NCBI GenBank assembly: GCA_036574205.1
Contig: JAINCQ010000038.1
Coordinates: 1 to 51,179, forward strand
Reading direction: 5' to 3'
Origin: Elusimicrobiota bacterium
GTDB taxonomy: Bacteria > Elusimicrobiota > Elusimicrobia > Elusimicrobiales > UBA9959
Length of the DNA: 51,179 bases
In this document: piece by piece, positions 1 through 51,179 of the stretch
Layout of the letters: each line of letters starts with the position of its first letter
Position numbering within the stretch: position 1 is the stretch's first letter
Position numbers and translations under genes: made by a program
The notes under the pieces: model-generated
Database searches by the model: none
What the model was told of the DNA's origin: nothing
What the model saw: only the letters and a program-made list of their open reading frames with translations

Positions 1-299
1 GCGACCCCGCCTCGTTCGCCTGCATTGCCCAGGGCGAACTCCGGCCTTGCGAACAGCACGCGAAACCGTTTAGGTTTCGCTCTAAAGGCTGTTCTCACCC
101 GCGCGACAGCTTAAACGCTTGCGCTTAAAAAAGCACGCCCTCAAGGGGATTCTCCCACAAATAAATTTTGCTCACCGCAAAATTTTTTGCGGGCCGCTCC
201 TCGCAAAACTGAATTGCAAAATGTTTTGCTGCGGACTTTCGAATCCCCGCGCGACAGCTTACCGCTGTCGCTTAGAAAAGCACGCCCTCAAGGGGATTC
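1..299 (-). repeat. tRNA-linked direct repeat (copies at 98-152 and 246-299) with GC-rich hairpin-forming spacers; runs off the window edge
   Basis: cccgcgcgacagctta..cgct..cgctta.aaaagcacgccctcaaggggattc occurs twice about 148 bp apart. Each copy contains the last ~17 nt of tRNA-Glu. The intervening DNA holds nested inverted repeats. Confidence 0.8.
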
Positions 300-356
300 G
301 AACCCCTGATTTCTGCCTTGAAAGGGCAGCGTCCTAGGCCTCTAGACGATGAGGGC
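283..356 (-). tRNA. tRNA-Glu (TTC), CCA not encoded
   Basis: Reverse complement GCCCTCA...TGAGGGC acceptor stem, anticodon arm CTGCC-CTTTCAA-GGCAG, T-loop GGTTCGAATCC. Confidence 0.97.
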
Positions 357-394
357 ATCAGTTTAAAAAACTAATTGACTTTTAGCAATATTTT

Positions 395-423
395 ATTCTA
401 TAAATTATTTTGTATAATGTCAA
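395..423 (-). promoter_or_regulatory. sigma70-type promoter for tRNA-Glu
   Basis: TTGACA (423-418), 17 bp, TAGAAT (400-395) on the minus strand. Confidence 0.7.
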
Positions 424-439
424 ATAGAAGGAAGGAAAT

Positions 440-1117
440 ATGACCGAAAATATAAATAATAATGAAAACAATTGTAAAGAAGAAAATGCGCAAATTTTAG
501 AAGAAATTAATAAAATGAGAAAAAGACAGAAAATTTTGAAAATATTCTCATTCACACTTTCTTTTGTAGTTATAGTATCTTTTGTTGTTTTTTATATAGC
601 ATATTCAAACTATAAAAAACTACAGAGATCAATGGAAGCGGTTTTAGAGAATCCTCAAAGCCAGGAAGAATTTGAAAAAATGGCAGAAACTATGAATCAG
701 ATTATTGAAACTGCAAAAACATCAACCATCTCAAATCAACAATCCTCTCTGGCAATGATAAGAGTTTCAACAGATATAGCAGACAGTATAACTATGGAAG
801 AAAAAAAGAAAAACATAGAAGAGGTTATGGAAGATTATATGAACGATAAAAATGTTATGGAATTTATGGAAAGTTTAAAAAATGATCCAGATTTAAAGGA
901 TATTTTTAATTCAAACGATAAAAATAAACCTTTAAAATTGTTTAAAAAAATGCAGGATCCAAAGTTTATGCAAAAAATGACTACAAAACTTATGTCAAAT
1001 CCTCAACTTTTTCAATCTATTATAAAAATGTCCACAGATCCAAGAATACAGAAAACGATGAAAAATATCCCTGATGAGATAAAAAAAATACAGATATCAA
1101 CCCCGATATCCCAATAA
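440..1117 (+). CDS. Single-TM membrane protein with Met-rich STI1/DP-like helical C-terminal region
   Basis: Hydrophobic segment at aa ~35-56; repeated DP/NP motifs (NDPDL, QDPKF, SNPQL, TDPRI); SD-like gaaggaagga. Confidence 0.6.
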   Translation: MTENINNNENNCKEENAQILEEINKMRKRQKILKIFSFTLSFVVIVSFVVFYIAYSNYKKLQRSMEAVLENPQSQEEFEKMAETMNQIIETAKTSTISNQQSSLAMIRVSTDIADSITMEEKKKNIEEVMEDYMNDKNVMEFMESLKNDPDLKDIFNSNDKNKPLKLFKKMQDPKFMQKMTTKLMSNPQLFQSIIKMSTDPRIQKTMKNIPDEIKKIQISTPISQ

Positions 1118-1121
1118 TCCA

Positions 1122-3389
1122 CTACTCTTTTTCAGACATAATCAGGTGATAATAAATTTGTCCTAAAGATATTCCGCCATCGTTGGATGGGACTAAAGAA
1201 TTGATATAAAGATTTAAGCCGCTTTTAAGCATCCTGGTTTGTAGTTTATTCACAAGAAATCTGTTCTGAAAAACTCCCCCACTTAGGCAAATATCTTTTA
1301 TGTTATGTTCTCTTGAAATAATAAGAGATAAATTGCAAATCAAATCTACAACCCCAATATGAAATTTTGCCGATATTGTTTTATTATTACCAGTTTTAAA
1401 ATCTTTTATAATTTCATCTATAACTGAATCAAGTAAAATCTTATATCCATTTTTTTCATTAACAATATCAAATCTATATCCTCTTTCAGTATACTCATAT
1501 GCGAGTTTCTCTATCTTCATAGGTCCTTCAGCTTCAAAAGAAGCAAAAACATCTCCAGTAGCAATTACAGATATCGCATCAAATATCCTTCCTGCGCTTG
1601 AAGAAAGTGGAGAATTAATATTTTTATCAATCATTTTAAAAACTATATCTATCTGTGATTTATCAATTTTCTCTTTCAAAAACTCATTAACAAAATCTTG
1701 TTTTTTGTAAAACAAAGAAGCCATAGTTCTCCATATCTGTTTTGTTACTAAATCCCCACCAGGAAGCTTAAAGTAATCAAAATGAGCCACTCTACTAACC
1801 TTTTTGTTTTTTACTATAAAAAACTCTCCACCCCATATATTTCCATCAAGCCCATAACCAGTTCCATCAAAAGCAACACCAATGACATTATCAGTGAGAT
1901 TATTTTCTGCCATAACGCTAAATATATGCGCTATATGATGTTGAAGATAAAAAGTTTTCTTTATACCAAAACTTTCAGTAATTTGTTTTGAGTAATAATC
2001 TGGATGCATATCGCATAGGGCTATTTCAGGTTTAAATTTAAAAAGATTTTTCATGTTATTATATGTTCTTATATAAAAACTTCTATTCTCATCTATCTCT
2101 AAATCCCCTATATACTGCGACATTATAACCTCTTTTGGCCTGTAAAAAGCAAAACTATTTTTAATATCAGCTCCAGCTGCAAATATTGTATTATTATATT
2201 CTGTTTTTAGCTTAATTGGCTCAGGAACAAAACCCCTTGCTCTTCTTATCAATCTTATTTTATTAAAATCATCAACAAAACAAACGCTGTCGTCTATTCT
2301 ATTGTGTATATCGCGGTTATGATATAAAATAGATAAACCACCAAACATTTTTTTTGCTTTTTCATTATCTTTTATAAGAGGCTCATCTTTTAGATTTCCA
2401 GATGTCATTACAAGCGGATTTAAAAATCCTTTCTCTTTCAGTTTCCTGAATATTATTTTATGAAGCGGAGTATATGCTATCATAACTCCAACACTATCAA
2501 TTTGCGGAGCAACAAATTCAAAGTCTTTAGTTTTTTTACGGAGCATAACTATTGGAGCTTTTGAAGAAACTAAAAGTTCTTTTTCTACTTGAGTCATATA
2601 TACCATTTTTAATATATCATCAACCTCATCAACCATAATAGCAAAAGGTTTAAAATCCCTTTTTTTTATATTTCGTAAAAGTCTCACAGCATTTTCATTA
2701 AAAGCATCACAGGCAATATGAAATCCTCCAAGCCCTTTTATTAAAACTATTTCTTTTAAAATTATCTTATCAACTATAAAATCAATAGCTTCATCGCCAT
2801 ATATTTTCTTACCATTATTTAGTGTCCAGACTTCCGGTCCGCATCTGGCACAAGCATTTGGCTGCGCATGAAAACGTCTGTCCAGAGGATTTTCATATTC
2901 ATTCTTACATTTTGAACACATTTTAAAACAGCTCATTGTGGTATACTTTCTGTCATATGGAATTTTCTTTATTATGCTAAATCTTGGTCCGCAGTTGGTG
3001 CAATTGGTAAAAGGATAAAGATATCTTCTATTTTCAGGATCTAATATATCTTTTATACAATCTGAACATATAGCTAAATCAGAAGGGATTAAAGTAGTAG
3101 TGGTACTGCCAGAAACACTTTTCCGTATCTTGAAACTGGAAAATTTTTTAGATTCAACTTCTAAGACCTCTATTGATTCTATTTTAGATTGAGGTGGTTT
3201 TTTATTTTTTATATCATCTATAAATTCTTTGAGTTTCTCATCACTGGCATTTATCTCTATCACAACCCCATCAGGAGTATTTGAGATATAGCCATTTATT
3301 TTATTTTTTTTCGCCAGACTATATATAAATGGTCTAAATCCAACCCCCTGAACTATGCCATTTATTAATATCTTTCTGGTCTTAATCAT
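1122..3389 (-). CDS. hypF: Carbamoyltransferase HypF ([NiFe]-hydrogenase maturation)
   Basis: Acylphosphatase N-terminus GIVQGVGFRPF, two CxxC-x18-CxxC zinc fingers, QHHIAH, DGTGYG, NDGGISLGQ. Confidence 0.97.
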   Translation of the reverse strand: MIKTRKILINGIVQGVGFRPFIYSLAKKNKINGYISNTPDGVVIEINASDEKLKEFIDDIKNKKPPQSKIESIEVLEVESKKFSSFKIRKSVSGSTTTTLIPSDLAICSDCIKDILDPENRRYLYPFTNCTNCGPRFSIIKKIPYDRKYTTMSCFKMCSKCKNEYENPLDRRFHAQPNACARCGPEVWTLNNGKKIYGDEAIDFIVDKIILKEIVLIKGLGGFHIACDAFNENAVRLLRNIKKRDFKPFAIMVDEVDDILKMVYMTQVEKELLVSSKAPIVMLRKKTKDFEFVAPQIDSVGVMIAYTPLHKIIFRKLKEKGFLNPLVMTSGNLKDEPLIKDNEKAKKMFGGLSILYHNRDIHNRIDDSVCFVDDFNKIRLIRRARGFVPEPIKLKTEYNNTIFAAGADIKNSFAFYRPKEVIMSQYIGDLEIDENRSFYIRTYNNMKNLFKFKPEIALCDMHPDYYSKQITESFGIKKTFYLQHHIAHIFSVMAENNLTDNVIGVAFDGTGYGLDGNIWGGEFFIVKNKKVSRVAHFDYFKLPGGDLVTKQIWRTMASLFYKKQDFVNEFLKEKIDKSQIDIVFKMIDKNINSPLSSSAGRIFDAISVIATGDVFASFEAEGPMKIEKLAYEYTERGYRFDIVNEKNGYKILLDSVIDEIIKDFKTGNNKTISAKFHIGVVDLICNLSLIISREHNIKDICLSGGVFQNRFLVNKLQTRMLKSGLNLYINSLVPSNDGGISLGQIYYHLIMSEKE

Positions 3390-4185
3390 TTATTTCAGAA
3401 TTGTATTTATACTCACTACCTAAAAGGCTATGAGGAATCAGATAGGTCAAAATAGTTAAAATAAATGCTATATTTATAGCTGTTTTTACTGATTTCCCTT
3501 TAACAAAACAATACAACGTATAACTCCAGGCAAAAATAACAAGTAGCATTTTATTATCTGTAAGATCATATCCAAGAGGAAACCCGGACCAGAAAGCATC
3601 AAAAGCATAAAACTGAACTATAGGACCAAGTATAAATCCTCCAATAATAAGAAAAGCAAAGTTTAAATAAAAAACCTTTGAATTCATATTTTTTTCAAAA
3701 TTATTTTCTAAAAAAATATAAACTGAAAAAATCATAAATAAAAACATAAAGATTATATGCAAAACTAAGATAATAGGTGGAACATTACCCTTAAACCTCA
3801 ACATTATATTATCATTGTTAACTTTTTCATAATTGCCATTTTTAAATATAAAAACATTATAATCTATTTTTCCAGCTTTTGGGAAATTATCGTCTATCAA
3901 AGCATAAGAAACTTTATTATCGCTTATAAAAAAAGCTATTTTTTGTGGTTCATCCACTTTATATCTTTTATAAAGAACATATCCTTTTATTCCCTCGCCA
4001 AAAAAGACTGGTTTGCATTCATTTTTTAATATAGTACAGCTTCTTGGAAATTTATATTTTACTTTTTTACCAGAAATATCAATACTACCACTTACAGGAT
4101 ATGTTGGACCTGTGATCCTTTGAAAAACAGCCATTATTAAGGATAATGAAATACTTATTATCCAGAAACTTTTTTTCATCAACAT
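3382..4185 (-). CDS. Conserved hypothetical multi-pass membrane protein inside the hyp operon
   Basis: N-terminal TM, soluble domain, four C-terminal TM helices; overlaps both hypE and hypF. Confidence 0.75.
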   Translation of the reverse strand: MLMKKSFWIISISLSLIMAVFQRITGPTYPVSGSIDISGKKVKYKFPRSCTILKNECKPVFFGEGIKGYVLYKRYKVDEPQKIAFFISDNKVSYALIDDNFPKAGKIDYNVFIFKNGNYEKVNNDNIMLRFKGNVPPIILVLHIIFMFLFMIFSVYIFLENNFEKNMNSKVFYLNFAFLIIGGFILGPIVQFYAFDAFWSGFPLGYDLTDNKMLLVIFAWSYTLYCFVKGKSVKTAINIAFILTILTYLIPHSLLGSEYKYNSEIND

Positions 4186-5180
4186 ATCCTTGGTAATTGT
4201 TCTCCACTTAACATTGGAGCAACACGAGTTGAACCAATAATAGTTTTAACCTTAACATTTTTTTCTTTGATAAATCTTCCTATAATAGCTGATTTTCTTC
4301 CATATTCATGTTTTTTTAATTTGGTTATTATTCTATCTGCTGATTTTTCACAAGCAATAATTACTATCTTGCCCTCATTTGCAACATATAATGGATCTAT
4401 TCCAAGCGCTTGAGATGCAGATAAAACAGAAGAATTTACAGGAACTTTACTTTCTTCTATTTCTGCTCCAAAACCGCATGAACGGGATATTTCATTTAAA
4501 GCCGTTATAAGTCCACCCCTTGTTAAATCTTTTATACAACGCACACCGTCTATATCCCTTATAAGATCTATCAAGGAATTTAACGGAGCCACATCACTTT
4601 TTATATCACCCTTAAATCCAAGATTATTTCTTTCATTTAAAACAGAGATCCCATGAGATGCAACTTCCCCATTTATTATGATAACATCCCCAATTTTCAC
4701 ATTTTTATACGAAAAATTAATTTTTTTGTCAAAAAAACCTATTCCGCTTGTATTTATGAAAATTTTATCAACCTTTCCTTTCTCAACCACCTTGGTATCT
4801 CCAGTCACAACATTAACCTTAGCTTCAATAGCAGTTTTTTTAATGGAACTCATTATTTTTTCAAGGCTACTAAAATCAAAACCTTCCTCTATTATTAAAC
4901 CCAGGGATATTGCAATAGGTTTTGCCCCTGATACTGCTATATCATTGACTGTTCCTGAGATACAAAGACGACCTATATCTCCACCTGGAAAGAATATCGG
5001 ATCTACCACATAAGAGTCTGTTGTAAATGCTATTTTTGATGATCCAAATTTAATAATTGAAGAATCCTCAAGATTTGAAATATAATCATTCTTTAAATAC
5101 TTTAAAAAGAAATTTTCAATCAAATCATTTGTCATTTGTCCACCACTTCCATGTCCAAGTGCAATAAATTTTCTATTCAT
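4179..5180 (-). CDS. hypE: Hydrogenase maturation protein HypE
   Basis: HGSGG, TTDSYVVDPIFFPGGDIG, GDTKVV, D.TRGG, C-terminal PRIC. Confidence 0.97.
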   Translation of the reverse strand: MNRKFIALGHGSGGQMTNDLIENFFLKYLKNDYISNLEDSSIIKFGSSKIAFTTDSYVVDPIFFPGGDIGRLCISGTVNDIAVSGAKPIAISLGLIIEEGFDFSSLEKIMSSIKKTAIEAKVNVVTGDTKVVEKGKVDKIFINTSGIGFFDKKINFSYKNVKIGDVIIINGEVASHGISVLNERNNLGFKGDIKSDVAPLNSLIDLIRDIDGVRCIKDLTRGGLITALNEISRSCGFGAEIEESKVPVNSSVLSASQALGIDPLYVANEGKIVIIACEKSADRIITKLKKHEYGRKSAIIGRFIKEKNVKVKTIIGSTRVAPMLSGEQLPRIC

Positions 5181-5189
5181 AAACTTCCT

Positions 5190-6089
5190 TTATAATTTTT
5201 TGTTTTTCTTGGCATTAAGTAAAAAATTCATAAAAAGAGCGCAATCATGTGGCATTTTCCTTCTTTTATTATATATCATATACACAGGGCGGTATATAGG
5301 TTGTTCAAACCTATATATCTTTATTCTTCCTTTCCCTATCTCATCCATGACACTTGAATAAGGGAGTATGGAAAAGCCAGCATTTGACATAACAGCAGCT
5401 TTTATAGTTTCAACATTATTCATCTCCATTGTGACATGAAAATTAACTCCCTTTTCTCTCATAATGCTTTCTATCAACTTCCTTGATGGCATATTTCTTT
5501 CAAAAAAAACAAGCTTTACATTTGATATATCTGAAAGTTTTATCTTTTCTTTCTCAAATTCATTGAAAGAAGATGGAGAGACAAATACCATCTCTTCATC
5601 AGCCACATGAAAGAATGTTAGATTTATATCTTTTATCTTTTTACACGCAACAAAGCCAAAATCAGAGTGTCCATTGATAATCTTGTCTATTACTTCCTCC
5701 CATTCATAATAATCAAGAGAAATTTTTGATGTCGGGTATTTTGATAGAAAATCTCTTATATAGTTATCAAGTATATATATTCCAACGCTGTAAATAGACG
5801 ATATTCTTATTCCTCCTGAAAACGATCCTTCAAAAGAAACATTTATTTTTGCTATGGTTTCATCATATATCTCAACAATCTTTTTCGCCCCGTTATAAAG
5901 ATCTTTTCCAACCCTTGTAAGTTCAAAACCATCTTCTTTTTTCAAAAAAAGTCTGGTTTTAAAAATCATTTCAAGTTTTTTAATCTGTTGACTTACCGCA
6001 GATTGCGATATATAATTTAACTCGGCAGTTTTAGTAAAACTCTGAGTATCTATAAGATCTTTAAAGACTTTAAGAGTTTCTATATTCAT
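5190..6089 (-). CDS. LysR-family transcriptional regulator
   Basis: HTH SFTKTAELNYISQSAVSQQIKKLE followed by a substrate-binding domain; 299 aa. Confidence 0.93.
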   Translation of the reverse strand: MNIETLKVFKDLIDTQSFTKTAELNYISQSAVSQQIKKLEMIFKTRLFLKKEDGFELTRVGKDLYNGAKKIVEIYDETIAKINVSFEGSFSGGIRISSIYSVGIYILDNYIRDFLSKYPTSKISLDYYEWEEVIDKIINGHSDFGFVACKKIKDINLTFFHVADEEMVFVSPSSFNEFEKEKIKLSDISNVKLVFFERNMPSRKLIESIMREKGVNFHVTMEMNNVETIKAAVMSNAGFSILPYSSVMDEIGKGRIKIYRFEQPIYRPVYMIYNKRRKMPHDCALFMNFLLNAKKNKKL

Positions 6090-7216
6090 TTTTCAACTCC
6101 ATATTTATACCACGCTGCACATGCCCCTTCGCTGGATACCATACACGGGCCAACAGCATTATCAGGGACGCATTTTTTCCCAAACAGGGGACAGTCAATC
6201 GGCTTTGCCCTTCCAAGAAGCACACTTCCACATAAACAACCTTTTGGCTCAGGTTTTTCAATATATTTTATTCCATATTTTCTATATGCATCAAATCTTT
6301 CATATTTTTTTGAAAAAGAGTAACCAGATTTTTTTATAGGGCCAACTGCTCTCCAATGAGCATCGCTTATAGAAAACACATCATTCATAATGGAAACTGC
6401 GGTTTTATTGCCATCTTCGTTAACCGCTCTTAAATATTCAATATCTACTTTACTATCTCCCTCTAAAATTTTTTTCAATAATATATCTATACTTCTAAGA
6501 ATATCAAGAGGTTCAAATCCTGAGATTACAGATGGAAATCTATATTCATCCTCAAGAAAATTATAAGCATTTTTCCCTATTATCACGCTCACATGCCCTG
6601 GAAGAATAAATCCATCTATCTTTGCTATCTTTGTATCAAGTAGAAATCTTAATGCGGGTGGAACAAGCTTAAAAAGAGGAGTAACATAAAAATTTCTTAT
6701 ATTTCTTTCATATGCTATTTTTATGACTGCCGCTATTGTTGGAGCCGTTGTCTCAAATCCGACACCAACAAAAATGATATCTTTGTTTTTATTTTCATCT
6801 GCTATTTTGAGGCAATCCATAGGAGAATATACAACTCTTACATCCCCACCACGTATCCTTATTTCATTAAGATCATATCCACCAGACCCTTTTACCTTCA
6901 TCATATCACCAAAAGTAGTTATAATAACACCCTTAAATTTAGAAAACTCTATTATACTGTCTATATCACCCTGAGATGTTACACATACCGGACAACCTGG
7001 ACCCGACACTAAATCAAGATAATCACAAACCATCCTTCTTATTCCACTTCTGGCTATTGCCATTGTATGAGTGCCACAAACTTCCATAAAGGCAGGCAAT
7101 CTACCAAGTTTTTTATAAACTTTCTTACTATGCTCTTTTATACTACTTAAAATTTCCCTGGCTAATATTGGGTCGGACCATAAAATTGAGTTGAAATAAT
7201 CCTTAGCTTTTGTCAT
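6086..7216 (-). CDS. hypD: Hydrogenase maturation protein HypD (start probably MTKAK at 7216; ORF track extends to 7237)
   Basis: MEVCGTHT, GPGCPVC, GFETT, PGHVS, C-terminal Cys cluster and CMVSSEGACAA. Confidence 0.97.
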   Translation of the reverse strand: MTKAKDYFNSILWSDPILAREILSSIKEHSKKVYKKLGRLPAFMEVCGTHTMAIARSGIRRMVCDYLDLVSGPGCPVCVTSQGDIDSIIEFSKFKGVIITTFGDMMKVKGSGGYDLNEIRIRGGDVRVVYSPMDCLKIADENKNKDIIFVGVGFETTAPTIAAVIKIAYERNIRNFYVTPLFKLVPPALRFLLDTKIAKIDGFILPGHVSVIIGKNAYNFLEDEYRFPSVISGFEPLDILRSIDILLKKILEGDSKVDIEYLRAVNEDGNKTAVSIMNDVFSISDAHWRAVGPIKKSGYSFSKKYERFDAYRKYGIKYIEKPEPKGCLCGSVLLGRAKPIDCPLFGKKCVPDNAVGPCMVSSEGACAAWYKYGVEK

Positions 7217-7421
7217 AAATTTCTTTGAATATTTCAATAGTCTTTTTAGCCTCTTCCTTGCTTAATAATTGAATAGCAAAACCTGCATGAACAAGGACAT
7301 AATCGCCCTCTTTAGCTTCAGGCACAAGCATTATTGATATATCTCTTGTAGTATTATTAAAATCAACTACAGCTGTTTTTCCATTTACCTTAATTATCTT
7401 TGCAGGAACTGAAAGGCACAT
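7203..7421 (-). CDS. hypC: HypC/HybG hydrogenase chaperone
   Basis: MCLSVP N-terminus, GDYVLVHAGFAI; SD aggag. Confidence 0.96.
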   Translation of the reverse strand: MCLSVPAKIIKVNGKTAVVDFNNTTRDISIMLVPEAKEGDYVLVHAGFAIQLLSKEEAKKTIEIFKEIYDKS

Positions 7422-7439
7422 ATTCTCTCCTATAATTAA

Positions 7440-7468
7440 ATGATATTAAAAGATAGTAACAATGTCAA
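7440..7468 (-). promoter_or_regulatory. sigma70-type promoter of the hyp operon
   Basis: TTGACA (7468-7463), 17 bp, TATCAT (7445-7440). Confidence 0.6.
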
Positions 7469-7525
7469 TATTTTGGCATTGCTATACCAAATAAAAAAAT
7501 TTCATAAAAGTAATATAATTAAATT

Positions 7526-8233
7526 ATGGACAAAAGAAATTTAAAATTTTTAGTACTGAACATTATTTTCGCCTTAAGTCTACATGCTAATATGGAAATA
7601 AATACCCCAGATGGTTGTAGACTTGAGTTTATTCAAAAAATAAATTCAAAATCAGCGCCAATACTTATAGAGATACATGGGCTTGGTTCTACTAAAGAAG
7701 AGTGGAGAAAATTTAACTTATATCTTGATAAAGAAAAAATAAATTATATTGCAATTGACTTAAGAGGACATGGTAAAAGCATAAACTGTAATAATAAAGA
7801 AATAAAATATCCAAATTTGAGTAAGAAGGATATAAAAAATTTTATAATTGACATAGACACAGTTTATAAAAAGGCAAAAGAAAATTTTAATGATAAACAA
7901 ATAATACCAATAGGCGCAAGCATAGGAGCTAACTTAATAACAAAATATTTTTATAAGAAAGCAAAAAAAATGATTCTTCTTTCCCCAGGTTTAAATTACG
8001 GAGGATATGAAATCGCAGAATATATTAAAAAAGCAAATTCTAAAATATTATTTTCAACATCTCTAACAGATATCTACTCATACGACAGTGTTAGAATTTT
8101 CATACAGATATCTCAATCAACCGGGAAAAAATGGGATTTGATATTAGCTCAAAAAGGACATGGCGTTCAGATATTTGATCAGCCTGATGGAGAAGATTAT
8201 ATTAAAAGAATAATAGAATGGTTAAAAAAATGA
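7526..8233 (+). CDS. Exported alpha/beta-hydrolase
   Basis: Signal peptide, HGLG, DLRGHG, nucleophile elbow GASIG, C-terminal GHG. Confidence 0.88.
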   Translation: MDKRNLKFLVLNIIFALSLHANMEINTPDGCRLEFIQKINSKSAPILIEIHGLGSTKEEWRKFNLYLDKEKINYIAIDLRGHGKSINCNNKEIKYPNLSKKDIKNFIIDIDTVYKKAKENFNDKQIIPIGASIGANLITKYFYKKAKKMILLSPGLNYGGYEIAEYIKKANSKILFSTSLTDIYSYDSVRIFIQISQSTGKKWDLILAQKGHGVQIFDQPDGEDYIKRIIEWLKK

Positions 8234-8235
8234 TA

Positions 8236-8646
8236 TTATTTACGTGAGTTATACCACTTACAAATTCTTTTCCAGCTACAAAGAAAACATACACCATTTA
8301 ATGATTTTTTTGTTTTAAACACATCAAAAACTTTTTCTCGCAACCTGCCATATAGATAAACCTTATTATTTTCAATATTTAAACTTTCAATAACAAATCT
8401 ATCCATCTTTTTAACCTGTTTTTCCCCCCCATAAGGACTTACGCAAATATTTTCTTCTTTGTTTGGACATTTTTTGCATATATAATCGCAACTATCTAAA
8501 ATCATAACCTTTGATTTTTCATTTAATATATCAACTATGTGCCACATATTTTCAACAAATTCTCTATTATAACCTTTTCCCTCAAATCCCTCTATACATA
8601 ATAAATGATGAGCTCTTAATCTAACAATATCATTTTTATTTAACAT
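8236..8646 (-). CDS. DUF1284-family Cys/His-rich protein (putative Fe-S or metal binding)
   Basis: LRAHHLLC...GKGY...DYICKKCP...CFLCSWKRIC. Confidence 0.85.
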   Translation of the reverse strand: MLNKNDIVRLRAHHLLCIEGFEGKGYNREFVENMWHIVDILNEKSKVMILDSCDYICKKCPNKEENICVSPYGGEKQVKKMDRFVIESLNIENNKVYLYGRLREKVFDVFKTKKSLNGVCFLCSWKRICKWYNSRK

Positions 8647-8732
8647 AAAATATCATTTTTAAAGTTAAGCATTAAGGAATATAATAAAAAATTCCCCTTT
8701 ATGTCATGCTATAATTAAAACCAACTATCTAT

Positions 8733-8809
8733 TGGTCGGGGCGGTCGGATTTGAACCGACGACCTCTCGGTCCCGAACCGAGCGCTCTAGCCAGCTGAGC
8801 CACGCCCCG
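8733..8809 (-). tRNA. tRNA-Pro (CGG), CCA encoded
   Basis: CGGGGCG...CGCCCCGACCA; anticodon loop TTCGGGA. Confidence 0.97.
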
Positions 8810-8854
8810 AAATAGAGGCAAAAGAGTTTAAATCTATAATATAAAATTAAATTA

Positions 8855-8929
8855 TCGGGGTGGGCGGATTCGAACCGCCGATCTCTCGCACCCCAAGCGA
8901 GCGCTCTAGACCATCTGAGCCACACCCCG
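8855..8929 (-). tRNA. tRNA-Pro (GGG), CCA not encoded
   Basis: CGGGGTG...CACCCCGA; anticodon loop TTGGGGT. Confidence 0.97.
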
Positions 8930-9007
8930 ATATAAAAAAGATAAAATTAAATTATAAAAACCGATAATAATATCTTACAATTTTTAAGAGAACAATCTTT
9001 TACAATT

Positions 9008-9712
9008 TTAGTCCTGTTTGTCCTTTGGCCTGTCTGATATGATGGAGTTCATAAAATCTCTGGCTATCTCCTTGGCGCCAAGACCAAAAGAAATACCAAC
9101 AGCTATTGCAAACCCCAGTCCAAGCGAAGCAAATAATATGTTTATACTTGATCTCAAAAGCTTCATATCAAGACCAAGTTGCTCTATAACAAGAACGCTG
9201 GTAAATATCAAAACAACTATAGAGATTATCTTTGAAAAAAGCTTTCCAGCCCTGAGGTTATTTGCAATCGAAGCGTTATAAATTATCTCTTCTATAGTCC
9301 TTGAAAGTATTATTCCGGCAAAACCAATTATTATCGCTGCTATTATCTTTGGAATAAATTTTATAAGAAAAGTTTCAAGTATCTGAGAAATAAAATTTAA
9401 TTTTAACGCACCAGTAGCTGAAACTATGAATATAAGCATTATAATCCAGTATATAAGTATTGCAAGTATTCTTGTGGGAGATTTTCCAAATCCTATTCTT
9501 GCAAGTATTTCATTAAGTCCTATTTTGCTGGTAAAACTATCGAGTTTTATCCTTTTCATCAAATGCTCAAAAACGGAACTTAAAACCCTTGCCACAAAAA
9601 AACCTATAAGTATAAAAACAGTAGCAGCTACTATATTGGGAAAATAATCAACTATAACCTGCCATAATTTAAAGGTAGGATCAATAAGAAGACCCGACAA
9701 CTCATGTAGCAT
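9008..9712 (-). CDS. CmpX-like / mechanosensitive-channel TM-helix repeat membrane protein
   Basis: Two repeats (YFPNIVAA.., FIPKIIAA..) and C-terminal AVGISFGLGAKE; SD aaggagg. Confidence 0.8.
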   Translation of the reverse strand: MLHELSGLLIDPTFKLWQVIVDYFPNIVAATVFILIGFFVARVLSSVFEHLMKRIKLDSFTSKIGLNEILARIGFGKSPTRILAILIYWIIMLIFIVSATGALKLNFISQILETFLIKFIPKIIAAIIIGFAGIILSRTIEEIIYNASIANNLRAGKLFSKIISIVVLIFTSVLVIEQLGLDMKLLRSSINILFASLGLGFAIAVGISFGLGAKEIARDFMNSIISDRPKDKQD

Positions 9713-9757
9713 AAAACCTCCTTTTATATTATTTTACAAAATAATATAATTTAAAGG

Positions 9758-10867
9758 ATGGGTAATTATTTTCCAAAACCAGCATGCTTTATTTATGGAT
9801 ATGAACCAAGCGGCCATCATATAGCGGCAACCGCAATAGCAGAATATATGCCACCAAATATAATAAAACCTTATCTATTAAGTTTTTCAAATATTTTTCC
9901 TCGATCTTCCAGTATAATTGTTAAAAGTTATCTTGAAATACTTCAAAAAACCCCAATTTTATGGGATTATCTTTATGATAATCAATTTTTAAGCCAGTTG
10001 TATTACACCCTTGGTATAAAAATACCAGATTTTTATATAAACCAGATACATAAATTTTTGATAAAAAATGGAATATACACAATAATATCCACTCACGCAT
10101 TCTCTTCGATAATAACCTCAAAAGAGAGTCTAAAAATAAAAATAAAAAATAATTTTGCAATTATCACAGATATTTACGCTCATTCATTCTGGCCTAAAAA
10201 TCTTGATAGATATTTCGTTCCGCTATATCAGACATATAAAACTCTTATTGAAAATGGAGTAAATCAGGATAAAATAGAAGTTGTTGGTATGCCTCTTAGA
10301 AAAGAGTTCTATATGGATTATAACATAACTAAACTCAAAAAGAAAATGAAGATAAACGAAAATCCGACCTTTCTTGTAAGCGGAGGGACTAAAGGATTAG
10401 GCGATATAATGGATATAGTATCTGTTTTCAAAACTGTTAAAAGAAAAGTTAATTTAATAGTTTTTTGTGGATTTAATAAAAAACTAAAGCAAGAACTTAA
10501 TAAAATAAAATATTTTCATAATATTAAAATTTATCCTTTAAGTTATCAAAAAAATCCAGCAATATACTATGCAATATCTGACTGCATAATAGGAAAAGCA
10601 GGTGGAATAAGCATATTTGAAACGGCAGCTTTTAAAAAAAGTTTTATCATTTATTCTCCTTTACCAGGACAGGAGGAAAGAAATGCAAGATTCCTTGACA
10701 ATCATCAAGCAGCCTTTTATCCTCAAAATTTAAGAGAGCTAAAATCAATAATAGAAAGTTTTTTTATCAATAAACCACTTTTTGAAAAAATCTCATCAAA
10801 TCTTTATAAATTTCATAAAAAAGATGCATCACTTAAAATAGCAAACCATATAATCAAATCAATATAA
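9758..10867 (+). CDS. GT28 glycosyltransferase (MGDG synthase/UgtP-like)
   Basis: GHH.AA, ITD..AH.FW, GMPLR, GKAGG...E, PGQEERN. Confidence 0.88.
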   Translation: MGNYFPKPACFIYGYEPSGHHIAATAIAEYMPPNIIKPYLLSFSNIFPRSSSIIVKSYLEILQKTPILWDYLYDNQFLSQLYYTLGIKIPDFYINQIHKFLIKNGIYTIISTHAFSSIITSKESLKIKIKNNFAIITDIYAHSFWPKNLDRYFVPLYQTYKTLIENGVNQDKIEVVGMPLRKEFYMDYNITKLKKKMKINENPTFLVSGGTKGLGDIMDIVSVFKTVKRKVNLIVFCGFNKKLKQELNKIKYFHNIKIYPLSYQKNPAIYYAISDCIIGKAGGISIFETAAFKKSFIIYSPLPGQEERNARFLDNHQAAFYPQNLRELKSIIESFFINKPLFEKISSNLYKFHKKDASLKIANHIIKSI

Positions 10868-10888
10868 TTTAAGTTATTATTAATAAAT

Positions 10889-13531
10889 TTATATTTTTAC
10901 TTTTATCCTTTTGTCAACAACTTTTTTGATTTTTCCAGTTCTTTGTATTCTTTCTATGGTATCAGGTGGAACTATTTTTATGTTTGGAGGGTCTATCCAT
11001 TTCATCTTTATGCTTTCTTTTAAATCCTCGCAGTTTTTTAAAATCTCTTCATATAATTTTTTCTCAACACCTTTTGTTTCTTCCCCCCTCTTGTGCTCTA
11101 CTATTATATCTATGAAATCACGCACTCCCTTTTTGTATATAACCACCTGGAAATTAAAAGAAAGTGATTTAATCTTTCCAATAGCATTCTGTATATCACT
11201 AACAAATATATGAGCGCCACCAGCATGTATCCTATCATCGCATCTTCCAAGTATTTCAAAAAGCGGTTCTTTTCTACCACAACTACATTCATTCAATATA
11301 AATCTTCCAATGTCTCCCACCCTATATCTTATTATGGGCATCTTTTTTTTGTTAAGACAACTTACTACAAGCTCCCCAATTTCCCCCGGCTTTACCGGCT
11401 TAAGCGTATTCGGTTGCAAAAATTCTATATACTGAGATTGCGCAAAAAGATGATGAACACCTTTTGCAAGATGCTCACATTGAAAACCTATAACACCAGC
11501 ATCAGCCGTGGCATAACCAGCAGACTTAACCTGAGCGCCATTAAATACTTCTTTGAAGTAATTTACCATCTCATCCCCAACATACTCACCACCATAAAAT
11601 ATTTTATCTATAGATAGTTTTATCTTATTTAAATGAACATATTCTGCAAGTTTTACCAAGAAAGATGGAAGTCCTATTATAGTAGTAACATTAAATTGCT
11701 TTAAATAAGAGACTATATTTTCAAGCGGCAGGTTACTACCTATAGGAACACTTGTAGCTTTAGTATATGATATAGCCTTTTCCACGCTAAGCCAGCTTGA
11801 CCACAAATTTCCTGCCACAAAAAGGTTTGCTATTATGTCTTTTTCAGACAATCCAGCCGCTTCATATGCAAATGCAAGCATTCTTATTGTGTGCTCATAT
11901 TCATGCTGGTCGTAAAAGACATATTTAGGTTGGCCTGTGGAACCACCACTTGCAAAGTAAATACCTTTTAATGGTTTTGATGTAAAAAGCGCAGAACTTT
12001 CAGGTGGAGTGTTTTTTAGAATATGTTCTTTTTCAAGTAACGGAATTTTTTCAAAATCTTTTATTGAAAGGATTTCTTTTTTTATGTTTTTATAATAGTT
12101 TTTATAAAAAGAAGAATTTGTTCTTGCAAATTTGACCAGTTCCACAAGTTTATCAATAGGATCGTTTTTTCCCTCAAGACACACCCAGTTTACAAGTCTT
12201 GAGAGGACAAATTTTCCATCATGTGGAGAACCTGTTTTGCCAATAGTCATTTTCCCAAGTTTTGAAAACCTCATACCAGCAATTCCATAGAATTCGTTTA
12301 AAATTTTTTTCCTTTGAAAGATATTTCCTCCAATTCCAATACTCTGAATATAGTCCTTATATTTCAAAACCTCTTTTTTTATCTCGCTAATATCTGAAAC
12401 ACATTTTACATAAAGCACTCTGTTTAGCGGCGATATTTTATATGAAGTATCCTTTTCATATATTACAGTATAAGATGGATCTGGAAAAGAAGATTTGAGC
12501 ATTGAAAAACCCATTGCTTCATCAACTCTGGCAATTTCCCTTGCTTTTGTTATCTCAACCTTCTCATCATCAGAAATTTTTCCGTATGGAAAAAGTTTTC
12601 CAAATTTTTTAAATTCATTAGATAAATGTTCCAGAAGATTTGCGACTATTTTATCAGGTTTTCCTTCAGGGCAAACTATATAAAGGTCATGCATGTTGGA
12701 ACAGGCGCTTTGATCCCACATTGCGCAATCTCTAACGACTTTTCTAGCTATATCCTCATATCCCTGTTGTTCGATAAAGTCAGAAAAAACTATTCCAAAA
12801 CTTGTTTTAGGCCCAAAACCTTCAACCTCAACGTTTATTGGAGCCATTTTTCTATATGAATCTACCGCATCATATCCACCCCATACCATTATAAGATCAA
12901 CATTCCTGGTTAATTCTTCCTCTATAGTCTTACTTCCACCTTTCCATTTTAAAATAGCAAAAGATCTTGATAAAATACCTCTTCGATCTATATCTTTAGC
13001 TGCCTGAGCAAATATATTCATAAAGTTAGAACCCGATGTTGAAATCTTAACTATATTTACATTTTTTGTCACAAGCCCCATAACAAGAGAATCAAGAATC
13101 CCAATAAATACATTTCCTGCTCCTATATGAAGCACAATACCCTTTGGATAAGCCCTTATATATCCGTCATAACCATGTCTATCCATTATATTATCAAGCG
13201 AATATGGAAAGAAAAGTTCAAGAGCAAGTCTTTTGTTTAATTCTTTCTTATTTAATATCTCTGGAACGAGGGCAAGAGTTTCCTCCATCATAGGAACTGA
13301 AAATTTGAAATTATTTTTAAGATCCTCATATGCCTGCTTATAATATAAGGAGTTTTTGTTTTTAAAAACCTCACCTATTTTATCAAGAGTTTCTATTATA
13401 TACTCTCTATCTACCTCATAAATTATGCGTTTTATCTCCCTGGCCTTTGATAATATCAGTTTTACTGTGTTTAAATCGTTTATTTCATCTGAAACCCATT
13501 CCCCAAAAACATAATTTCTGAAACTATTCAT
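10889..13531 (-). CDS. Fusion of a LuxC-type acyl-CoA/acyl-protein reductase (N-terminal) and a phenylacetate-CoA-ligase-like ANL adenylating domain (C-terminal)
   Basis: HIGAGNV, VWGG, FGPKTSF, DQSACS (LuxC catalytic Cys), HDG; then SGGSTGQPK, YATADAG, RYRVGD, CSCGR, RTGK. Confidence 0.88.
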   Translation of the reverse strand: MNSFRNYVFGEWVSDEINDLNTVKLILSKAREIKRIIYEVDREYIIETLDKIGEVFKNKNSLYYKQAYEDLKNNFKFSVPMMEETLALVPEILNKKELNKRLALELFFPYSLDNIMDRHGYDGYIRAYPKGIVLHIGAGNVFIGILDSLVMGLVTKNVNIVKISTSGSNFMNIFAQAAKDIDRRGILSRSFAILKWKGGSKTIEEELTRNVDLIMVWGGYDAVDSYRKMAPINVEVEGFGPKTSFGIVFSDFIEQQGYEDIARKVVRDCAMWDQSACSNMHDLYIVCPEGKPDKIVANLLEHLSNEFKKFGKLFPYGKISDDEKVEITKAREIARVDEAMGFSMLKSSFPDPSYTVIYEKDTSYKISPLNRVLYVKCVSDISEIKKEVLKYKDYIQSIGIGGNIFQRKKILNEFYGIAGMRFSKLGKMTIGKTGSPHDGKFVLSRLVNWVCLEGKNDPIDKLVELVKFARTNSSFYKNYYKNIKKEILSIKDFEKIPLLEKEHILKNTPPESSALFTSKPLKGIYFASGGSTGQPKYVFYDQHEYEHTIRMLAFAYEAAGLSEKDIIANLFVAGNLWSSWLSVEKAISYTKATSVPIGSNLPLENIVSYLKQFNVTTIIGLPSFLVKLAEYVHLNKIKLSIDKIFYGGEYVGDEMVNYFKEVFNGAQVKSAGYATADAGVIGFQCEHLAKGVHHLFAQSQYIEFLQPNTLKPVKPGEIGELVVSCLNKKKMPIIRYRVGDIGRFILNECSCGRKEPLFEILGRCDDRIHAGGAHIFVSDIQNAIGKIKSLSFNFQVVIYKKGVRDFIDIIVEHKRGEETKGVEKKLYEEILKNCEDLKESIKMKWIDPPNIKIVPPDTIERIQRTGKIKKVVDKRIKVKI

Positions 13532-13565
13532 AATAACTCCTTTACCTTTTTAAAACAAAATTAAC

Positions 13566-14741
13566 TCATTTACCAAGCATCTCACTGGCAGATATGGCGC
13601 AACCTTTAAGCCTTTTTATTCCTGCTCTTCCTGATATTTCTAAAATAGGACCTTTAATTCCACAATCACACCCTTCTCTTATAATTCCCCAATCACTTGA
13701 AAGAAGCGAAAAAGAGGGATATGATGTTAGATATGGCGTCATAAACTCAAGCAAACCTTTTTTTCCATAGCCAAGATTTTTAAAGCTCAAGGGGTCTCTG
13801 GCTATTACTTTCCCGTATACTGGAATATGAAAATTTCCTAATTTACAATCAACATAAGCAACCCCATGTTCAACCATTCCAAAAAGGTCCCTTACATTTG
13901 AAACTGGAATTGAAAGGTTATCTGCAAGAATTTGTCTGTATGTTTTTTTGTCTATTGCCTCATCAGATAGAGTTTTCCATCCACCACCTGTTATTACAGA
14001 CGAGTTTGGATTTAATTGCGGATATCTTCCAAACTTCTTTTTAAACTCTTCAGTAATTTTTAGAGCAAAAGCTGGAAATCCTATCATCCTTACTACAGAT
14101 TTTTTTTCTTCAAATTCTTTAATCTTCTTGAGGCACCCCTCAACATCAAAATAAAATTCTTTTGAGGTTTCATTCCACTTAAAAGCATAATATACACTTT
14201 GAGTTTTTGTAAAAGATGTTATCAATTTATCTGTCCAGGCAGTTCCTACATCGCCTGCAAACTCAGGGTCATATGTAAAACATATATAATTATAAAAATT
14301 TTCCCTATCGCAAAGCCCTAAAGCGTCAAAAACTTTATAAGCCATTCTCCTAACCCTTAAAAGAGAACCGATATCAAGCTGTATTCTGCTTTTCTGTCCA
14401 GTTGTACCACTGGATTTAAGTTCAAGAATGATTTCATTTTTTTCCAATGTGGTTATATCACGCTCTTTAAAAGCATTTACAAATATGAATGGAATTTTTT
14501 CAATATCTTTATATGATTTTATTGAAGAAGGATTAAATCCAAGCATTTTATAAAAATTATTTAAAAACTTAGATTTCCTTTTTTGATATTTCATAGTATA
14601 TTTCATCGCATCTAAAAAAAGCTTAAGATTGTTTTTACTGTAATCAAATGGCTGAACCTCACATAACTTTTCAAGAACACTTTTTATTCCAAGCCTTTCA
14701 GATGGGTGAGGAAGGGAATTTTCCACATCAAGCTCTTTCAT
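13566..14741 (-). CDS. LuxE-family acyl-protein synthetase
   Basis: SSGTTG, GFPAF, TGGGWK, DLFGMVE, C-terminal GRA...KGCA (acylated Cys region). Confidence 0.9.
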   Translation of the reverse strand: MKELDVENSLPHPSERLGIKSVLEKLCEVQPFDYSKNNLKLFLDAMKYTMKYQKRKSKFLNNFYKMLGFNPSSIKSYKDIEKIPFIFVNAFKERDITTLEKNEIILELKSSGTTGQKSRIQLDIGSLLRVRRMAYKVFDALGLCDRENFYNYICFTYDPEFAGDVGTAWTDKLITSFTKTQSVYYAFKWNETSKEFYFDVEGCLKKIKEFEEKKSVVRMIGFPAFALKITEEFKKKFGRYPQLNPNSSVITGGGWKTLSDEAIDKKTYRQILADNLSIPVSNVRDLFGMVEHGVAYVDCKLGNFHIPVYGKVIARDPLSFKNLGYGKKGLLEFMTPYLTSYPSFSLLSSDWGIIREGCDCGIKGPILEISGRAGIKRLKGCAISASEMLGK

Positions 14742-14858
14742 TCATCTCCTCCTTTTTTGCTGCTAATAATTCTGAATATTTACTACATGACTAATTGAGA
14801 ATCTTTAATATTCAGTACTTATACAAATTTTTATTAAAATAAACTTTATCTTACAGAG

Positions 14859-16040
14859 TCACTCAAAAACCATTTCAATATAACTTTCTCTCCACATCCT
14901 GATATATTCTTTTAGAAAGCTTTTATATATTGGCGCAAGTTTAACGTTTCTGAAATCTAAAATATCAAAGGTTCTTGAAAAAATGATACAATCCTGGCGG
15001 ATGCTGCCGTTAAGTTTTGCAGCGGGGAAATAGCCAGAGGGGATAAATCTTGCATCTATCGCAGCTCTATGAAGCTCAGGAACATATGCGTCAAACAATA
15101 TTTCAATATATGCCATATCCATTTCCTGCATTTTTTTAGCCACGCTTTCAAGGACAACAGTCGGTTCAGCACTAGTAAAACCACCTATAAAAACACTATA
15201 TTTATCTTTTGGATTATAGTTTAAATAAATCTCGCTTGAACCATCCTTTGAAACAAGCATTATATTTGGCTCATGAAATGGCATGTATGAATGCTTAAAA
15301 AAACTGTTCATTTTTACATCAGCAAATCTTCTTTTTATAAAATTTGCAGCTGTAATTGTTTCAAAGTTAATAATTGGAATTTTATTTTTATGGTCTGAGT
15401 ATTGAGTTTTAAAATCTTGTATCTTAGGTTCTTCAAGCTTTATCTGTTTTAAAACTATATCATAAAATGGTTTAATCTCAGGAACGATTATGGGAGTTTT
15501 TTGCCTTTTTTTTAGAGCAGATTCAGTAAGGTATGCTGTAAAGCAATGAGTCTCGTTTTCTGCAACTTTATGAGTATTAGGGAAAATCCCAAGTTTTAAA
15601 AAACCAAGGCTATCTGTGAGTTTCTGTGGGGCATAAGATGTCGTTCTTGTAGTGGCATACACGACATCAACAAGATTTTGATTCTGGGTTATATCATCAA
15701 GTATCAATTTCATCATAGTGTAGGCTATATCATGCTTCCTGAACTCTTCGCTTACCACAGCCCCAAACGCTTTTGAAATCCTGCCTTTAAAATCAAGAGA
15801 ATATACAAGGCTTGCTACTATCTTGCCGTTATATTCAGCAACAAGCCAGTAATATTCATCACTTTCTATTGCTTTTTTCATTTTTTCAGGATCAGTTATT
15901 ATAGATATAGAGTATGATGAGCCATAAACCTCTGTGTATAAAACCTGTATCCTCCTTGCATCTATAAGTTTTGCTGGTCTTATTATAATATTTCCTTTAG
16001 CAGGAATATTTACGTTTTTAGTTAAATACTTTATAGCCAT
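14859..16040 (-). CDS. GNAT-family acyltransferase with C-terminal extension
   Basis: IRPA...D, VVSEEFRKHDIA (motif A), LGF.KLG. Confidence 0.75.
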   Translation of the reverse strand: MAIKYLTKNVNIPAKGNIIIRPAKLIDARRIQVLYTEVYGSSYSISIITDPEKMKKAIESDEYYWLVAEYNGKIVASLVYSLDFKGRISKAFGAVVSEEFRKHDIAYTMMKLILDDITQNQNLVDVVYATTRTTSYAPQKLTDSLGFLKLGIFPNTHKVAENETHCFTAYLTESALKKRQKTPIIVPEIKPFYDIVLKQIKLEEPKIQDFKTQYSDHKNKIPIINFETITAANFIKRRFADVKMNSFFKHSYMPFHEPNIMLVSKDGSSEIYLNYNPKDKYSVFIGGFTSAEPTVVLESVAKKMQEMDMAYIEILFDAYVPELHRAAIDARFIPSGYFPAAKLNGSIRQDCIIFSRTFDILDFRNVKLAPIYKSFLKEYIRMWRESYIEMVFE

Positions 16041-16083
16041 ATTACCCCTTTTCTAATAATATTTTATCAAATTTTACATCCCC

Positions 16084-17463
16084 CTAAAAATTGGCAAGGA
16101 TATCCTCAAAAAAATCGTCTATTTCAGATGGAGGCGTAGTGTAATTATTAATCATAAAACAAAAACTCAATCTTCCATTTTTATTTGAATCAAGATAGCC
16201 AACATAACTCCTTACACCGCTTAAAGAGCCAGACTTAATTCTAAGTTTGAGATTTCTTCTTAATCCAAATTTTTTTATATGCCCTTTAGCCATATCATCC
16301 CCGGGAAAAATTAATGAGTTATAATAATATTTAAAATAAGGCTTTGATAAGGCATAATTCAAAATTTTAATAAAATCACCACAACTGATTATATTTTGAC
16401 GGGAAAGCCCGCTGCCATCCACTATTTTGAATCTATTTACTCCTATTGAGTTTAAAAAAGACTTAAGCCCCTTTAAATTTTCTTCAAGCCCAATTTTGTC
16501 CTCCTTAATACCAGAAAATCTTAAAAGCGATTCGGCATAAAAATTAAAACTTTTTTTATTTGTTATCTCAGCTATTTCATAAAGCGGAGGAGAATAAATA
16601 ACGCCTATTTGATTAAGATTTGAATTTTTTTTACAGTTATTTTTCCATCCTTTAATCTTGATCCCATTTTTTTTAAGATAAACAAATAAGTTTCTGGCAA
16701 AAAAAGAAGACGGATCGATCATAGATCCCTTTACAACAAATAAACCTTCAGTTTTAGCAATCTCTCCTTTTATAATAGCTTTATTGGAAAAAGGAACGGA
16801 ATAGATATAAGAATTATCCCCCATTCCCTCTTTGCCAGTAACGACATAATTTTCAAAGATTAAACCAGTATCTGGTTCTATTTTTTCTATAAAAGCAGGC
16901 CCACCTAATTTATCAGATGTTTTAAAATAAATTTTATATGAATTATCATTTATTGCAAGGGAAGTAACTCTTGCAGCATAATAATTGCCTATATCCTGCC
17001 ATTCCCAAGAAGGATGCTGCCAATCATTTAAAGAGCAATAACCGCATAGATCTCCTTTTATACCCTTTATATCATTTTTCTTCAAAATATCCACGATAAC
17101 CTTAAACACATCCTCAATCCCCGAACCAAAGTTTTCGCTTCCAAGAGTCATATCCCCACCGCCAACTACATACAAATCTCCATAAATATATCCTCTGTGA
17201 ATTTTTCCAGAATATGCTATCTCAGTCTTAAATTTATAATCGTATCCAAGTTTATCAAAAGCATATAAAGTAGTTATTGCTTTAAGAGAACTGGCGGGGA
17301 CAAGAAGCTTGTCTGAATTATATGATAATATTTTTTCTCCATCTGTTTTTGATATTTCAATAGAATATATGGCTTGTGGAAATTTTTCGCTAATTTGATC
17401 AATTATTTCGCTTGCATATAAATTGTTAAAAAAGATAAATATAATAAAAAATAGCACAATCAT
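16084..17463 (-). CDS. dacB: D-alanyl-D-alanine carboxypeptidase/endopeptidase PBP4 (peptidase S13)
   Basis: PASSLK (SxxK), SFN (SxN), DGSGLSR, KSG; signal peptide. Confidence 0.93.
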   Translation of the reverse strand: MIVLFFIIFIFFNNLYASEIIDQISEKFPQAIYSIEISKTDGEKILSYNSDKLLVPASSLKAITTLYAFDKLGYDYKFKTEIAYSGKIHRGYIYGDLYVVGGGDMTLGSENFGSGIEDVFKVIVDILKKNDIKGIKGDLCGYCSLNDWQHPSWEWQDIGNYYAARVTSLAINDNSYKIYFKTSDKLGGPAFIEKIEPDTGLIFENYVVTGKEGMGDNSYIYSVPFSNKAIIKGEIAKTEGLFVVKGSMIDPSSFFARNLFVYLKKNGIKIKGWKNNCKKNSNLNQIGVIYSPPLYEIAEITNKKSFNFYAESLLRFSGIKEDKIGLEENLKGLKSFLNSIGVNRFKIVDGSGLSRQNIISCGDFIKILNYALSKPYFKYYYNSLIFPGDDMAKGHIKKFGLRRNLKLRIKSGSLSGVRSYVGYLDSNKNGRLSFCFMINNYTTPPSEIDDFFEDILANF

Positions 17464-18368
17464 TTCATTTTTGCTCGGGGGTGCGATTTATTATAAACCT
17501 CTTTAAGTCTTTCAACAGAAACATGTGTATAAACCTGAGTGGTTGCAAGACTTTGATGCCCAAGCATTTCAGCAACTCCTCTTATATCACAACCATTGTT
17601 TAAAAGATGGGTGGCAAAGGAATGCCTTAACATATGCGGTTTGATTTTACGAGTAAATCTAGCCCTTTTAGCCATTTTTTTAAGTATTAAAAAAACAGAT
17701 GTGTCGCTTAACCTCTGCCCTTTTCCGTTAACAAATAAAGGAGAAGCACCAGTTCTATCACTCCTATGTTCAAGATAATTTTTCAAGGCTTTTGCAGCGT
17801 TATCTCCAAGAGGAACTATTCTTTCTTTTCTCCCCTTGCCATATACCCTGATAAAACCAGACAGCAAATCAACATCTCCAATATTTAAACCCACAACTTC
17901 ACTTCTTCTAAGACCTGAAGAGTATAACACAGAAAGAAGTGCATAGTCTCTTAAAGCAAAAGGATATTTTTTTTCTTTCAAAAGAATTTTTTCAGGATCA
18001 TTTTCCTCAAATAATCTTGAAATCTCCTCTTCAGTCAAAAAGGACGGGAGGGTTTTATGTTTTCTTGGGATGGAAATTAGTTCAAAAGGATTATTATTTA
18101 TAATCTTATTTTCAAAAAGATAATTTATAAAACTTCTAACTGCTGATATTTTTCTTATGATAGTATTCCTTGAAACATTCAAAGAACTTATATGAGAAAG
18201 ATACTTTCTTACTAAAATGCTATTTATTTCGTTTTCTGATTTAATACCGTTTTCTATACAAAATTTAGAGAAATCTACTAAATCAGATTTATATGCCCTT
18301 TCAGTATGACTTGAAAAAGAAAGCTGGGTTTTCCCATATAACAAAAATCTTTTAATTGCTATTTCCAT
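17460..18368 (-). CDS. xerC: Tyrosine recombinase XerC-like (start probably MEIAIK at 18368)
   Basis: GLRRSE, GKGRKER, HMLRHSFATH, LGH, TQVY; topA-xerC synteny. Confidence 0.88.
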   Translation of the reverse strand: MEIAIKRFLLYGKTQLSFSSHTERAYKSDLVDFSKFCIENGIKSENEINSILVRKYLSHISSLNVSRNTIIRKISAVRSFINYLFENKIINNNPFELISIPRKHKTLPSFLTEEEISRLFEENDPEKILLKEKKYPFALRDYALLSVLYSSGLRRSEVVGLNIGDVDLLSGFIRVYGKGRKERIVPLGDNAAKALKNYLEHRSDRTGASPLFVNGKGQRLSDTSVFLILKKMAKRARFTRKIKPHMLRHSFATHLLNNGCDIRGVAEMLGHQSLATTQVYTHVSVERLKEVYNKSHPRAKMK

Positions 18369-20481
18369 TGACATCAGACTGTTTTTCTTTAGTGCTCTCT
18401 GCAATCATTTTTTGAGCTTCTTCCTGTGATATCTGCTTTACGCCTCTGCATTTTGGAAAATTAGAACATCCCAGAAAATAGCCTTTAGGTCCTTTTCTCA
18501 AAATCATATATCCATCTTTACATTTTTCACATTTTTGAGTTGTTTTTATTCCTTTAAATTTTTCTTCATTGTTATCGTCAAGATTAATTTTCCCTTTACA
18601 TTTTGGAAATTTAGAACAGACAAGATATTTCCCATATCTACTTTCTCTTAAAATCATATCTGATCCGCATATCTTGCATTTTACATTTGTATGCTGTATA
18701 ATCCCATCAAACTTCATCTTTGAAAAAGCAATATCTAACTTACTTTTAAAACTTGAATAAAAATTTTCAAGAAGAGAAATCCAGTTAACATTTCCATCAG
18801 CTATATCATCAAGCTTATCTTCAATTTCAGCTGTATAACCTAAACTCATTATATCCGGGAAAAACTCAATTAATTTTTCTGTAACTTTTCTCCCTAATTC
18901 AGTTATAAGCATTTTCTTGCTTTTGTCTTTTTTAACATATCCTCTTTTGATTATAGTCGTTATTATCATAGCATAAGTAGAAGGTCTTCCTATACCATGA
19001 TTCTCAAGGGTTTTTATAAGGCTTGCCTCATTGTAATTTGGAGGAGGAGTGGTGGTATGAGAATCAATATCAAAATCAACTAAAGAAAGTTTGTCACCTT
19101 CCTTTAATGGAGGAAGAGATAAAGAGTTATTTTCATCATCTTTTTTATCATCCTCTGTTAAATCACTATAAACCTTAAGATATCCATCAAATTTAAGAGT
19201 TCTTCCACCAGTTCTAAATATCGCTTTATTTCCACTATCCTCTATTTCAACTGTCACCTGATCAAAAAGAGCATTTTCCATTTGACTGGCAACAAATCTT
19301 TTCCATATCAAATCATAAAGCAGGTATTCATCAGAACTTACCTCGTTTTTAATAGACTCAGGAGTTATATTTACATCAGTTGGATGTATAGATTCATGGG
19401 CTTCTTGAGCTCCTTTTACTTTTTTAGAATAAACTGGTGGTGTTTGAGGGCAATAGTTTTCGCCATAATTTTTCTTTATAAATAAGGCAGTTTGTTTTTG
19501 AAGATCCTCGGAAACATTAAAAGAATCTGTTCTCATATAGGTTATAAGACCTTTCATCTCTCCTTTAACCGAAACACCTTCGTAAAGCTTCTGCGCTATT
19601 TTCATAGTTCTATCTGCTGAAAAACCTAACTTTGTATAAGCCTCCTGTTGAAGGGTGCTTGTTATAAATGGAGGTTTTGGTTTTGAGGTTGTAGTCTTAG
19701 ATTCAACTTTTATAACAGAAAATTTCTTTGAAGAAAGATAATTTAAAACAGATGCTGCTTTTTCTTTTGAGTCAAAAATTGATGAACGATATTTATAATC
19801 CTCTGCAAAAAGCTTTAATGTAGTATATCTATCTACATTTTCATTTTCCCATTTAAAAAGCCTGGCGTCAAATTTAACCCCATCTTTTTCAAATCTTCCA
19901 TTTATAGTATAATAATCCTTTAATTCAAAATTTTTAATCTCCTTATCCCTTTCATATATAAGTCTTACAGCTACTGATTGGACTCTGCCTGCAGAAAGTC
20001 CTCCTTTTATCTTTTTCCATAAAAGAGGAGAAATTTTATAGCCTACAATTCTATCAAGTATTCGCCTTGCCTGCTGAGCATTGACAAGATTCATGTCTAT
20101 ATCTCTAGGATTTTTAATCGCTTGAAGTATAGCGGATTTGGTTATTTCATGGAAAACTATTCTTTTAAATTTTTTGTAATTTATATTTTTAAGTATTTCA
20201 GTTATATGCCAGCTTATTGCCTCACCTTCCCTATCAGGGTCAGTAGCAAGATAAATATTATCGCTTGAAGATGCTATTTTAGCAATTTCAGGTATTATTT
20301 TTTTACCTCTTTCCACAACAACATACTTGGGCTCAAATTTCTTCTCTATTGCGACACCTAACTCTTTAGCTGGAAGATCCCTTATATGGCCAAAAGAACT
20401 TTTAACTATATAGCCATCAGGAAGAAATCTGGAAATTGTCTTTTGTTTAGTTGGAGACTCAACTATTACAAGATTTTTCAT
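18352..20481 (-). CDS. topA: DNA topoisomerase I
   Basis: LVIVESP, DPDREGE, SAGRVQS, ITYMRTD, GIGRPST, two C4 zinc ribbons. Confidence 0.98.
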   Translation of the reverse strand: MKNLVIVESPTKQKTISRFLPDGYIVKSSFGHIRDLPAKELGVAIEKKFEPKYVVVERGKKIIPEIAKIASSSDNIYLATDPDREGEAISWHITEILKNINYKKFKRIVFHEITKSAILQAIKNPRDIDMNLVNAQQARRILDRIVGYKISPLLWKKIKGGLSAGRVQSVAVRLIYERDKEIKNFELKDYYTINGRFEKDGVKFDARLFKWENENVDRYTTLKLFAEDYKYRSSIFDSKEKAASVLNYLSSKKFSVIKVESKTTTSKPKPPFITSTLQQEAYTKLGFSADRTMKIAQKLYEGVSVKGEMKGLITYMRTDSFNVSEDLQKQTALFIKKNYGENYCPQTPPVYSKKVKGAQEAHESIHPTDVNITPESIKNEVSSDEYLLYDLIWKRFVASQMENALFDQVTVEIEDSGNKAIFRTGGRTLKFDGYLKVYSDLTEDDKKDDENNSLSLPPLKEGDKLSLVDFDIDSHTTTPPPNYNEASLIKTLENHGIGRPSTYAMIITTIIKRGYVKKDKSKKMLITELGRKVTEKLIEFFPDIMSLGYTAEIEDKLDDIADGNVNWISLLENFYSSFKSKLDIAFSKMKFDGIIQHTNVKCKICGSDMILRESRYGKYLVCSKFPKCKGKINLDDNNEEKFKGIKTTQKCEKCKDGYMILRKGPKGYFLGCSNFPKCRGVKQISQEEAQKMIAESTKEKQSDVNGNSN

Positions 20482-20637
20482 AATAAAGTTATTTTAATAA
20501 ATTTTTAAAAAACAAAAAAACATTTATAAGATTTATTTTCTAATTCTTTTATTACACTTAAATTACTTTAATTTACTTATTATAGATTTTGAAAAACATA
20601 AAAAAATTTTTTCTACCAACCCCTGATATCTTTATAG

Positions 20638-21552
20638 CTACTGCTTTTCTATTGGGTTAAAAAAAGCGCCATTTTGAGTTTTATAACTTAAGTGGAAAAA
20701 ATCATATATTTCAAATGGATCAGGATTATAAGCCTTTAATGCAACTTCTTTTATTTCCTTATCGTTATCGTGTTTTATTAAATCCTCAAGAAAATTTTTT
20801 ATACTTGATTCCATATTTCTAGCGGAAAGAGCATATATTGCTGTTTTTCTCAATTCTTTATCTTCAACAGAAGTATTATATTTTGCAATATCATAAACAA
20901 CATCCTTAACTCTTGAATTTCCCATAGCATTATAAAGGCTTTTTATCGCCTCAATTTTTATAGAGTTATCTTCTTTGCCATATTTGATAATATCAATTAG
21001 AAGATCATTAACTCTTGAATTATTAGAAACACTAAACATAGCCCATATAATTGCTTTTTTTAAGTTAGAATCTTTTTCATCATACTTAAGCCTGCTTACA
21101 AGAAAATCGGTTGTTTCAGAAAAACTTTCAGCGCTTATCCATAATGCTTTATACGAAATTACCTTAAGCTCCAACGGGAGTTTACCATATTCAATCTTAT
21201 CTTCTATCTCATCTTTGATTTTATATATATTTCCAACATAAGAAAGCGCTTTTGCAGACTCAATTCTAATATCAATTCTTTCTTTGTCATTTGAATAAAT
21301 ATCAAGGATCTCTTCATATATCTGACTATTATTTATATATCTTCTGGAATTTTTAACAGCCATCTTTCTTATTTCAGGATCTTTATCTCTGAGCATATCC
21401 CTGATATCATAAACATCTATCAATTTTACAACAGGATTTTTTATTTCTTGCTTTGTCTCTTTAAACTCAAGAAGCTCTTTCTCAAAAGCTAATTCTTCTG
21501 AATACATACTAAATGGCAAAAATAATAATACTGTTTTAAATAACACTTTCAT
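20638..21552 (-). CDS. Exported HEAT-repeat protein
   Basis: N-terminal signal-like segment; ~38-aa helical repeats (EIRKMAV, IRIESAKAL, LKKAIIWAM, IKIEAIKSL, LRKTAIYAL). Confidence 0.75.
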   Translation of the reverse strand: MKVLFKTVLLFLPFSMYSEELAFEKELLEFKETKQEIKNPVVKLIDVYDIRDMLRDKDPEIRKMAVKNSRRYINNSQIYEEILDIYSNDKERIDIRIESAKALSYVGNIYKIKDEIEDKIEYGKLPLELKVISYKALWISAESFSETTDFLVSRLKYDEKDSNLKKAIIWAMFSVSNNSRVNDLLIDIIKYGKEDNSIKIEAIKSLYNAMGNSRVKDVVYDIAKYNTSVEDKELRKTAIYALSARNMESSIKNFLEDLIKHDNDKEIKEVALKAYNPDPFEIYDFFHLSYKTQNGAFFNPIEKQ

Positions 21553-21627
21553 TTTTCCTTCTTTAATTATTATTTCATAATATTATTTTAATTTATTTTA
21601 ACAAAAAAATAATAAAAATTTAAGGGG

Positions 21628-21670
21628 CTTTTTTCCTATTATAATAGGTCTTTTTTCCTATTAATATAGG
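21628..21670. promoter_or_regulatory. Tandem palindromic sites (22-bp period) upstream of the HEAT-repeat gene; probable transcription-factor operator
   Basis: cttttttcctattataatagg (21628-21648) and cttttttcctattaatatagg (21650-21670); the first contains the perfect palindrome CCTATTATAATAGG. Confidence 0.5.
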
Positions 21671-21681
21671 AATTTTAATGG

Positions 21682-22794
21682 CTAAAATTTCCTAATACTA
21701 TACTTACCGCCAAAAAGAGTTACTAAACCTGATGCTTCAAGCTCAAAAAGGTAAGTAAAAAGTTCAGATATTTTAATACCAAGCAAATGTGATATCTCAT
21801 CTGGAGTAACTTCAGATTTCTCTTCTATAATTTTATATATCTTTGAAGCTAATGGAGTTAGATCAAGCTTCTTTACTTCTTTAACATATAGTTTTTTAAT
21901 ATCAACACCGAAAAGCTCGCTTGTTGGAATCAATTCTATGATGTCCAGGGCGTTTCTAACAAGATAAGCTCCTTCCTTTATAAGTTTATTTGGACCATTT
22001 GAATAACGATTATCTATACTACCTGGAAGAGCCATAACATCTTTCCCCTGTTCTATGGCATATCTTGCTGTTATAAGTGCCCCTGAGTTATAATCCCCTT
22101 CAACAACAAACGTGGCAAAGGAAAGCGCAGATATTATTCTATTTCTTCTTGGAAAATTCATTTTTAAAGGCTGAGAAGAAAGAGGATATTCACTTATTAT
22201 AGCCCCGCCATTTTTAATTATATCTTCAGCAAGCTCTTTATTTTCAGGTGGATAAATCCTGTTAAACCCCGAACCAATAACAGCCCATGTTGTTCCACCA
22301 GCTTTTATTGCAGTTTTATGAGCTATCGTATCTATTCCTCTGGCAAGACCGCTGGTTATGACAATACCAGTCTTTGCTATATCAAAGCAAATCTTTGAGG
22401 CATACTTTGCGCCATACTCTGTTGGCTTTCTAGTTCCAACTACTGAAAGAGAAAGTTTATCCTCAATTTTCCCTTTTACATAAAGGACCAACGGAGGATT
22501 TGAGATATTTTTAAGTGATGCGGGATAATTATCGTCCATATATGTGATAATATCTATTTTCCTTTTCTCACAGTCTTCAATCTCTTTCTCCGCATCAAAT
22601 TTTTTCGCATTATCTATTATCTTTTTGAACTTTTCAACAAGAAGCTCTGCCTCAGATATCAAATCAACCGCGCTATTTTCAAAAAGTATAGAAACCTTGC
22701 CGTATTTTTCAACAAAATTAATAACCCAATCCGTATTAGAATAAACAAATACGGAATTAAGTTTCAAAAAGTATAATTTTTCTTTTATCTCCAT
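21682..22794 (-). CDS. dprA: DNA-processing protein DprA
   Basis: VGTRK, SGLARGID, FPRRNRIIS, SGALITA, C-terminal winged helix. Confidence 0.96.
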   Translation of the reverse strand: MEIKEKLYFLKLNSVFVYSNTDWVINFVEKYGKVSILFENSAVDLISEAELLVEKFKKIIDNAKKFDAEKEIEDCEKRKIDIITYMDDNYPASLKNISNPPLVLYVKGKIEDKLSLSVVGTRKPTEYGAKYASKICFDIAKTGIVITSGLARGIDTIAHKTAIKAGGTTWAVIGSGFNRIYPPENKELAEDIIKNGGAIISEYPLSSQPLKMNFPRRNRIISALSFATFVVEGDYNSGALITARYAIEQGKDVMALPGSIDNRYSNGPNKLIKEGAYLVRNALDIIELIPTSELFGVDIKKLYVKEVKKLDLTPLASKIYKIIEEKSEVTPDEISHLLGIKISELFTYLFELEASGLVTLFGGKYSIRKF

Positions 22795-23570
22795 GCTTTG
22801 GTAATCATTCCTTTTTCAATGATAGTATTAGCCTTTACCACAAGGCATCTTAAATTGTTATCTTTTTTTTCAATGACAGAACATTCTCCTACCTTCTCAA
22901 CAACATAGGTGGATGGGGTTTCATCTATAAGAAAATATATATTTATCCTTGATATTTTCTCAATTGTTTTATTCATCCTTATTTCTATAATATCTCCCTT
23001 TAAAGCAAAAACATCGCTATCATCCTTGCCATTAATACTAATAATTATTCCATCAAAATAATTTTTTTCAGCGGATATTCTTTCACTTGCCTGATTAAAT
23101 GCAACCTTGCCTTTTGGAAAATCTTCACTTAAAACATTTTTATCCATTATCGTATAATTTTCAATTTTTATCAATGAATCCGTTGATATAGAAACTACCT
23201 CATTTTTTTTATCTGAATTGTTATTTACATAAATATCAGATGAATTCTTAACCTCGTTTTTACTTTCATCTTTATCAACAACTACTACTTCTATATTTTT
23301 TATAAGTGTTTGAGAATTTTCTTCATTATTTTGTTTTTTGTCTAATGTTATTAATGGAATATCAAAAACACTATTGGAATATATAAGATCTGGATTTTTT
23401 ATTTTTTCAGCATTAGCTCTATAAATTAACTGCCATTTATTGCCATCACCATAGTATTTTTGAGCTATTTTCCATAGATAATCCCCGTCTTTTACAACAT
23501 ATTTTTCAACATTAGAATCTCCCATCAAACATACAGGCAAAAAAATAAATATAAAAAATATTTTACTCAT
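22785..23570 (-). CDS. Exported LysM-domain protein (start probably MSKIFF at 23570)
   Basis: YVVKDGDYLWKIAQKYYGDGNKWQLIYRAN...NPDLIY; LysM-dprA synteny. Confidence 0.88.
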   Translation of the reverse strand: MSKIFFIFIFLPVCLMGDSNVEKYVVKDGDYLWKIAQKYYGDGNKWQLIYRANAEKIKNPDLIYSNSVFDIPLITLDKKQNNEENSQTLIKNIEVVVVDKDESKNEVKNSSDIYVNNNSDKKNEVVSISTDSLIKIENYTIMDKNVLSEDFPKGKVAFNQASERISAEKNYFDGIIISINGKDDSDVFALKGDIIEIRMNKTIEKISRINIYFLIDETPSTYVVEKVGECSVIEKKDNNLRCLVVKANTIIEKGMITKAWR

Positions 23571-25113
23571 AACCATAACTCCCATCTATAACAATATTTT
23601 TATCAAGTACCCTGTAATGAATAGCTTCAGCCACATGTTCTTTTTTTATATCATTGCTACCATCAATATCCGCTATGGTTCTGGCTATCTTCATTATCTT
23701 ATCAAGGCTTCTTGCAGAATATCCCATCTTATCCATTATATTTTCAAGCATATCAACTACATCATCTGATACCTGACAGTATTTTTTTATTTCTTTTGGT
23801 GTCATTCTTGAGTTAAACTTCCCCTTATCACCAAATCTTTTCTTCTGCGCAAAAAGCGCTTTTTCTACTCTCTCATATATCATAGATGAAGATTCACAGT
23901 CATAATCTGCTGACCAGTCAGCGTATCTTACTGGTAGCATATCTATATGAATATCTATTCTATCAAGAATTGGTCCCGATATTTTTGATCGATACTTCTT
24001 TATCTGTATCGGAGTACAAATACATTTTTTAACAGGATGACCAAAATATCCACATGGACATGGATTTGAACTTGCCACAAGCAAAAATCTTGCAGGATAT
24101 GTGATTGTGTCTTTAACCCGGGATATGGTAATTTTTCCGGTTTCAAGCGGCTCTCTTAAAGCCTCTATAGCCATTCTTGAAAACTCAGGGAATTCATCAA
24201 GAAACAAAACACCATTATGCGCAAGGGATATTTCTCCAGGACGAGGGTTTGTGCCTCCACCTATAAGAGCTATATCAGAGATAGTATGATGAGGCTCTCT
24301 AAAGGGTCTTGTTCTAATAAGAGCATTTCCCCAAAGACCTGCAACAGAATATATCTTTGTAGTTTCTAAAATTTCATCCTCAATCATTGGCGGCATTATA
24401 GTGGATATCCTTTTTGCTATCATGCTTTTACCACTTCCAGGAGGTCCTATCATTATAATGTTATGAAACCCAGCTGCAGCTATCTCAACAGCCCTTTTGG
24501 CATAAGACTGCCCTTTTACATCAGAAAAATCCAGATCTTCAGATTTCTTCTCATTATCTGAAAGAGGTTCTAATTTTGTAGTATCCAGAGTTATCTCACC
24601 TTTTAAAAACATCATTACTTCCTTTAAATTTTTAGAAACCAAAAAATTAACACCGCTAAGTATCGCTTCTCTTGCGTTCTGATAAGGTATTACAACTATA
24701 TCAAAAAGCTTTTGCTCTTTCATTGATATAAGCATAGGAAGTATTCCAACGACAGGCTTTATCTCTCCATCAAGAGCAAGCTCGCCAACAAATCCGATTC
24801 TTGAGAGATTAATATCTCCGCTAACACTGTGTTTTCCAATCGCCAGAAGTATCCCTACAGCTATAGGTAAATCGTAATGAGTTCCACTTTTTTTAATCTC
24901 CGCCGGAGAAAGATTTATTACAATTTTTTTTGATGGAAGGTCAAAACCAGAATTTTTAATAGCGCTTAAAACTCTATCTCTTGACTCTTTTATATTGGTG
25001 TCTGGAAGACCAACAATATTAAAACTCGGCAGTCCTCCCCCAACATCAACCTCAACAGTAACTCCAAAACCTTCTATACCCTTAAATCCAAGAGATAATA
25101 CCTTGGAAAGCAT
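23563..25113 (-). CDS. comM: YifB/ComM family Mg-chelatase-like AAA+ ATPase
   Basis: GLPD, DLPIA, GELALDG, GPPGSGKS, PHHT, LFLDE, NPCPCG, DRID. Confidence 0.93.
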   Translation of the reverse strand: MLSKVLSLGFKGIEGFGVTVEVDVGGGLPSFNIVGLPDTNIKESRDRVLSAIKNSGFDLPSKKIVINLSPAEIKKSGTHYDLPIAVGILLAIGKHSVSGDINLSRIGFVGELALDGEIKPVVGILPMLISMKEQKLFDIVVIPYQNAREAILSGVNFLVSKNLKEVMMFLKGEITLDTTKLEPLSDNEKKSEDLDFSDVKGQSYAKRAVEIAAAGFHNIIMIGPPGSGKSMIAKRISTIMPPMIEDEILETTKIYSVAGLWGNALIRTRPFREPHHTISDIALIGGGTNPRPGEISLAHNGVLFLDEFPEFSRMAIEALREPLETGKITISRVKDTITYPARFLLVASSNPCPCGYFGHPVKKCICTPIQIKKYRSKISGPILDRIDIHIDMLPVRYADWSADYDCESSSMIYERVEKALFAQKKRFGDKGKFNSRMTPKEIKKYCQVSDDVVDMLENIMDKMGYSARSLDKIMKIARTIADIDGSNDIKKEHVAEAIHYRVLDKNIVIDGSYGYE

Positions 25114-25131
25114 TTAACCCTTTTTAAAAAA

Positions 25132-26061
25132 TTATATCTTTAATCTACAAATATCTCCAGCTTTTGGAGTTTGCTCTATTTTAATAGCTTTTGCTATTGA
25201 ACAATCTCCACTATCTCCACAATATCTTTTAACCTCAAAGTCTCCAAGATATTCCTCTCTATATCCTATTATAAGATTACTTTTTGGGTCTCTAATTTCT
25301 TTCCCCTGTTTATAACAGGAGAGTTTTAACCCTATATCTATATTTGAATTAGAACCCGCATTTATATAAATCTCATCCCCATAAGCGTCGGCTATACTTG
25401 CTGACCATGGTTTTTTATTTATTTGATTTGATATATTATCCACAAACTTAACTATCGCAGCCCTAAGAGCTTCTCCCTCAAGGGTTTCGTCATATCCTCC
25501 CTTTGTTCCCATACCAAGAAAGCTTCCTTTTTTTGATTTGGTCACCCCTTTCCCTGAATCAGCAAGGAGAACCTGTCCGCTTTGAACATCTATCACCCTT
25601 ATATCTACACTCACCTCTGCAACCTGCTGTTTTGTCTGAGTAAGAAGATAATCTGATCCCTCTTTCCTTACCCCAAACTCTGTAATTGCGCCAACAACTA
25701 TCGCTTCAAGACCAAGTATCTGGCCTATTTTTACTGCTGTAACAGCATCTATCATCCCTTGCTGCTGTATATGCTGTTCAGCCATTATTTTATCAAGTTT
25801 ACCTCTTTCAACAACTATAAATTTTTCAGATTTAACAAGCTCTGTTATAAGAATGTCGCTTGCAGCTTGACCAAGACGTTTTTGCCCATAAGCAGTTTTA
25901 TTTTCAAATTCAACAACTCCTATTCTCCTTTTTGGACCGGTATATTTTGCCTCTACTTTTTCTGTTTCTTTTACAGTCGTTGTATTTGTCATTTTGATCG
26001 ATTTAGATGGAGCACAGGAAATAGCTAACGCTGAAAAAATAAATAGAAGATTCTTTCTCAT
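25132..26061 (-). CDS. CsgG/HfaB-family lipoprotein with C-terminal FlgT-C-like beta domain
   Basis: Lipobox AISC; RIGVVEFEN, FIVVER, GAITEF, VDIRVIDV.SGQV; IYINAG...IG. Confidence 0.82.
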   Translation of the reverse strand: MRKNLLFIFSALAISCAPSKSIKMTNTTTVKETEKVEAKYTGPKRRIGVVEFENKTAYGQKRLGQAASDILITELVKSEKFIVVERGKLDKIMAEQHIQQQGMIDAVTAVKIGQILGLEAIVVGAITEFGVRKEGSDYLLTQTKQQVAEVSVDIRVIDVQSGQVLLADSGKGVTKSKKGSFLGMGTKGGYDETLEGEALRAAIVKFVDNISNQINKKPWSASIADAYGDEIYINAGSNSNIDIGLKLSCYKQGKEIRDPKSNLIIGYREEYLGDFEVKRYCGDSGDCSIAKAIKIEQTPKAGDICRLKI

Positions 26062-26070
26062 ATATCCTCC

Positions 26071-26688
26071 TTATGGTATTTTAGCAAAAATTTTGCTAAC
26101 TGCAACAACAGATTCATTATAAAGTGGTCTTTTCATTATATTTTGAACCAGTTTTAATGCCATATTCTCTGCAAATGCCTTTTTAGCCTCTTCCTTTTTA
26201 AAATAAACCTTCATATCCTGACCGACACCAGTCATATTAAAAACAACTTCCTCTGTTTTACCATCAACTATTTTTATCTCAAGCTCAACTTTCTTATTTA
26301 TAATAAATCCAAGATTTTGTAATTTAAAATCATTTATATATCCATAACAAAGATAATCTGCTTCTAAAAGTTTAGATATCTCTTGGGGCTTAAGCATATT
26401 AAGCTGTCCGCCATCAACTATGCCAGCTCCTTTTAATTTTTCATCAACAATTTCATTTTTAATAACTATCCATCCTTTTTTTACGAATCTCTCAACCACC
26501 ATATCTCTAAGCATTGTTTCAGCGGTAATATCATTTGATTGATTATCAAAAGGAAGTACAGCTACAGTTCCTTTTGTAAAAGATTTTACGATACCTTCAT
26601 CTTTTTTCAAAATTGGAGCTGAGCATGAGTATAGAAACGCAATCAACAAAAAATAAAAATTACTTTTAAAAACTATTTTTTTCATCAC
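26071..26688 (-). CDS. DUF799/GNA1162-like lipoprotein
   Basis: Lipobox LYSC; VAVLPFDNQS, L.ADY.CYG.I. Confidence 0.75.
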   Translation of the reverse strand: MMKKIVFKSNFYFLLIAFLYSCSAPILKKDEGIVKSFTKGTVAVLPFDNQSNDITAETMLRDMVVERFVKKGWIVIKNEIVDEKLKGAGIVDGGQLNMLKPQEISKLLEADYLCYGYINDFKLQNLGFIINKKVELEIKIVDGKTEEVVFNMTGVGQDMKVYFKKEEAKKAFAENMALKLVQNIMKRPLYNESVVAVSKIFAKIP

Positions 26689-26739
26689 TATTACTAAAAA
26701 AGAAAATGAACTAAAATCATATCACATCTATAGATTAGC

Positions 26740-27732
26740 TCATATTGCAATATTCAATCTACTATTCACAAATTCAAGTTCAATTAAATTGTTTTCCTCA
26801 TCCATATTGATAACTGATATATCTGGAATATGCCTTATCATATCGCTTACAAACTGATGAATAAATTGTTTGCCATTTTTAGAAACCTTTACAATCATAT
26901 ATTTATCATTTATGTCAAATAAATAAAAATTCAAATCCTGCGATTTAAGAAAATTTACAAGGCTATTAACATAAGAAAGTTTTTTTATATTATATATTTT
27001 AAGATCAATATATTTTATCTCAAATGTGTTTTTATTATTAACCAGCTTATTCTGCAAATCGCTGATAAGTTTTTCATATGAATCTTTGAGCGAAATTCCT
27101 GAAACCCCAGAGGCTGTAAAACCTAAAACCTCCTGACCGTTTTTGGTATTAATAACAACATTCATAGTTGATAAAAAAACATCTGATGCTGATGAGTTTA
27201 TTTTAGAAGTATTAACAGAGGCTTTTACAAAATAATCATAACCCTTTATTTCATATTCGCCTGTTTTTTTATAAACTATATTTATCCCATCAGTCTTGTA
27301 TGGACGCGCCATTTTATATATCTCATCATCAAGATAAACAACTACTCTTGAAGATGGAGATTTTAAAAAGCCATAAGCTTTTATATCATTTATAAATTGT
27401 TTTATATCAAAATCGAATTTATACCTTGCTTTATAAACTCCATTTTTAATAATCCTGTCTTTTATCTTTATCCCCTCTAAGTAAAGCAAACATCTTTCTA
27501 CTAAATCATTATTTAATCTACCGCTGTAATCCTCATCAGCTAGAAGACTGATAAAAGAGGAAATAGAAGATTCACATATTTTTTTAACAGCTTCGTTTTG
27601 ATAATCAGCATCAGCTTTAATAGAGATATCATATGTAAATGATATTTTTTGGGAAAAAGGATCAGATGATTTTTTCGATAAATAACTACAACCCACTATA
27701 CCAAACATACTAAGAATAATCCATTTTTTCAT
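26740..27732 (-). CDS. Hypothetical lipoprotein
   Basis: MKKWIILSMFGIVGC lipobox; 330-aa ORF with SD gagagg. Confidence 0.7.
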   Translation of the reverse strand: MKKWIILSMFGIVGCSYLSKKSSDPFSQKISFTYDISIKADADYQNEAVKKICESSISSFISLLADEDYSGRLNNDLVERCLLYLEGIKIKDRIIKNGVYKARYKFDFDIKQFINDIKAYGFLKSPSSRVVVYLDDEIYKMARPYKTDGINIVYKKTGEYEIKGYDYFVKASVNTSKINSSASDVFLSTMNVVINTKNGQEVLGFTASGVSGISLKDSYEKLISDLQNKLVNNKNTFEIKYIDLKIYNIKKLSYVNSLVNFLKSQDLNFYLFDINDKYMIVKVSKNGKQFIHQFVSDMIRHIPDISVINMDEENNLIELEFVNSRLNIAI

Positions 27733-27753
27733 AAGTTTAACCTCTCAATAAAC

Positions 27754-29328
27754 TCAAAAACTAGACTTGCTGGAAAATACTCTCCAATCTATAAATGGGA
27801 AAATACCGTTTTCTCTTTCAAGCTTTTTTACCCTATCCATATCTATAGATAAAGAATTAAGCATATTTATAAGCTCTATGGAATTTTCATAGTGTTTTTT
27901 AATTCTGTATATAGCATATTCCTTGTGGTCTCCCATGTTTATCATAGCTGCCCAATCACTTGACTGCATTAATAGTATCTCTCTTGTTAATTGTCTTAAA
28001 GCTTTATCCACATCACCAGAGACCTCAGAGTTTAAAAATTTATTTACAGTTTTTATAAACTTCCTTGTAATTTCATATAAAAAAGGATATATAAAATCAT
28101 TTTTTTCATTAAGCCATTTATCAAAAAAACCATTTTCGCTGGAGCTTGAAAGCTCAGGTCTAACTTTAATTTTATTTTCTGTTGTTAAAAGATAATTTGA
28201 AGGAGTTATAAACTGAATAGGAAACCTTTCACTTCTGGTTTTTCTAAAAATATTCTCAAGAAAATTAATTCCTTCAAACCATCTATGCCCGAATATCTCA
28301 GCATTAAAACATGAAACCACAACCACGTCTTTGTTAACTGATTTAAATTGATTTATTCTTTTAATTAGAAAATCATAAGCGTCAGCCTCAGATTGCTTAA
28401 TAGCTAGATCATAATCGTAAATCTCTTTCTCACCAAGAGGCTTATTAATGCTGGTTATTCTATGATATTTTATTCCAGTTGGAATTCGTTCCTCAGTTAG
28501 GGTAAATTCTTTAAGATAGCTAATATCCCTTTCATATCCTATATCTCTGTAAAATTCCCTGTAAAGCGGGTTTGAAATATATCCATTTATATCAAGCACA
28601 TCCGCTACGCTAACATCATCCCTTACAAAGAAACTGATATCGTTATCAGCCAGATAGCTCTGATACGGATCGTATTTTGAAAGATCAATCGCATTTGAAT
28701 CAACGAAAAAATAATTAATTGAGTTCTTCTCTAAAACCGAATCTACTCTCTCGTCATAGGCGCATTCGCTTAAAAAAATACCAGCAAGATCTCTGGAAAA
28801 TCTATCTTTATAATCAAGGCTTGCTATACTTATCTGGGCATTCATGGTTTCATCATTTATTATAAGCGGAATTATTGGGTAAGTTGCAGGTGTTGTTATT
28901 ATTTCGCATAATCCTTGATTTTGATATAATTTAAATGGGGTTATAAGATCCCCGCTGTATTTATTTATAAAATCAAGGCAGTTAAGATATCTTTCTTCAT
29001 ATATATCAAGCAGGTTTTTAATCTGCCAATTGCTACCGTAACTTTCCCGCTCTTTTTCTATCAATTTTAATCTTAGTTCTATATATTTCTTTAATTTTCT
29101 TTCTATAACCTCATTTTCCATCATATGGCAAAGTGTCGGGGAAAGAGATATAGTAAGATTAGGATTAATTCCATCTGAGGAAAGTCTTTCAATCATTCTT
29201 AATAATGGGATATATGATTCTGCAATATTTTCAAAATACCAATTCTCTTCTAAATAATTCGAATCTGGATGATTGATATATGGCATATGCGCATGCAACA
29301 AAATAACATAATAGATTTTTGAACTCAT
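27754..29328 (-). CDS. GH57 / DUF1957 glucan-branching-enzyme-like protein (catalytic acid/base apparently substituted)
   Basis: LHAHMPY, ESYIPL, SLSPTL, LSECAY, YREFYRDIG, KYHRIT, EIFGH.WFEG, QSSDW. Confidence 0.88.
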   Translation of the reverse strand: MSSKIYYVILLHAHMPYINHPDSNYLEENWYFENIAESYIPLLRMIERLSSDGINPNLTISLSPTLCHMMENEVIERKLKKYIELRLKLIEKERESYGSNWQIKNLLDIYEERYLNCLDFINKYSGDLITPFKLYQNQGLCEIITTPATYPIIPLIINDETMNAQISIASLDYKDRFSRDLAGIFLSECAYDERVDSVLEKNSINYFFVDSNAIDLSKYDPYQSYLADNDISFFVRDDVSVADVLDINGYISNPLYREFYRDIGYERDISYLKEFTLTEERIPTGIKYHRITSINKPLGEKEIYDYDLAIKQSEADAYDFLIKRINQFKSVNKDVVVVSCFNAEIFGHRWFEGINFLENIFRKTRSERFPIQFITPSNYLLTTENKIKVRPELSSSSENGFFDKWLNEKNDFIYPFLYEITRKFIKTVNKFLNSEVSGDVDKALRQLTREILLMQSSDWAAMINMGDHKEYAIYRIKKHYENSIELINMLNSLSIDMDRVKKLERENGIFPFIDWRVFSSKSSF

Positions 29329-29690
29329 CGCTTATAGGTATATTCTTTTTTCATCTCTTTTTCATAAGAAAGTTTTATCTTATTTGAACAGGATATAGTT
29401 TCTTCTCCATTCTTACTTCTTGCATACAATCTTACAAAAACATTCTCTACATATCGTGGAAGCATAAGATAACATTTTGCCATATCATAGTCAAGAGTTA
29501 TTTCAGCAATATTTTTATCGCTTTCATCTAAAGCCTTTATTGAAATTTTTTTCAAATATTCTCCATTTTTAAATTGAGAAATCTTATAATTTGAAAACTT
29601 CCAGAAAACAAATATTGTCTCAGAATTTTTTGGCATAATAAGACAATAATTTTCATCAAAAATAGAATTAACTTTAACATCAATATCCAT
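29325..29690 (-). CDS. DUF4912-like protein
   Basis: LIMPKNSETIFVFW...SN.I; overlaps the GH57 gene start, the usual pairing. Confidence 0.65.
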   Translation of the reverse strand: MDIDVKVNSIFDENYCLIMPKNSETIFVFWKFSNYKISQFKNGEYLKKISIKALDESDKNIAEITLDYDMAKCYLMLPRYVENVFVRLYARSKNGEETISCSNKIKLSYEKEMKKEYTYKR

Positions 29691-29744
29691 ACCTATAATT
29701 TAACAAAAAAAATAATATTAATCAAATATTTTTTTAACTATTTC

Positions 29745-30653
29745 CTATTCCAAAAGTTTTTTCAACCTTTGATTAAAATCTTTATCAGGTGGGACTGTAA
29801 ACTCAACCCTTTTATTTCTGGATGGATGAATAAAAGAAATTTTATAAGAATGTAACATCAATCTATCATAATCTGAATTTGAATAAATATTATCACCTAC
29901 AATTGGATGTTTTATATAAGAAAGATGAACCCTTATCTGATTTGTTCTTCCAGTTTTTGGGAACACATCTAAATAAGAATTCTTTTTCCCACACTTAATC
30001 TTTTTAATCTCAGTTAAAGCATCTCTTCCATACTCCATAACACTTATTTTTTTTGCGCCTGAAAACCTGCCAATAGGAGCATCTATAACAAGAAAATCAT
30101 CCTCTATAATCCCTTGAACGACTGCCTTATAATTTTTATTAACAATCCTTTCATTAAACTGCCTGGTTATATTATTCTGCGCTTTGCTATTTTTTGTAAC
30201 AATCATAACCCCACTTGTCATAGCATCAAGTCTGTGAACAATACCAAGCCTGGTTAAATTTTTATCTGAACTACCATATCCTTCCTTAAACAACAGCCAG
30301 GCTATAGTATCTTTTGATAATTCAAGAGCAAGAGGATCTTTAAGCCAGTTATCGTCTGTTGGATGTACTAAAACCCCGGCTGGCTTATTTAAAACTATAA
30401 TATCATCATCCTCATAAATTTTAATTGAAGAAATAGAAAAATTCAAACCAGTTTGTGGAAAATCAATTTTTATCTCTATTTCATCTCCATCTTTTAATAT
30501 AAAAGATGGTTTTACCTGCCTCAAATTTACCTTAATGCTGCCTGAGTTTATAAGTTTTTTTATAAACTCCCTTGAAAAAGAGGAATAAATTCTTTTTAAA
30601 TAGATATCAATCCTTTCACCTTCACCATTATATATAATTTTATTTTCTTCCAT
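29745..30653 (-). CDS. RluA/RluD-family pseudouridine synthase
   Basis: S4 domain, NKPAG, VHRLD, TGRTNQIRVH, HPIVGD. Confidence 0.95.
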   Translation of the reverse strand: MEENKIIYNGEGERIDIYLKRIYSSFSREFIKKLINSGSIKVNLRQVKPSFILKDGDEIEIKIDFPQTGLNFSISSIKIYEDDDIIVLNKPAGVLVHPTDDNWLKDPLALELSKDTIAWLLFKEGYGSSDKNLTRLGIVHRLDAMTSGVMIVTKNSKAQNNITRQFNERIVNKNYKAVVQGIIEDDFLVIDAPIGRFSGAKKISVMEYGRDALTEIKKIKCGKKNSYLDVFPKTGRTNQIRVHLSYIKHPIVGDNIYSNSDYDRLMLHSYKISFIHPSRNKRVEFTVPPDKDFNQRLKKLLE

Positions 30654-31425
30654 AATTCCTTACTATTAAAATAGTAAGCGAAATAATGAATGCAACAACA
30701 GAAATAATCTGTCCCTGAGAAAATCCAAGCAGAAAACCGCCTCTATCATCCCCTCTAAAGAACTCAACAGTAAATCTTAGACCTGAATAAAGTATTATAT
30801 AAAGCAAAATTACTCCTCCATCTGTTAATTTCTTTTTATAATAAACAAAATTTAAAATAACAAATATTAAAAAGTTACCAGATGACTCATATAACTGAGT
30901 TGGATGAATTTTTTCACCAAGCAATTGAGGATTAACTTCACACATAGGATTTGTAAACCTGACTCCAAAAATTGAATCAGTTGGACCGCCATGACAACAG
31001 CCCGCAAAAAAACATCCTAATCTTCCTATTGAATGAGCAAGAGCTATAGCAGGAGCAAAAAAATCAGAAATTTTCCAGAAATTAAGACCTTTTTTCTTTA
31101 CGAAAATCCAGGCGGAGATAAAACCGCCTAAAAATCCGCCATAAAAAACAAAACCAGCTTTTAAAGTGTCAAAAGAAAAAATGTTTGATAATTTTTCAAT
31201 AAAACTATCTCCAAAATAATTAAAAAAAGTAATAATATACAAAATCTTTGCCCCAATAAAACCACCGACAACAATAAAAAAAATTAAATCGGAAATTATT
31301 TTTCGATCAAAACCCGCTTTTTTTGATTTTTTTATTAAATAATAGCTTGAAACAAGATAAGCAGTGGCTATCATAACACCATATAAAGGAATTTTAATAA
31401 AAGATAAATCAAGATAAGGATACAT
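30640..31425 (-). CDS. lgt: Prolipoprotein diacylglyceryl transferase
   Basis: YG.M, GFVFYGG, GRLGCFFAGCC, HPTQLYE, RFTVEFFR. Confidence 0.95.
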   Translation of the reverse strand: MYPYLDLSFIKIPLYGVMIATAYLVSSYYLIKKSKKAGFDRKIISDLIFFIVVGGFIGAKILYIITFFNYFGDSFIEKLSNIFSFDTLKAGFVFYGGFLGGFISAWIFVKKKGLNFWKISDFFAPAIALAHSIGRLGCFFAGCCHGGPTDSIFGVRFTNPMCEVNPQLLGEKIHPTQLYESSGNFLIFVILNFVYYKKKLTDGGVILLYIILYSGLRFTVEFFRGDDRGGFLLGFSQGQIISVVAFIISLTILIVRNYGRK

Positions 31426-32035
31426 TTAAAACCTCCATTACCTTTTTGAAATCATTAAGATAAAAAAAATCTCTGTTTTCCTTACGCATAATCTCAGCCA
31501 GTCTTAAAGTTGCAAAACAAATATCGCAAACGACTGCTGCCTTATAATCATTTGGAGCATCGCCACAAAAAATAGTTTTATATCCAAGCTTTTTGTATAA
31601 CAAAACCCTTTCCATCTTAAAATCACTAAGCGCCTTATCTTTGTTAAGAAAATCAAAAGAGATATCGCCGTTATTAAATTTGCCATAGTATCCCTTTAAC
31701 TTCAGTCCATAATTTTCAAAGACTTCTTCTATGTATAAATCAACCCCCCCGCTTACAACTTCAAAAGGGATTAAATTGCGATTTAAAAACTCAACCATCT
31801 GGCAAAAGCCATCTCTAAGTTTTATATGTTCTTTGATAGCCCTTTTAACCTGCGCAAGGTTTACACTCTTAATCCTTGAAAAATATTTTTTCATCCACTC
31901 CTCTATTTTAAGCCCAAACTCATATGAATCTTCTATTTCTTTTTCAGTCGCCAGATTAAAATGTAAAAGCAAAAAATCTCCAACATCCTTTGTCGTTATA
32001 GTACCATCAAAATCGCTAATTATAGCTACCTTCAT
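31409..32035 (-). CDS. HAD-IB phosphatase (MtnX-like)
   Basis: DFDGTIT, VVSGG, K, GDAPND. Confidence 0.85.
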   Translation of the reverse strand: MKVAIISDFDGTITTKDVGDFLLLHFNLATEKEIEDSYEFGLKIEEWMKKYFSRIKSVNLAQVKRAIKEHIKLRDGFCQMVEFLNRNLIPFEVVSGGVDLYIEEVFENYGLKLKGYYGKFNNGDISFDFLNKDKALSDFKMERVLLYKKLGYKTIFCGDAPNDYKAAVVCDICFATLRLAEIMRKENRDFFYLNDFKKVMEVLNVSLS

Positions 32036-32649
32036 AATGCTATAGAAAGAAACCTATCTTTATCTGGAGCATATTTTATAAATATATTCTCTTTTTTCTC
32101 CCTGCCAATCGTAGTCATATTCCTTTCATAATCATGACCAGGCCAGACTATTATATCATCGCTAAGATTAGAAAGTTTTATAAGACTTTTTCTCATTTTC
32201 TCTGGATCTGAATGAGGTAAATCCACCCTTCCACAAACTCCGGCAAAAAGAGTATCACCTGAAAAAAGATTATTTCCAACAAGATAGCAAACGCTTCCCT
32301 CGCTATGACCGGGGGTATGAATCACTTTTATATCAATACCGCATATATTAATATTCTGCTCATCACAAACATATTTAAAATCATATTTAAAATCTAAAAA
32401 ACTTAAATCCTTTTCACATATATAAACACAAATATCTTTAAAAGCTGAAATTATTTTCTTTGTATCCATAAAATGATCAAAATGTCCATGTGTCAGAAAA
32501 ATTGCCGATAACTTTTTTTTCTTTTCCTGCGCATATTTTACTATCTCATTAAATCCCCATGAAGGGTCTATGACAATAAAACAATCATTATTTGACAACA
32601 TATATGTAAAATTTTCCATATAACCGACTTTAATCTGTTGGATATCCAT
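32032..32649 (-). CDS. MBL-fold metallo-hydrolase (glyoxalase II-like)
   Basis: THGHFDH, HTPGHS, GDTLF, PGH. Confidence 0.92.
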   Translation of the reverse strand: MDIQQIKVGYMENFTYMLSNNDCFIVIDPSWGFNEIVKYAQEKKKKLSAIFLTHGHFDHFMDTKKIISAFKDICVYICEKDLSFLDFKYDFKYVCDEQNINICGIDIKVIHTPGHSEGSVCYLVGNNLFSGDTLFAGVCGRVDLPHSDPEKMRKSLIKLSNLSDDIIVWPGHDYERNMTTIGREKKENIFIKYAPDKDRFLSIAL

Positions 32650-32933
32650 TATTTGTCTTTTGGCGGGTTAAATCTATATTCTATCTCATCGCTTTTTTTA
32701 AGCCCAAGCCTTATTCTTGCATTATATTCCACAAACTCAGTTTTATCCGTCATTGATATTTTTGATTTAAGTTTTTGATTTTCTTTCAGAAGTTTTTTCT
32801 TATAACTACTAAGTTTATAAACCTGATAATAATTCTTTATCAAATTATAAATTCCCCCTGCCGAAAAAACAAGTCCTAAAGATATGAGAACAAGATATTT
32901 TACCTTTAGTTTAATTGATTTAGAAGTTCTCAT
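32649..32933 (-). CDS. ftsB: Septum formation initiator FtsB/DivIC
   Basis: TM, coiled coil, [11 protein letters not shown]...E; directly downstream of eno. Confidence 0.8.
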
Positions 32934-34219
32934 TTAACGCTAAAAAACTTTTCTCCAGCATACTTAGCTTTTTTACCAAGTTCTTCCTCTATTCTTATAA
33001 GTTGATTATATTTAGAAAGCCTTTCGCTTCTTGCTGGAGCGCCGGTCTTTAAAACTCCAGCATTTGTAGCAACAGCAAAATCTGCTATAAAACTATCTTC
33101 CGTCTCGCCTGAACGATGAGATATAATCGTTGCATAATTGTGACGTCTTGCCATTTCAATAACATTTAATGTTTCTGTAATTGTTCCTATCTGATTTAAT
33201 TTAATTAATATAGCATTTGCTATCTGTTGTGCTATTCCTTTTTCAAATATAGAAGGATTGGTTACAAAGATATCGTCACCTATAATCCTTGTTTTTCTAC
33301 CAAGCTGCTTTGTAAATACTGCCCATCCTTCCCAATCATATTCAGATAATGGATCTTCGTAACTTATAATTGGGAAATATTTTCTCAACTCCTCATATTT
33401 TGATATCATTTCTTTTGAAGTGAAAGTTGATCCTTCATACATATATTTTCCCTCTTTATAAAACTCACTTGCGGCAGAATCAATACCTATTTTTATTTCC
33501 TTAACATTATGTCCTGATTTTGCTATCGCATCAACTATAGTTTCAAATACCGTTTCATGGGTAAATATTTTTGGAGCAAATCCTCCTTCATCACCAACAG
33601 AAACAGTATATCCTTTTGCTACAAGTATTTTTTTAAGGCTATGATAAACTTCACTTGCCATTCTCATAGCATCTCTAAAACTATGCGCTCCAACAGGAAT
33701 TATCATAAACTCCTGAATTGAAAGACCACTATCAGCATGTTTTCCACCATTTACAATATTTAGCATTGGTGTTGGGAGATAATAATCTTTATCTTTAATC
33801 CCACTCATCTTCCTTATATAAGCATAAAGCGGCATATTAAGAGCATTTGCCGATGCTCTCGCAATAGCCATTGAAACTGAAAGTATCGCATTTGCGCCAA
33901 GTTTTGATTTATTAGGGGTTCCATCAAGCTCAATCATCAACTTGTCTATCTTTTGCTGCTCTGTCGGTTTTAACCCAATTACAGCTTTGGATATAATGTT
34001 ATTGACATTGGAAACAGCATTTAAAACACCTTTTCCATGAAATCTCTTTGGATCCCCATCCCTTAATTCAAGAGCCTCATTTGAACCTGTTGAAGCTCCG
34101 CTTGGAACTGCAGCCCTTCCCATTGAACCATCTGAAAGAAAGACATCTGTTTCTATAGTAGGAAAACCTCTTGAGTCAAGTATCTCCCTTGCAAAAACCT
34201 TTTTAATTTTAACATCCAT
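32930..34219 (-). CDS. eno: Enolase
   Basis: [43 protein letters not shown]. Confidence 0.98.
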
Positions 34220-34441
34220 ATCTCCTCCTTAAAAATCACAAAGCACAGAATTTTATTTTAAAACCTGCCTTAATATCAATTATAGCATTTTATTAAAGAC
34301 CTGTTAAAATTTTAAAAAGTTAAACCCAACCTAAAATTTAATAACTGCATTAAAAATCTCTAATATAAACTTTCTTGAATATAATCCAAAAGATAGATGC
34401 CAGATTGATATTTACTATAATTTATTTGTTTTAAAAAAAAT

Positions 34442-35929
34442 CTAACTATTTATAATCCTCTTGCCTTCCTCAATAAGCTCATAAAGAAATTTTTGATCAT
34501 TTGACTCTGCGTATATTCTAACAACAGGCTCTGTTCCGCTTGGCCTTAGGCCAAGCCACGCCCCATTTTTAAGGATAAACTTAAAGCCATCTGTATGGTC
34601 AATTCTCCATACTGAATTACATGCTAATTTCAACGGAGGATTTTTTTTCAATCTTTCTATAATCTTACCCATATCTATATTTTCATTTATCTTAAAATTT
34701 ATGCGTTCATTATAATATTTTCCATAACTCTTTTCTACTTTACTTATTATTGAGTTTAAATTATTCCCCTCATAGGCTATCATTTCTGCTACAAGTAAAC
34801 ATGCAAGTATCCCATCTTTCTCTGGCACATGACCTGTTATTGTAAGTCCACCGGATTCCTCACCTCCTATAAGATAGCCACCTCTTCTTAACAAATCTCC
34901 TATATATTTAAAACCAACGGGAGTTTCTCTTACCTCAGTCCCATAATCCTTAGCTATAGCATCAACCATATGTGAGGTCATAACACTTCTTACAACTCCC
35001 CCTCTCATCTTTTTATTTTCAAGCAAATGATAGTAACAAAGTGAAAGAACAAGATTTGGCGAAAGCCATTTTCCATTAGATGTAATTATTCCAAATCTAT
35101 CAGCATCGCCATCTGTAGCAAGACCAACATCAGATTTATTTTTTACAACCGTATTTTTCAAAAGCAAAAGATTCTCTTCATCAGTATCAGGAGAACGTCC
35201 TCCAAAATAAACATCTCTGTTTTCTCTTATTCCTATTGAAGATATACCTGAATCTTCCAAAATCTTTCTCAAATAACTTCTTGCTGTCCCATAAACACTA
35301 TCAATCGTTATTTTTATACCAGATGATTTTATTCTTTTGAAATCAATTATCTTGTTTATTTGGTCAAAGTAATCTTTATGAAAATCAACTACCCTTATAA
35401 TCTTGCTTGAAACGGCCGTATTAAAGTCAATATATCTTTCTATAAGGGACTCTGTCATATTTAAAGCTCTGCTTTCAATATCATTTGTTATATCCACAGT
35501 CGCAGGGCCGCCCCAGAAAGGAGTCCATTTATAACCATTATATTCCGGAGGATTATGACTTGCGGTTATCGTAACTCCTCCAATAGCTCCATATTTGATA
35601 ACCATCCAGGCTATAACAGGAGTTGGCGCTTCAATATTTGAAAAAATAACATTTATGCCATGATAGGCAAATACCTCACTTACTACCTTTGCCGCCACCT
35701 CAGAAAAAAATCTCGTGTCATATCCCACAACCACAGTCGGTAAAGACGGCTTCATTTTATTTTTAGCCTTTAGATACAGTTCATACTCTTCCCCATTAAA
35801 ACCATATCTATTATTTTCCTTTATATGTAAAGCCGTCGCATGCGCGACGCAACGAAGGTTATATATATTATAATGTTCACCAATTTTTGCCCTCCAACCG
35901 GAGGTTCCAAATTTTATTAATGTAACCAT
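34442..35929 (-). CDS. Phosphoglucomutase/phosphomannomutase (start probably MVTL at 35929)
   Basis: FGTSGWR, TASHNP, DGDADR, GEESGG, RPSGTEP. Confidence 0.95.
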   Translation of the reverse strand: MVTLIKFGTSGWRAKIGEHYNIYNLRCVAHATALHIKENNRYGFNGEEYELYLKAKNKMKPSLPTVVVGYDTRFFSEVAAKVVSEVFAYHGINVIFSNIEAPTPVIAWMVIKYGAIGGVTITASHNPPEYNGYKWTPFWGGPATVDITNDIESRALNMTESLIERYIDFNTAVSSKIIRVVDFHKDYFDQINKIIDFKRIKSSGIKITIDSVYGTARSYLRKILEDSGISSIGIRENRDVYFGGRSPDTDEENLLLLKNTVVKNKSDVGLATDGDADRFGIITSNGKWLSPNLVLSLCYYHLLENKKMRGGVVRSVMTSHMVDAIAKDYGTEVRETPVGFKYIGDLLRRGGYLIGGEESGGLTITGHVPEKDGILACLLVAEMIAYEGNNLNSIISKVEKSYGKYYNERINFKINENIDMGKIIERLKKNPPLKLACNSVWRIDHTDGFKFILKNGAWLGLRPSGTEPVVRIYAESNDQKFLYELIEEGKRIINS

Positions 35930-36062
35930 AGATAAAAAATATAGCAAAAAAAAGAATAATAATCAATACATTGTAAGAACTATACATATTTTAGTGATTC
36001 TGTTTTTCAAAATTGTATTGCATATGCCCCATAGTTTTTCTATAATAACATAGAATCATTTA

Positions 36063-36100
36063 ACTCCATTCTTAAAAACAATCGTCTTTTAAAGTGGAGT
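36063..36100. terminator. Imperfect stem-loop downstream of the motor cluster
   Basis: actcca..ttaaaa..ttttaa..tggagt inverted repeat about 65 bp after the last gene; no clean U-tract on the minus strand. Confidence 0.35.
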
Positions 36101-36165
36101 CAGCTTTTTATAAATTTTATTTTTTGGGATAGTAATGATAACTTAACATTAAGTTTAAAATTTAT

Positions 36166-36873
36166 TTAAAAACCGAAAGCTTTAAATATATCATCATCAG
36201 AAGGCGATGTCTTTTCCTCTTTCTTTGTTTCTGTTTTAGGTTTTTCCTCTTTTGTCTGTGGAGGAATCTGACCGGGAAGAGTTTTCATTTTTCCAAACCC
36301 TTCCCCAACCGGCGCAACTATAACTGCCCTTATTCCTTCGGCAAATGCTAAAAATCCAGTATCAAGATTATAATACAATCTAAAAGGGGATTCTTTAATT
36401 TGAGGCTCATATGTTTTTCCAAGATTGTTTTTCTGCTGCTCCCATCCTGGATTATAAACTATCTTTCCCCTGACATCAACCTCATTGTCTATAACAGGGA
36501 GAGAAAATCTTATCTTATATATACCCATTGTATCGCTTACACCTGGCATAAAATTAAGGCTAATCATTGATGAAACATTTTCCTCTATTATATTTTCATC
36601 TTCTTTTTTTAACACATCGCTCAAAGCTTTTACAGTAACACCCTCTATGGGATTGCCATAATAATCTGTAATAACTCCCGCAATTGAACCTTCAAGAAAT
36701 ATTCCAAGCTTTGTGGTGGTAAAAAAAAGAAAATTTTTTTTGCCTATGACTTTCTTTGTTAAAGCCAAATCAGTAACACGCCCGTCTGTAAAATCAACAA
36801 CTTTTATATTGGAACTCGAAAAACATCCACTTAACAAAAAGGAGATTATTATTATAAATTTACTTTTTTTCAT
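36166..36873 (-). CDS. Lipoprotein with carboxypeptidase-regulatory-like (Cna-B-type) beta domain; overlaps motB
   Basis: Lipobox LSGC; GSIAGVITDYYGNPIEGVTV...SDTMGIYKI; charged low-complexity tail. Confidence 0.75.
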   Translation of the reverse strand: MKKSKFIIIISFLLSGCFSSSNIKVVDFTDGRVTDLALTKKVIGKKNFLFFTTTKLGIFLEGSIAGVITDYYGNPIEGVTVKALSDVLKKEDENIIEENVSSMISLNFMPGVSDTMGIYKIRFSLPVIDNEVDVRGKIVYNPGWEQQKNNLGKTYEPQIKESPFRLYYNLDTGFLAFAEGIRAVIVAPVGEGFGKMKTLPGQIPPQTKEEKPKTETKKEEKTSPSDDDIFKAFGF

Positions 36874-37498
36874 CCTTTATTTTTCCTCCAAAAGTCTTCA
36901 CAAAGAAAACCACTCTTCTATTTTTCTGCCTTCCTTCAGGAGTCGAATTCTCAGCTACAGGTCTATACTCTCCATAACCTATGGCGGAAATTCTTTTTGG
37001 ATTAAAATCATTATCAATAAGATATCTTACGACAGAGGTTGCCCTTGCTGTTGAAAGCTCCCAGTTTGAAGCAAACTGTTTTGTAAATATAGGAACATTA
37101 TCAGTATGTCCCTCTACAATTATCTCATAATCTTGAGAAAGTTTTTTCAATGCTGGAATTATTTTATCAATTGTCTGTTTTATCTCATCGGTAAGATCAG
37201 CCTTTCCACTTTCAAAAAAAGGCAATTGCCCCTGTTCTTGAAGAGTTATTCTCAAACCCTCTTTATTTATTTCAACCTGCCCGGACATCTCGCCTTTATT
37301 CATCATTTCTTTAATCTGCTGAGCAGCATTCTGAACATTTTTATTCAAAGCAGCGCTTAAAGCGTATAAAATAATAAAAAAACACACCATTTCAGTCATA
37401 AGGTCTGCGTAATTTACCATCCATGGAGGAGCGGGATGTCCTATCTGTGAAACCCTCGGGTCATCTTCGGGTATCATGTTTTTAGCTCTTACAGACAT
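36860..37498 (-). CDS. motB: Stator protein MotB (compact, 212 aa)
   Basis: WMVNYADLMT (essential Asp) TM; OmpA-like peptidoglycan-binding domain GHTDNVP, NWELSTARA, GYGEYRP, NRRV. Confidence 0.93.
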   Translation of the reverse strand: MSVRAKNMIPEDDPRVSQIGHPAPPWMVNYADLMTEMVCFFIILYALSAALNKNVQNAAQQIKEMMNKGEMSGQVEINKEGLRITLQEQGQLPFFESGKADLTDEIKQTIDKIIPALKKLSQDYEIIVEGHTDNVPIFTKQFASNWELSTARATSVVRYLIDNDFNPKRISAIGYGEYRPVAENSTPEGRQKNRRVVFFVKTFGGKIKDEKK

Positions 37499-38278
37499 TT
37501 ATTCCTCTTTCTTTATAGCCTGTCTTTTTGATGGCTCTAAATAAGCCTTAAGATTTGCTTCTACTATAGAAGGGGTTGCTCCACTTTGAAGTAAAAGAAC
37601 ACCCCTGATAATTATCTCCTTTATAAATATTTCCTCTTCAGATCTTAATTTAAGTTTTCCAGCCATAGGAAGGAAAAGCCAGTATCCAGAGCCAAGTCCG
37701 TAAAAAGCGGATGCAAGAGCCAGCGCCATTCTTCTTGGCACCTGCGCCACATCGTCTATAGTTGAAAGCATAAGTATCATTCCAAGAACTGTTCCTATTA
37801 TTCCAAATGCCGGAGCATATGTTCCAAGAGCGTTAAATATTTCCCTGCCAATTTTATGCCTTTCTCTTATAAAATCAAGTTCAGTTTCAAGCATATTCTT
37901 TATAAAATCATGATCCGCGCCATCTATAACAAGCTGTATGGCTCTTTTCATAAAATCATCATTTATATTTTTTACATCTGCCTCAAGAGCCAGGAAACCC
38001 TCTTTTTTAGCTTTTTGTGATAATGCTACAAAAGTAGAAACAAGTTTTGACGTATCTTCACCCTTTGAAGTCATTACTTTTTTCAAAACCTTCCATAAAC
38101 CTATAACCCTTGACAATGGGAAATTTACTAAAAGCGCGCAAAAAGTTCCACCCATAACAACTAAAAGAGCCTCTATATTCATAAAAGGCAGAAAACCCTT
38201 CAATCCTTCCTGAAGGTAAACTGCGCCAACAACGAAACCCATAAAAACCAGTATCCCGGTAAATGTAGCTATATCCAT
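37499..38278 (-). CDS. motA: Stator protein MotA/PomA
   Basis: MDIAT..G, LVVMGGT, KKEGFLALE, APAFGIIGTVLGMI, FYG...LFLP, G.TP. Confidence 0.94.
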   Translation of the reverse strand: MDIATFTGILVFMGFVVGAVYLQEGLKGFLPFMNIEALLVVMGGTFCALLVNFPLSRVIGLWKVLKKVMTSKGEDTSKLVSTFVALSQKAKKEGFLALEADVKNINDDFMKRAIQLVIDGADHDFIKNMLETELDFIRERHKIGREIFNALGTYAPAFGIIGTVLGMILMLSTIDDVAQVPRRMALALASAFYGLGSGYWLFLPMAGKLKLRSEEEIFIKEIIIRGVLLLQSGATPSIVEANLKAYLEPSKRQAIKKEE

Positions 38279-38286
38279 ATCTCACC

Positions 38287-38511
38287 TCATTTTTTTTCAA
38301 AACCCTCTATAGGATTTATAACCTTTCTTTCAGAATAAACTCTTTTCTTATACTCCACAACTTTTTCTATAACTAAATTTTTATCTTCTTTTACTATAAA
38401 TCTATTACCTGTAACAAGGTTTATAACAGTATCCGGAGACGATTCAACGCTTTCTATAAGCTCAGCGTTTATCACTATTTCCAGATTATTTAATTTATGC
38501 AATATTATCAT
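38287..38511 (-). CDS. flbD: FlbD/SwrD family protein (start probably MIILHK at 38511)
   Basis: MI.L.KLN....INAELIE.VE..PDTVI.L.TG..FIVKE....VIEKV.EYK; flbD-motA-motB synteny. Confidence 0.92.
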   Translation of the reverse strand: MIILHKLNNLEIVINAELIESVESSPDTVINLVTGNRFIVKEDKNLVIEKVVEYKKRVYSERKVINPIEGFEKK

Positions 38512-38536
38512 CTCTGTATAATTATACAAAAAAAGA

Positions 38537-41308
38537 TTATTTTTGTCCTTTCTTCAACTCCTCTATCTGTTTTTTTAACATTTCAATAGTTTTTTCTTTT
38601 TCTTCCCATCCTGTTACATAGGTATGAAGCTGCGCAAGAAGCTCATTATAATCTGAGTTTAAAGCATTCATGTTATTATTCAATTCCTCTATTTTCTTAT
38701 CAGCCATCTCGGATTTTGCTTTTGTCATAAAATAAGCGTTTTTAAGTTTTTCATATTCAGCTTTATACTTTTCCACAAATTGCATATATTTTGCCAGTTC
38801 CGCATTCAATCTAACTATCTCATCTTTACTGGACTGTTTATTATCATCCGACAAAGCTTGAGTTAAAAGTTTTTCATTTTCTTCCTTTAATTTATCTCTT
38901 TCCTCTATTATATTTTTAAGATCCTGAGAAAGCGACTCTATCTGCGAAGAATATTTTTCTTCAATATCAGAAATTTTCTTTTCAAAATCATCAGTTGATT
39001 TGTTTTCTAAACCTTTATTTTCAAGCCCCTTTATTTTTTCTTCCAAATCAGATATTTCTTTATTCTTATTTTCAATCTCCTTCTCATATTCAGAAACTTT
39101 TGAAGCAAGTTTTTCAGCCTCAACTCTTTTCTCGTCAAAAGATTTAATAATAGTCTCCAATTCTTCTATTTTCTTGCGGCTTTGCTCAATTTCGATTTTT
39201 AACGAAGAAATCTCATTCTCTTGATCATTAATTTTACGATCTTTCATCTCCACTTCTTTTATCTTTTCCTCATATTCTCTTCTCAGCTCACTAATTCTCA
39301 TTTCAATCTCAGACTCCATCTGCTTCTTATTTTCCTCTTGTATTTCGGCAACATTCTTCTCATAATCTTCCTTAAGTTTTTTAATTTTATCCTCATAATC
39401 TGATATAAGCTTTTGATTATCTTCTGAGTTTAAAATCATTTCCTTATATTTATTCAACTCCTCTTCATAAGCTTTTCTTATAGCAGAGTTTTCCAGATTC
39501 AACTTTTTTATCTCATCCATAAGCGCAGATATTTTTTTTGAAAGTGAGTCTTTTTCAGCCAGAAGTTTTCTATTTTCAGATTCAAGAAAAATTTTCGTTG
39601 CCACTATTTTTTTAGCCGAATCATTTGCCTTTTCAAATCTTTCATTGTAAGTTTTTTTTACAGAATTTATTATCTCATCTTTTTGTTTCAACTCTCTTAT
39701 AAGATCTTCACTTTTCTCTTTAAGAATTTCTATTTGAGATAAATTTTTTTCGTTTTCATATTTAGTTTTCTCAAGATCTTTTTCCATTACCTTATTTTTA
39801 TTTAATATATTTGCATACTCCTTTTCTATCTCTTTACTAAGTGATTCCATTTTTTTAAACCTTTCGGAAAGCATCTCTATTTCATCCTTATACTTACTTA
39901 ATTCTATTTCTTTCTTTTTTAAAGACTCGTTAAGCCTTAAATTTTCCATCTCAAGCTCACCAATTTTTTCAGAATACCTTGTTTCTACTTTATTCACCTC
40001 AGATTTAAAATTAGTCTGCAATCTTTCATTCTCAGCTTTAATTTTATCAACTTCTTTTTCCATCTCTTTATTTAACAAATCCATCTTTCTTAAGCGTTCA
40101 GATAGTATATCCAGATCACCTTTATATTTATTTAATTCTACCTCTTTCCTTTTTAAAGATTCATTAAGTGTGGAGTTTTCCAACTCCAACACGTTAACTC
40201 TTTCAGAATATCTTATTTCTACCTTATTCACCTCAGATTTAAAATTAGTCTGTAACCTTTCATTTTCAGCTTTTAATTTGAAATTTTCCTGGGAAATCTC
40301 AGATTTTAAAAGGTTTAGCTCGGATATTAAAACATCTTTTTCTCTAATAGCTTTTTCATAGTCAAACTTAATCTTTTCTATCTCTTTTTGTCTTTCAAAG
40401 ATATTTTTTTCTGTCATCTCCCCAATCTGCCTTCTTAATTCAGAGATTTCCTTTAAAAGACCATCTTCTTTCATCTTAAATTTATCCGATTCAAGATTAA
40501 ACTGAGCTTTCAAATTAGATATTTCGTTTTTTAAAACAATTATTTCTTTTTCTTTTTCCGGAATAAGTTTTATATATGTATCAAGAGAAATTCTTTCTTT
40601 CTCAAGATCATTTATTATTTTATTAAGCCGTTCAATCTCTTTAGCAGTTTGCTCTTTTTCTATAACAAACCTTTTATACTCATCTTCAATTCTACTTTTA
40701 GACTTTACCAGATCTTTTAACTTTCTTATTTCCTCATCCTTTTTTGAAATAATCTTTTGCCACTCTGCCTTTTCATCAAGGAATCTTCTTTCAAATTCCT
40801 GAAATCTCAAAACAAAATGTTCTTCAGCCTCTTTTGATGTTTTTTCTTTTTCCTGAAGCTGGGATTTTAAGGTTTGAACCCATGTTTCTCTCTCTTGAAT
40901 AAGTTTTATCTCAAGCTCTTTTATTCTGGATTTAAGAGCATTTTTTTCATCCTCTATTTCTTTTTCCCTCTGCGCTCTTTTGATTTTATCCTCTACCTCC
41001 CTTATAGAATTTTCAAGTTTTGATGCAAGAACCTCTTCCTGCTGACTTTTTATAGTAAGAGCTAAAACCTTTTCCCTTTCTTCTGCAAGACTTTTCTCAA
41101 GTTCAATAATCTTTTTTTCAAGTTTCTCCTTCTCCTCATTAATTTTTGAATAATCCTGTGTTTCTCCAATAGATGGAGTTGGTTTTGCTAAAGGCAGGGG
41201 GTTTTTAACTGGAAAAGAAGGAGACGGAAGAGGAGGTTTATTAATATTAGACTTTCCAGCCACAAATGGAGGAATAGGAGGCAAATTCTTTTTATTTAAC
41301 TCTGCCAT
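38537..41308 (-). CDS. 923-aa cytoplasmic coiled-coil protein with Pro-rich N-terminus
   Basis: Continuous K/E/L heptads; no TM, signal peptide or ATPase motif seen. Confidence 0.85.
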   Translation of the reverse strand: MAELNKKNLPPIPPFVAGKSNINKPPLPSPSFPVKNPLPLAKPTPSIGETQDYSKINEEKEKLEKKIIELEKSLAEEREKVLALTIKSQQEEVLASKLENSIREVEDKIKRAQREKEIEDEKNALKSRIKELEIKLIQERETWVQTLKSQLQEKEKTSKEAEEHFVLRFQEFERRFLDEKAEWQKIISKKDEEIRKLKDLVKSKSRIEDEYKRFVIEKEQTAKEIERLNKIINDLEKERISLDTYIKLIPEKEKEIIVLKNEISNLKAQFNLESDKFKMKEDGLLKEISELRRQIGEMTEKNIFERQKEIEKIKFDYEKAIREKDVLISELNLLKSEISQENFKLKAENERLQTNFKSEVNKVEIRYSERVNVLELENSTLNESLKRKEVELNKYKGDLDILSERLRKMDLLNKEMEKEVDKIKAENERLQTNFKSEVNKVETRYSEKIGELEMENLRLNESLKKKEIELSKYKDEIEMLSERFKKMESLSKEIEKEYANILNKNKVMEKDLEKTKYENEKNLSQIEILKEKSEDLIRELKQKDEIINSVKKTYNERFEKANDSAKKIVATKIFLESENRKLLAEKDSLSKKISALMDEIKKLNLENSAIRKAYEEELNKYKEMILNSEDNQKLISDYEDKIKKLKEDYEKNVAEIQEENKKQMESEIEMRISELRREYEEKIKEVEMKDRKINDQENEISSLKIEIEQSRKKIEELETIIKSFDEKRVEAEKLASKVSEYEKEIENKNKEISDLEEKIKGLENKGLENKSTDDFEKKISDIEEKYSSQIESLSQDLKNIIEERDKLKEENEKLLTQALSDDNKQSSKDEIVRLNAELAKYMQFVEKYKAEYEKLKNAYFMTKAKSEMADKKIEELNNNMNALNSDYNELLAQLHTYVTGWEEKEKTIEMLKKQIEELKKGQK
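39818..40279 (-). repeat. Intragenic 234-bp (78-aa) tandem duplication
   Basis: K.KAENERLQTNFKSEVNKVE.RYSE... occurs twice; cacctcagatttaaaattagtctg at 39995 and 40229. Confidence 0.85.
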
Positions 41309-41355
41309 ATAACTATATTCTAAAATTTAAGCATTTCAATAATATTAAAAAAATA

Positions 41356-43263
41356 TTACATTCCAAGTTGTCTTTTTAAATCATCAAGCCAATTTTTAAA
41401 CTCCATATCATTGGACAATTTTACATAATTATCATAAGCTGAAACAGCTTCTGCATAGTTACCAATAGAGTAATAACTTGAACCAAGATATTGCCAGGCC
41501 ACAGCGTTTTCAGGCTCGGCTTCAATAACATACCTTAGATAAGAAATAGCAGTTTCAAAGTCCTGAGAATTATATGCATCAACAGCTTTAGACATATAGT
41601 CAGATAATGAATCTTCTTGTTGAGACTGAGTTTGAGATGCTTTCTCTATTCTCTTATCACGTGCAGCAGAAGAGATATCAGATTCTATTATATATATTCC
41701 TCCTTCACTTTTTCTATAACTTGCTATTTTGCCCTCAGCCTCAAGAGTTTTAACAGTATCAACTATTTTCATCTGCGCTTCATCAATCTGTTGCTGTGTT
41801 AATTCCCCCATATACTCTATAATCTCTTTTATGGTGTTCTGAGCTCCCTGAGACATATTTCTGAAAAATTTATCTGATATTTGGGGAGAAGCGCCTTTAA
41901 GAGCTTTTGCAAGGTCTTCGTTTGAAACACTTCTTATAATAGTCTGAATATCCTTGTCACTAAAAGAAACAATGTCTTCAAAGATAAGCATTATGCTTCT
42001 TATTTTTTCATATATATCAGGTTTCTGGTTTTTTAAGTATTCAAGAACGTTTTTTCTTGTTTGTGGATCAGCCTCTTCAAGTATCTTCATTAACTGCTCC
42101 ACCCCTCCCATTACAAATTCCACACTTTCCTTCACTTCTTTATCAATAGCTTCTATCTGTTCTCTTGTAGCTTGTTTTACCTTCAAGGATTCAATAGCAA
42201 CTTTAGATTGTAGTTCAACTGGAAGCATGGCAAAAGCCTGTTTTGATATTTCTGGCTTAAGATAACTTAAAATTACCGCTATTATCCATGGGTCCTCTTT
42301 TTTAAGTAAAAAAAGATAAATAAGTTTTTTAAGATTTTCTTCATTGATGTAAGTAAAAGGCTCCAACTTCTTCATTTCTTCCTCCTCCTCTACCTCTTCT
42401 TCCTCTTTCTGGATAAAATTCATATCTATAGCCTGATGCCCTTCCTGCTTCTCTTCCCCTTCCCCTTTCCCTTCACCCTTACCGCCTTCTTCTCTTTTAT
42501 CCTCTATATTGACCTCAGCCCCAGGCTTTTCCATAATAGCTTTCAGATACCGTCTTAAAAAAGACCATAACGGTCCAAAAAGGTAAAATAAAAACAAGAG
42601 AAGCAAAATAGCATATAGAAGCGGAAGATAAACTAGAGGCTTTTTAATATCATCCCATATATTGGAAGTATTAAATTTTGTCGGTTTGAATATGACTATC
42701 GGAGGGTCTTTCCCTCCTATTTTATATGGAAGCAATAAATCATCTATTCTCTCCCTTGCTATCATAAGCAAACCCTGAGGTAATTTCTCGTCGTGTAAAA
42801 CAGTAACCTGAAACTTTGTTATTGTCGGCTCTACAGAAAATTTTACTTCTTCCACCCCAAGTGTTTGTTGTGTTTGCCTTCCATGTGCAGCCTCTGGCCT
42901 TTTATCATCTCCTAAAATATATTTAGGCTTTGGGATTCCTGGAAGAATAAAATCAGTATCTGCATAAGACTGAGAAGCGCCTTTTTCCTTATATTGCTGT
43001 AAAACCCCAACTCCCTCTTTTGACTGATCTCTTTTTTTTGTTATTATTTCAAAAAGCACATCCGCAAAAGCAAAAGCTCTGTCTTTCCCAAGCACAGGAT
43101 CCAGTATGTTATTTTTTATTTTTTCCTCTATTTCCTTTCTAAACTCATTTTGTTTTTCTATCAGGACAATATTTATATCATTTGAATATGTATTATTCTG
43201 AGAGAAAATTACTGAGATGTTAATAACCAAAAGAAAAAAGGATATTATAATACTGAACCTCAT
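41356..43263 (-). CDS. Membrane-anchored FliG-domain protein: signal peptide, FliF-C-like periplasmic domain, TM, FliG middle/C domains, TPR
   Basis: aa 1-21 signal; aa ~40-197 IEEKI..ILDPVLG...LPGIP...ITKFQVTV; TM aa ~210-235; aa ~302-513 EDPWIIAVILSYL, GG linker, MLIFED, LAKALKG, NMS, IDEAQ.KIV...LEAEGKI; aa ~555-620 TPR. Confidence 0.85.
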   Translation of the reverse strand: MRFSIIISFFLLVINISVIFSQNNTYSNDINIVLIEKQNEFRKEIEEKIKNNILDPVLGKDRAFAFADVLFEIITKKRDQSKEGVGVLQQYKEKGASQSYADTDFILPGIPKPKYILGDDKRPEAAHGRQTQQTLGVEEVKFSVEPTITKFQVTVLHDEKLPQGLLMIARERIDDLLLPYKIGGKDPPIVIFKPTKFNTSNIWDDIKKPLVYLPLLYAILLLLFLFYLFGPLWSFLRRYLKAIMEKPGAEVNIEDKREEGGKGEGKGEGEEKQEGHQAIDMNFIQKEEEEVEEEEEMKKLEPFTYINEENLKKLIYLFLLKKEDPWIIAVILSYLKPEISKQAFAMLPVELQSKVAIESLKVKQATREQIEAIDKEVKESVEFVMGGVEQLMKILEEADPQTRKNVLEYLKNQKPDIYEKIRSIMLIFEDIVSFSDKDIQTIIRSVSNEDLAKALKGASPQISDKFFRNMSQGAQNTIKEIIEYMGELTQQQIDEAQMKIVDTVKTLEAEGKIASYRKSEGGIYIIESDISSAARDKRIEKASQTQSQQEDSLSDYMSKAVDAYNSQDFETAISYLRYVIEAEPENAVAWQYLGSSYYSIGNYAEAVSAYDNYVKLSNDMEFKNWLDDLKRQLGM

Positions 43264-43330
43264 AAATATAATTTTACCTTATTAATAATTACAAAAATAT
43301 AACATAATTATTATATAAACCAAGCTAAAT

Positions 43331-44914
43331 CTATTTTATCTGTTCAAGAAATTGTTTTACTGTAATATTGTTAGGATTGATCTCAAGAACTTTTTCCCAC
43401 ATTGCTTTTGCTTTAGCTTTTTGATCCATAAGGAAGAAAGCGCTTCCCATAATCTCAAGCGCCGTCTCATTATTCGGTTCAAGATCAAGTATATCCTGCG
43501 CTCGTCTTAAAGCAACATCGTATTTCCCTTCATATATAGCCTGCCTTGCGTCATAAATTTTTTGATCTATTAATGTAAAAATCTCAGGTCCCTCGGGTCT
43601 TCTTGTAAGTTCACTCATGCCAGCTTCTTTCTCTACCATATTAAGCAGAGAAAGCAATTTGTCGTCTTTTGGATTTTTATTATAAGCATGTCTTAAAACA
43701 TTAACAGCACTTCTTAAATCTTTTCCATCAACATACGCTACTATACCCCTTCTAATAAGTGTTTGAAGTTCATCCATACCAGTTGCATTAGGTACATAAG
43801 TAATAGCTGACTGAAGTTTATCAAGCATTTGTCTTATCTCAACATTACCTGGATCTGCATCAAGAGCGCTTTTGAATTTTTCAACTGCTTTTGAAAAGTA
43901 TCCTGATTTGAAATACTGTAAAGCCTGTCTTACTATATTTCTTATTTCAGAATCATGTTTAGCCTTTGAGGAATCACCAAATCTAATCCCCACAGAAAAC
44001 TTTGTAGTGTTTCCAAGAGAATGTATTCCCTGAGCTACATCAAGGTTAACCCCTTTGTATTTAATACCTATTCCAAAACTTGCTTCCTGTATATCTGGAT
44101 TTGCCATTATGCCAAATCTAAAAGCCGCCCAATAAAGTGGATAATACTCTCCACCAAACCTCAGGTTCTGTCCCCCACCTTGAGTTTTTGTAACATCAAG
44201 ATCGAATATCAAACTTCCCTTGAAAAGACTGAAAGATTGCCCTAACTTAAAAACAAGCGGAAAATTATCGTCGGTATCGCCAGATTTCATTGAGAAAATA
44301 TTCTGGACTCCAAAAGCAAATCTATACACCTTTGACATATTATAATTTATAGCAAGATCTATTGTATTAAAAGAATCCTTTGATGTGTCTACGCTTCTTG
44401 AAACATTTTTTACAGAAACCCCAAATGCCAATTTTGAAGAAACGTTTCTCCCCCATGCCAGTCCTATCGCTCTTTCTGTTACTTCAAATGTTCCAAGACT
44501 TTCAAGGCTTACTATTTCGTTAGTATTTGGATCAACTTTTATCGCAACCTTTTCAAATCCTCCAGAATTCATCTGATCCATAAATATACCAAATGTTCCT
44601 TTTGAAGCAGTTGGTTGAACATAGCCTATAAAATTAAGGGTTGTCTGCTCAAACATCTGCGCTTGCATAAAAGAAAACTCTTTTCTTTCAACAAGCGACA
44701 AGGCTGCCGGATTCCAGTAACTTGCTGTTGCGTCATCGCTTATTGCAAAAAAAGCACCTCCCATCCCCAGGGCTCTTGCTCCAACGCCATAATTTAAAAA
44801 TGCACCTGCCTGACCACCACTTTGAGCAAACGTATCAACTGTAAATAAAAAAACCATTATAAATGCTTTTAGCAGATATAATGGTTTAATTATATATATA
44901 AATACTCTATTCAT
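43331..44914 (-). CDS. PorV/PorQ (FadL-like) outer-membrane beta-barrel protein with C-terminal TPR domains (start probably MNRVF at 44914)
   Basis: AFL.YGVGARALGMGGAF.A..DDA.A.YWNPA.L; amphipathic beta strands ending FSVGIRF; then TPRs (AVEKFKSALDADPGN, AKAMWEKVLEINPNN). Confidence 0.85.
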   Translation of the reverse strand: MNRVFIYIIKPLYLLKAFIMVFLFTVDTFAQSGGQAGAFLNYGVGARALGMGGAFFAISDDATASYWNPAALSLVERKEFSFMQAQMFEQTTLNFIGYVQPTASKGTFGIFMDQMNSGGFEKVAIKVDPNTNEIVSLESLGTFEVTERAIGLAWGRNVSSKLAFGVSVKNVSRSVDTSKDSFNTIDLAINYNMSKVYRFAFGVQNIFSMKSGDTDDNFPLVFKLGQSFSLFKGSLIFDLDVTKTQGGGQNLRFGGEYYPLYWAAFRFGIMANPDIQEASFGIGIKYKGVNLDVAQGIHSLGNTTKFSVGIRFGDSSKAKHDSEIRNIVRQALQYFKSGYFSKAVEKFKSALDADPGNVEIRQMLDKLQSAITYVPNATGMDELQTLIRRGIVAYVDGKDLRSAVNVLRHAYNKNPKDDKLLSLLNMVEKEAGMSELTRRPEGPEIFTLIDQKIYDARQAIYEGKYDVALRRAQDILDLEPNNETALEIMGSAFFLMDQKAKAKAMWEKVLEINPNNITVKQFLEQIK

Positions 44915-45000
44915 AGCTTCGGCAGCCTGACCTTCCGGTATATACCGGAATCTTTGGCTTTGCGCCCCCAAATTTCTTTGGGTTTGCTATTATCGTACTA
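44914..45000 (-). ncRNA. GEMM-I (c-di-GMP-I family) riboswitch, A20 variant (c-AMP-GMP type)
   Basis: Minus strand UAGUACGAUAAUAGCAAACCCAAA-GAAA-UUUGGGGGCGCAAAGCC...GAUUCCGGUAUAUACCGGAAGGUC-AGGCUGCCGAAGCUA: P2 with GAAA tetraloop, GCAAAGCC junction, P3, 3' UGCCGA. Confidence 0.9.
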
Positions 45001-45051
45001 TATTTGCATTACAAATATATTACGCCTGCCTTACAATGTTGTTACATTTAT

Positions 45052-45079
45052 ATTATAGCAGAAAATCTGGTTTTGTCAA
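45052..45079 (-). promoter_or_regulatory. Consensus sigma70 promoter driving the riboswitch leader
   Basis: TTGACA (45079-45074), 16 bp, TATAAT (45057-45052) with extended -10 TG. Confidence 0.75.
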
Positions 45080-45098
45080 TACCCTAATTATAGACATG

Positions 45099-48000
45099 TC
45101 AAGTATGCCTGGTTTTAAATTTATTTTTAATCCAGTTTTGTAAATTGTCCATTAGAACATAAGTTACAGGTGTCATTAAAAGCGTTATTAAAAGTGATAA
45201 AACCTGCCCTCCGATTATAACCCCGGCAAGAGACCTTCTCATACCTGCGCCTGGACCTGTTCCAAGGGCCGTGGGAATCATAGCAAAAACAAGTGTGATA
45301 GTTGTCATTAGTATGGGTCTTAATCTAGTTCTATTTGCCTCTATAATTGCTTTATGCCTATCATATCCTTTTGCACGTAGCGTATTAGTATAATCAACCT
45401 GAAGTATAGAATTCTTTTTAACTATACCAAAAAGCATAAACATTCCCATAAGAGCGAATATTGTAAGATTCGAACCTGTGATGTAAAGTGAAATCAAAGC
45501 AAAAGGGAGGGTAAGGGGCAAAATTATTATTATTGAAACAGGATAAGTAAAACTCTCAAATTGAGCTGCAAGAACTATATAAACAAAAAGAAATGCAAAG
45601 ATAAAAGCCATCAAAAAACTTTTGAGCATTCTTCCAAACTCTTTTGCCTTTCCAACAGGCTGAGCCTGATATTGAGGATTATTATTTATTTTTCTAAAAA
45701 CCTCATCACAGGTATTTAAAAGCTGGCTTAAAGAAGCTTTTCCCTCAACATTCGCATATATAGATATTTTTCGCTGCCTGTTAAACCTGTCTATCTGAGT
45801 TGGTCCATATCCCGCTTCTATATCACTAACAGCATCTAACCTTACAACCTTGTTTACTGAAGAAGGAACAACCAAAGATTTTATAACCTGAGGCGAGTTT
45901 CTCCATTTTTCTTCAGCTCTCACTTTAACTTCATATAATTCGTCCCCCTCTTTATATTTTGTGACGCTTTCCTGCCCTGAAACAAAATTCCTGATTGTAT
46001 TTGCGATATCCTCAATTTTAACTCCTAACTTATGAGCCCTGTCTCTATCAATTATTATTTTATACTCCGGCTTTGCATTCGAAAAACTTGTATCAAGATC
46101 AACTACGCCATCGATTTTCTTAAGTTCGGATATTAAACTGTTAGCATAGCCTTGAAGAATGTTTAAATCTGAACCCATTACAACATACTCCATTTCATAA
46201 TTCTTCATTCCAGATATGCTCCCCTGTCCACCTACTATAACTGATGTTCTCAATCCTTCATATTTAGAAAGCATTTTTCTAACTTTAGCCATAATTTTTT
46301 CAAGGCTTTCTTTTCTTTCATTAACCCCGACAATTTCAAAAAATATATATCCTTCGTTTTTATTTGAAATACCGCTTTGAGAAATTCCGATATTTACAAG
46401 GGTTTTTGTTATATATGGAACATTATTTTTTATCTCAGATTCTATCTGAAAAATTAATTTCTTCATAATTTCAAGGTTTGTTCCTTCTTTCGCGGCAATA
46501 TTAACCTGAAACATAGAGGTATCATCAACTGGAAGGAAATTTTTTCCAATAAACTTAATCATAAAAAAAGTCATAATCATTAAAATCAATGAAGAAACTA
46601 CCATAAATTTTATATGGGAAAGTGCATAACTAAGTATCTTTATATAATATGACGCAAGAGTTTCGTTTAATCTTTCAGCAAATAATCTAAATTTTGTTTC
46701 TTTAAGTTTTCTTAACAATAACCCTGAATAACTTGGCGTTATGGTTAAAGCTACTAATGTAGATATAGCAATGGAATAAGCAAGGGTCAGTCCAAAACTT
46801 TTCATAAATCTTCCAACCATACCAGACATATAAGCAAGCGGAACAAATATTGCAAGAAGAGATATAGATATTGCAAGAACTGCAAATCCTATTTCCCTTG
46901 AACCGCTTATTGCGGCATCAAGAGATGATGTGTTTTCTTGTTCAAGATGTCTGTGTATGTTTTCAATCATAACAATAGCATCATCAATTACAAGCCCAAC
47001 TCCAACAACAAGTGCAAGAAGAGTTATGTTATTTAATGTAAAACCACTTATCTCCATAAGTGAAAATGATCCTATAACAGAAACAGGAATCGCAATAGCA
47101 GATATAATTGTGCTTCTTAAATCTCCGATAAATAAAAGTATTACAAGCGAAGCAAGTAAAGCACCTAAAACTAAATGCTCTTTTACAGCGTTTAAAGAAC
47201 CATTAATAAAAACACTTTGATCTCCTACTATCTCAACCTTCATATCAGGTGGTAAAATTTTTTTTATTTCATTAAGTTTTTCTTTTATATTTTCTATAAC
47301 TTTGACTGTGTTTGTTCCAGACTGTTTTTTAATAACAAGCGTAACCGCTGGTTTCCCATTTAAATATGAAATATTTTTAATATCCTCACCAGTATCTTTA
47401 ATACTTCCTATGTCCTTTAATTTTATTAAAGCTCCATTATAAGATGTAATTAAAATATCATTGAAATCACTAACCTTTTTAACCCTTCCCATCGTTCTTA
47501 AAACAAAATCCATATCCATCTGCTCTACATTCCCGCCCGGAACTTCCACATTCTGCTGTCTTATAGAATCAATAACCTGCTTAACAGTAATTTGATACGC
47601 CTGCATTTTTAAAGGATCTAAAATGACATGTATCTCCCTGTTTCTTCCACCAACTATATCCACAGAACCGACACCGTTTACTGTTTCAAGCATCTCTTTA
47701 ATTCTTTTTTTCACAGTTTCAGTAAGATTTACTATATCTCTATCTCCGGAAACAGCTATATTTATTATTGGCATTGCTCCAAAATCTACTTTGCTTACTA
47801 CTGGCGGATCCGTCCCTTGAGGAAGTTGTGAAAGTATTGCGTTAACCTTATCCCTTACCTCCTGAGCGGCGATATCCGGATCCCTATCCAGATCGAATTT
47901 TATCATAACAAGGCTCATTCCTTCATAGCTTGTTGAAGCTAAATCTTCTATTCCGTTAATTGTGTTTACAGCCTCCTCTATAACCTTTGTAACTGATGAT

Positions 48001-48179
48001 TCTATTTCTTCAGGGCTGGCACCTCTTAAAATAGTCTTTACTGTAACAAATGGAAATTCAACATTTGGAAATAAATCCACGCCAATTCTTAGATAAGAAA
48101 AAATACCTAAGGTTATTATTGCAACTCCAAGCATTGTTGTAAAGACTGGTCTTTTAATAAAAAACTCTGAAAACCTCAT
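45099..48179 (-). CDS. RND efflux permease (AcrB/AcrD/AcrF family)
   Basis: FIKRPV, GASPEEIE, VIDDAIVMIENI, GIVKKNSIL, RLRPILMT; 1026 aa. Confidence 0.96.
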   Translation of the reverse strand: MRFSEFFIKRPVFTTMLGVAIITLGIFSYLRIGVDLFPNVEFPFVTVKTILRGASPEEIESSVTKVIEEAVNTINGIEDLASTSYEGMSLVMIKFDLDRDPDIAAQEVRDKVNAILSQLPQGTDPPVVSKVDFGAMPIINIAVSGDRDIVNLTETVKKRIKEMLETVNGVGSVDIVGGRNREIHVILDPLKMQAYQITVKQVIDSIRQQNVEVPGGNVEQMDMDFVLRTMGRVKKVSDFNDILITSYNGALIKLKDIGSIKDTGEDIKNISYLNGKPAVTLVIKKQSGTNTVKVIENIKEKLNEIKKILPPDMKVEIVGDQSVFINGSLNAVKEHLVLGALLASLVILLFIGDLRSTIISAIAIPVSVIGSFSLMEISGFTLNNITLLALVVGVGLVIDDAIVMIENIHRHLEQENTSSLDAAISGSREIGFAVLAISISLLAIFVPLAYMSGMVGRFMKSFGLTLAYSIAISTLVALTITPSYSGLLLRKLKETKFRLFAERLNETLASYYIKILSYALSHIKFMVVSSLILMIMTFFMIKFIGKNFLPVDDTSMFQVNIAAKEGTNLEIMKKLIFQIESEIKNNVPYITKTLVNIGISQSGISNKNEGYIFFEIVGVNERKESLEKIMAKVRKMLSKYEGLRTSVIVGGQGSISGMKNYEMEYVVMGSDLNILQGYANSLISELKKIDGVVDLDTSFSNAKPEYKIIIDRDRAHKLGVKIEDIANTIRNFVSGQESVTKYKEGDELYEVKVRAEEKWRNSPQVIKSLVVPSSVNKVVRLDAVSDIEAGYGPTQIDRFNRQRKISIYANVEGKASLSQLLNTCDEVFRKINNNPQYQAQPVGKAKEFGRMLKSFLMAFIFAFLFVYIVLAAQFESFTYPVSIIIILPLTLPFALISLYITGSNLTIFALMGMFMLFGIVKKNSILQVDYTNTLRAKGYDRHKAIIEANRTRLRPILMTTITLVFAMIPTALGTGPGAGMRRSLAGVIIGGQVLSLLITLLMTPVTYVLMDNLQNWIKNKFKTRHT

Positions 48180-49051
48180 AAATTCTCCTGATTAAGAACT
48201 TTTATTGGCGAGTTATTTGAAATTCCATAAAGCCCTATTGTTATTATCTCATCCCCTTCTTTTAAATTTTTAACTTCAATCCAGTCTGTATTCTTTATGC
48301 CATGTTTTATCTCTTTTTCAATAGCGACATTATTCAATCTATCTGCAAGATAAACATATTTTTTCCCCTCTTTCTCAACTATTGCGGAAACAGGAATAGC
48401 TAAAGCCCTTTGAACTTCCTGCAGAATAACATGAGCCTCAGCTATCATTCCAGACTTCAATAAATTTTCTCTGTTTTCTATAAAAGCCTCCACAAGAAAG
48501 GTTCTTGAAAGTTTATCAACAACAGGGCTTACTTTATCTACCTTTGTATAAAAAATTTTATCAGCATAAGCATCAACCTTAATATATACCTTGCTTCCAA
48601 CAGATATTCTGGATAAATATTTTTCCGGGACTTCTATCTGAACCCTGATAACATCCTGATTTACCACAAGGGCTATCGGTGTCATTGGATTAACATCAGC
48701 TCCTTCATCCTGATAAACCCTCCCCACATATCCGCTTATAGTTGAAGGAACCGGAGCGGGTTCATATACAACCCCAACATCGTCTTTTTTAACTAAAGCA
48801 ATAGCATCATCTTTTTTGACAAAATCCCCTTCCCTGACCAGATTCTTTACGAGTTTTCCATTTATTCGCGGGTATATCACAGCTTCATCTTTTCCTTTTA
48901 TATTGCCCGATATTACCAACTCCTCCTTCAGATCTTTCCTTATAACCTTTTGAGTTTGTACATAAAAAACATTTTCATTTTTACTTCCATCTTTCTTATG
49001 GCATGAAACAACCGCAAAAAGCATAAGTAAAATCAAAAAATTTTTCTTCAT
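48176..49051 (-). CDS. RND periplasmic adaptor (membrane fusion lipoprotein)
   Basis: Lipobox VVSC; lipoyl-like halves (V.EGD.VKK, STISG.V) with essentially no alpha-hairpin; LKSGM. Confidence 0.9.
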   Translation of the reverse strand: MKKNFLILLMLFAVVSCHKKDGSKNENVFYVQTQKVIRKDLKEELVISGNIKGKDEAVIYPRINGKLVKNLVREGDFVKKDDAIALVKKDDVGVVYEPAPVPSTISGYVGRVYQDEGADVNPMTPIALVVNQDVIRVQIEVPEKYLSRISVGSKVYIKVDAYADKIFYTKVDKVSPVVDKLSRTFLVEAFIENRENLLKSGMIAEAHVILQEVQRALAIPVSAIVEKEGKKYVYLADRLNNVAIEKEIKHGIKNTDWIEVKNLKEGDEIITIGLYGISNNSPIKVLNQENL

Positions 49052-49072
49052 ATCCTATCCTCCTATTCTTCA

Positions 49073-50914
49073 TTAAAGACCTATTGTATAATCAAGATTT
49101 ATAACGGAGATTATATAATCATAAACTGCAGTCAAATACCCCAATCTTGCTGCATTATAAGCAACTGTAGCATCATTTATTTCAAGCTGACTTGCAAGTC
49201 CGTTTTTAAATCTTTCTTCTGTGGCTTTTAAAACCTTTTCGGCATTTTCAACAGAAACCTTTTGACTCTCAATTCTCTTTTCCGCCTCTTCAATAGCAAA
49301 AAGTGATTCCATAATCTCTATTTTAATTTTTCTTTTTATATCTTCTATATTCCTTTCGGCTAACTCAAGATTGTATTCTGCCTGTTTAATTTTTGAAACC
49401 GTTGAAAAACCGTTAAATATAGGCATATTAAAAGAAAGGCCAATAGCAGAACTCCAACCTCTTGTGTTTTCATCCGGAAATTTAGATGTTTCGCTTTGAC
49501 CTGAAAACTGTTTTGAAGCAAATAAACTTATTGTAGGCCAGTGTCCCGCTTTTTCTATTTTTAACTGTTTTTCCGCCATATCTTTGTTTAAAAGGGATAA
49601 TTTATAATCAGGTCTGTTTAAAAGAGCAGTTTTATAAAGTTCTTCAAAAGAATATTTTTTATAATTATAATCAAGTTTTCCAACAATATTTATCTCCTCG
49701 TCTAACTCAAATCCAAGCAGGTTTTTTAAATTCAACACCCCTGTTTTATATAGATTTTCCGCTTTTATAAGAGCAGGTTCATTATTTGAAACCTCAACCT
49801 TCTGTCTTAAAACATTTAGATCGCTTTGAAGACCCTGTTTGTATTTTTCCTCAACCGTCAAAAGATGTTCTTTTGAAATATTTAAAATATCGGTTTGAAG
49901 TTTTAAAAGCTCCTTTGCATACAAAATTGAATAAAAAATTTGCTTCACAGATTTTTTGATAATGTTTTTAATCTGCTTTGTATTTTCAACTGAAATATTA
50001 CTATATATACGAGCCATCTTTATTGCAGTATCAACCTTCCCACCAGCCCATACAACCTGATTTAAATTTAAACCCATTGTATAAACATTCTCCATCCCAA
50101 CTTCCGTTTTTCTTCCCCCAAAAAACGCAAGCGGTTTTTCAATATTTTTTGTATAATTTGCTGAAACTGAAATCTGAGGCCAGGCCGAACCATAATATTC
50201 ATTTATCTTCTCTTTATAAATCCGCTCAGATGTATAAGCATTTAAAACTGAAATATTTTTCTTAAAAGCAATCTCAACTGCTTCATCTACATTTAAATCC
50301 ATAGCCCAAAAATTGAAAGAGAAAAACATTATAATAAAAAAAACACCAAGCCCTTTAATAAAAACATCAATCAACCTGTAAATGCTTTTCATATCCACTT
50401 TTCCACTCATTTTGATTTCAAATATTAAATAAGATATTAAAGACGATATAAATATTGAAATAACTTCTGCAGTATCACTGCCAATCTTTTTACCTTTTAG
50501 ATAAAGATTTTCTACAGCTGCTTTAATTTTAGTCTTATTCTTCTCCCTCACATCCTCAGCCATTTTTCTTAAATAATCCCTTTTCCCAAAATCTATCATT
50601 TTAAAAAAACAATTAACATGAAGTGCATTTTTTGAAAAAAACATATAATGTTTATCAATAATTGCTCTTATAAATTCACTTAACTCACCAAAGGTCTTCA
50701 AATCATTAAATATAGATTCAATCTCTTTTTTCTTTAAATTAAACGCATATTTTACCATCTCATCTTTATCTTTAAAATAATAATATATCACTGGTTTAGT
50801 GACCCCAAGCTTTTTTGCTATATCATCCATTGAAACAGCATCCATACCAGATTGTGAAAACAACTCAACCGCCGTTTCAACTATCTTTTCTCTGGTTATT
50901 TTTTTTGTTTTCAT
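49073..50914 (-). CDS. In-frame fusion of a TetR/AcrR regulator and a TolC-family outer-membrane factor, joined by an internal signal-peptide-like segment
   Basis: aa 1-50 TetR HTH (IAKKLGVTKPVIYYYFKDK); aa ~186-204 KGLGVFFIIMFFSFNFWA; aa 205-613 two OEP repeats (WPQIS, WPTIS, PIFNGF, RFKNGLAS). Confidence 0.88.
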   Translation of the reverse strand: MKTKKITREKIVETAVELFSQSGMDAVSMDDIAKKLGVTKPVIYYYFKDKDEMVKYAFNLKKKEIESIFNDLKTFGELSEFIRAIIDKHYMFFSKNALHVNCFFKMIDFGKRDYLRKMAEDVREKNKTKIKAAVENLYLKGKKIGSDTAEVISIFISSLISYLIFEIKMSGKVDMKSIYRLIDVFIKGLGVFFIIMFFSFNFWAMDLNVDEAVEIAFKKNISVLNAYTSERIYKEKINEYYGSAWPQISVSANYTKNIEKPLAFFGGRKTEVGMENVYTMGLNLNQVVWAGGKVDTAIKMARIYSNISVENTKQIKNIIKKSVKQIFYSILYAKELLKLQTDILNISKEHLLTVEEKYKQGLQSDLNVLRQKVEVSNNEPALIKAENLYKTGVLNLKNLLGFELDEEINIVGKLDYNYKKYSFEELYKTALLNRPDYKLSLLNKDMAEKQLKIEKAGHWPTISLFASKQFSGQSETSKFPDENTRGWSSAIGLSFNMPIFNGFSTVSKIKQAEYNLELAERNIEDIKRKIKIEIMESLFAIEEAEKRIESQKVSVENAEKVLKATEERFKNGLASQLEINDATVAYNAARLGYLTAVYDYIISVINLDYTIGL

Positions 50915-50940
50915 AACTTACCTACCGGTAAGTAAATTAT
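50913..50940. promoter_or_regulatory. Probable TetR operator (28-bp palindrome, 2 mismatched pairs)
   Basis: ATAACTTACCTACCGGTAAGTAAATTAT spans the -10 box to the start codon. Confidence 0.75.
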
Positions 50941-50965
50941 ACCAAACAATAATAACAAAAGTCAA
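50936..50965 (-). promoter_or_regulatory. sigma70 promoter of the efflux operon
   Basis: TTGACT (50965-50960), 18 bp, TATAAT (50941-50936) with extended -10 TG. Confidence 0.65.
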
Positions 50966-50989
50966 ATATTTGTAAGATATCTATACATA

Positions 50990-51045
50990 CCTGTCTGCGT
51001 GTCTACCTGAGCGAAGACACTCGCAGTCAGGCAGACACGCACAGG
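50990..51045. repeat. GC-rich extragenic palindrome (REP-like hairpin)
   Basis: cctgt.gcgtgtct.cctga-gcga..tcgc-tcagg.agacacgc.acagg inside AT-rich intergenic DNA. Confidence 0.6.
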
Positions 51046-51179
51046 CAGTTTAGACTTTTTATGATTTTTAATCGTTCATCTAAAAATCAATTTATCGGCT
51101 TTTTTACAATTCAATTATTTATGGCGTTTTTCATACCGTAACTATACATAACCAATTACAATCGTAGAAAATTTTAAAA

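Follow-up and report, generated by a model that had tools for sequence, protein, structure and literature searches.

A FliF-FliG fusion encoded with MotAB behind a c-di-GMP riboswitch in Elusimicrobiota, a candidate rotor of a non-flagellar envelope motor

Can the rotor of the bacterial flagellum be used where there is no flagellum to turn? To our knowledge, the flagellar motor is known only within the flagellum, where the type III export gate is also lodged in the MS-ring. A FliF ring consists of about 33-35 subunits; within it, RBM3 is the part that forms the S-ring and RBM1/RBM2 house the export gate, and canonical FliG is a soluble protein that docks on the FliF tail via FliG-N. The question is raised by a locus from an Elusimicrobiota bacterium (UBA9959; assembly GCA_036574205.1, contig JAINCQ010000038.1), studied here within a window of 51,179 nucleotides (positions 1-51,179), that is, the whole stretch of DNA that was analysed. 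In this locus the ring-forming end of FliF and the torque-receiving part of FliG are fused in one polypeptide, encoded in a c-di-GMP operon together with MotA and MotB, and the protein is therefore probably a non-flagellar rotor, belonging to an envelope motor that has not been described. In its specific form, namely a single-chain, cut-down flagellar rotor that would be driven by MotAB, gated by c-di-GMP and coupled to the outer membrane, this reading is given a probability of roughly 0.55.

The fusion is encoded at 41356..43263, exactly the span named in the original prediction, on the minus strand, as are all features given below. Its translation of 635 aa contains the strings that had been quoted for it, EIEEKIKNNILDPVLGKDRAFAFADVLFEI, LPGIPKPK, ITKFQVTVLHDE and PPIVIFKPTKF, and the ORF translation, Pfam and an AlphaFold model describe a FliF(RBM3/collar)-TM-FliG(M,C)-TPR protein. 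The parts follow one another as had been claimed: a hydrophobic N-helix, a periplasmic domain, one TM helix, an acidic linker, FliG-M, FliG-C and TPR. Kyte-Doolittle hydropathy (19-residue window) peaks twice, marking aa 1-24 and aa 206-237 as hydrophobic, and this arrangement of two hydrophobic helices either side of a periplasmic region is a hallmark of FliF. The first segment (43192..43263; hydropathy peak 2.5) is either cleaved off as a signal peptide or stays in place as a first TM helix (TM1). The second (42553..42648; hydropathy 2.56; AF2 helix 209-239) is a transmembrane helix, in which LFGPL is almost invariant among relatives; it is directly followed by RRYLK, and the C-terminal part of the fusion is therefore cytoplasmic. 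Next comes an E/G/K-rich acidic linker (aa 241-300; 42364..42543), defined by composition and without a family match, in which glutamate makes up 20 of the 65 residues of aa 241-305 at a net charge of -12. The protein ends in a cytoplasmic TPR tail (aa 540-635; 41359..41646), recognized by Pfam TPR_16 and TPR_2 (aa 540-620) and by matches to designed-TPR structures; its last 80 residues are modelled by AF2 at pLDDT 95-98, and its WQYLG motif is kept phylum-wide.

Is the periplasmic part, only ~180 aa long, a piece of FliF? According to the AlphaFold model and a domain profile, aa 28-205 (42649..43182) form an RBM3-like domain of alpha-beta-beta-alpha-beta order, whose strands 1 and 2 are separated by an inserted long beta-hairpin and loop in the manner of the FliF collar; this insertion (aa 84-138) is modelled with low confidence (pLDDT <50). 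The best PDB matches of the model in Foldseek were FliF RBM3/collar chains, as had been anticipated for aa 25-200; such chains again came top with a second aligner independent of Foldseek, and in structure comparison FliF RBM3 scored 2-3 Z units above every other RBM protein. Chain 8z4d_1, a Vibrio FliFG fusion, was among the PDB matches of the window protein. SpoIIIAG, from the ring of the sporulation channel, which has in common the RBM fold with its strands 1 and 2 set apart by a large insertion, stood at rank 19 in the Foldseek check. In sequence searches, the domain profile finds bona fide FliF proteins at E ~1e-11 to 1e-13 in a library of 1.84 billion proteins; against PDB sequences its matches are weak, with SpoIIIAG best (E 0.0011) and FliF at 0.017 to 0.35. 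Within aa 1-300 of the fusion no Pfam family was matched at E <= 0.01, YscJ_FliF_C included, and the Pfam cut-off of that family (PF08345, RBM3) was reached by 9 of 16 shorter fusion relatives. By these comparisons the fusion counts as having a FliF RBM3 with the beta-collar insertion (PF08345), and homology of its periplasmic domain to the RBM3/beta-collar part of FliF is supported by profile and model together. PF01514 (YscJ_FliF, the SctJ-like RBM1/RBM2) was absent both from the fusion (Pfam, E <= 0.01) and from the whole genome.

The cytoplasmic part comprises a FliG middle domain (aa 319-381; 42121..42309; PF14841, E 2.4e-11, 44.1 bits, cut-off 25) and a FliG C-terminal domain with the torque helix (aa 409-513; 41725..42039; PF01706, E 1.6e-31, 109.2 bits, cut-off 23.3), with the M-x-x-FED and Gly-Gly motifs immediately upstream of the FliG_C match. 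T. maritima FliG-MC aligns with it over 216 residues (E 2.2e-37, 133 bits), MLIFED and MGG of the fusion lining up with MFVFED and VGG, and the model fits T. maritima FliG-C at an rmsd of 0.8-2.7 A and the stator-bound FliG-C (8ucs_H) at an rmsd of 1.3; FliG took ranks 1-15 and 17 when this model was searched by Foldseek. The NCBIfam fliG model TIGR00207 scores 134.9, under its equivalog cut-off of 226.7, and is aligned only over positions 112-329 of 338; the FliG N domain is therefore absent, in line with the original prediction. That prediction had also named an MgtE-N-like superhelix as the explanation that would undo its FliG-M/C reading. For aa 296-520 this candidate was ruled out: the best 11 PDB sequence matches were all FliG (E 1e-37 to 1.8e-15), no MgtE appeared among the 15 such matches listed, no MgtE chain occurred in the top 50 fold matches, and the MgtE_N Pfam score of 23.4 bits lies under the cut-off of 25.9. 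PDB sequence searches, Pfam and Foldseek all bear out FliG-M/C.

The FliG-M motif EHPQR, which we take to be the FliM contact, is degenerate, with KEDPW at the position of EHPQ in the fusion and REEPW, REEPQ or EETPE in relatives. In the torque helix, whose charges are presumably those numbered R281, D288 and D289 in E. coli, the positions aligned to T. maritima R, D, E and R are G, E, I and T in the window protein. The first acid is E in all 19 fusions compared and the second is E in 10 of them, while the Arg has been lost family-wide (G, S or N in 19/19). The FliF tail that binds FliG-N is absent, the TM helix leading instead through the acidic linker to FliG-M, and no FliG-N for a FliF tail to bind was found in this genome.

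The surrounding operon is compact and all its genes share a strand. It opens with a single strong promoter-like site and a single riboswitch, followed by genes for a PorV-family barrel/TPR protein, the fusion, a 923-aa coiled coil, FlbD, MotA, MotB and a lipoprotein. The candidate promoter (45052..45079), TTGACA-16 nt-TATAAT with an upstream TG, matches the consensus at 12 of 12 positions and is the best-scoring site within 35800-45200. Downstream of it lies a c-di-GMP-I riboswitch aptamer (44918..44998; matched by Rfam RF01051 over the whole model, 1-87 of 87, at 62.2 bits with a gathering score of 35), the single RF01051 match across the genome, in which the GAAA tetraloop is kept. Only 3 nt (44915-44917) separate the aptamer from the ATG at 44914, which is probably the start of the first gene, rather than the TTG at 44971 inside the aptamer; high c-di-GMP probably turns the operon off. 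The first gene (43331..44914) encodes an outer-membrane beta-barrel of the PorV/PorQ family (aa about 36-312) that is followed by a TPR domain at the C-terminus (Pfam TPR). It scores 114.6 bits against NCBIfam PorV_fam NF033709 (cut-off 90) and misses the T9SS equivalogs PorV (27.6 bits, cut-off 250) and PorQ (70.2 bits, cut-off 220). Behind the fusion, the E/K-rich 923-aa coiled-coil protein with a Pro-rich N-terminus (38537..41308) has just weak SMC-type/coiled-coil matches and no hydrophobic segment, and is therefore probably cytoplasmic; coiled-coil ORFs occupy the equivalent position in the loci of relatives.

FlbD is a flagellar stator-associated factor, and its FlbD/SwrD-family counterpart here (38287..38529; PF06289, 78.6 bits, aa 7-64) probably starts at the internal ATG at residue 7, orthologues being mostly 72-77 aa long. 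MotA, the flagellar-type stator subunit A (37499..38278; PF01618, 93.6 bits), is followed by MotB (36860..37498), which has a plug (MotB_plug, 48 bits), a TM Asp in YADLMTE and an OmpA-like peptidoglycan-binding domain (83.4 bits). The TM Asp motif is shared by the MotB of the window and 10 of its 11 linked orthologues. In MotA, the position that we take to be E. coli R90 is K/R in the window and in all 11 aligned orthologues, and the one taken as E98 carries E in 5 of the 12 orthologous MotAs and Q in the other 7. Among NCBIfam models, MotA is matched best by MotP, MotA and PomA and MotB by MotD/MotB, in every case under the equivalog cut-off. By sequence the stator looks intact, and its type is the flagellar one, not that of Tol, Exb or Zor. 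A Zorya-type defence system was ruled out as a separate candidate, ZorA being unmatched and MotB reaching at most 73.6 bits with ZorB models versus 166 for flagellar MotD. The last gene, whose start overlaps the end of motB, encodes an Elusimicrobiota-specific lipoprotein of 235 aa with an LSGC lipobox (36166..36873). It matched no Pfam or NCBIfam family, its closest Atlas clusters are Elusimicrobiota hypothetical proteins, and a CarboxypepD_reg-like beta-sandwich is a possible fold.

How far does this arrangement extend, and is there a flagellum behind it? A fusion match was found in 223 of 401 Elusimicrobiota genomes, in ~135 of which, counted from the match table, it has E <= 1e-60 and starts in the N domain; among these, a single one shows in-frame stops. 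In a synteny sample of 18 loci from across the phylum, the PorV-family gene lies directly upstream of the fusion in 17, with a riboswitch of the RF01051 clan 5' of it in 15; flbD-motA-motB follows within 9 kb downstream in 11, motAB is not within 9 kb in the other 7, and the lipoprotein gene stands downstream of motB in 6. FHIPEP (FlhA) was found in just 9 of the 401 genomes. Searches of the 95.3%-complete assembly of the host itself turned up no YscJ_FliF (FliF RBM1/2), FHIPEP, FliMN_C (FliM/N), rod or flagellin family, which is consistent with the proposal made beforehand that this rotor is uncoupled from type III export. A second gene bearing FliG_C was not found there either.

The rotor reading can be put as a chain of steps that we infer from these parts. 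The fusion seems to keep the FliF membrane helix, and the covalent attachment of FliG-M/C, and then TPR, would replace the docking of FliG-N on the FliF tail. Copies of the protein would pack side by side via the RBM3-like domain into an inner-membrane ring, which would present a circle of FliG-C torque helices under the membrane. Peptidoglycan-anchored FlbD-MotA-MotB units, powered by ion flow, would push on FliG-C and so turn the ring, and the periplasmic collar would relay the motion to the outer-membrane PorV-family barrel/TPR protein; the TPR tail may be the cytoplasmic attachment point of the coiled-coil protein. The whole operon would be gated by c-di-GMP through the riboswitch abutting the first start codon. 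Such a motor most likely has its output in surface-associated motility, or else in handling large surface proteins, rather than in a flagellum.

Some features sit awkwardly with rotation. A ring tied to an outer-membrane barrel has no obvious way to spin, and a long cytoplasmic coiled coil riding on a rotor is mechanically odd. The missing YscJ_FliF_C match of the window protein itself, the weak matches of its domain profile to PDB sequences, the low pLDDT of the collar, the degenerate EHPQ, the torque charges that are only partly kept and the 7 loci without nearby motAB also count against the rotor reading.

TolQR-TolA and ExbBD-TonB are transducers of tension or conformational signals to the outer membrane, and a comparable role can be envisaged for the fusion: as a static oligomer or ring, it would anchor the work of MotAB and relay tension or a conformational signal to the outer-membrane PorV-family/TPR protein, with no continuous rotation. 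We regard this as unlikely, though it has points in its favour. The outer-membrane partner is closely linked (17/18 loci) and bears a periplasmic TPR domain, and one classical charge pair looks relaxed on both sides, with the torque-helix Arg lost and the MotA E98 position divided between E and Q. There is also precedent, as many 5:2 motors are described in the available text of PMC12204202 as powering non-rotary outputs at the outer membrane. Against it, the retained parts, the RBM3 ring domain plus FliG-C, are exactly those that rotate in the flagellar motor; MotA, with MotP, MotA and PomA as its best models, belongs to the flagellar type and not to the TolQ/ExbB type; and FlbD has been retained as well.

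A purely regulatory role appears decidedly improbable. The fusion would then be a membrane-anchored FliG-like protein that binds or sequesters stators, or reports the state of the envelope or the proton-motive force to c-di-GMP signalling, with no mechanical output. Such a sensor would suit the riboswitch control of the operon and the existence of relatives (P0244) in which a histidine kinase is fused ahead of the same FliF-C/FliG-M/FliG-C core. However, the genome holds neither another FliG_C gene nor a flagellum for the stators to serve, and the outer-membrane barrel, coiled coil and lipoprotein, conserved alongside the fusion, would be superfluous.

Still less credible, and very improbable in our judgement, is that the operon is the decaying relic of a lost flagellum and functionless today, even though all other flagellar families searched are missing from the genome and the EHPQ motif and some torque-helix charges have drifted. 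Full-length fusion frames are open phylum-wide at 30-77% identity, with stops in frame in one full-length fusion-type match listed (G249, two TAA); a paralogue-type match (G137:C1) has one TAA. Gene order and riboswitch are conserved, the 19 TPR-bearing fusions cluster and branch as the genomes do (SH-aLRT 91, in a quick unrooted tree from uneven cut-outs), and 4 of the 9 FHIPEP-positive genomes have the fusion alongside a canonical FliG of 320-346 aa. That the likeness is superficial, aa 25-200 having an unrelated fold and the helical region being an MgtE-N-type superhelix, can practically be dismissed in view of the Z margin of FliF RBM3, the profile matches to true FliF (E ~1e-12), the FliG sequence match (E 1e-37) and the lack of MgtE in the top 50 folds.

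As a rotor, the fusion is best understood beside the systems that it resembles. With the flagellar rotor and stator it shares an RBM3-type domain followed by a membrane helix, FliG M and C with the MxxFED hinge, Gly-Gly linker and torque helix, and flagellar-type MotA, MotB and FlbD. What are two proteins there are one polypeptide here, and the fusion lacks FliF RBM1/RBM2, the FliF tail, FliG-N and the torque-helix Arg; FliM/FliN, the export apparatus, rod, hook and filament were not found in the host genome, and the system adds the TPR tail, the PorV-family barrel, the coiled-coil protein and the lipoprotein. Covalent joining of FliF and FliG is not new in itself. The view, expressed with the original prediction, that such fusions are mainly laboratory mutants holds insofar as laboratory ones exist: Salmonella FliF-FliG deletion-fusion mutants remain capable of assembly and rotation, according to work cited in PMC4768692, and an engineered Vibrio FliFG is reported to form MS-rings, with its S-ring solved (PMC11481574, 10.1101/2023.02.06.527414). 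However, a natural fusion has also been published, a shortened FliF-FliG-like protein of Chlamydiaceae, bacteria that are not thought to be flagellated (Bergeron 2016, PMC4768692). The laboratory fusions join full-length FliF (RBM1-3) to full-length FliG inside a complete flagellum, whereas the present one is natural and lacks RBM1/2, FliG-N and a flagellum. The chlamydial protein, as portrayed in the available text of PMC4768692, has ~330 aa with RBM2 and an unassigned RBM-like segment but without a SpoIIIAG-like (RBM3) domain, its cytosolic part resembles FliG-M only, and it is discussed in the context of the injectisome. Compared with that description, the Elusimicrobia fusion has RBM3 with a collar, FliG M and C, a TPR tail and MotAB in its operon.

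A further parallel concerns the output. The GldLM machinery of type IX secretion and gliding uses an inner-membrane motor, powered by ions, whose action reaches through the periplasm to PorV-family proteins of the outer membrane and to large surface proteins that bear C-terminal sorting domains. Similarly, the first gene of the operon passes PorV_fam, and the genome has Por_Secre_tail proteins, of which two pass the cut-off and a giant ORF falls short of it; a search for SprA_N in the same genome gave no match, its control being equally silent. The motor differs, as it consists of MotAB and FliF/FliG instead of GldL/GldM, and the PorV/PorQ equivalogs are not reached; the link is one of analogy, not membership. 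Taken further, it may be supposed that in free-living Elusimicrobiota a one-protein MS/C-ring (FliF RBM3-collar plus FliG-MC) and MotAB make up an independent rotary engine, gated by c-di-GMP, that acts across the envelope on the PorV-family protein and so moves or handles giant sorting-domain surface proteins. This is a tentative proposal, which we hold to be somewhat doubtful. If true, the engine would be a new gliding or secretion machine reusing the flagellar torque core, and a rotor-stator module would work without the type III export apparatus, a state that models of flagellar origin must explain.

Orphan motAB/flbD/fliG of unclear role, in the absence of flagella, have been noted in Elusimicrobiota in a 2022 preprint (10.1101/2022.07.08.499144), whose text, as available, does not mention the fusion and whose supplement may list the genes. 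In the main texts of the literature on Elusimicrobiota FliG/MotAB and on FliF-FliG fusions, supplementary files aside, no description of the fusion or the operon was found. The interest of the locus lies in the fact that the ring-building and torque-receiving parts have been excised, fused and kept together with an apparently complete stator across a phylum in which FlhA is rare. If the ring forms and turns, it would be a minimal rotor of one protein plus MotAB, far easier to reconstitute and image than the flagellar basal body; it would be a natural experiment on the separability of rotor and export apparatus, bearing on the origin of the flagellum; and it would point to a hitherto unrecognized system for surface motility, adhesion or secretion in a phylum about which little is known.

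A recent origin of the fusion from the phylum's own flagellar FliG is unsupported, its FliG-MC scoring 52-79 bits against four canonical FliGs from FHIPEP-positive Elusimicrobiota and 133 against that of T. maritima. Canonical FliGs form a separate long branch in the quick unrooted tree, which was built from cut-outs of uneven length. The contig locus search with the fusion protein alone found one locus, a paralogue at 29% identity.

Throughout the phylum Elusimicrobiota, and here in a genome without a flagellum, there is a natural fusion in which the S-ring-forming part of FliF (RBM3, a ring-building motif with a beta-collar insertion) is joined to the M and C domains of FliG and to a TPR. 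The original prediction had drawn this layout from sequence alone, and ORF calling, hydropathy, Pfam and NCBIfam confirm it: a single minus-strand ORF of 635 aa occupies exactly 41356..43263, and every sequence string quoted earlier is present in its translation. By a 19-residue hydropathy scan, the protein has two hydrophobic segments, aa 1-24, which is either cleaved off or, like the first helix of FliF, kept in the membrane, and aa 206-237. As RRYLK directly follows the latter, the rest of the chain is predicted to be cytoplasmic and aa 25-205 periplasmic. The linker (aa 241-305) holds 20 Glu in 65 residues with a net charge of -12, and is followed by Pfam matches to FliG_M (aa 319-381, 44.1 bits), FliG_C (aa 409-513, 109.2 bits) and TPR families (aa 540-620); the first 300 residues match no Pfam family at E <= 0.01. 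The predicted absence of a FliG N domain is borne out, since the fusion covers only positions 112-329 of the 338 in the NCBIfam fliG model.

The periplasmic domain was modelled within aa 1-240 from 40 sequences, that is, this region of the window protein and 39 of 120 listed relatives (mean pLDDT 74). The model runs from a helix through a long strand (63-80), a low-confidence insertion (84-138), another long strand (139-158), a helix (163-176) and a strand (189-195) to the membrane helix, a predicted alpha-beta-beta-alpha-beta ring-building motif in which a long hairpin and loop separate strands 1 and 2. In a Foldseek search of the PDB, FliF MS-ring chains take ranks 1-18 (E 1.9e-4 to 5.7e-3) and SpoIIIAG, the other fold proposed for comparison, takes rank 19; the TM-scores are low because the insertion is poorly modelled. 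A domain profile was also built from the window protein and 18 loci across the phylum (20-83% identity to the window). Its five best matches among PDB sequences, all weak, are SpoIIIAG (E 0.0011) and four FliF entries (0.017 to 0.35), while 1121 matches at E <= 0.001 were obtained from 1.84 billion representative proteins. From these, 16 proteins of 499-570 aa with the match at roughly residues 232-455 (E 7.5e-14 to 2e-11) were chosen, and every one exceeds the Pfam cut-offs for both YscJ_FliF and YscJ_FliF_C. FliG_M and FliG_C are found in all of 16 shorter relatives (440-523 aa, without TPR), nine of which also exceed the cut-off for YscJ_FliF_C, and one 847-aa relative has a histidine kinase N-terminal to the same FliF-C/FliG-M/FliG-C core; ten small matches (166-237 aa) contain no Pfam family. 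The Foldseek ranking and the profile matches support the FliF-like ring domain proposed for aa 25-200, which by profile and predicted fold is best assigned as a FliF RBM3/collar domain.

By alignment and modelling, the cytoplasmic part can be assigned to FliG M plus C. Residues 301-531 match T. maritima FliG-MC over ~216 residues at E 1e-37 to 2e-37, with the MxxFED hinge and the Gly-Gly linker in register, and the best 11 of 15 PDB sequence matches are all FliG. A Foldseek search with a model of aa 296-635 (60-sequence alignment, pLDDT 86) ranks FliG chains 1-15 and 17, with designed TPR proteins after them; FliG-C alone superposes on FliG chains with an rmsd of 0.8-2.7 Å, and the rmsd to the stator-bound FliG-C of 8ucs_H is 1.3 Å. 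An MgtE-N-like superhelix, which the original prediction had itself named as the competing explanation of this region, is rejected, as the MgtE_N score of 23.4 bits is under the Pfam cut-off and none of the 15 PDB sequence matches is an MgtE chain. The domain interpretation as a whole is hence supported by Pfam, profile and Foldseek evidence.

The EHPQ motif and the torque-helix charges appear from alignment to have drifted: KEDPW stands at the EHPQ position, and the R, D, E and R of T. maritima are replaced by G, E, I and T. All 19 fusions compared have Glu at the first acid and 10 have it at the second, and none keeps the Arg. For MotA, 12 orthologues were aligned, that of the window and 11 linked ones. 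The position that we take to be R90, by E. coli numbering and not from a computed alignment, is K or R in every one, and that presumed in the same way to be E98 is E in five and Q in seven. Judged by these counts, one rotor-stator charge pair looks retained and the second relaxed in both FliG-C and MotA.

The fusion gene is the second of seven genes on the same strand, which are preceded by a promoter-like site at 45079-45052 (-), the best of the region with 12/12 consensus positions, and then by a c-di-GMP-I riboswitch at 44998-44918 (-; 62.2 bits against 35). By this match, the operon is predicted to be under c-di-GMP control. The 3' end of the aptamer lies 3 nt (44915-44917) from an ATG at 44914, and the listed TTG start of the first ORF, inside the aptamer, is probably wrong. 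As the aptamer lies right against the start codon, the bound ligand probably masks the ribosome landing site; high c-di-GMP would then switch the operon off, as for a motility-type function, although this direction is a guess. The leader (44918-44998) is the sole RF01051 match found in the whole 1.85-Mb genome.

The first gene encodes an outer-membrane barrel with a C-terminal TPR domain, which passes the broad NCBIfam PorV/PorQ model (114.6 against 90) and stays below the cut-offs of both equivalog models, T9SS PorV and PorQ. Behind the fusion lies an E/K-rich coiled-coil protein of 923 aa (38537-41308, -) without a hydrophobic segment; it is Pro-rich over residues 1-50 and has an exact 19-residue repeat (aa 346-364 and 424-442) in a longer duplicated segment. 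FlbD, MotA, MotB, with its plug, TM Asp and OmpA domain all present, and a lipoprotein whose start overlaps motB complete the operon. The listed TTG start of flbD (38287-38529, -) gives 80 aa, but residue 7, where the Pfam match begins, is an ATG and most orthologues have 72-77 aa, which makes 38511 the probable start. According to the available part of one source, SwrD/FlbD proteins form hexameric rings and are linked genetically to stator output, with MotA binding predicted and unconfirmed (PMC13740483).

In the window's own assembly (95.3% complete, 1.85 Mb), YscJ_FliF, FHIPEP, Flagellin_N, FliMN_C and Flg_bb_rod have no match, the one FliG_C match is the fusion gene, of the long type only, and there are two MotA_ExbB loci. 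The named relatives of the fusion among those listed in the protein database are all Elusimicrobia. A search of 401 Elusimicrobiota genomes gave matches in 223 of them at E <= 0.001; about 135 (table count) have one at E <= 1e-60 starting in the N domain, with identity down to 30% and stops in frame in only one. Matches are nearly all weak in the two families sampled most, whose genomes are small (28/118 in f2 and 14/89 in f16). FHIPEP (FlhA) occurs in nine of the 401 genomes (G319, G325, G064, G240, G121, G062, G104, G168 and G385). All five of these that were searched for FliG_C have a match, and in four (G319, G325, G064 and G240) a canonical FliG of 320-346 aa is found together with a full-length fusion; the fusion hence does not stand in for a FliG that was lost.

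By a quick tree of the FliG region, unrooted and with its careful search unfinished, one branch (SH-aLRT 91) separates off the 19 TPR-bearing fusions, whose branching order tracks genome kinship, and a long branch (support 100) is formed by the four canonical FliGs alone. Against these four, the FliG part of the window protein scores 52-79 bits, compared with 133 bits against T. maritima FliG; by sequence, the canonical FliGs of FHIPEP-positive genomes are very unlike that of the fusion.

Among 18 loci picked across the phylum, a PorV-family gene is immediately upstream of the fusion in 17, flbD-motA-motB follows within 9 kb in 11, the lipoprotein comes next in six, and a same-strand riboswitch of the c-di-GMP-I clan is upstream in 15, in tandem in three of these. 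At three distant loci (L039, L040 and L041), the tandem riboswitch is ~600 nt upstream of the barrel gene. A second, shorter fusion type (520-596 aa, without TPR) occurs at L038:2344-5624 and L002:9515-13311, directly upstream of its own motA-motB and without a PorV-family gene; a riboswitch search at the L002 locus found none.

According to one report, most free-living Elusimicrobiota carry homologues of motAB, flbD and fliG, with a role called unclear, and lack flagellar structural genes; the available part of that report mentions no FliF fusion, operon or riboswitch (10.1101/2022.07.08.499144). No description of this fusion protein was found in the literature, supplementary files aside. As far as the accessible text of the sources goes, laboratory FliF-FliG fusions assembled rings in Salmonella (via PMC4768692) and Vibrio (PMC11481574, 10.1101/2023.02.06.527414), and the published FliF-FliG of Chlamydiaceae is also a natural fusion but, unlike the window protein, has neither an RBM3-type domain nor FliG-C and no link to MotAB (PMC4768692).

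Most likely, the protein acts as a rotor: the RBM3-like domain would form an inner-membrane ring, as in FliF, that displays FliG-C to peptidoglycan-anchored MotAB units and would be turned by ion flow through them. Transmission to the outer membrane is favoured, via the PorV-family barrel and its periplasmic TPR domain, as this barrel is the constant partner. A serious rival is that the machine is a Tol/Ton-like force transducer instead, since the collar is poorly modelled, torque-helix charges are partly lost, seven of the 18 loci have no motAB nearby (within 9 kb), and it is hard to envisage how a ring could spin when attached to a barrel in the outer membrane or to a long coiled coil.

Elsewhere in the genome, T9SS-type C-terminal sorting domains (Por_Secre_tail over cut-off) are present in proteins of 1040 and 1212 aa. 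Two giant frames have their N-termini at contig ends, one of 5341 aa (C26:28686-44708, -) with a weak, sub-cut-off Por_Secre_tail/FlgD_ig-like C-terminal domain and one of 5080 aa (C19:1-15240, +). Neither these frames nor the sorting-domain proteins adjoin the operon in this assembly.

The operon is flanked by housekeeping genes, an RND efflux system upstream and phosphoglucomutase and enolase downstream. The efflux set is headed by a 613-aa ORF (49073-50914) and includes an HlyD-type gene (48176-49051) and AcrB (45099-48179); the 613-aa ORF, with a TetR_N DNA-binding domain (aa 11-56) and outer-membrane efflux protein (OEP) repeats near its C-terminus, represents an unusual fusion or else a pair of genes run together by an upstream start codon. 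The row formed at 25132-27732 by a CsgG-family protein, a GNA1162-like lipoprotein and a 330-aa protein without a family resembles a small module for outer-membrane secretion or lipoproteins. The hydrogenase maturation genes at 1122-7237 (HypF, an AIR-synthase-like protein, which is likely HypE, and HypD) are broken up by a LysR-type regulator, and at 10889-14741 an 880-aa fusion of a LuxC-type acyl-CoA reductase and an AMP-binding domain adjoins a LuxE-type acyl-protein synthetase.

Follow-up and report, generated by a model that had tools for sequence, protein, structure and literature searches.

A GEMM-I riboswitch with adenine at position 20 heads a conserved motor-like gene cluster in Elusimicrobiota

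A GEMM-I riboswitch is found at the head of a motor-like gene cluster in the window, the whole stretch of 51,179 nucleotides from an Elusimicrobiota bacterium that we have analyzed. To judge from its sequence, it is a genuine and complete cyclic-dinucleotide riboswitch and, in our reading, a functional one. It has an A at the position equivalent to G20 of the Vc2 aptamer, which most likely does not mean that 3',3'-cGAMP is sensed instead of c-di-GMP. We suggest, with slightly better than even confidence in ligand and logic taken together, that it responds to c-di-GMP and turns its operon off, through a closing helix P1 placed over the start codon and transcription termination inside the coding region. 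The aptamer is a further member of a known riboswitch class: the unusual part is the expression platform, which lies within the open reading frame.

A search of the whole window with the Rfam models (cmscan) gives a single c-di-GMP-I match, to RF01051 (c-di-GMP-I/GEMM-I), at 44998..44918 of the minus strand. Its score is 62.2 bits (E 7.1e-10), the gathering score of the model being 35 bits, and the alignment is full length, spanning model positions 1–87 of 87. The aptamer (44918..44998, minus strand) contains P2 (44982-44967), with a GAAA loop at 44976-44973, and P3 (44959-44924). Both helices are supported by covariation: Across 44 orthologs, 98.6% of the P2/P3 cells are paired, a value reached by none of 500 shuffles, while slid registers are only 30–56% paired. 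Compensatory changes are found in 11 of the 18 pairs. Folded in isolation, the 97-nt RNA reaches -31.1 kcal/mol, with z = -4.05 when compared with 200 shuffles. When the search is extended to the whole genome (1.85 Mb, 95% complete), this aptamer is the sole GEMM-I match. No match to the c-di-GMP-II riboswitch was found.

This aptamer lacks the tetraloop-receptor positions of the RF01051 model (CUAA...AuG), which appear as deletions when it is aligned. Docking of the GNRA tetraloop of P2 on a tetraloop receptor in P3 is what we take to be the "type 1" architecture of GEMM-I. Such a receptor is not obligatory for membership in RF01051, because the score is still 27 bits over the threshold.

The ligand-contact positions are easily recognized. 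The unpaired base preceding GCAAAC, at model position 11, is G in the consensus and A in this aptamer (window base 44988, minus strand, in the context CGAUAAUA-GCAAACC). This is the equivalent of Vc2 G20, the position which recognizes the alpha base of the ligand, and it is preceded by U19. The GCAAAGCC segment at 44963-44956, which holds the A47 equivalent, and the UGCCGAA 3' end agree with the consensus; the C at 44921 (minus strand), inside the invariant CCGAA, is the equivalent of C92. All these columns are invariant in the 44 orthologs. According to PMC6140456 and PMC5888326, contacts are made by the purine at position 20, by the intercalating A47 and by C92, which in Vc2 is the Watson-Crick partner of the G-beta of the ligand. 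An earlier note on this DNA had described a complete GEMM-I aptamer at 44914-45000, with A at 44988 in place of G20 and the A47 and C92 equivalents kept. Its span covers the RF01051 match, and the model score, the alignment and the invariance in orthologs bear out the description; the further copies of the aptamer that it suggested looking for do not appear, the only match in the genome being the one in the window.

On the same strand, upstream of the aptamer, a sigma-70-type promoter is found at 45052..45079 (minus strand). Its hexamers, -35 TTGACA at 45079-45074 and -10 TATAAT at 45057-45052, give 12 matches out of 12, and no other site within 35800-45150 does so. They are separated by a 16 nt spacer, with TG at 45060-45059 before the -10 hexamer, and the TTGACA...TGCTATAAT layout recurs in the orthologs of the alignment, always at the same distance. 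Transcription would start near 45045.

The gene headed by the riboswitch (43331..44914, minus strand) codes for an outer-membrane beta-barrel of the PorV/PorQ family, 527 aa long, with a C-terminal TPR domain. The protein matches NCBIfam NF033709 with 114.6 bits (the cut-off is 90) and Pfam TPR families, with weak matches to FadL/UPF0164, and its signal peptide has a long n-region. Six further genes follow as one run (36166..43263, minus strand), as indicated by short gaps, profile matches and conserved order. They code for a FliG_M/FliG_C+TPR protein (41356-43263), a coiled-coil protein of 923 aa (38537-41308), FlbD (38287-38529), MotA (37499-38278), MotB/OmpA (36860-37498) and a 235 aa protein without an assigned family (36166-36873), all on the minus strand. 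Gaps between successive genes of the cluster are 67, 47, 7, 8, 0 and -14 nt, and the seven genes probably form an operon under the riboswitch.

The gene order is identical in genomes of sister families. Of 45 genomes in which the FliG-like gene is present, 42 show a GEMM-I match 1.7–2.3 kb upstream of it on the same contig. The claims of the earlier note that a consensus promoter precedes the aptamer and that the riboswitch heads the barrel gene and a motor cluster are thus confirmed, the latter being a conserved motor-like cluster of seven genes. Because a real GEMM-I aptamer behind a promoter heads this gene and this cluster, the cyclic-dinucleotide control that it had proposed appears well founded, at least for the barrel gene. 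FHIPEP/FlhA was not found in the genome; the operon appears to be non-flagellar, and these bacteria apparently have no flagella. Outside the lineage, a search of genome contigs with the FliG-like protein gave only one distant locus, with 29% identity (L036), which has no Rfam match. A literature search combining Elusimicrobia, riboswitch and c-di-GMP found no paper, and a search on FliG, MotA and non-flagellar systems gave no mention of Elusimicrobia among the matches listed. A term search of an mBio 2025 paper on MotAB did not find FlbD, riboswitch or Elusimicrobia.

The distribution of A20 bears on the ligand. All 44 orthologous copies of the same family have A20, with U19-A20 strictly retained, and A20 is found in 103 of the 117 GEMM-I copies of relatives. 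Such an enrichment implies selection for A, for which affinity tuning would be the explanation, the only one that we can offer. In sister families, the same riboswitch-operon unit has G20 in five of eight genomes: The switch before the same barrel gene and operon has G20 in G143, G161, G199, G205 and G159, and A20 in G148, G152 and G062. One of these families, f6, holds both forms of the barrel-linked switch. A second GEMM-I class is also found in relatives, with different downstream genes, and the comparison of G20 with A20 was made in the barrel-linked orthologs instead.

The earlier note had assigned the riboswitch to the 3',3'-cGAMP type. This would make it a GEMM-Ib switch selective for 3',3'-cGAMP, made by a Hypr GGDEF enzyme or another synthase, and would place the motor cluster in a pathway like that of Geobacter, whose cGAMP-selective aptamers have A for G20 (PMC6140456, PMC6456294). 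The retention of A20 in the 44 orthologs and its frequency in relatives suit this idea, as do the HD-GYP-type domains present in the genome. The G20 forms on the same operon, and the presence of both bases in one family, argue against it: G20 aptamers discriminate against cGAMP, with a KD of 10 uM for wild-type Vc2 (PMC6140456). The same source indicates that A20 by itself gives bispecific or c-di-GMP-preferring binders. The G20A mutant of Vc2 binds c-di-GMP at 53 nM and cGAMP at 120 nM, and for the natural A20 aptamer Cbe 1-2 the values are 30 nM and 463 nM (PMC6140456), in agreement with the remark of the earlier note that some A20 aptamers also bind c-di-GMP.

The search for a cGAMP synthase, which covered known cyclase families, points in the same direction. 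The earlier note had proposed looking for Hypr-type GGDEF proteins, with Ser at the specificity position, in this genome: None was found, as all five GGDEF domains have Asp at the Hypr-defining position. The same is true of the 30 domains of five relatives with the same A20 switch, so that the Hypr signature is absent from all 35 domains inspected in six switch-carrying genomes. In 71 genomes of the family, the DNA pattern for ND..GH..G[S/T] gives three matches, all of them in junk frames of 38–74 aa and none real, while the Asp version of the pattern has matches in 68 of the 71. The Ser/Thr pattern does recover one protein with Ser and GGDEF elsewhere in the class, so the pattern works. Neither the SMODS nucleotidyltransferase (PF18144) nor the DncV-like family (PF21654) was found in this genome, although the profile of the latter also matched none of 14 control genomes. 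The A20 assignment stands, but the cGAMP label is not supported: A dedicated cGAMP sensor is improbable, and the A20 variant is most likely a lower-affinity or bispecific form, which would respond to c-di-GMP. A c-di-GMP circuit exists in this genome, since it encodes five GGDEF, three HD-GYP-type HD_5 and one PilZ domains.

There is a slight chance that the strict retention of U19-A20 marks a switch to some other messenger, be it 3',3'-cGAMP or a different purine dinucleotide, whose synthase would be of an unrecognised type. One candidate could be a conserved group of REC-domain proteins in which the palm domain is divergent, with GGDDF; all six genomes inspected have at least two copies. If this were the case, Elusimicrobiota would have an orphan dinucleotide pathway controlling a non-flagellar FliG/MotAB machine.

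A c-di-GMP-responsive switch may act through P1, a short closing helix; from the comparison of orthologs, its 3' strand would include or abut the AUG. In the window, the 5' strand of P1 is UAUAGU (44997..45002, minus strand), as given by the anchored-register analysis and duplex prediction. The 3' strand, GCUAUG (44912..44917, minus strand), is given by the same analyses and by the ortholog alignment, and includes the ATG of the barrel gene at 44914-44912. In each of the 44 orthologs, this ATG is in frame with the barrel ORF and is found 3–7 nt past CCGAA. GGAGG-like Shine-Dalgarno (SD) sequences are present at other genes of the window, and there is no such sequence close to the ATG of the barrel gene. 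The comparison gives P1 as a helix of 4–7 bp, fixed in register, and two of its pairs covary (UAGU/ACUA versus UGUU/AACA). When both ends of the aptamer are used to anchor the register, pairs 1–4 form in 30–34 of 35 distinct sequences, and 192 of 280 cells are paired, versus 75–123 in shifted registers; the observed pairing is matched by 26 of 1000 flank shuffles. The best flank duplex (RNAduplex) extends over the AUG in 40 of 49 sequences. The helix is short and AU-rich (median duplex energy -4.5 kcal/mol), and because just 7 of the 49 flank duplexes beat 95% of their shuffles, the case for P1 rests on register and covariation, not on energy. Another closing helix, AUAGC/GCUAU, predicted for the isolated RNA of this genome, is not possible in other orthologs and was rejected.

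The leader contains a hairpin, UAUAUUUG-UAAUG-CAAAUAUA (44999..45019, minus strand), which is found in the minimum free energy structure whether the aptamer is enforced or not. The hairpin shares part of its 3' arm with the 5' strand of P1, and is thus a candidate anti-P1 element in these folding models. The 5' strand of P1 pairs inside the leader with a median probability of 0.66 (at least 0.6 in 28 of the 44 orthologs).

An intrinsic-terminator-like element is found within the barrel ORF, at codons ~10–24 (44843..44887, minus strand), recognized by its hairpin and U-tract and by comparison with orthologs. The hairpin, AAACCAUUAUA...UAUAAUGGUUU (44887-44851, -14.8 kcal/mol), is followed by U7AUUU, with the U-tract at 44850-44843. 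Taking a hairpin of -12 kcal/mol or lower plus a U-tract as a terminator, such an element is present at +40..+130 in 40 of the 44 orthologs, inside the first ~35 codons of the gene, compared with 5 of 200 windows used as controls. Between genera, the two arms of the hairpin covary in sequence. A few orthologs (G004, G015, G011, G048, G006 and G027) have a degenerate U-tract. Codon usage is also peculiar at this site: In 17 GC-rich orthologs, TTT represents 57% of the Phe codons among codons 1–45 and 8% among codons 61–420, and for ATT among Ile codons the values are 59% and 6%. These rare codons keep the U-tract in GC-rich relatives, an argument that the RNA itself is under selection there.

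The terminator folds with or without the aptamer enforced in nearly all of ten leaders (RNAfold), so its link with the aptamer rests on the idea of coupling to ribosomes. No antiterminator dependent on the state of the aptamer was found in these leaders. Inspection by eye of GC-rich orthologs suggested, as a possible antiterminator, a pairing between GCGCAAAGC of the aptamer and a downstream GCUUUUGCC; it has no counterpart in this genome and was discarded. It might be thought that c-di-GMP is sensed only at the level of translation, and that the hairpin and U-tract are unrelated to it. They would then serve as a constitutive attenuator or act on mRNA stability, or simply result from the coding of the signal peptide. 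Terminator formation whatever the aptamer state in silico would fit, and in this AT-rich genome a similar site occurs by chance in 69 of 1005 long ORFs. Nevertheless, the conservation in place of an element with differing arm sequences, far above the controls, and a U-tract kept by rare codons make this quite improbable.

For the c-di-GMP OFF switch that we favor, the steps would be the following. Without ligand, the leader hairpin would hold the 5' strand of P1, leaving the AUG free for ribosomes to load; the leading ribosome would melt the terminator, and the operon would be transcribed. With c-di-GMP bound, P1 would close over the AUG and block translation initiation. The untranslated leader would then fold the terminator, turning off the barrel gene and the motor genes downstream.

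The direction of the switch is itself drawn from these models. With the same aptamer and ligand, c-di-GMP could instead free the start codon or prevent the terminator, inducing a surface or adhesion apparatus. Adhesion or secretion, which c-di-GMP usually induces, could be the function of the PorV-like barrel with TPR. In this genome, P1 has a competitor in a local hairpin (UAUGAAUA/UAUUUAUA) where the AUG can be paired, and GEMM-I switches of both polarities are known, pilM being ON and Cd1 OFF (PMC9262584). Such an ON switch is rather unlikely. The local hairpin is not kept in GC-rich orthologs, where hairpin H1 begins past the AUG, and the antiterminator expected to respond to the aptamer is missing from the leaders folded. 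Furthermore, P1 stabilized by the ligand should occlude the AUG, because its 3' strand includes or abuts the AUG in those 40 of 49 sequences.

This riboswitch offers a natural experiment on specificity, the switch of one operon having G20 or A20 depending on the lineage. Together with the failure to find a cGAMP synthase, this means that annotators should not read A20 as "cGAMP". The expression platform is unusual, with a start codon in P1, a terminator within signal-peptide codons and a clear footprint in codon usage; as a result, ribosome-coupled termination by a GEMM-I switch becomes directly testable. An uncharacterised non-flagellar machine of FliG-like, FlbD, MotA and MotB proteins, together with a PorV-like barrel, is tied to cyclic-dinucleotide control. 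This gives a functional lead for the machine, a surface or motility decision, and the riboswitch provides a handle for its study.

Several known systems may be compared with this one. The GEMM-Ib switches of Geobacter (Gs1761/pgcA, Gm0970 and pilM) share A at the G20 equivalent and a lineage-wide excess of A20. According to PMC6456294, they turn transcription on, and their ligand is provided by GacA, a Hypr GGDEF enzyme (Ser348). In contrast, the searches made here recovered neither a Hypr GGDEF nor any other known synthase of cGAMP, and orthologs toggle between A20 and G20. Cbe 1-2 of Clostridium beijerinckii and Vc2 G20A bind c-di-GMP through a protonated adenine (PMC6140456), and similar nanomolar binding may be expected of the A20 aptamer in the window; the organism and the expression platform are different.

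Vc2 of Vibrio cholerae (RF01051) shares with this aptamer P3, a P2 capped by a GNRA loop, the junction sequences GCAAAC and GCAAAGCC and a CCGA 3' end. It differs in having G at position 20 and a tetraloop receptor in P3; in the window, P1 includes the start codon itself, and the coding region contains an intrinsic terminator. Vc2 turns translation off by way of P1 (PMC9262584), and a ligand-dependent P1 acting on translation is also part of the logic proposed here. Cd1 of Clostridioides difficile, upstream of the flgB flagellar operon, is likewise a GEMM-I riboswitch at the head of a multi-gene operon of the motility type. It turns flagellar genes off, c-di-GMP causing premature termination (PMC9262584), as in the proposed OFF logic. 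Its terminator and antiterminator are in the 5' UTR, whereas here the terminator is in the coding sequence, no antiterminator was found and the operon is apparently non-flagellar. By analogy, the riboswitch in the window would resemble a combination of both systems: translational OFF control through P1, as in Vc2, and OFF control of motility genes, as in Cd1.

The covariance-model check that the earlier note had suggested gives a match above the gathering score: Rfam cmscan places a c-di-GMP-I (RF01051) aptamer on the minus strand (44998..44918), with 62.2 bits against a gathering score of 35 over the full length of the model. It is the single RF01051 match in the window. We are practically certain that this element is a working GEMM-I riboswitch. 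Window 44988, an unpaired model position preceding GCAAAC and equivalent to Vc2 G20, is an A (context CGAUAAUA-GCAAACC), and the consensus is matched both in the GCAAAGCC junction and in the terminal CCGAA on the 3' side. In isolation, the aptamer RNA has a folding z of -4.05. A TTGACA-16-TG-TATAAT promoter (45079..45052, minus strand, 12/12) precedes it, the sole perfect site within 35800-45150. The previous description of an A20 GEMM-I aptamer behind a consensus promoter is thus correct; it should only be added that all of these elements are encoded by the minus strand. A search for further copies, also suggested there, finds none: The genome under study (1.85 Mb, 31.4% GC, 43 contigs, 95% complete) contains this one GEMM-I match and no detected c-di-GMP-II match.

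The ATG at 44914 (minus), 3 nt past the aptamer, opens a 527-aa ORF. Its product is an outer-membrane barrel of the PorV/PorQ family (NF033709, 114.6 bits against a cut-off of 90) that carries a TPR domain at its C-terminus. This barrel gene heads a cluster (36166-44914, minus) which continues with genes for a FliG_M/FliG_C+TPR protein, whose N-terminus of about 300 aa has no family assignment, a 923-aa coiled-coil protein, FlbD, MotA, MotB/OmpA, and a 235-aa unknown protein. The gaps following the barrel gene are 67, 47, 7, 8, 0 and -14 nt. A single strong promoter, short gaps and conserved order make riboswitch control over the whole cluster plausible. As FHIPEP (FlhA) has no match in the genome, the cluster probably does not belong to a flagellum. 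The cluster itself is unusual, its gene order is kept in sister families, and the only match of the FliG-like protein outside the lineage is found in an Elusimicrobia MAG.

Other features of the window may be mentioned. A 613-aa ORF (49073-50914, minus) joins an N-terminal TetR_N domain to a C-terminal TolC-like OEP, with HlyD and AcrB genes downstream; this is an odd fusion, unless a frameshift or start has been missed. The GC content of the tRNA genes (283-356, 8736-8809, 8855-8929) is 59-69%, against 31% for the genome. This fits a thermophile; the sole sequencing run listed for the stretch bears a hot-spring metagenome label.

Among 100 relatives, GEMM-I is found in 48 of 60 same-family genomes, in none of 38 from a second family and in both from a third. 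Strong FliG-like orthologs (E < 1e-170) occur in 45 genomes, including the one under study, and in 42 of these a GEMM-I match shares contig and strand with the gene and lies 1.7-2.3 kb upstream of it. In G043, one of the three exceptions, the FliG-like gene sits at a contig end; in G062 the switch and barrel are on a different contig, and G059 has the gene without a GEMM-I match. G008 contains a fragment bearing the switch. We have retrieved all 117 GEMM-I matches, 44 of which are orthologous barrel-linked copies. All 44 have an A at position 20, preceded by an invariant ACGAUAAU, and an ATG 3-7 nt past CCGAA, in frame with the barrel ORF. P2 and P3 show compensatory changes in 11 of 18 pairs (98.6% of cells paired, equalled by 0/500 shuffles).

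Some copies are of other kinds. A same-genus relative has a second GEMM-I, L062 (G001:C6:230717-230796, minus), which carries G20, an ATG 4 nt past the aptamer and a hairpin with a U-run about 130 nt downstream; a genome-wide GEMM-I search found no counterpart in the genome under study. Six loci of the same class which are not barrel-linked (L191, L193, L194, L197, L199, L200) have an ATG 1-5 nt past CCGAA, and start-codon-in-P1 designs seem common in the phylum. Relatives also contain a second type of GEMM-I with another platform (L008, L018, L026, L030, L034, L066, L068, L070, L072 and others), in which a conserved terminator, GGCCGUUUCGGC...GCCGAAGCGGCC-U-run, includes UGUCUUCGGC, the complement of the aptamer 3' end GCCGAAGACA. 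Both A20 and G20 occur in it, with unrelated genes downstream.

The closing helix P1 was analyzed with flanks anchored at both aptamer ends, comparing base -k upstream of the invariant motif with base +k past CCGAA. Pairs 1-4 are formed in 30-34 of the 35 distinct sequences and covary (UAGU/ACUA vs UGUU/AACA). Of 280 cells, 192 are paired in this register; shifted ones reach 75-123. In the genome under study, UAUAGU (45002-44997) pairs with GCUAUG (44917-44912) on the minus strand, the 3' strand including the ATG. In 40 of 49 sequences the AUG lies within the best duplex of the flanks; individually these helices are weak, and 7/49 beat 95% of shuffles. A leader hairpin (44999-45019, minus) has the P1 5' strand as its 3' arm. 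The median paired probability of this strand within 44 leaders is 0.66; as modelled, the hairpin is a possible anti-P1 element. There is no Shine-Dalgarno sequence within reach of the barrel ATG, neighbouring genes have GGAGG-like ones. In the 5' leader (45045-44999), a GUAA(C/U) motif recurs roughly every 10 nt, four times in this genome, with two of the copies kept across aligned orthologs; the motifs may play a part in the possible anti-P1 hairpin.

In 40 of 44 orthologs, the barrel ORF contains a long hairpin with a U-tract behind it, 65-117 nt past the aptamer; of 200 control windows taken further into these ORFs, 5 have one. A similar site is found in 69 of 1005 long ORFs of the genome under study. 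Its arms vary in sequence between genera and retain complementarity. In 17 GC-rich orthologs (ORF body 63% GC), codons 1-45 use TTT for 57% of Phe and ATT for 59% of Ile, against 8% and 6% in the body. The unusually long signal-peptide n-region therefore doubles as RNA structure. Since RNAfold forms the terminator in leaders with and without the aptamer enforced, no antiterminator has been found.

As for the ligand, the earlier note proposed a 3',3'-cGAMP sensor fed by Hypr GGDEF enzymes. Their signature, as given in PMC6456294, is a Ser replacing Asp at the base-recognition position, plus GGDEF. None of the five GGDEF-type domains in the genome has this Ser: All have Asp (two GGEEF, one GGDEI, two divergent GGDDF), and so do all 30 further domains in five relatives that share the A20 switch, of which two have genomes that are 100% complete. 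At the DNA level, the pattern ND..GH..G with a Ser/Thr-type codon has three matches in 71 family genomes, all in junk frames of 38-74 aa, while its Asp version is found in 68 of the 71, about three matches each. Across 121 genomes of the class, the Ser/Thr pattern finds one real Ser+GGDEF protein, so the test is able to detect such enzymes; it finds nothing in the A20 genomes G148 and G152. This protein, L208 (G257:C243, DIDHFKTYNDSQGHELGS ... GGDEF), the sole Ser-type GGDEF, may be an enzyme of the Hypr type and comes from another family of this class. Neither SMODS nor DncV-like families have a match in the genome under study; for the DncV-like family, the control gave no match in any of 14 control genomes. 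Three HD-GYP-type domains and one PilZ domain are present, with no EAL domain. The two divergent domains belong to response regulators (C19:101333-103012 and C8:64615-65604) with motifs NPLTKLPG..., FKAYNDVYG[FY]..GD and GHIGGDDF; the Pfam match covers only the first ~110 of 161 positions, and two or more copies occur in 6/6 genomes inspected.

The most telling evidence is comparative. A GEMM-I aptamer adjoining the barrel-gene ATG is also present in sister families of the class, and tblastn confirmed the gene order in four of their genomes (full seven-gene set, or to the contig end). In these orthologous switches position 20 is G in G143, G161, G199, G205 and G159, and A in G148, G152 and G062; one family, f6, has both. 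For G148, G159 and G062 the barrel link comes from a protein motif only. According to PMC6140456, Vc2, a G20 aptamer, discriminates strongly against cGAMP (KD 10 uM vs picomolar for c-di-GMP), and nanomolar binding of c-di-GMP is given for A20 aptamers (Vc2 G20A 53 nM, Cbe 1-2 30 nM). Most simply, c-di-GMP would be the signal of the operon throughout, A20 tuning affinity or kinetics. Against this reading speaks the strong enrichment of A20 in the lineage (103/117 copies); among best-hit loci from the rest of the phylum, G20 prevails (19 of 25 examined). A less likely alternative is a different ligand made by an unrecognised synthase. With Asp in all domains inspected, only junk-frame Ser/Thr matches in the family genomes, and G20 orthologs, the proposal of a cGAMP sensor fed by Hypr enzymes is not supported, and we consider c-di-GMP the likely physiological ligand.

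The aptamer class is well known, and there is no support for the cGAMP label. Three features are less ordinary: G20 and A20 toggle inside one orthologous switch, a terminator within the ORF has left its footprint in the codons, and the switch is linked to a non-flagellar FliG/MotAB/PorV-like system. A literature search found no paper joining Elusimicrobia, riboswitch and c-di-GMP.

In the mechanism we propose, c-di-GMP would stabilise P1 and occlude the AUG; ribosomes would not enter, the terminator would fold, and transcription would end before reaching the body of the barrel gene and the motor genes. When no ligand is bound, ribosomes would initiate and the leading one would keep the terminator from forming. 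We lean somewhat towards this OFF polarity. As these systems are described in PMC9262584, the logic would be shared with Vc2, translational OFF via P1, and the outcome with Cd1, where c-di-GMP turns off a motility operon.
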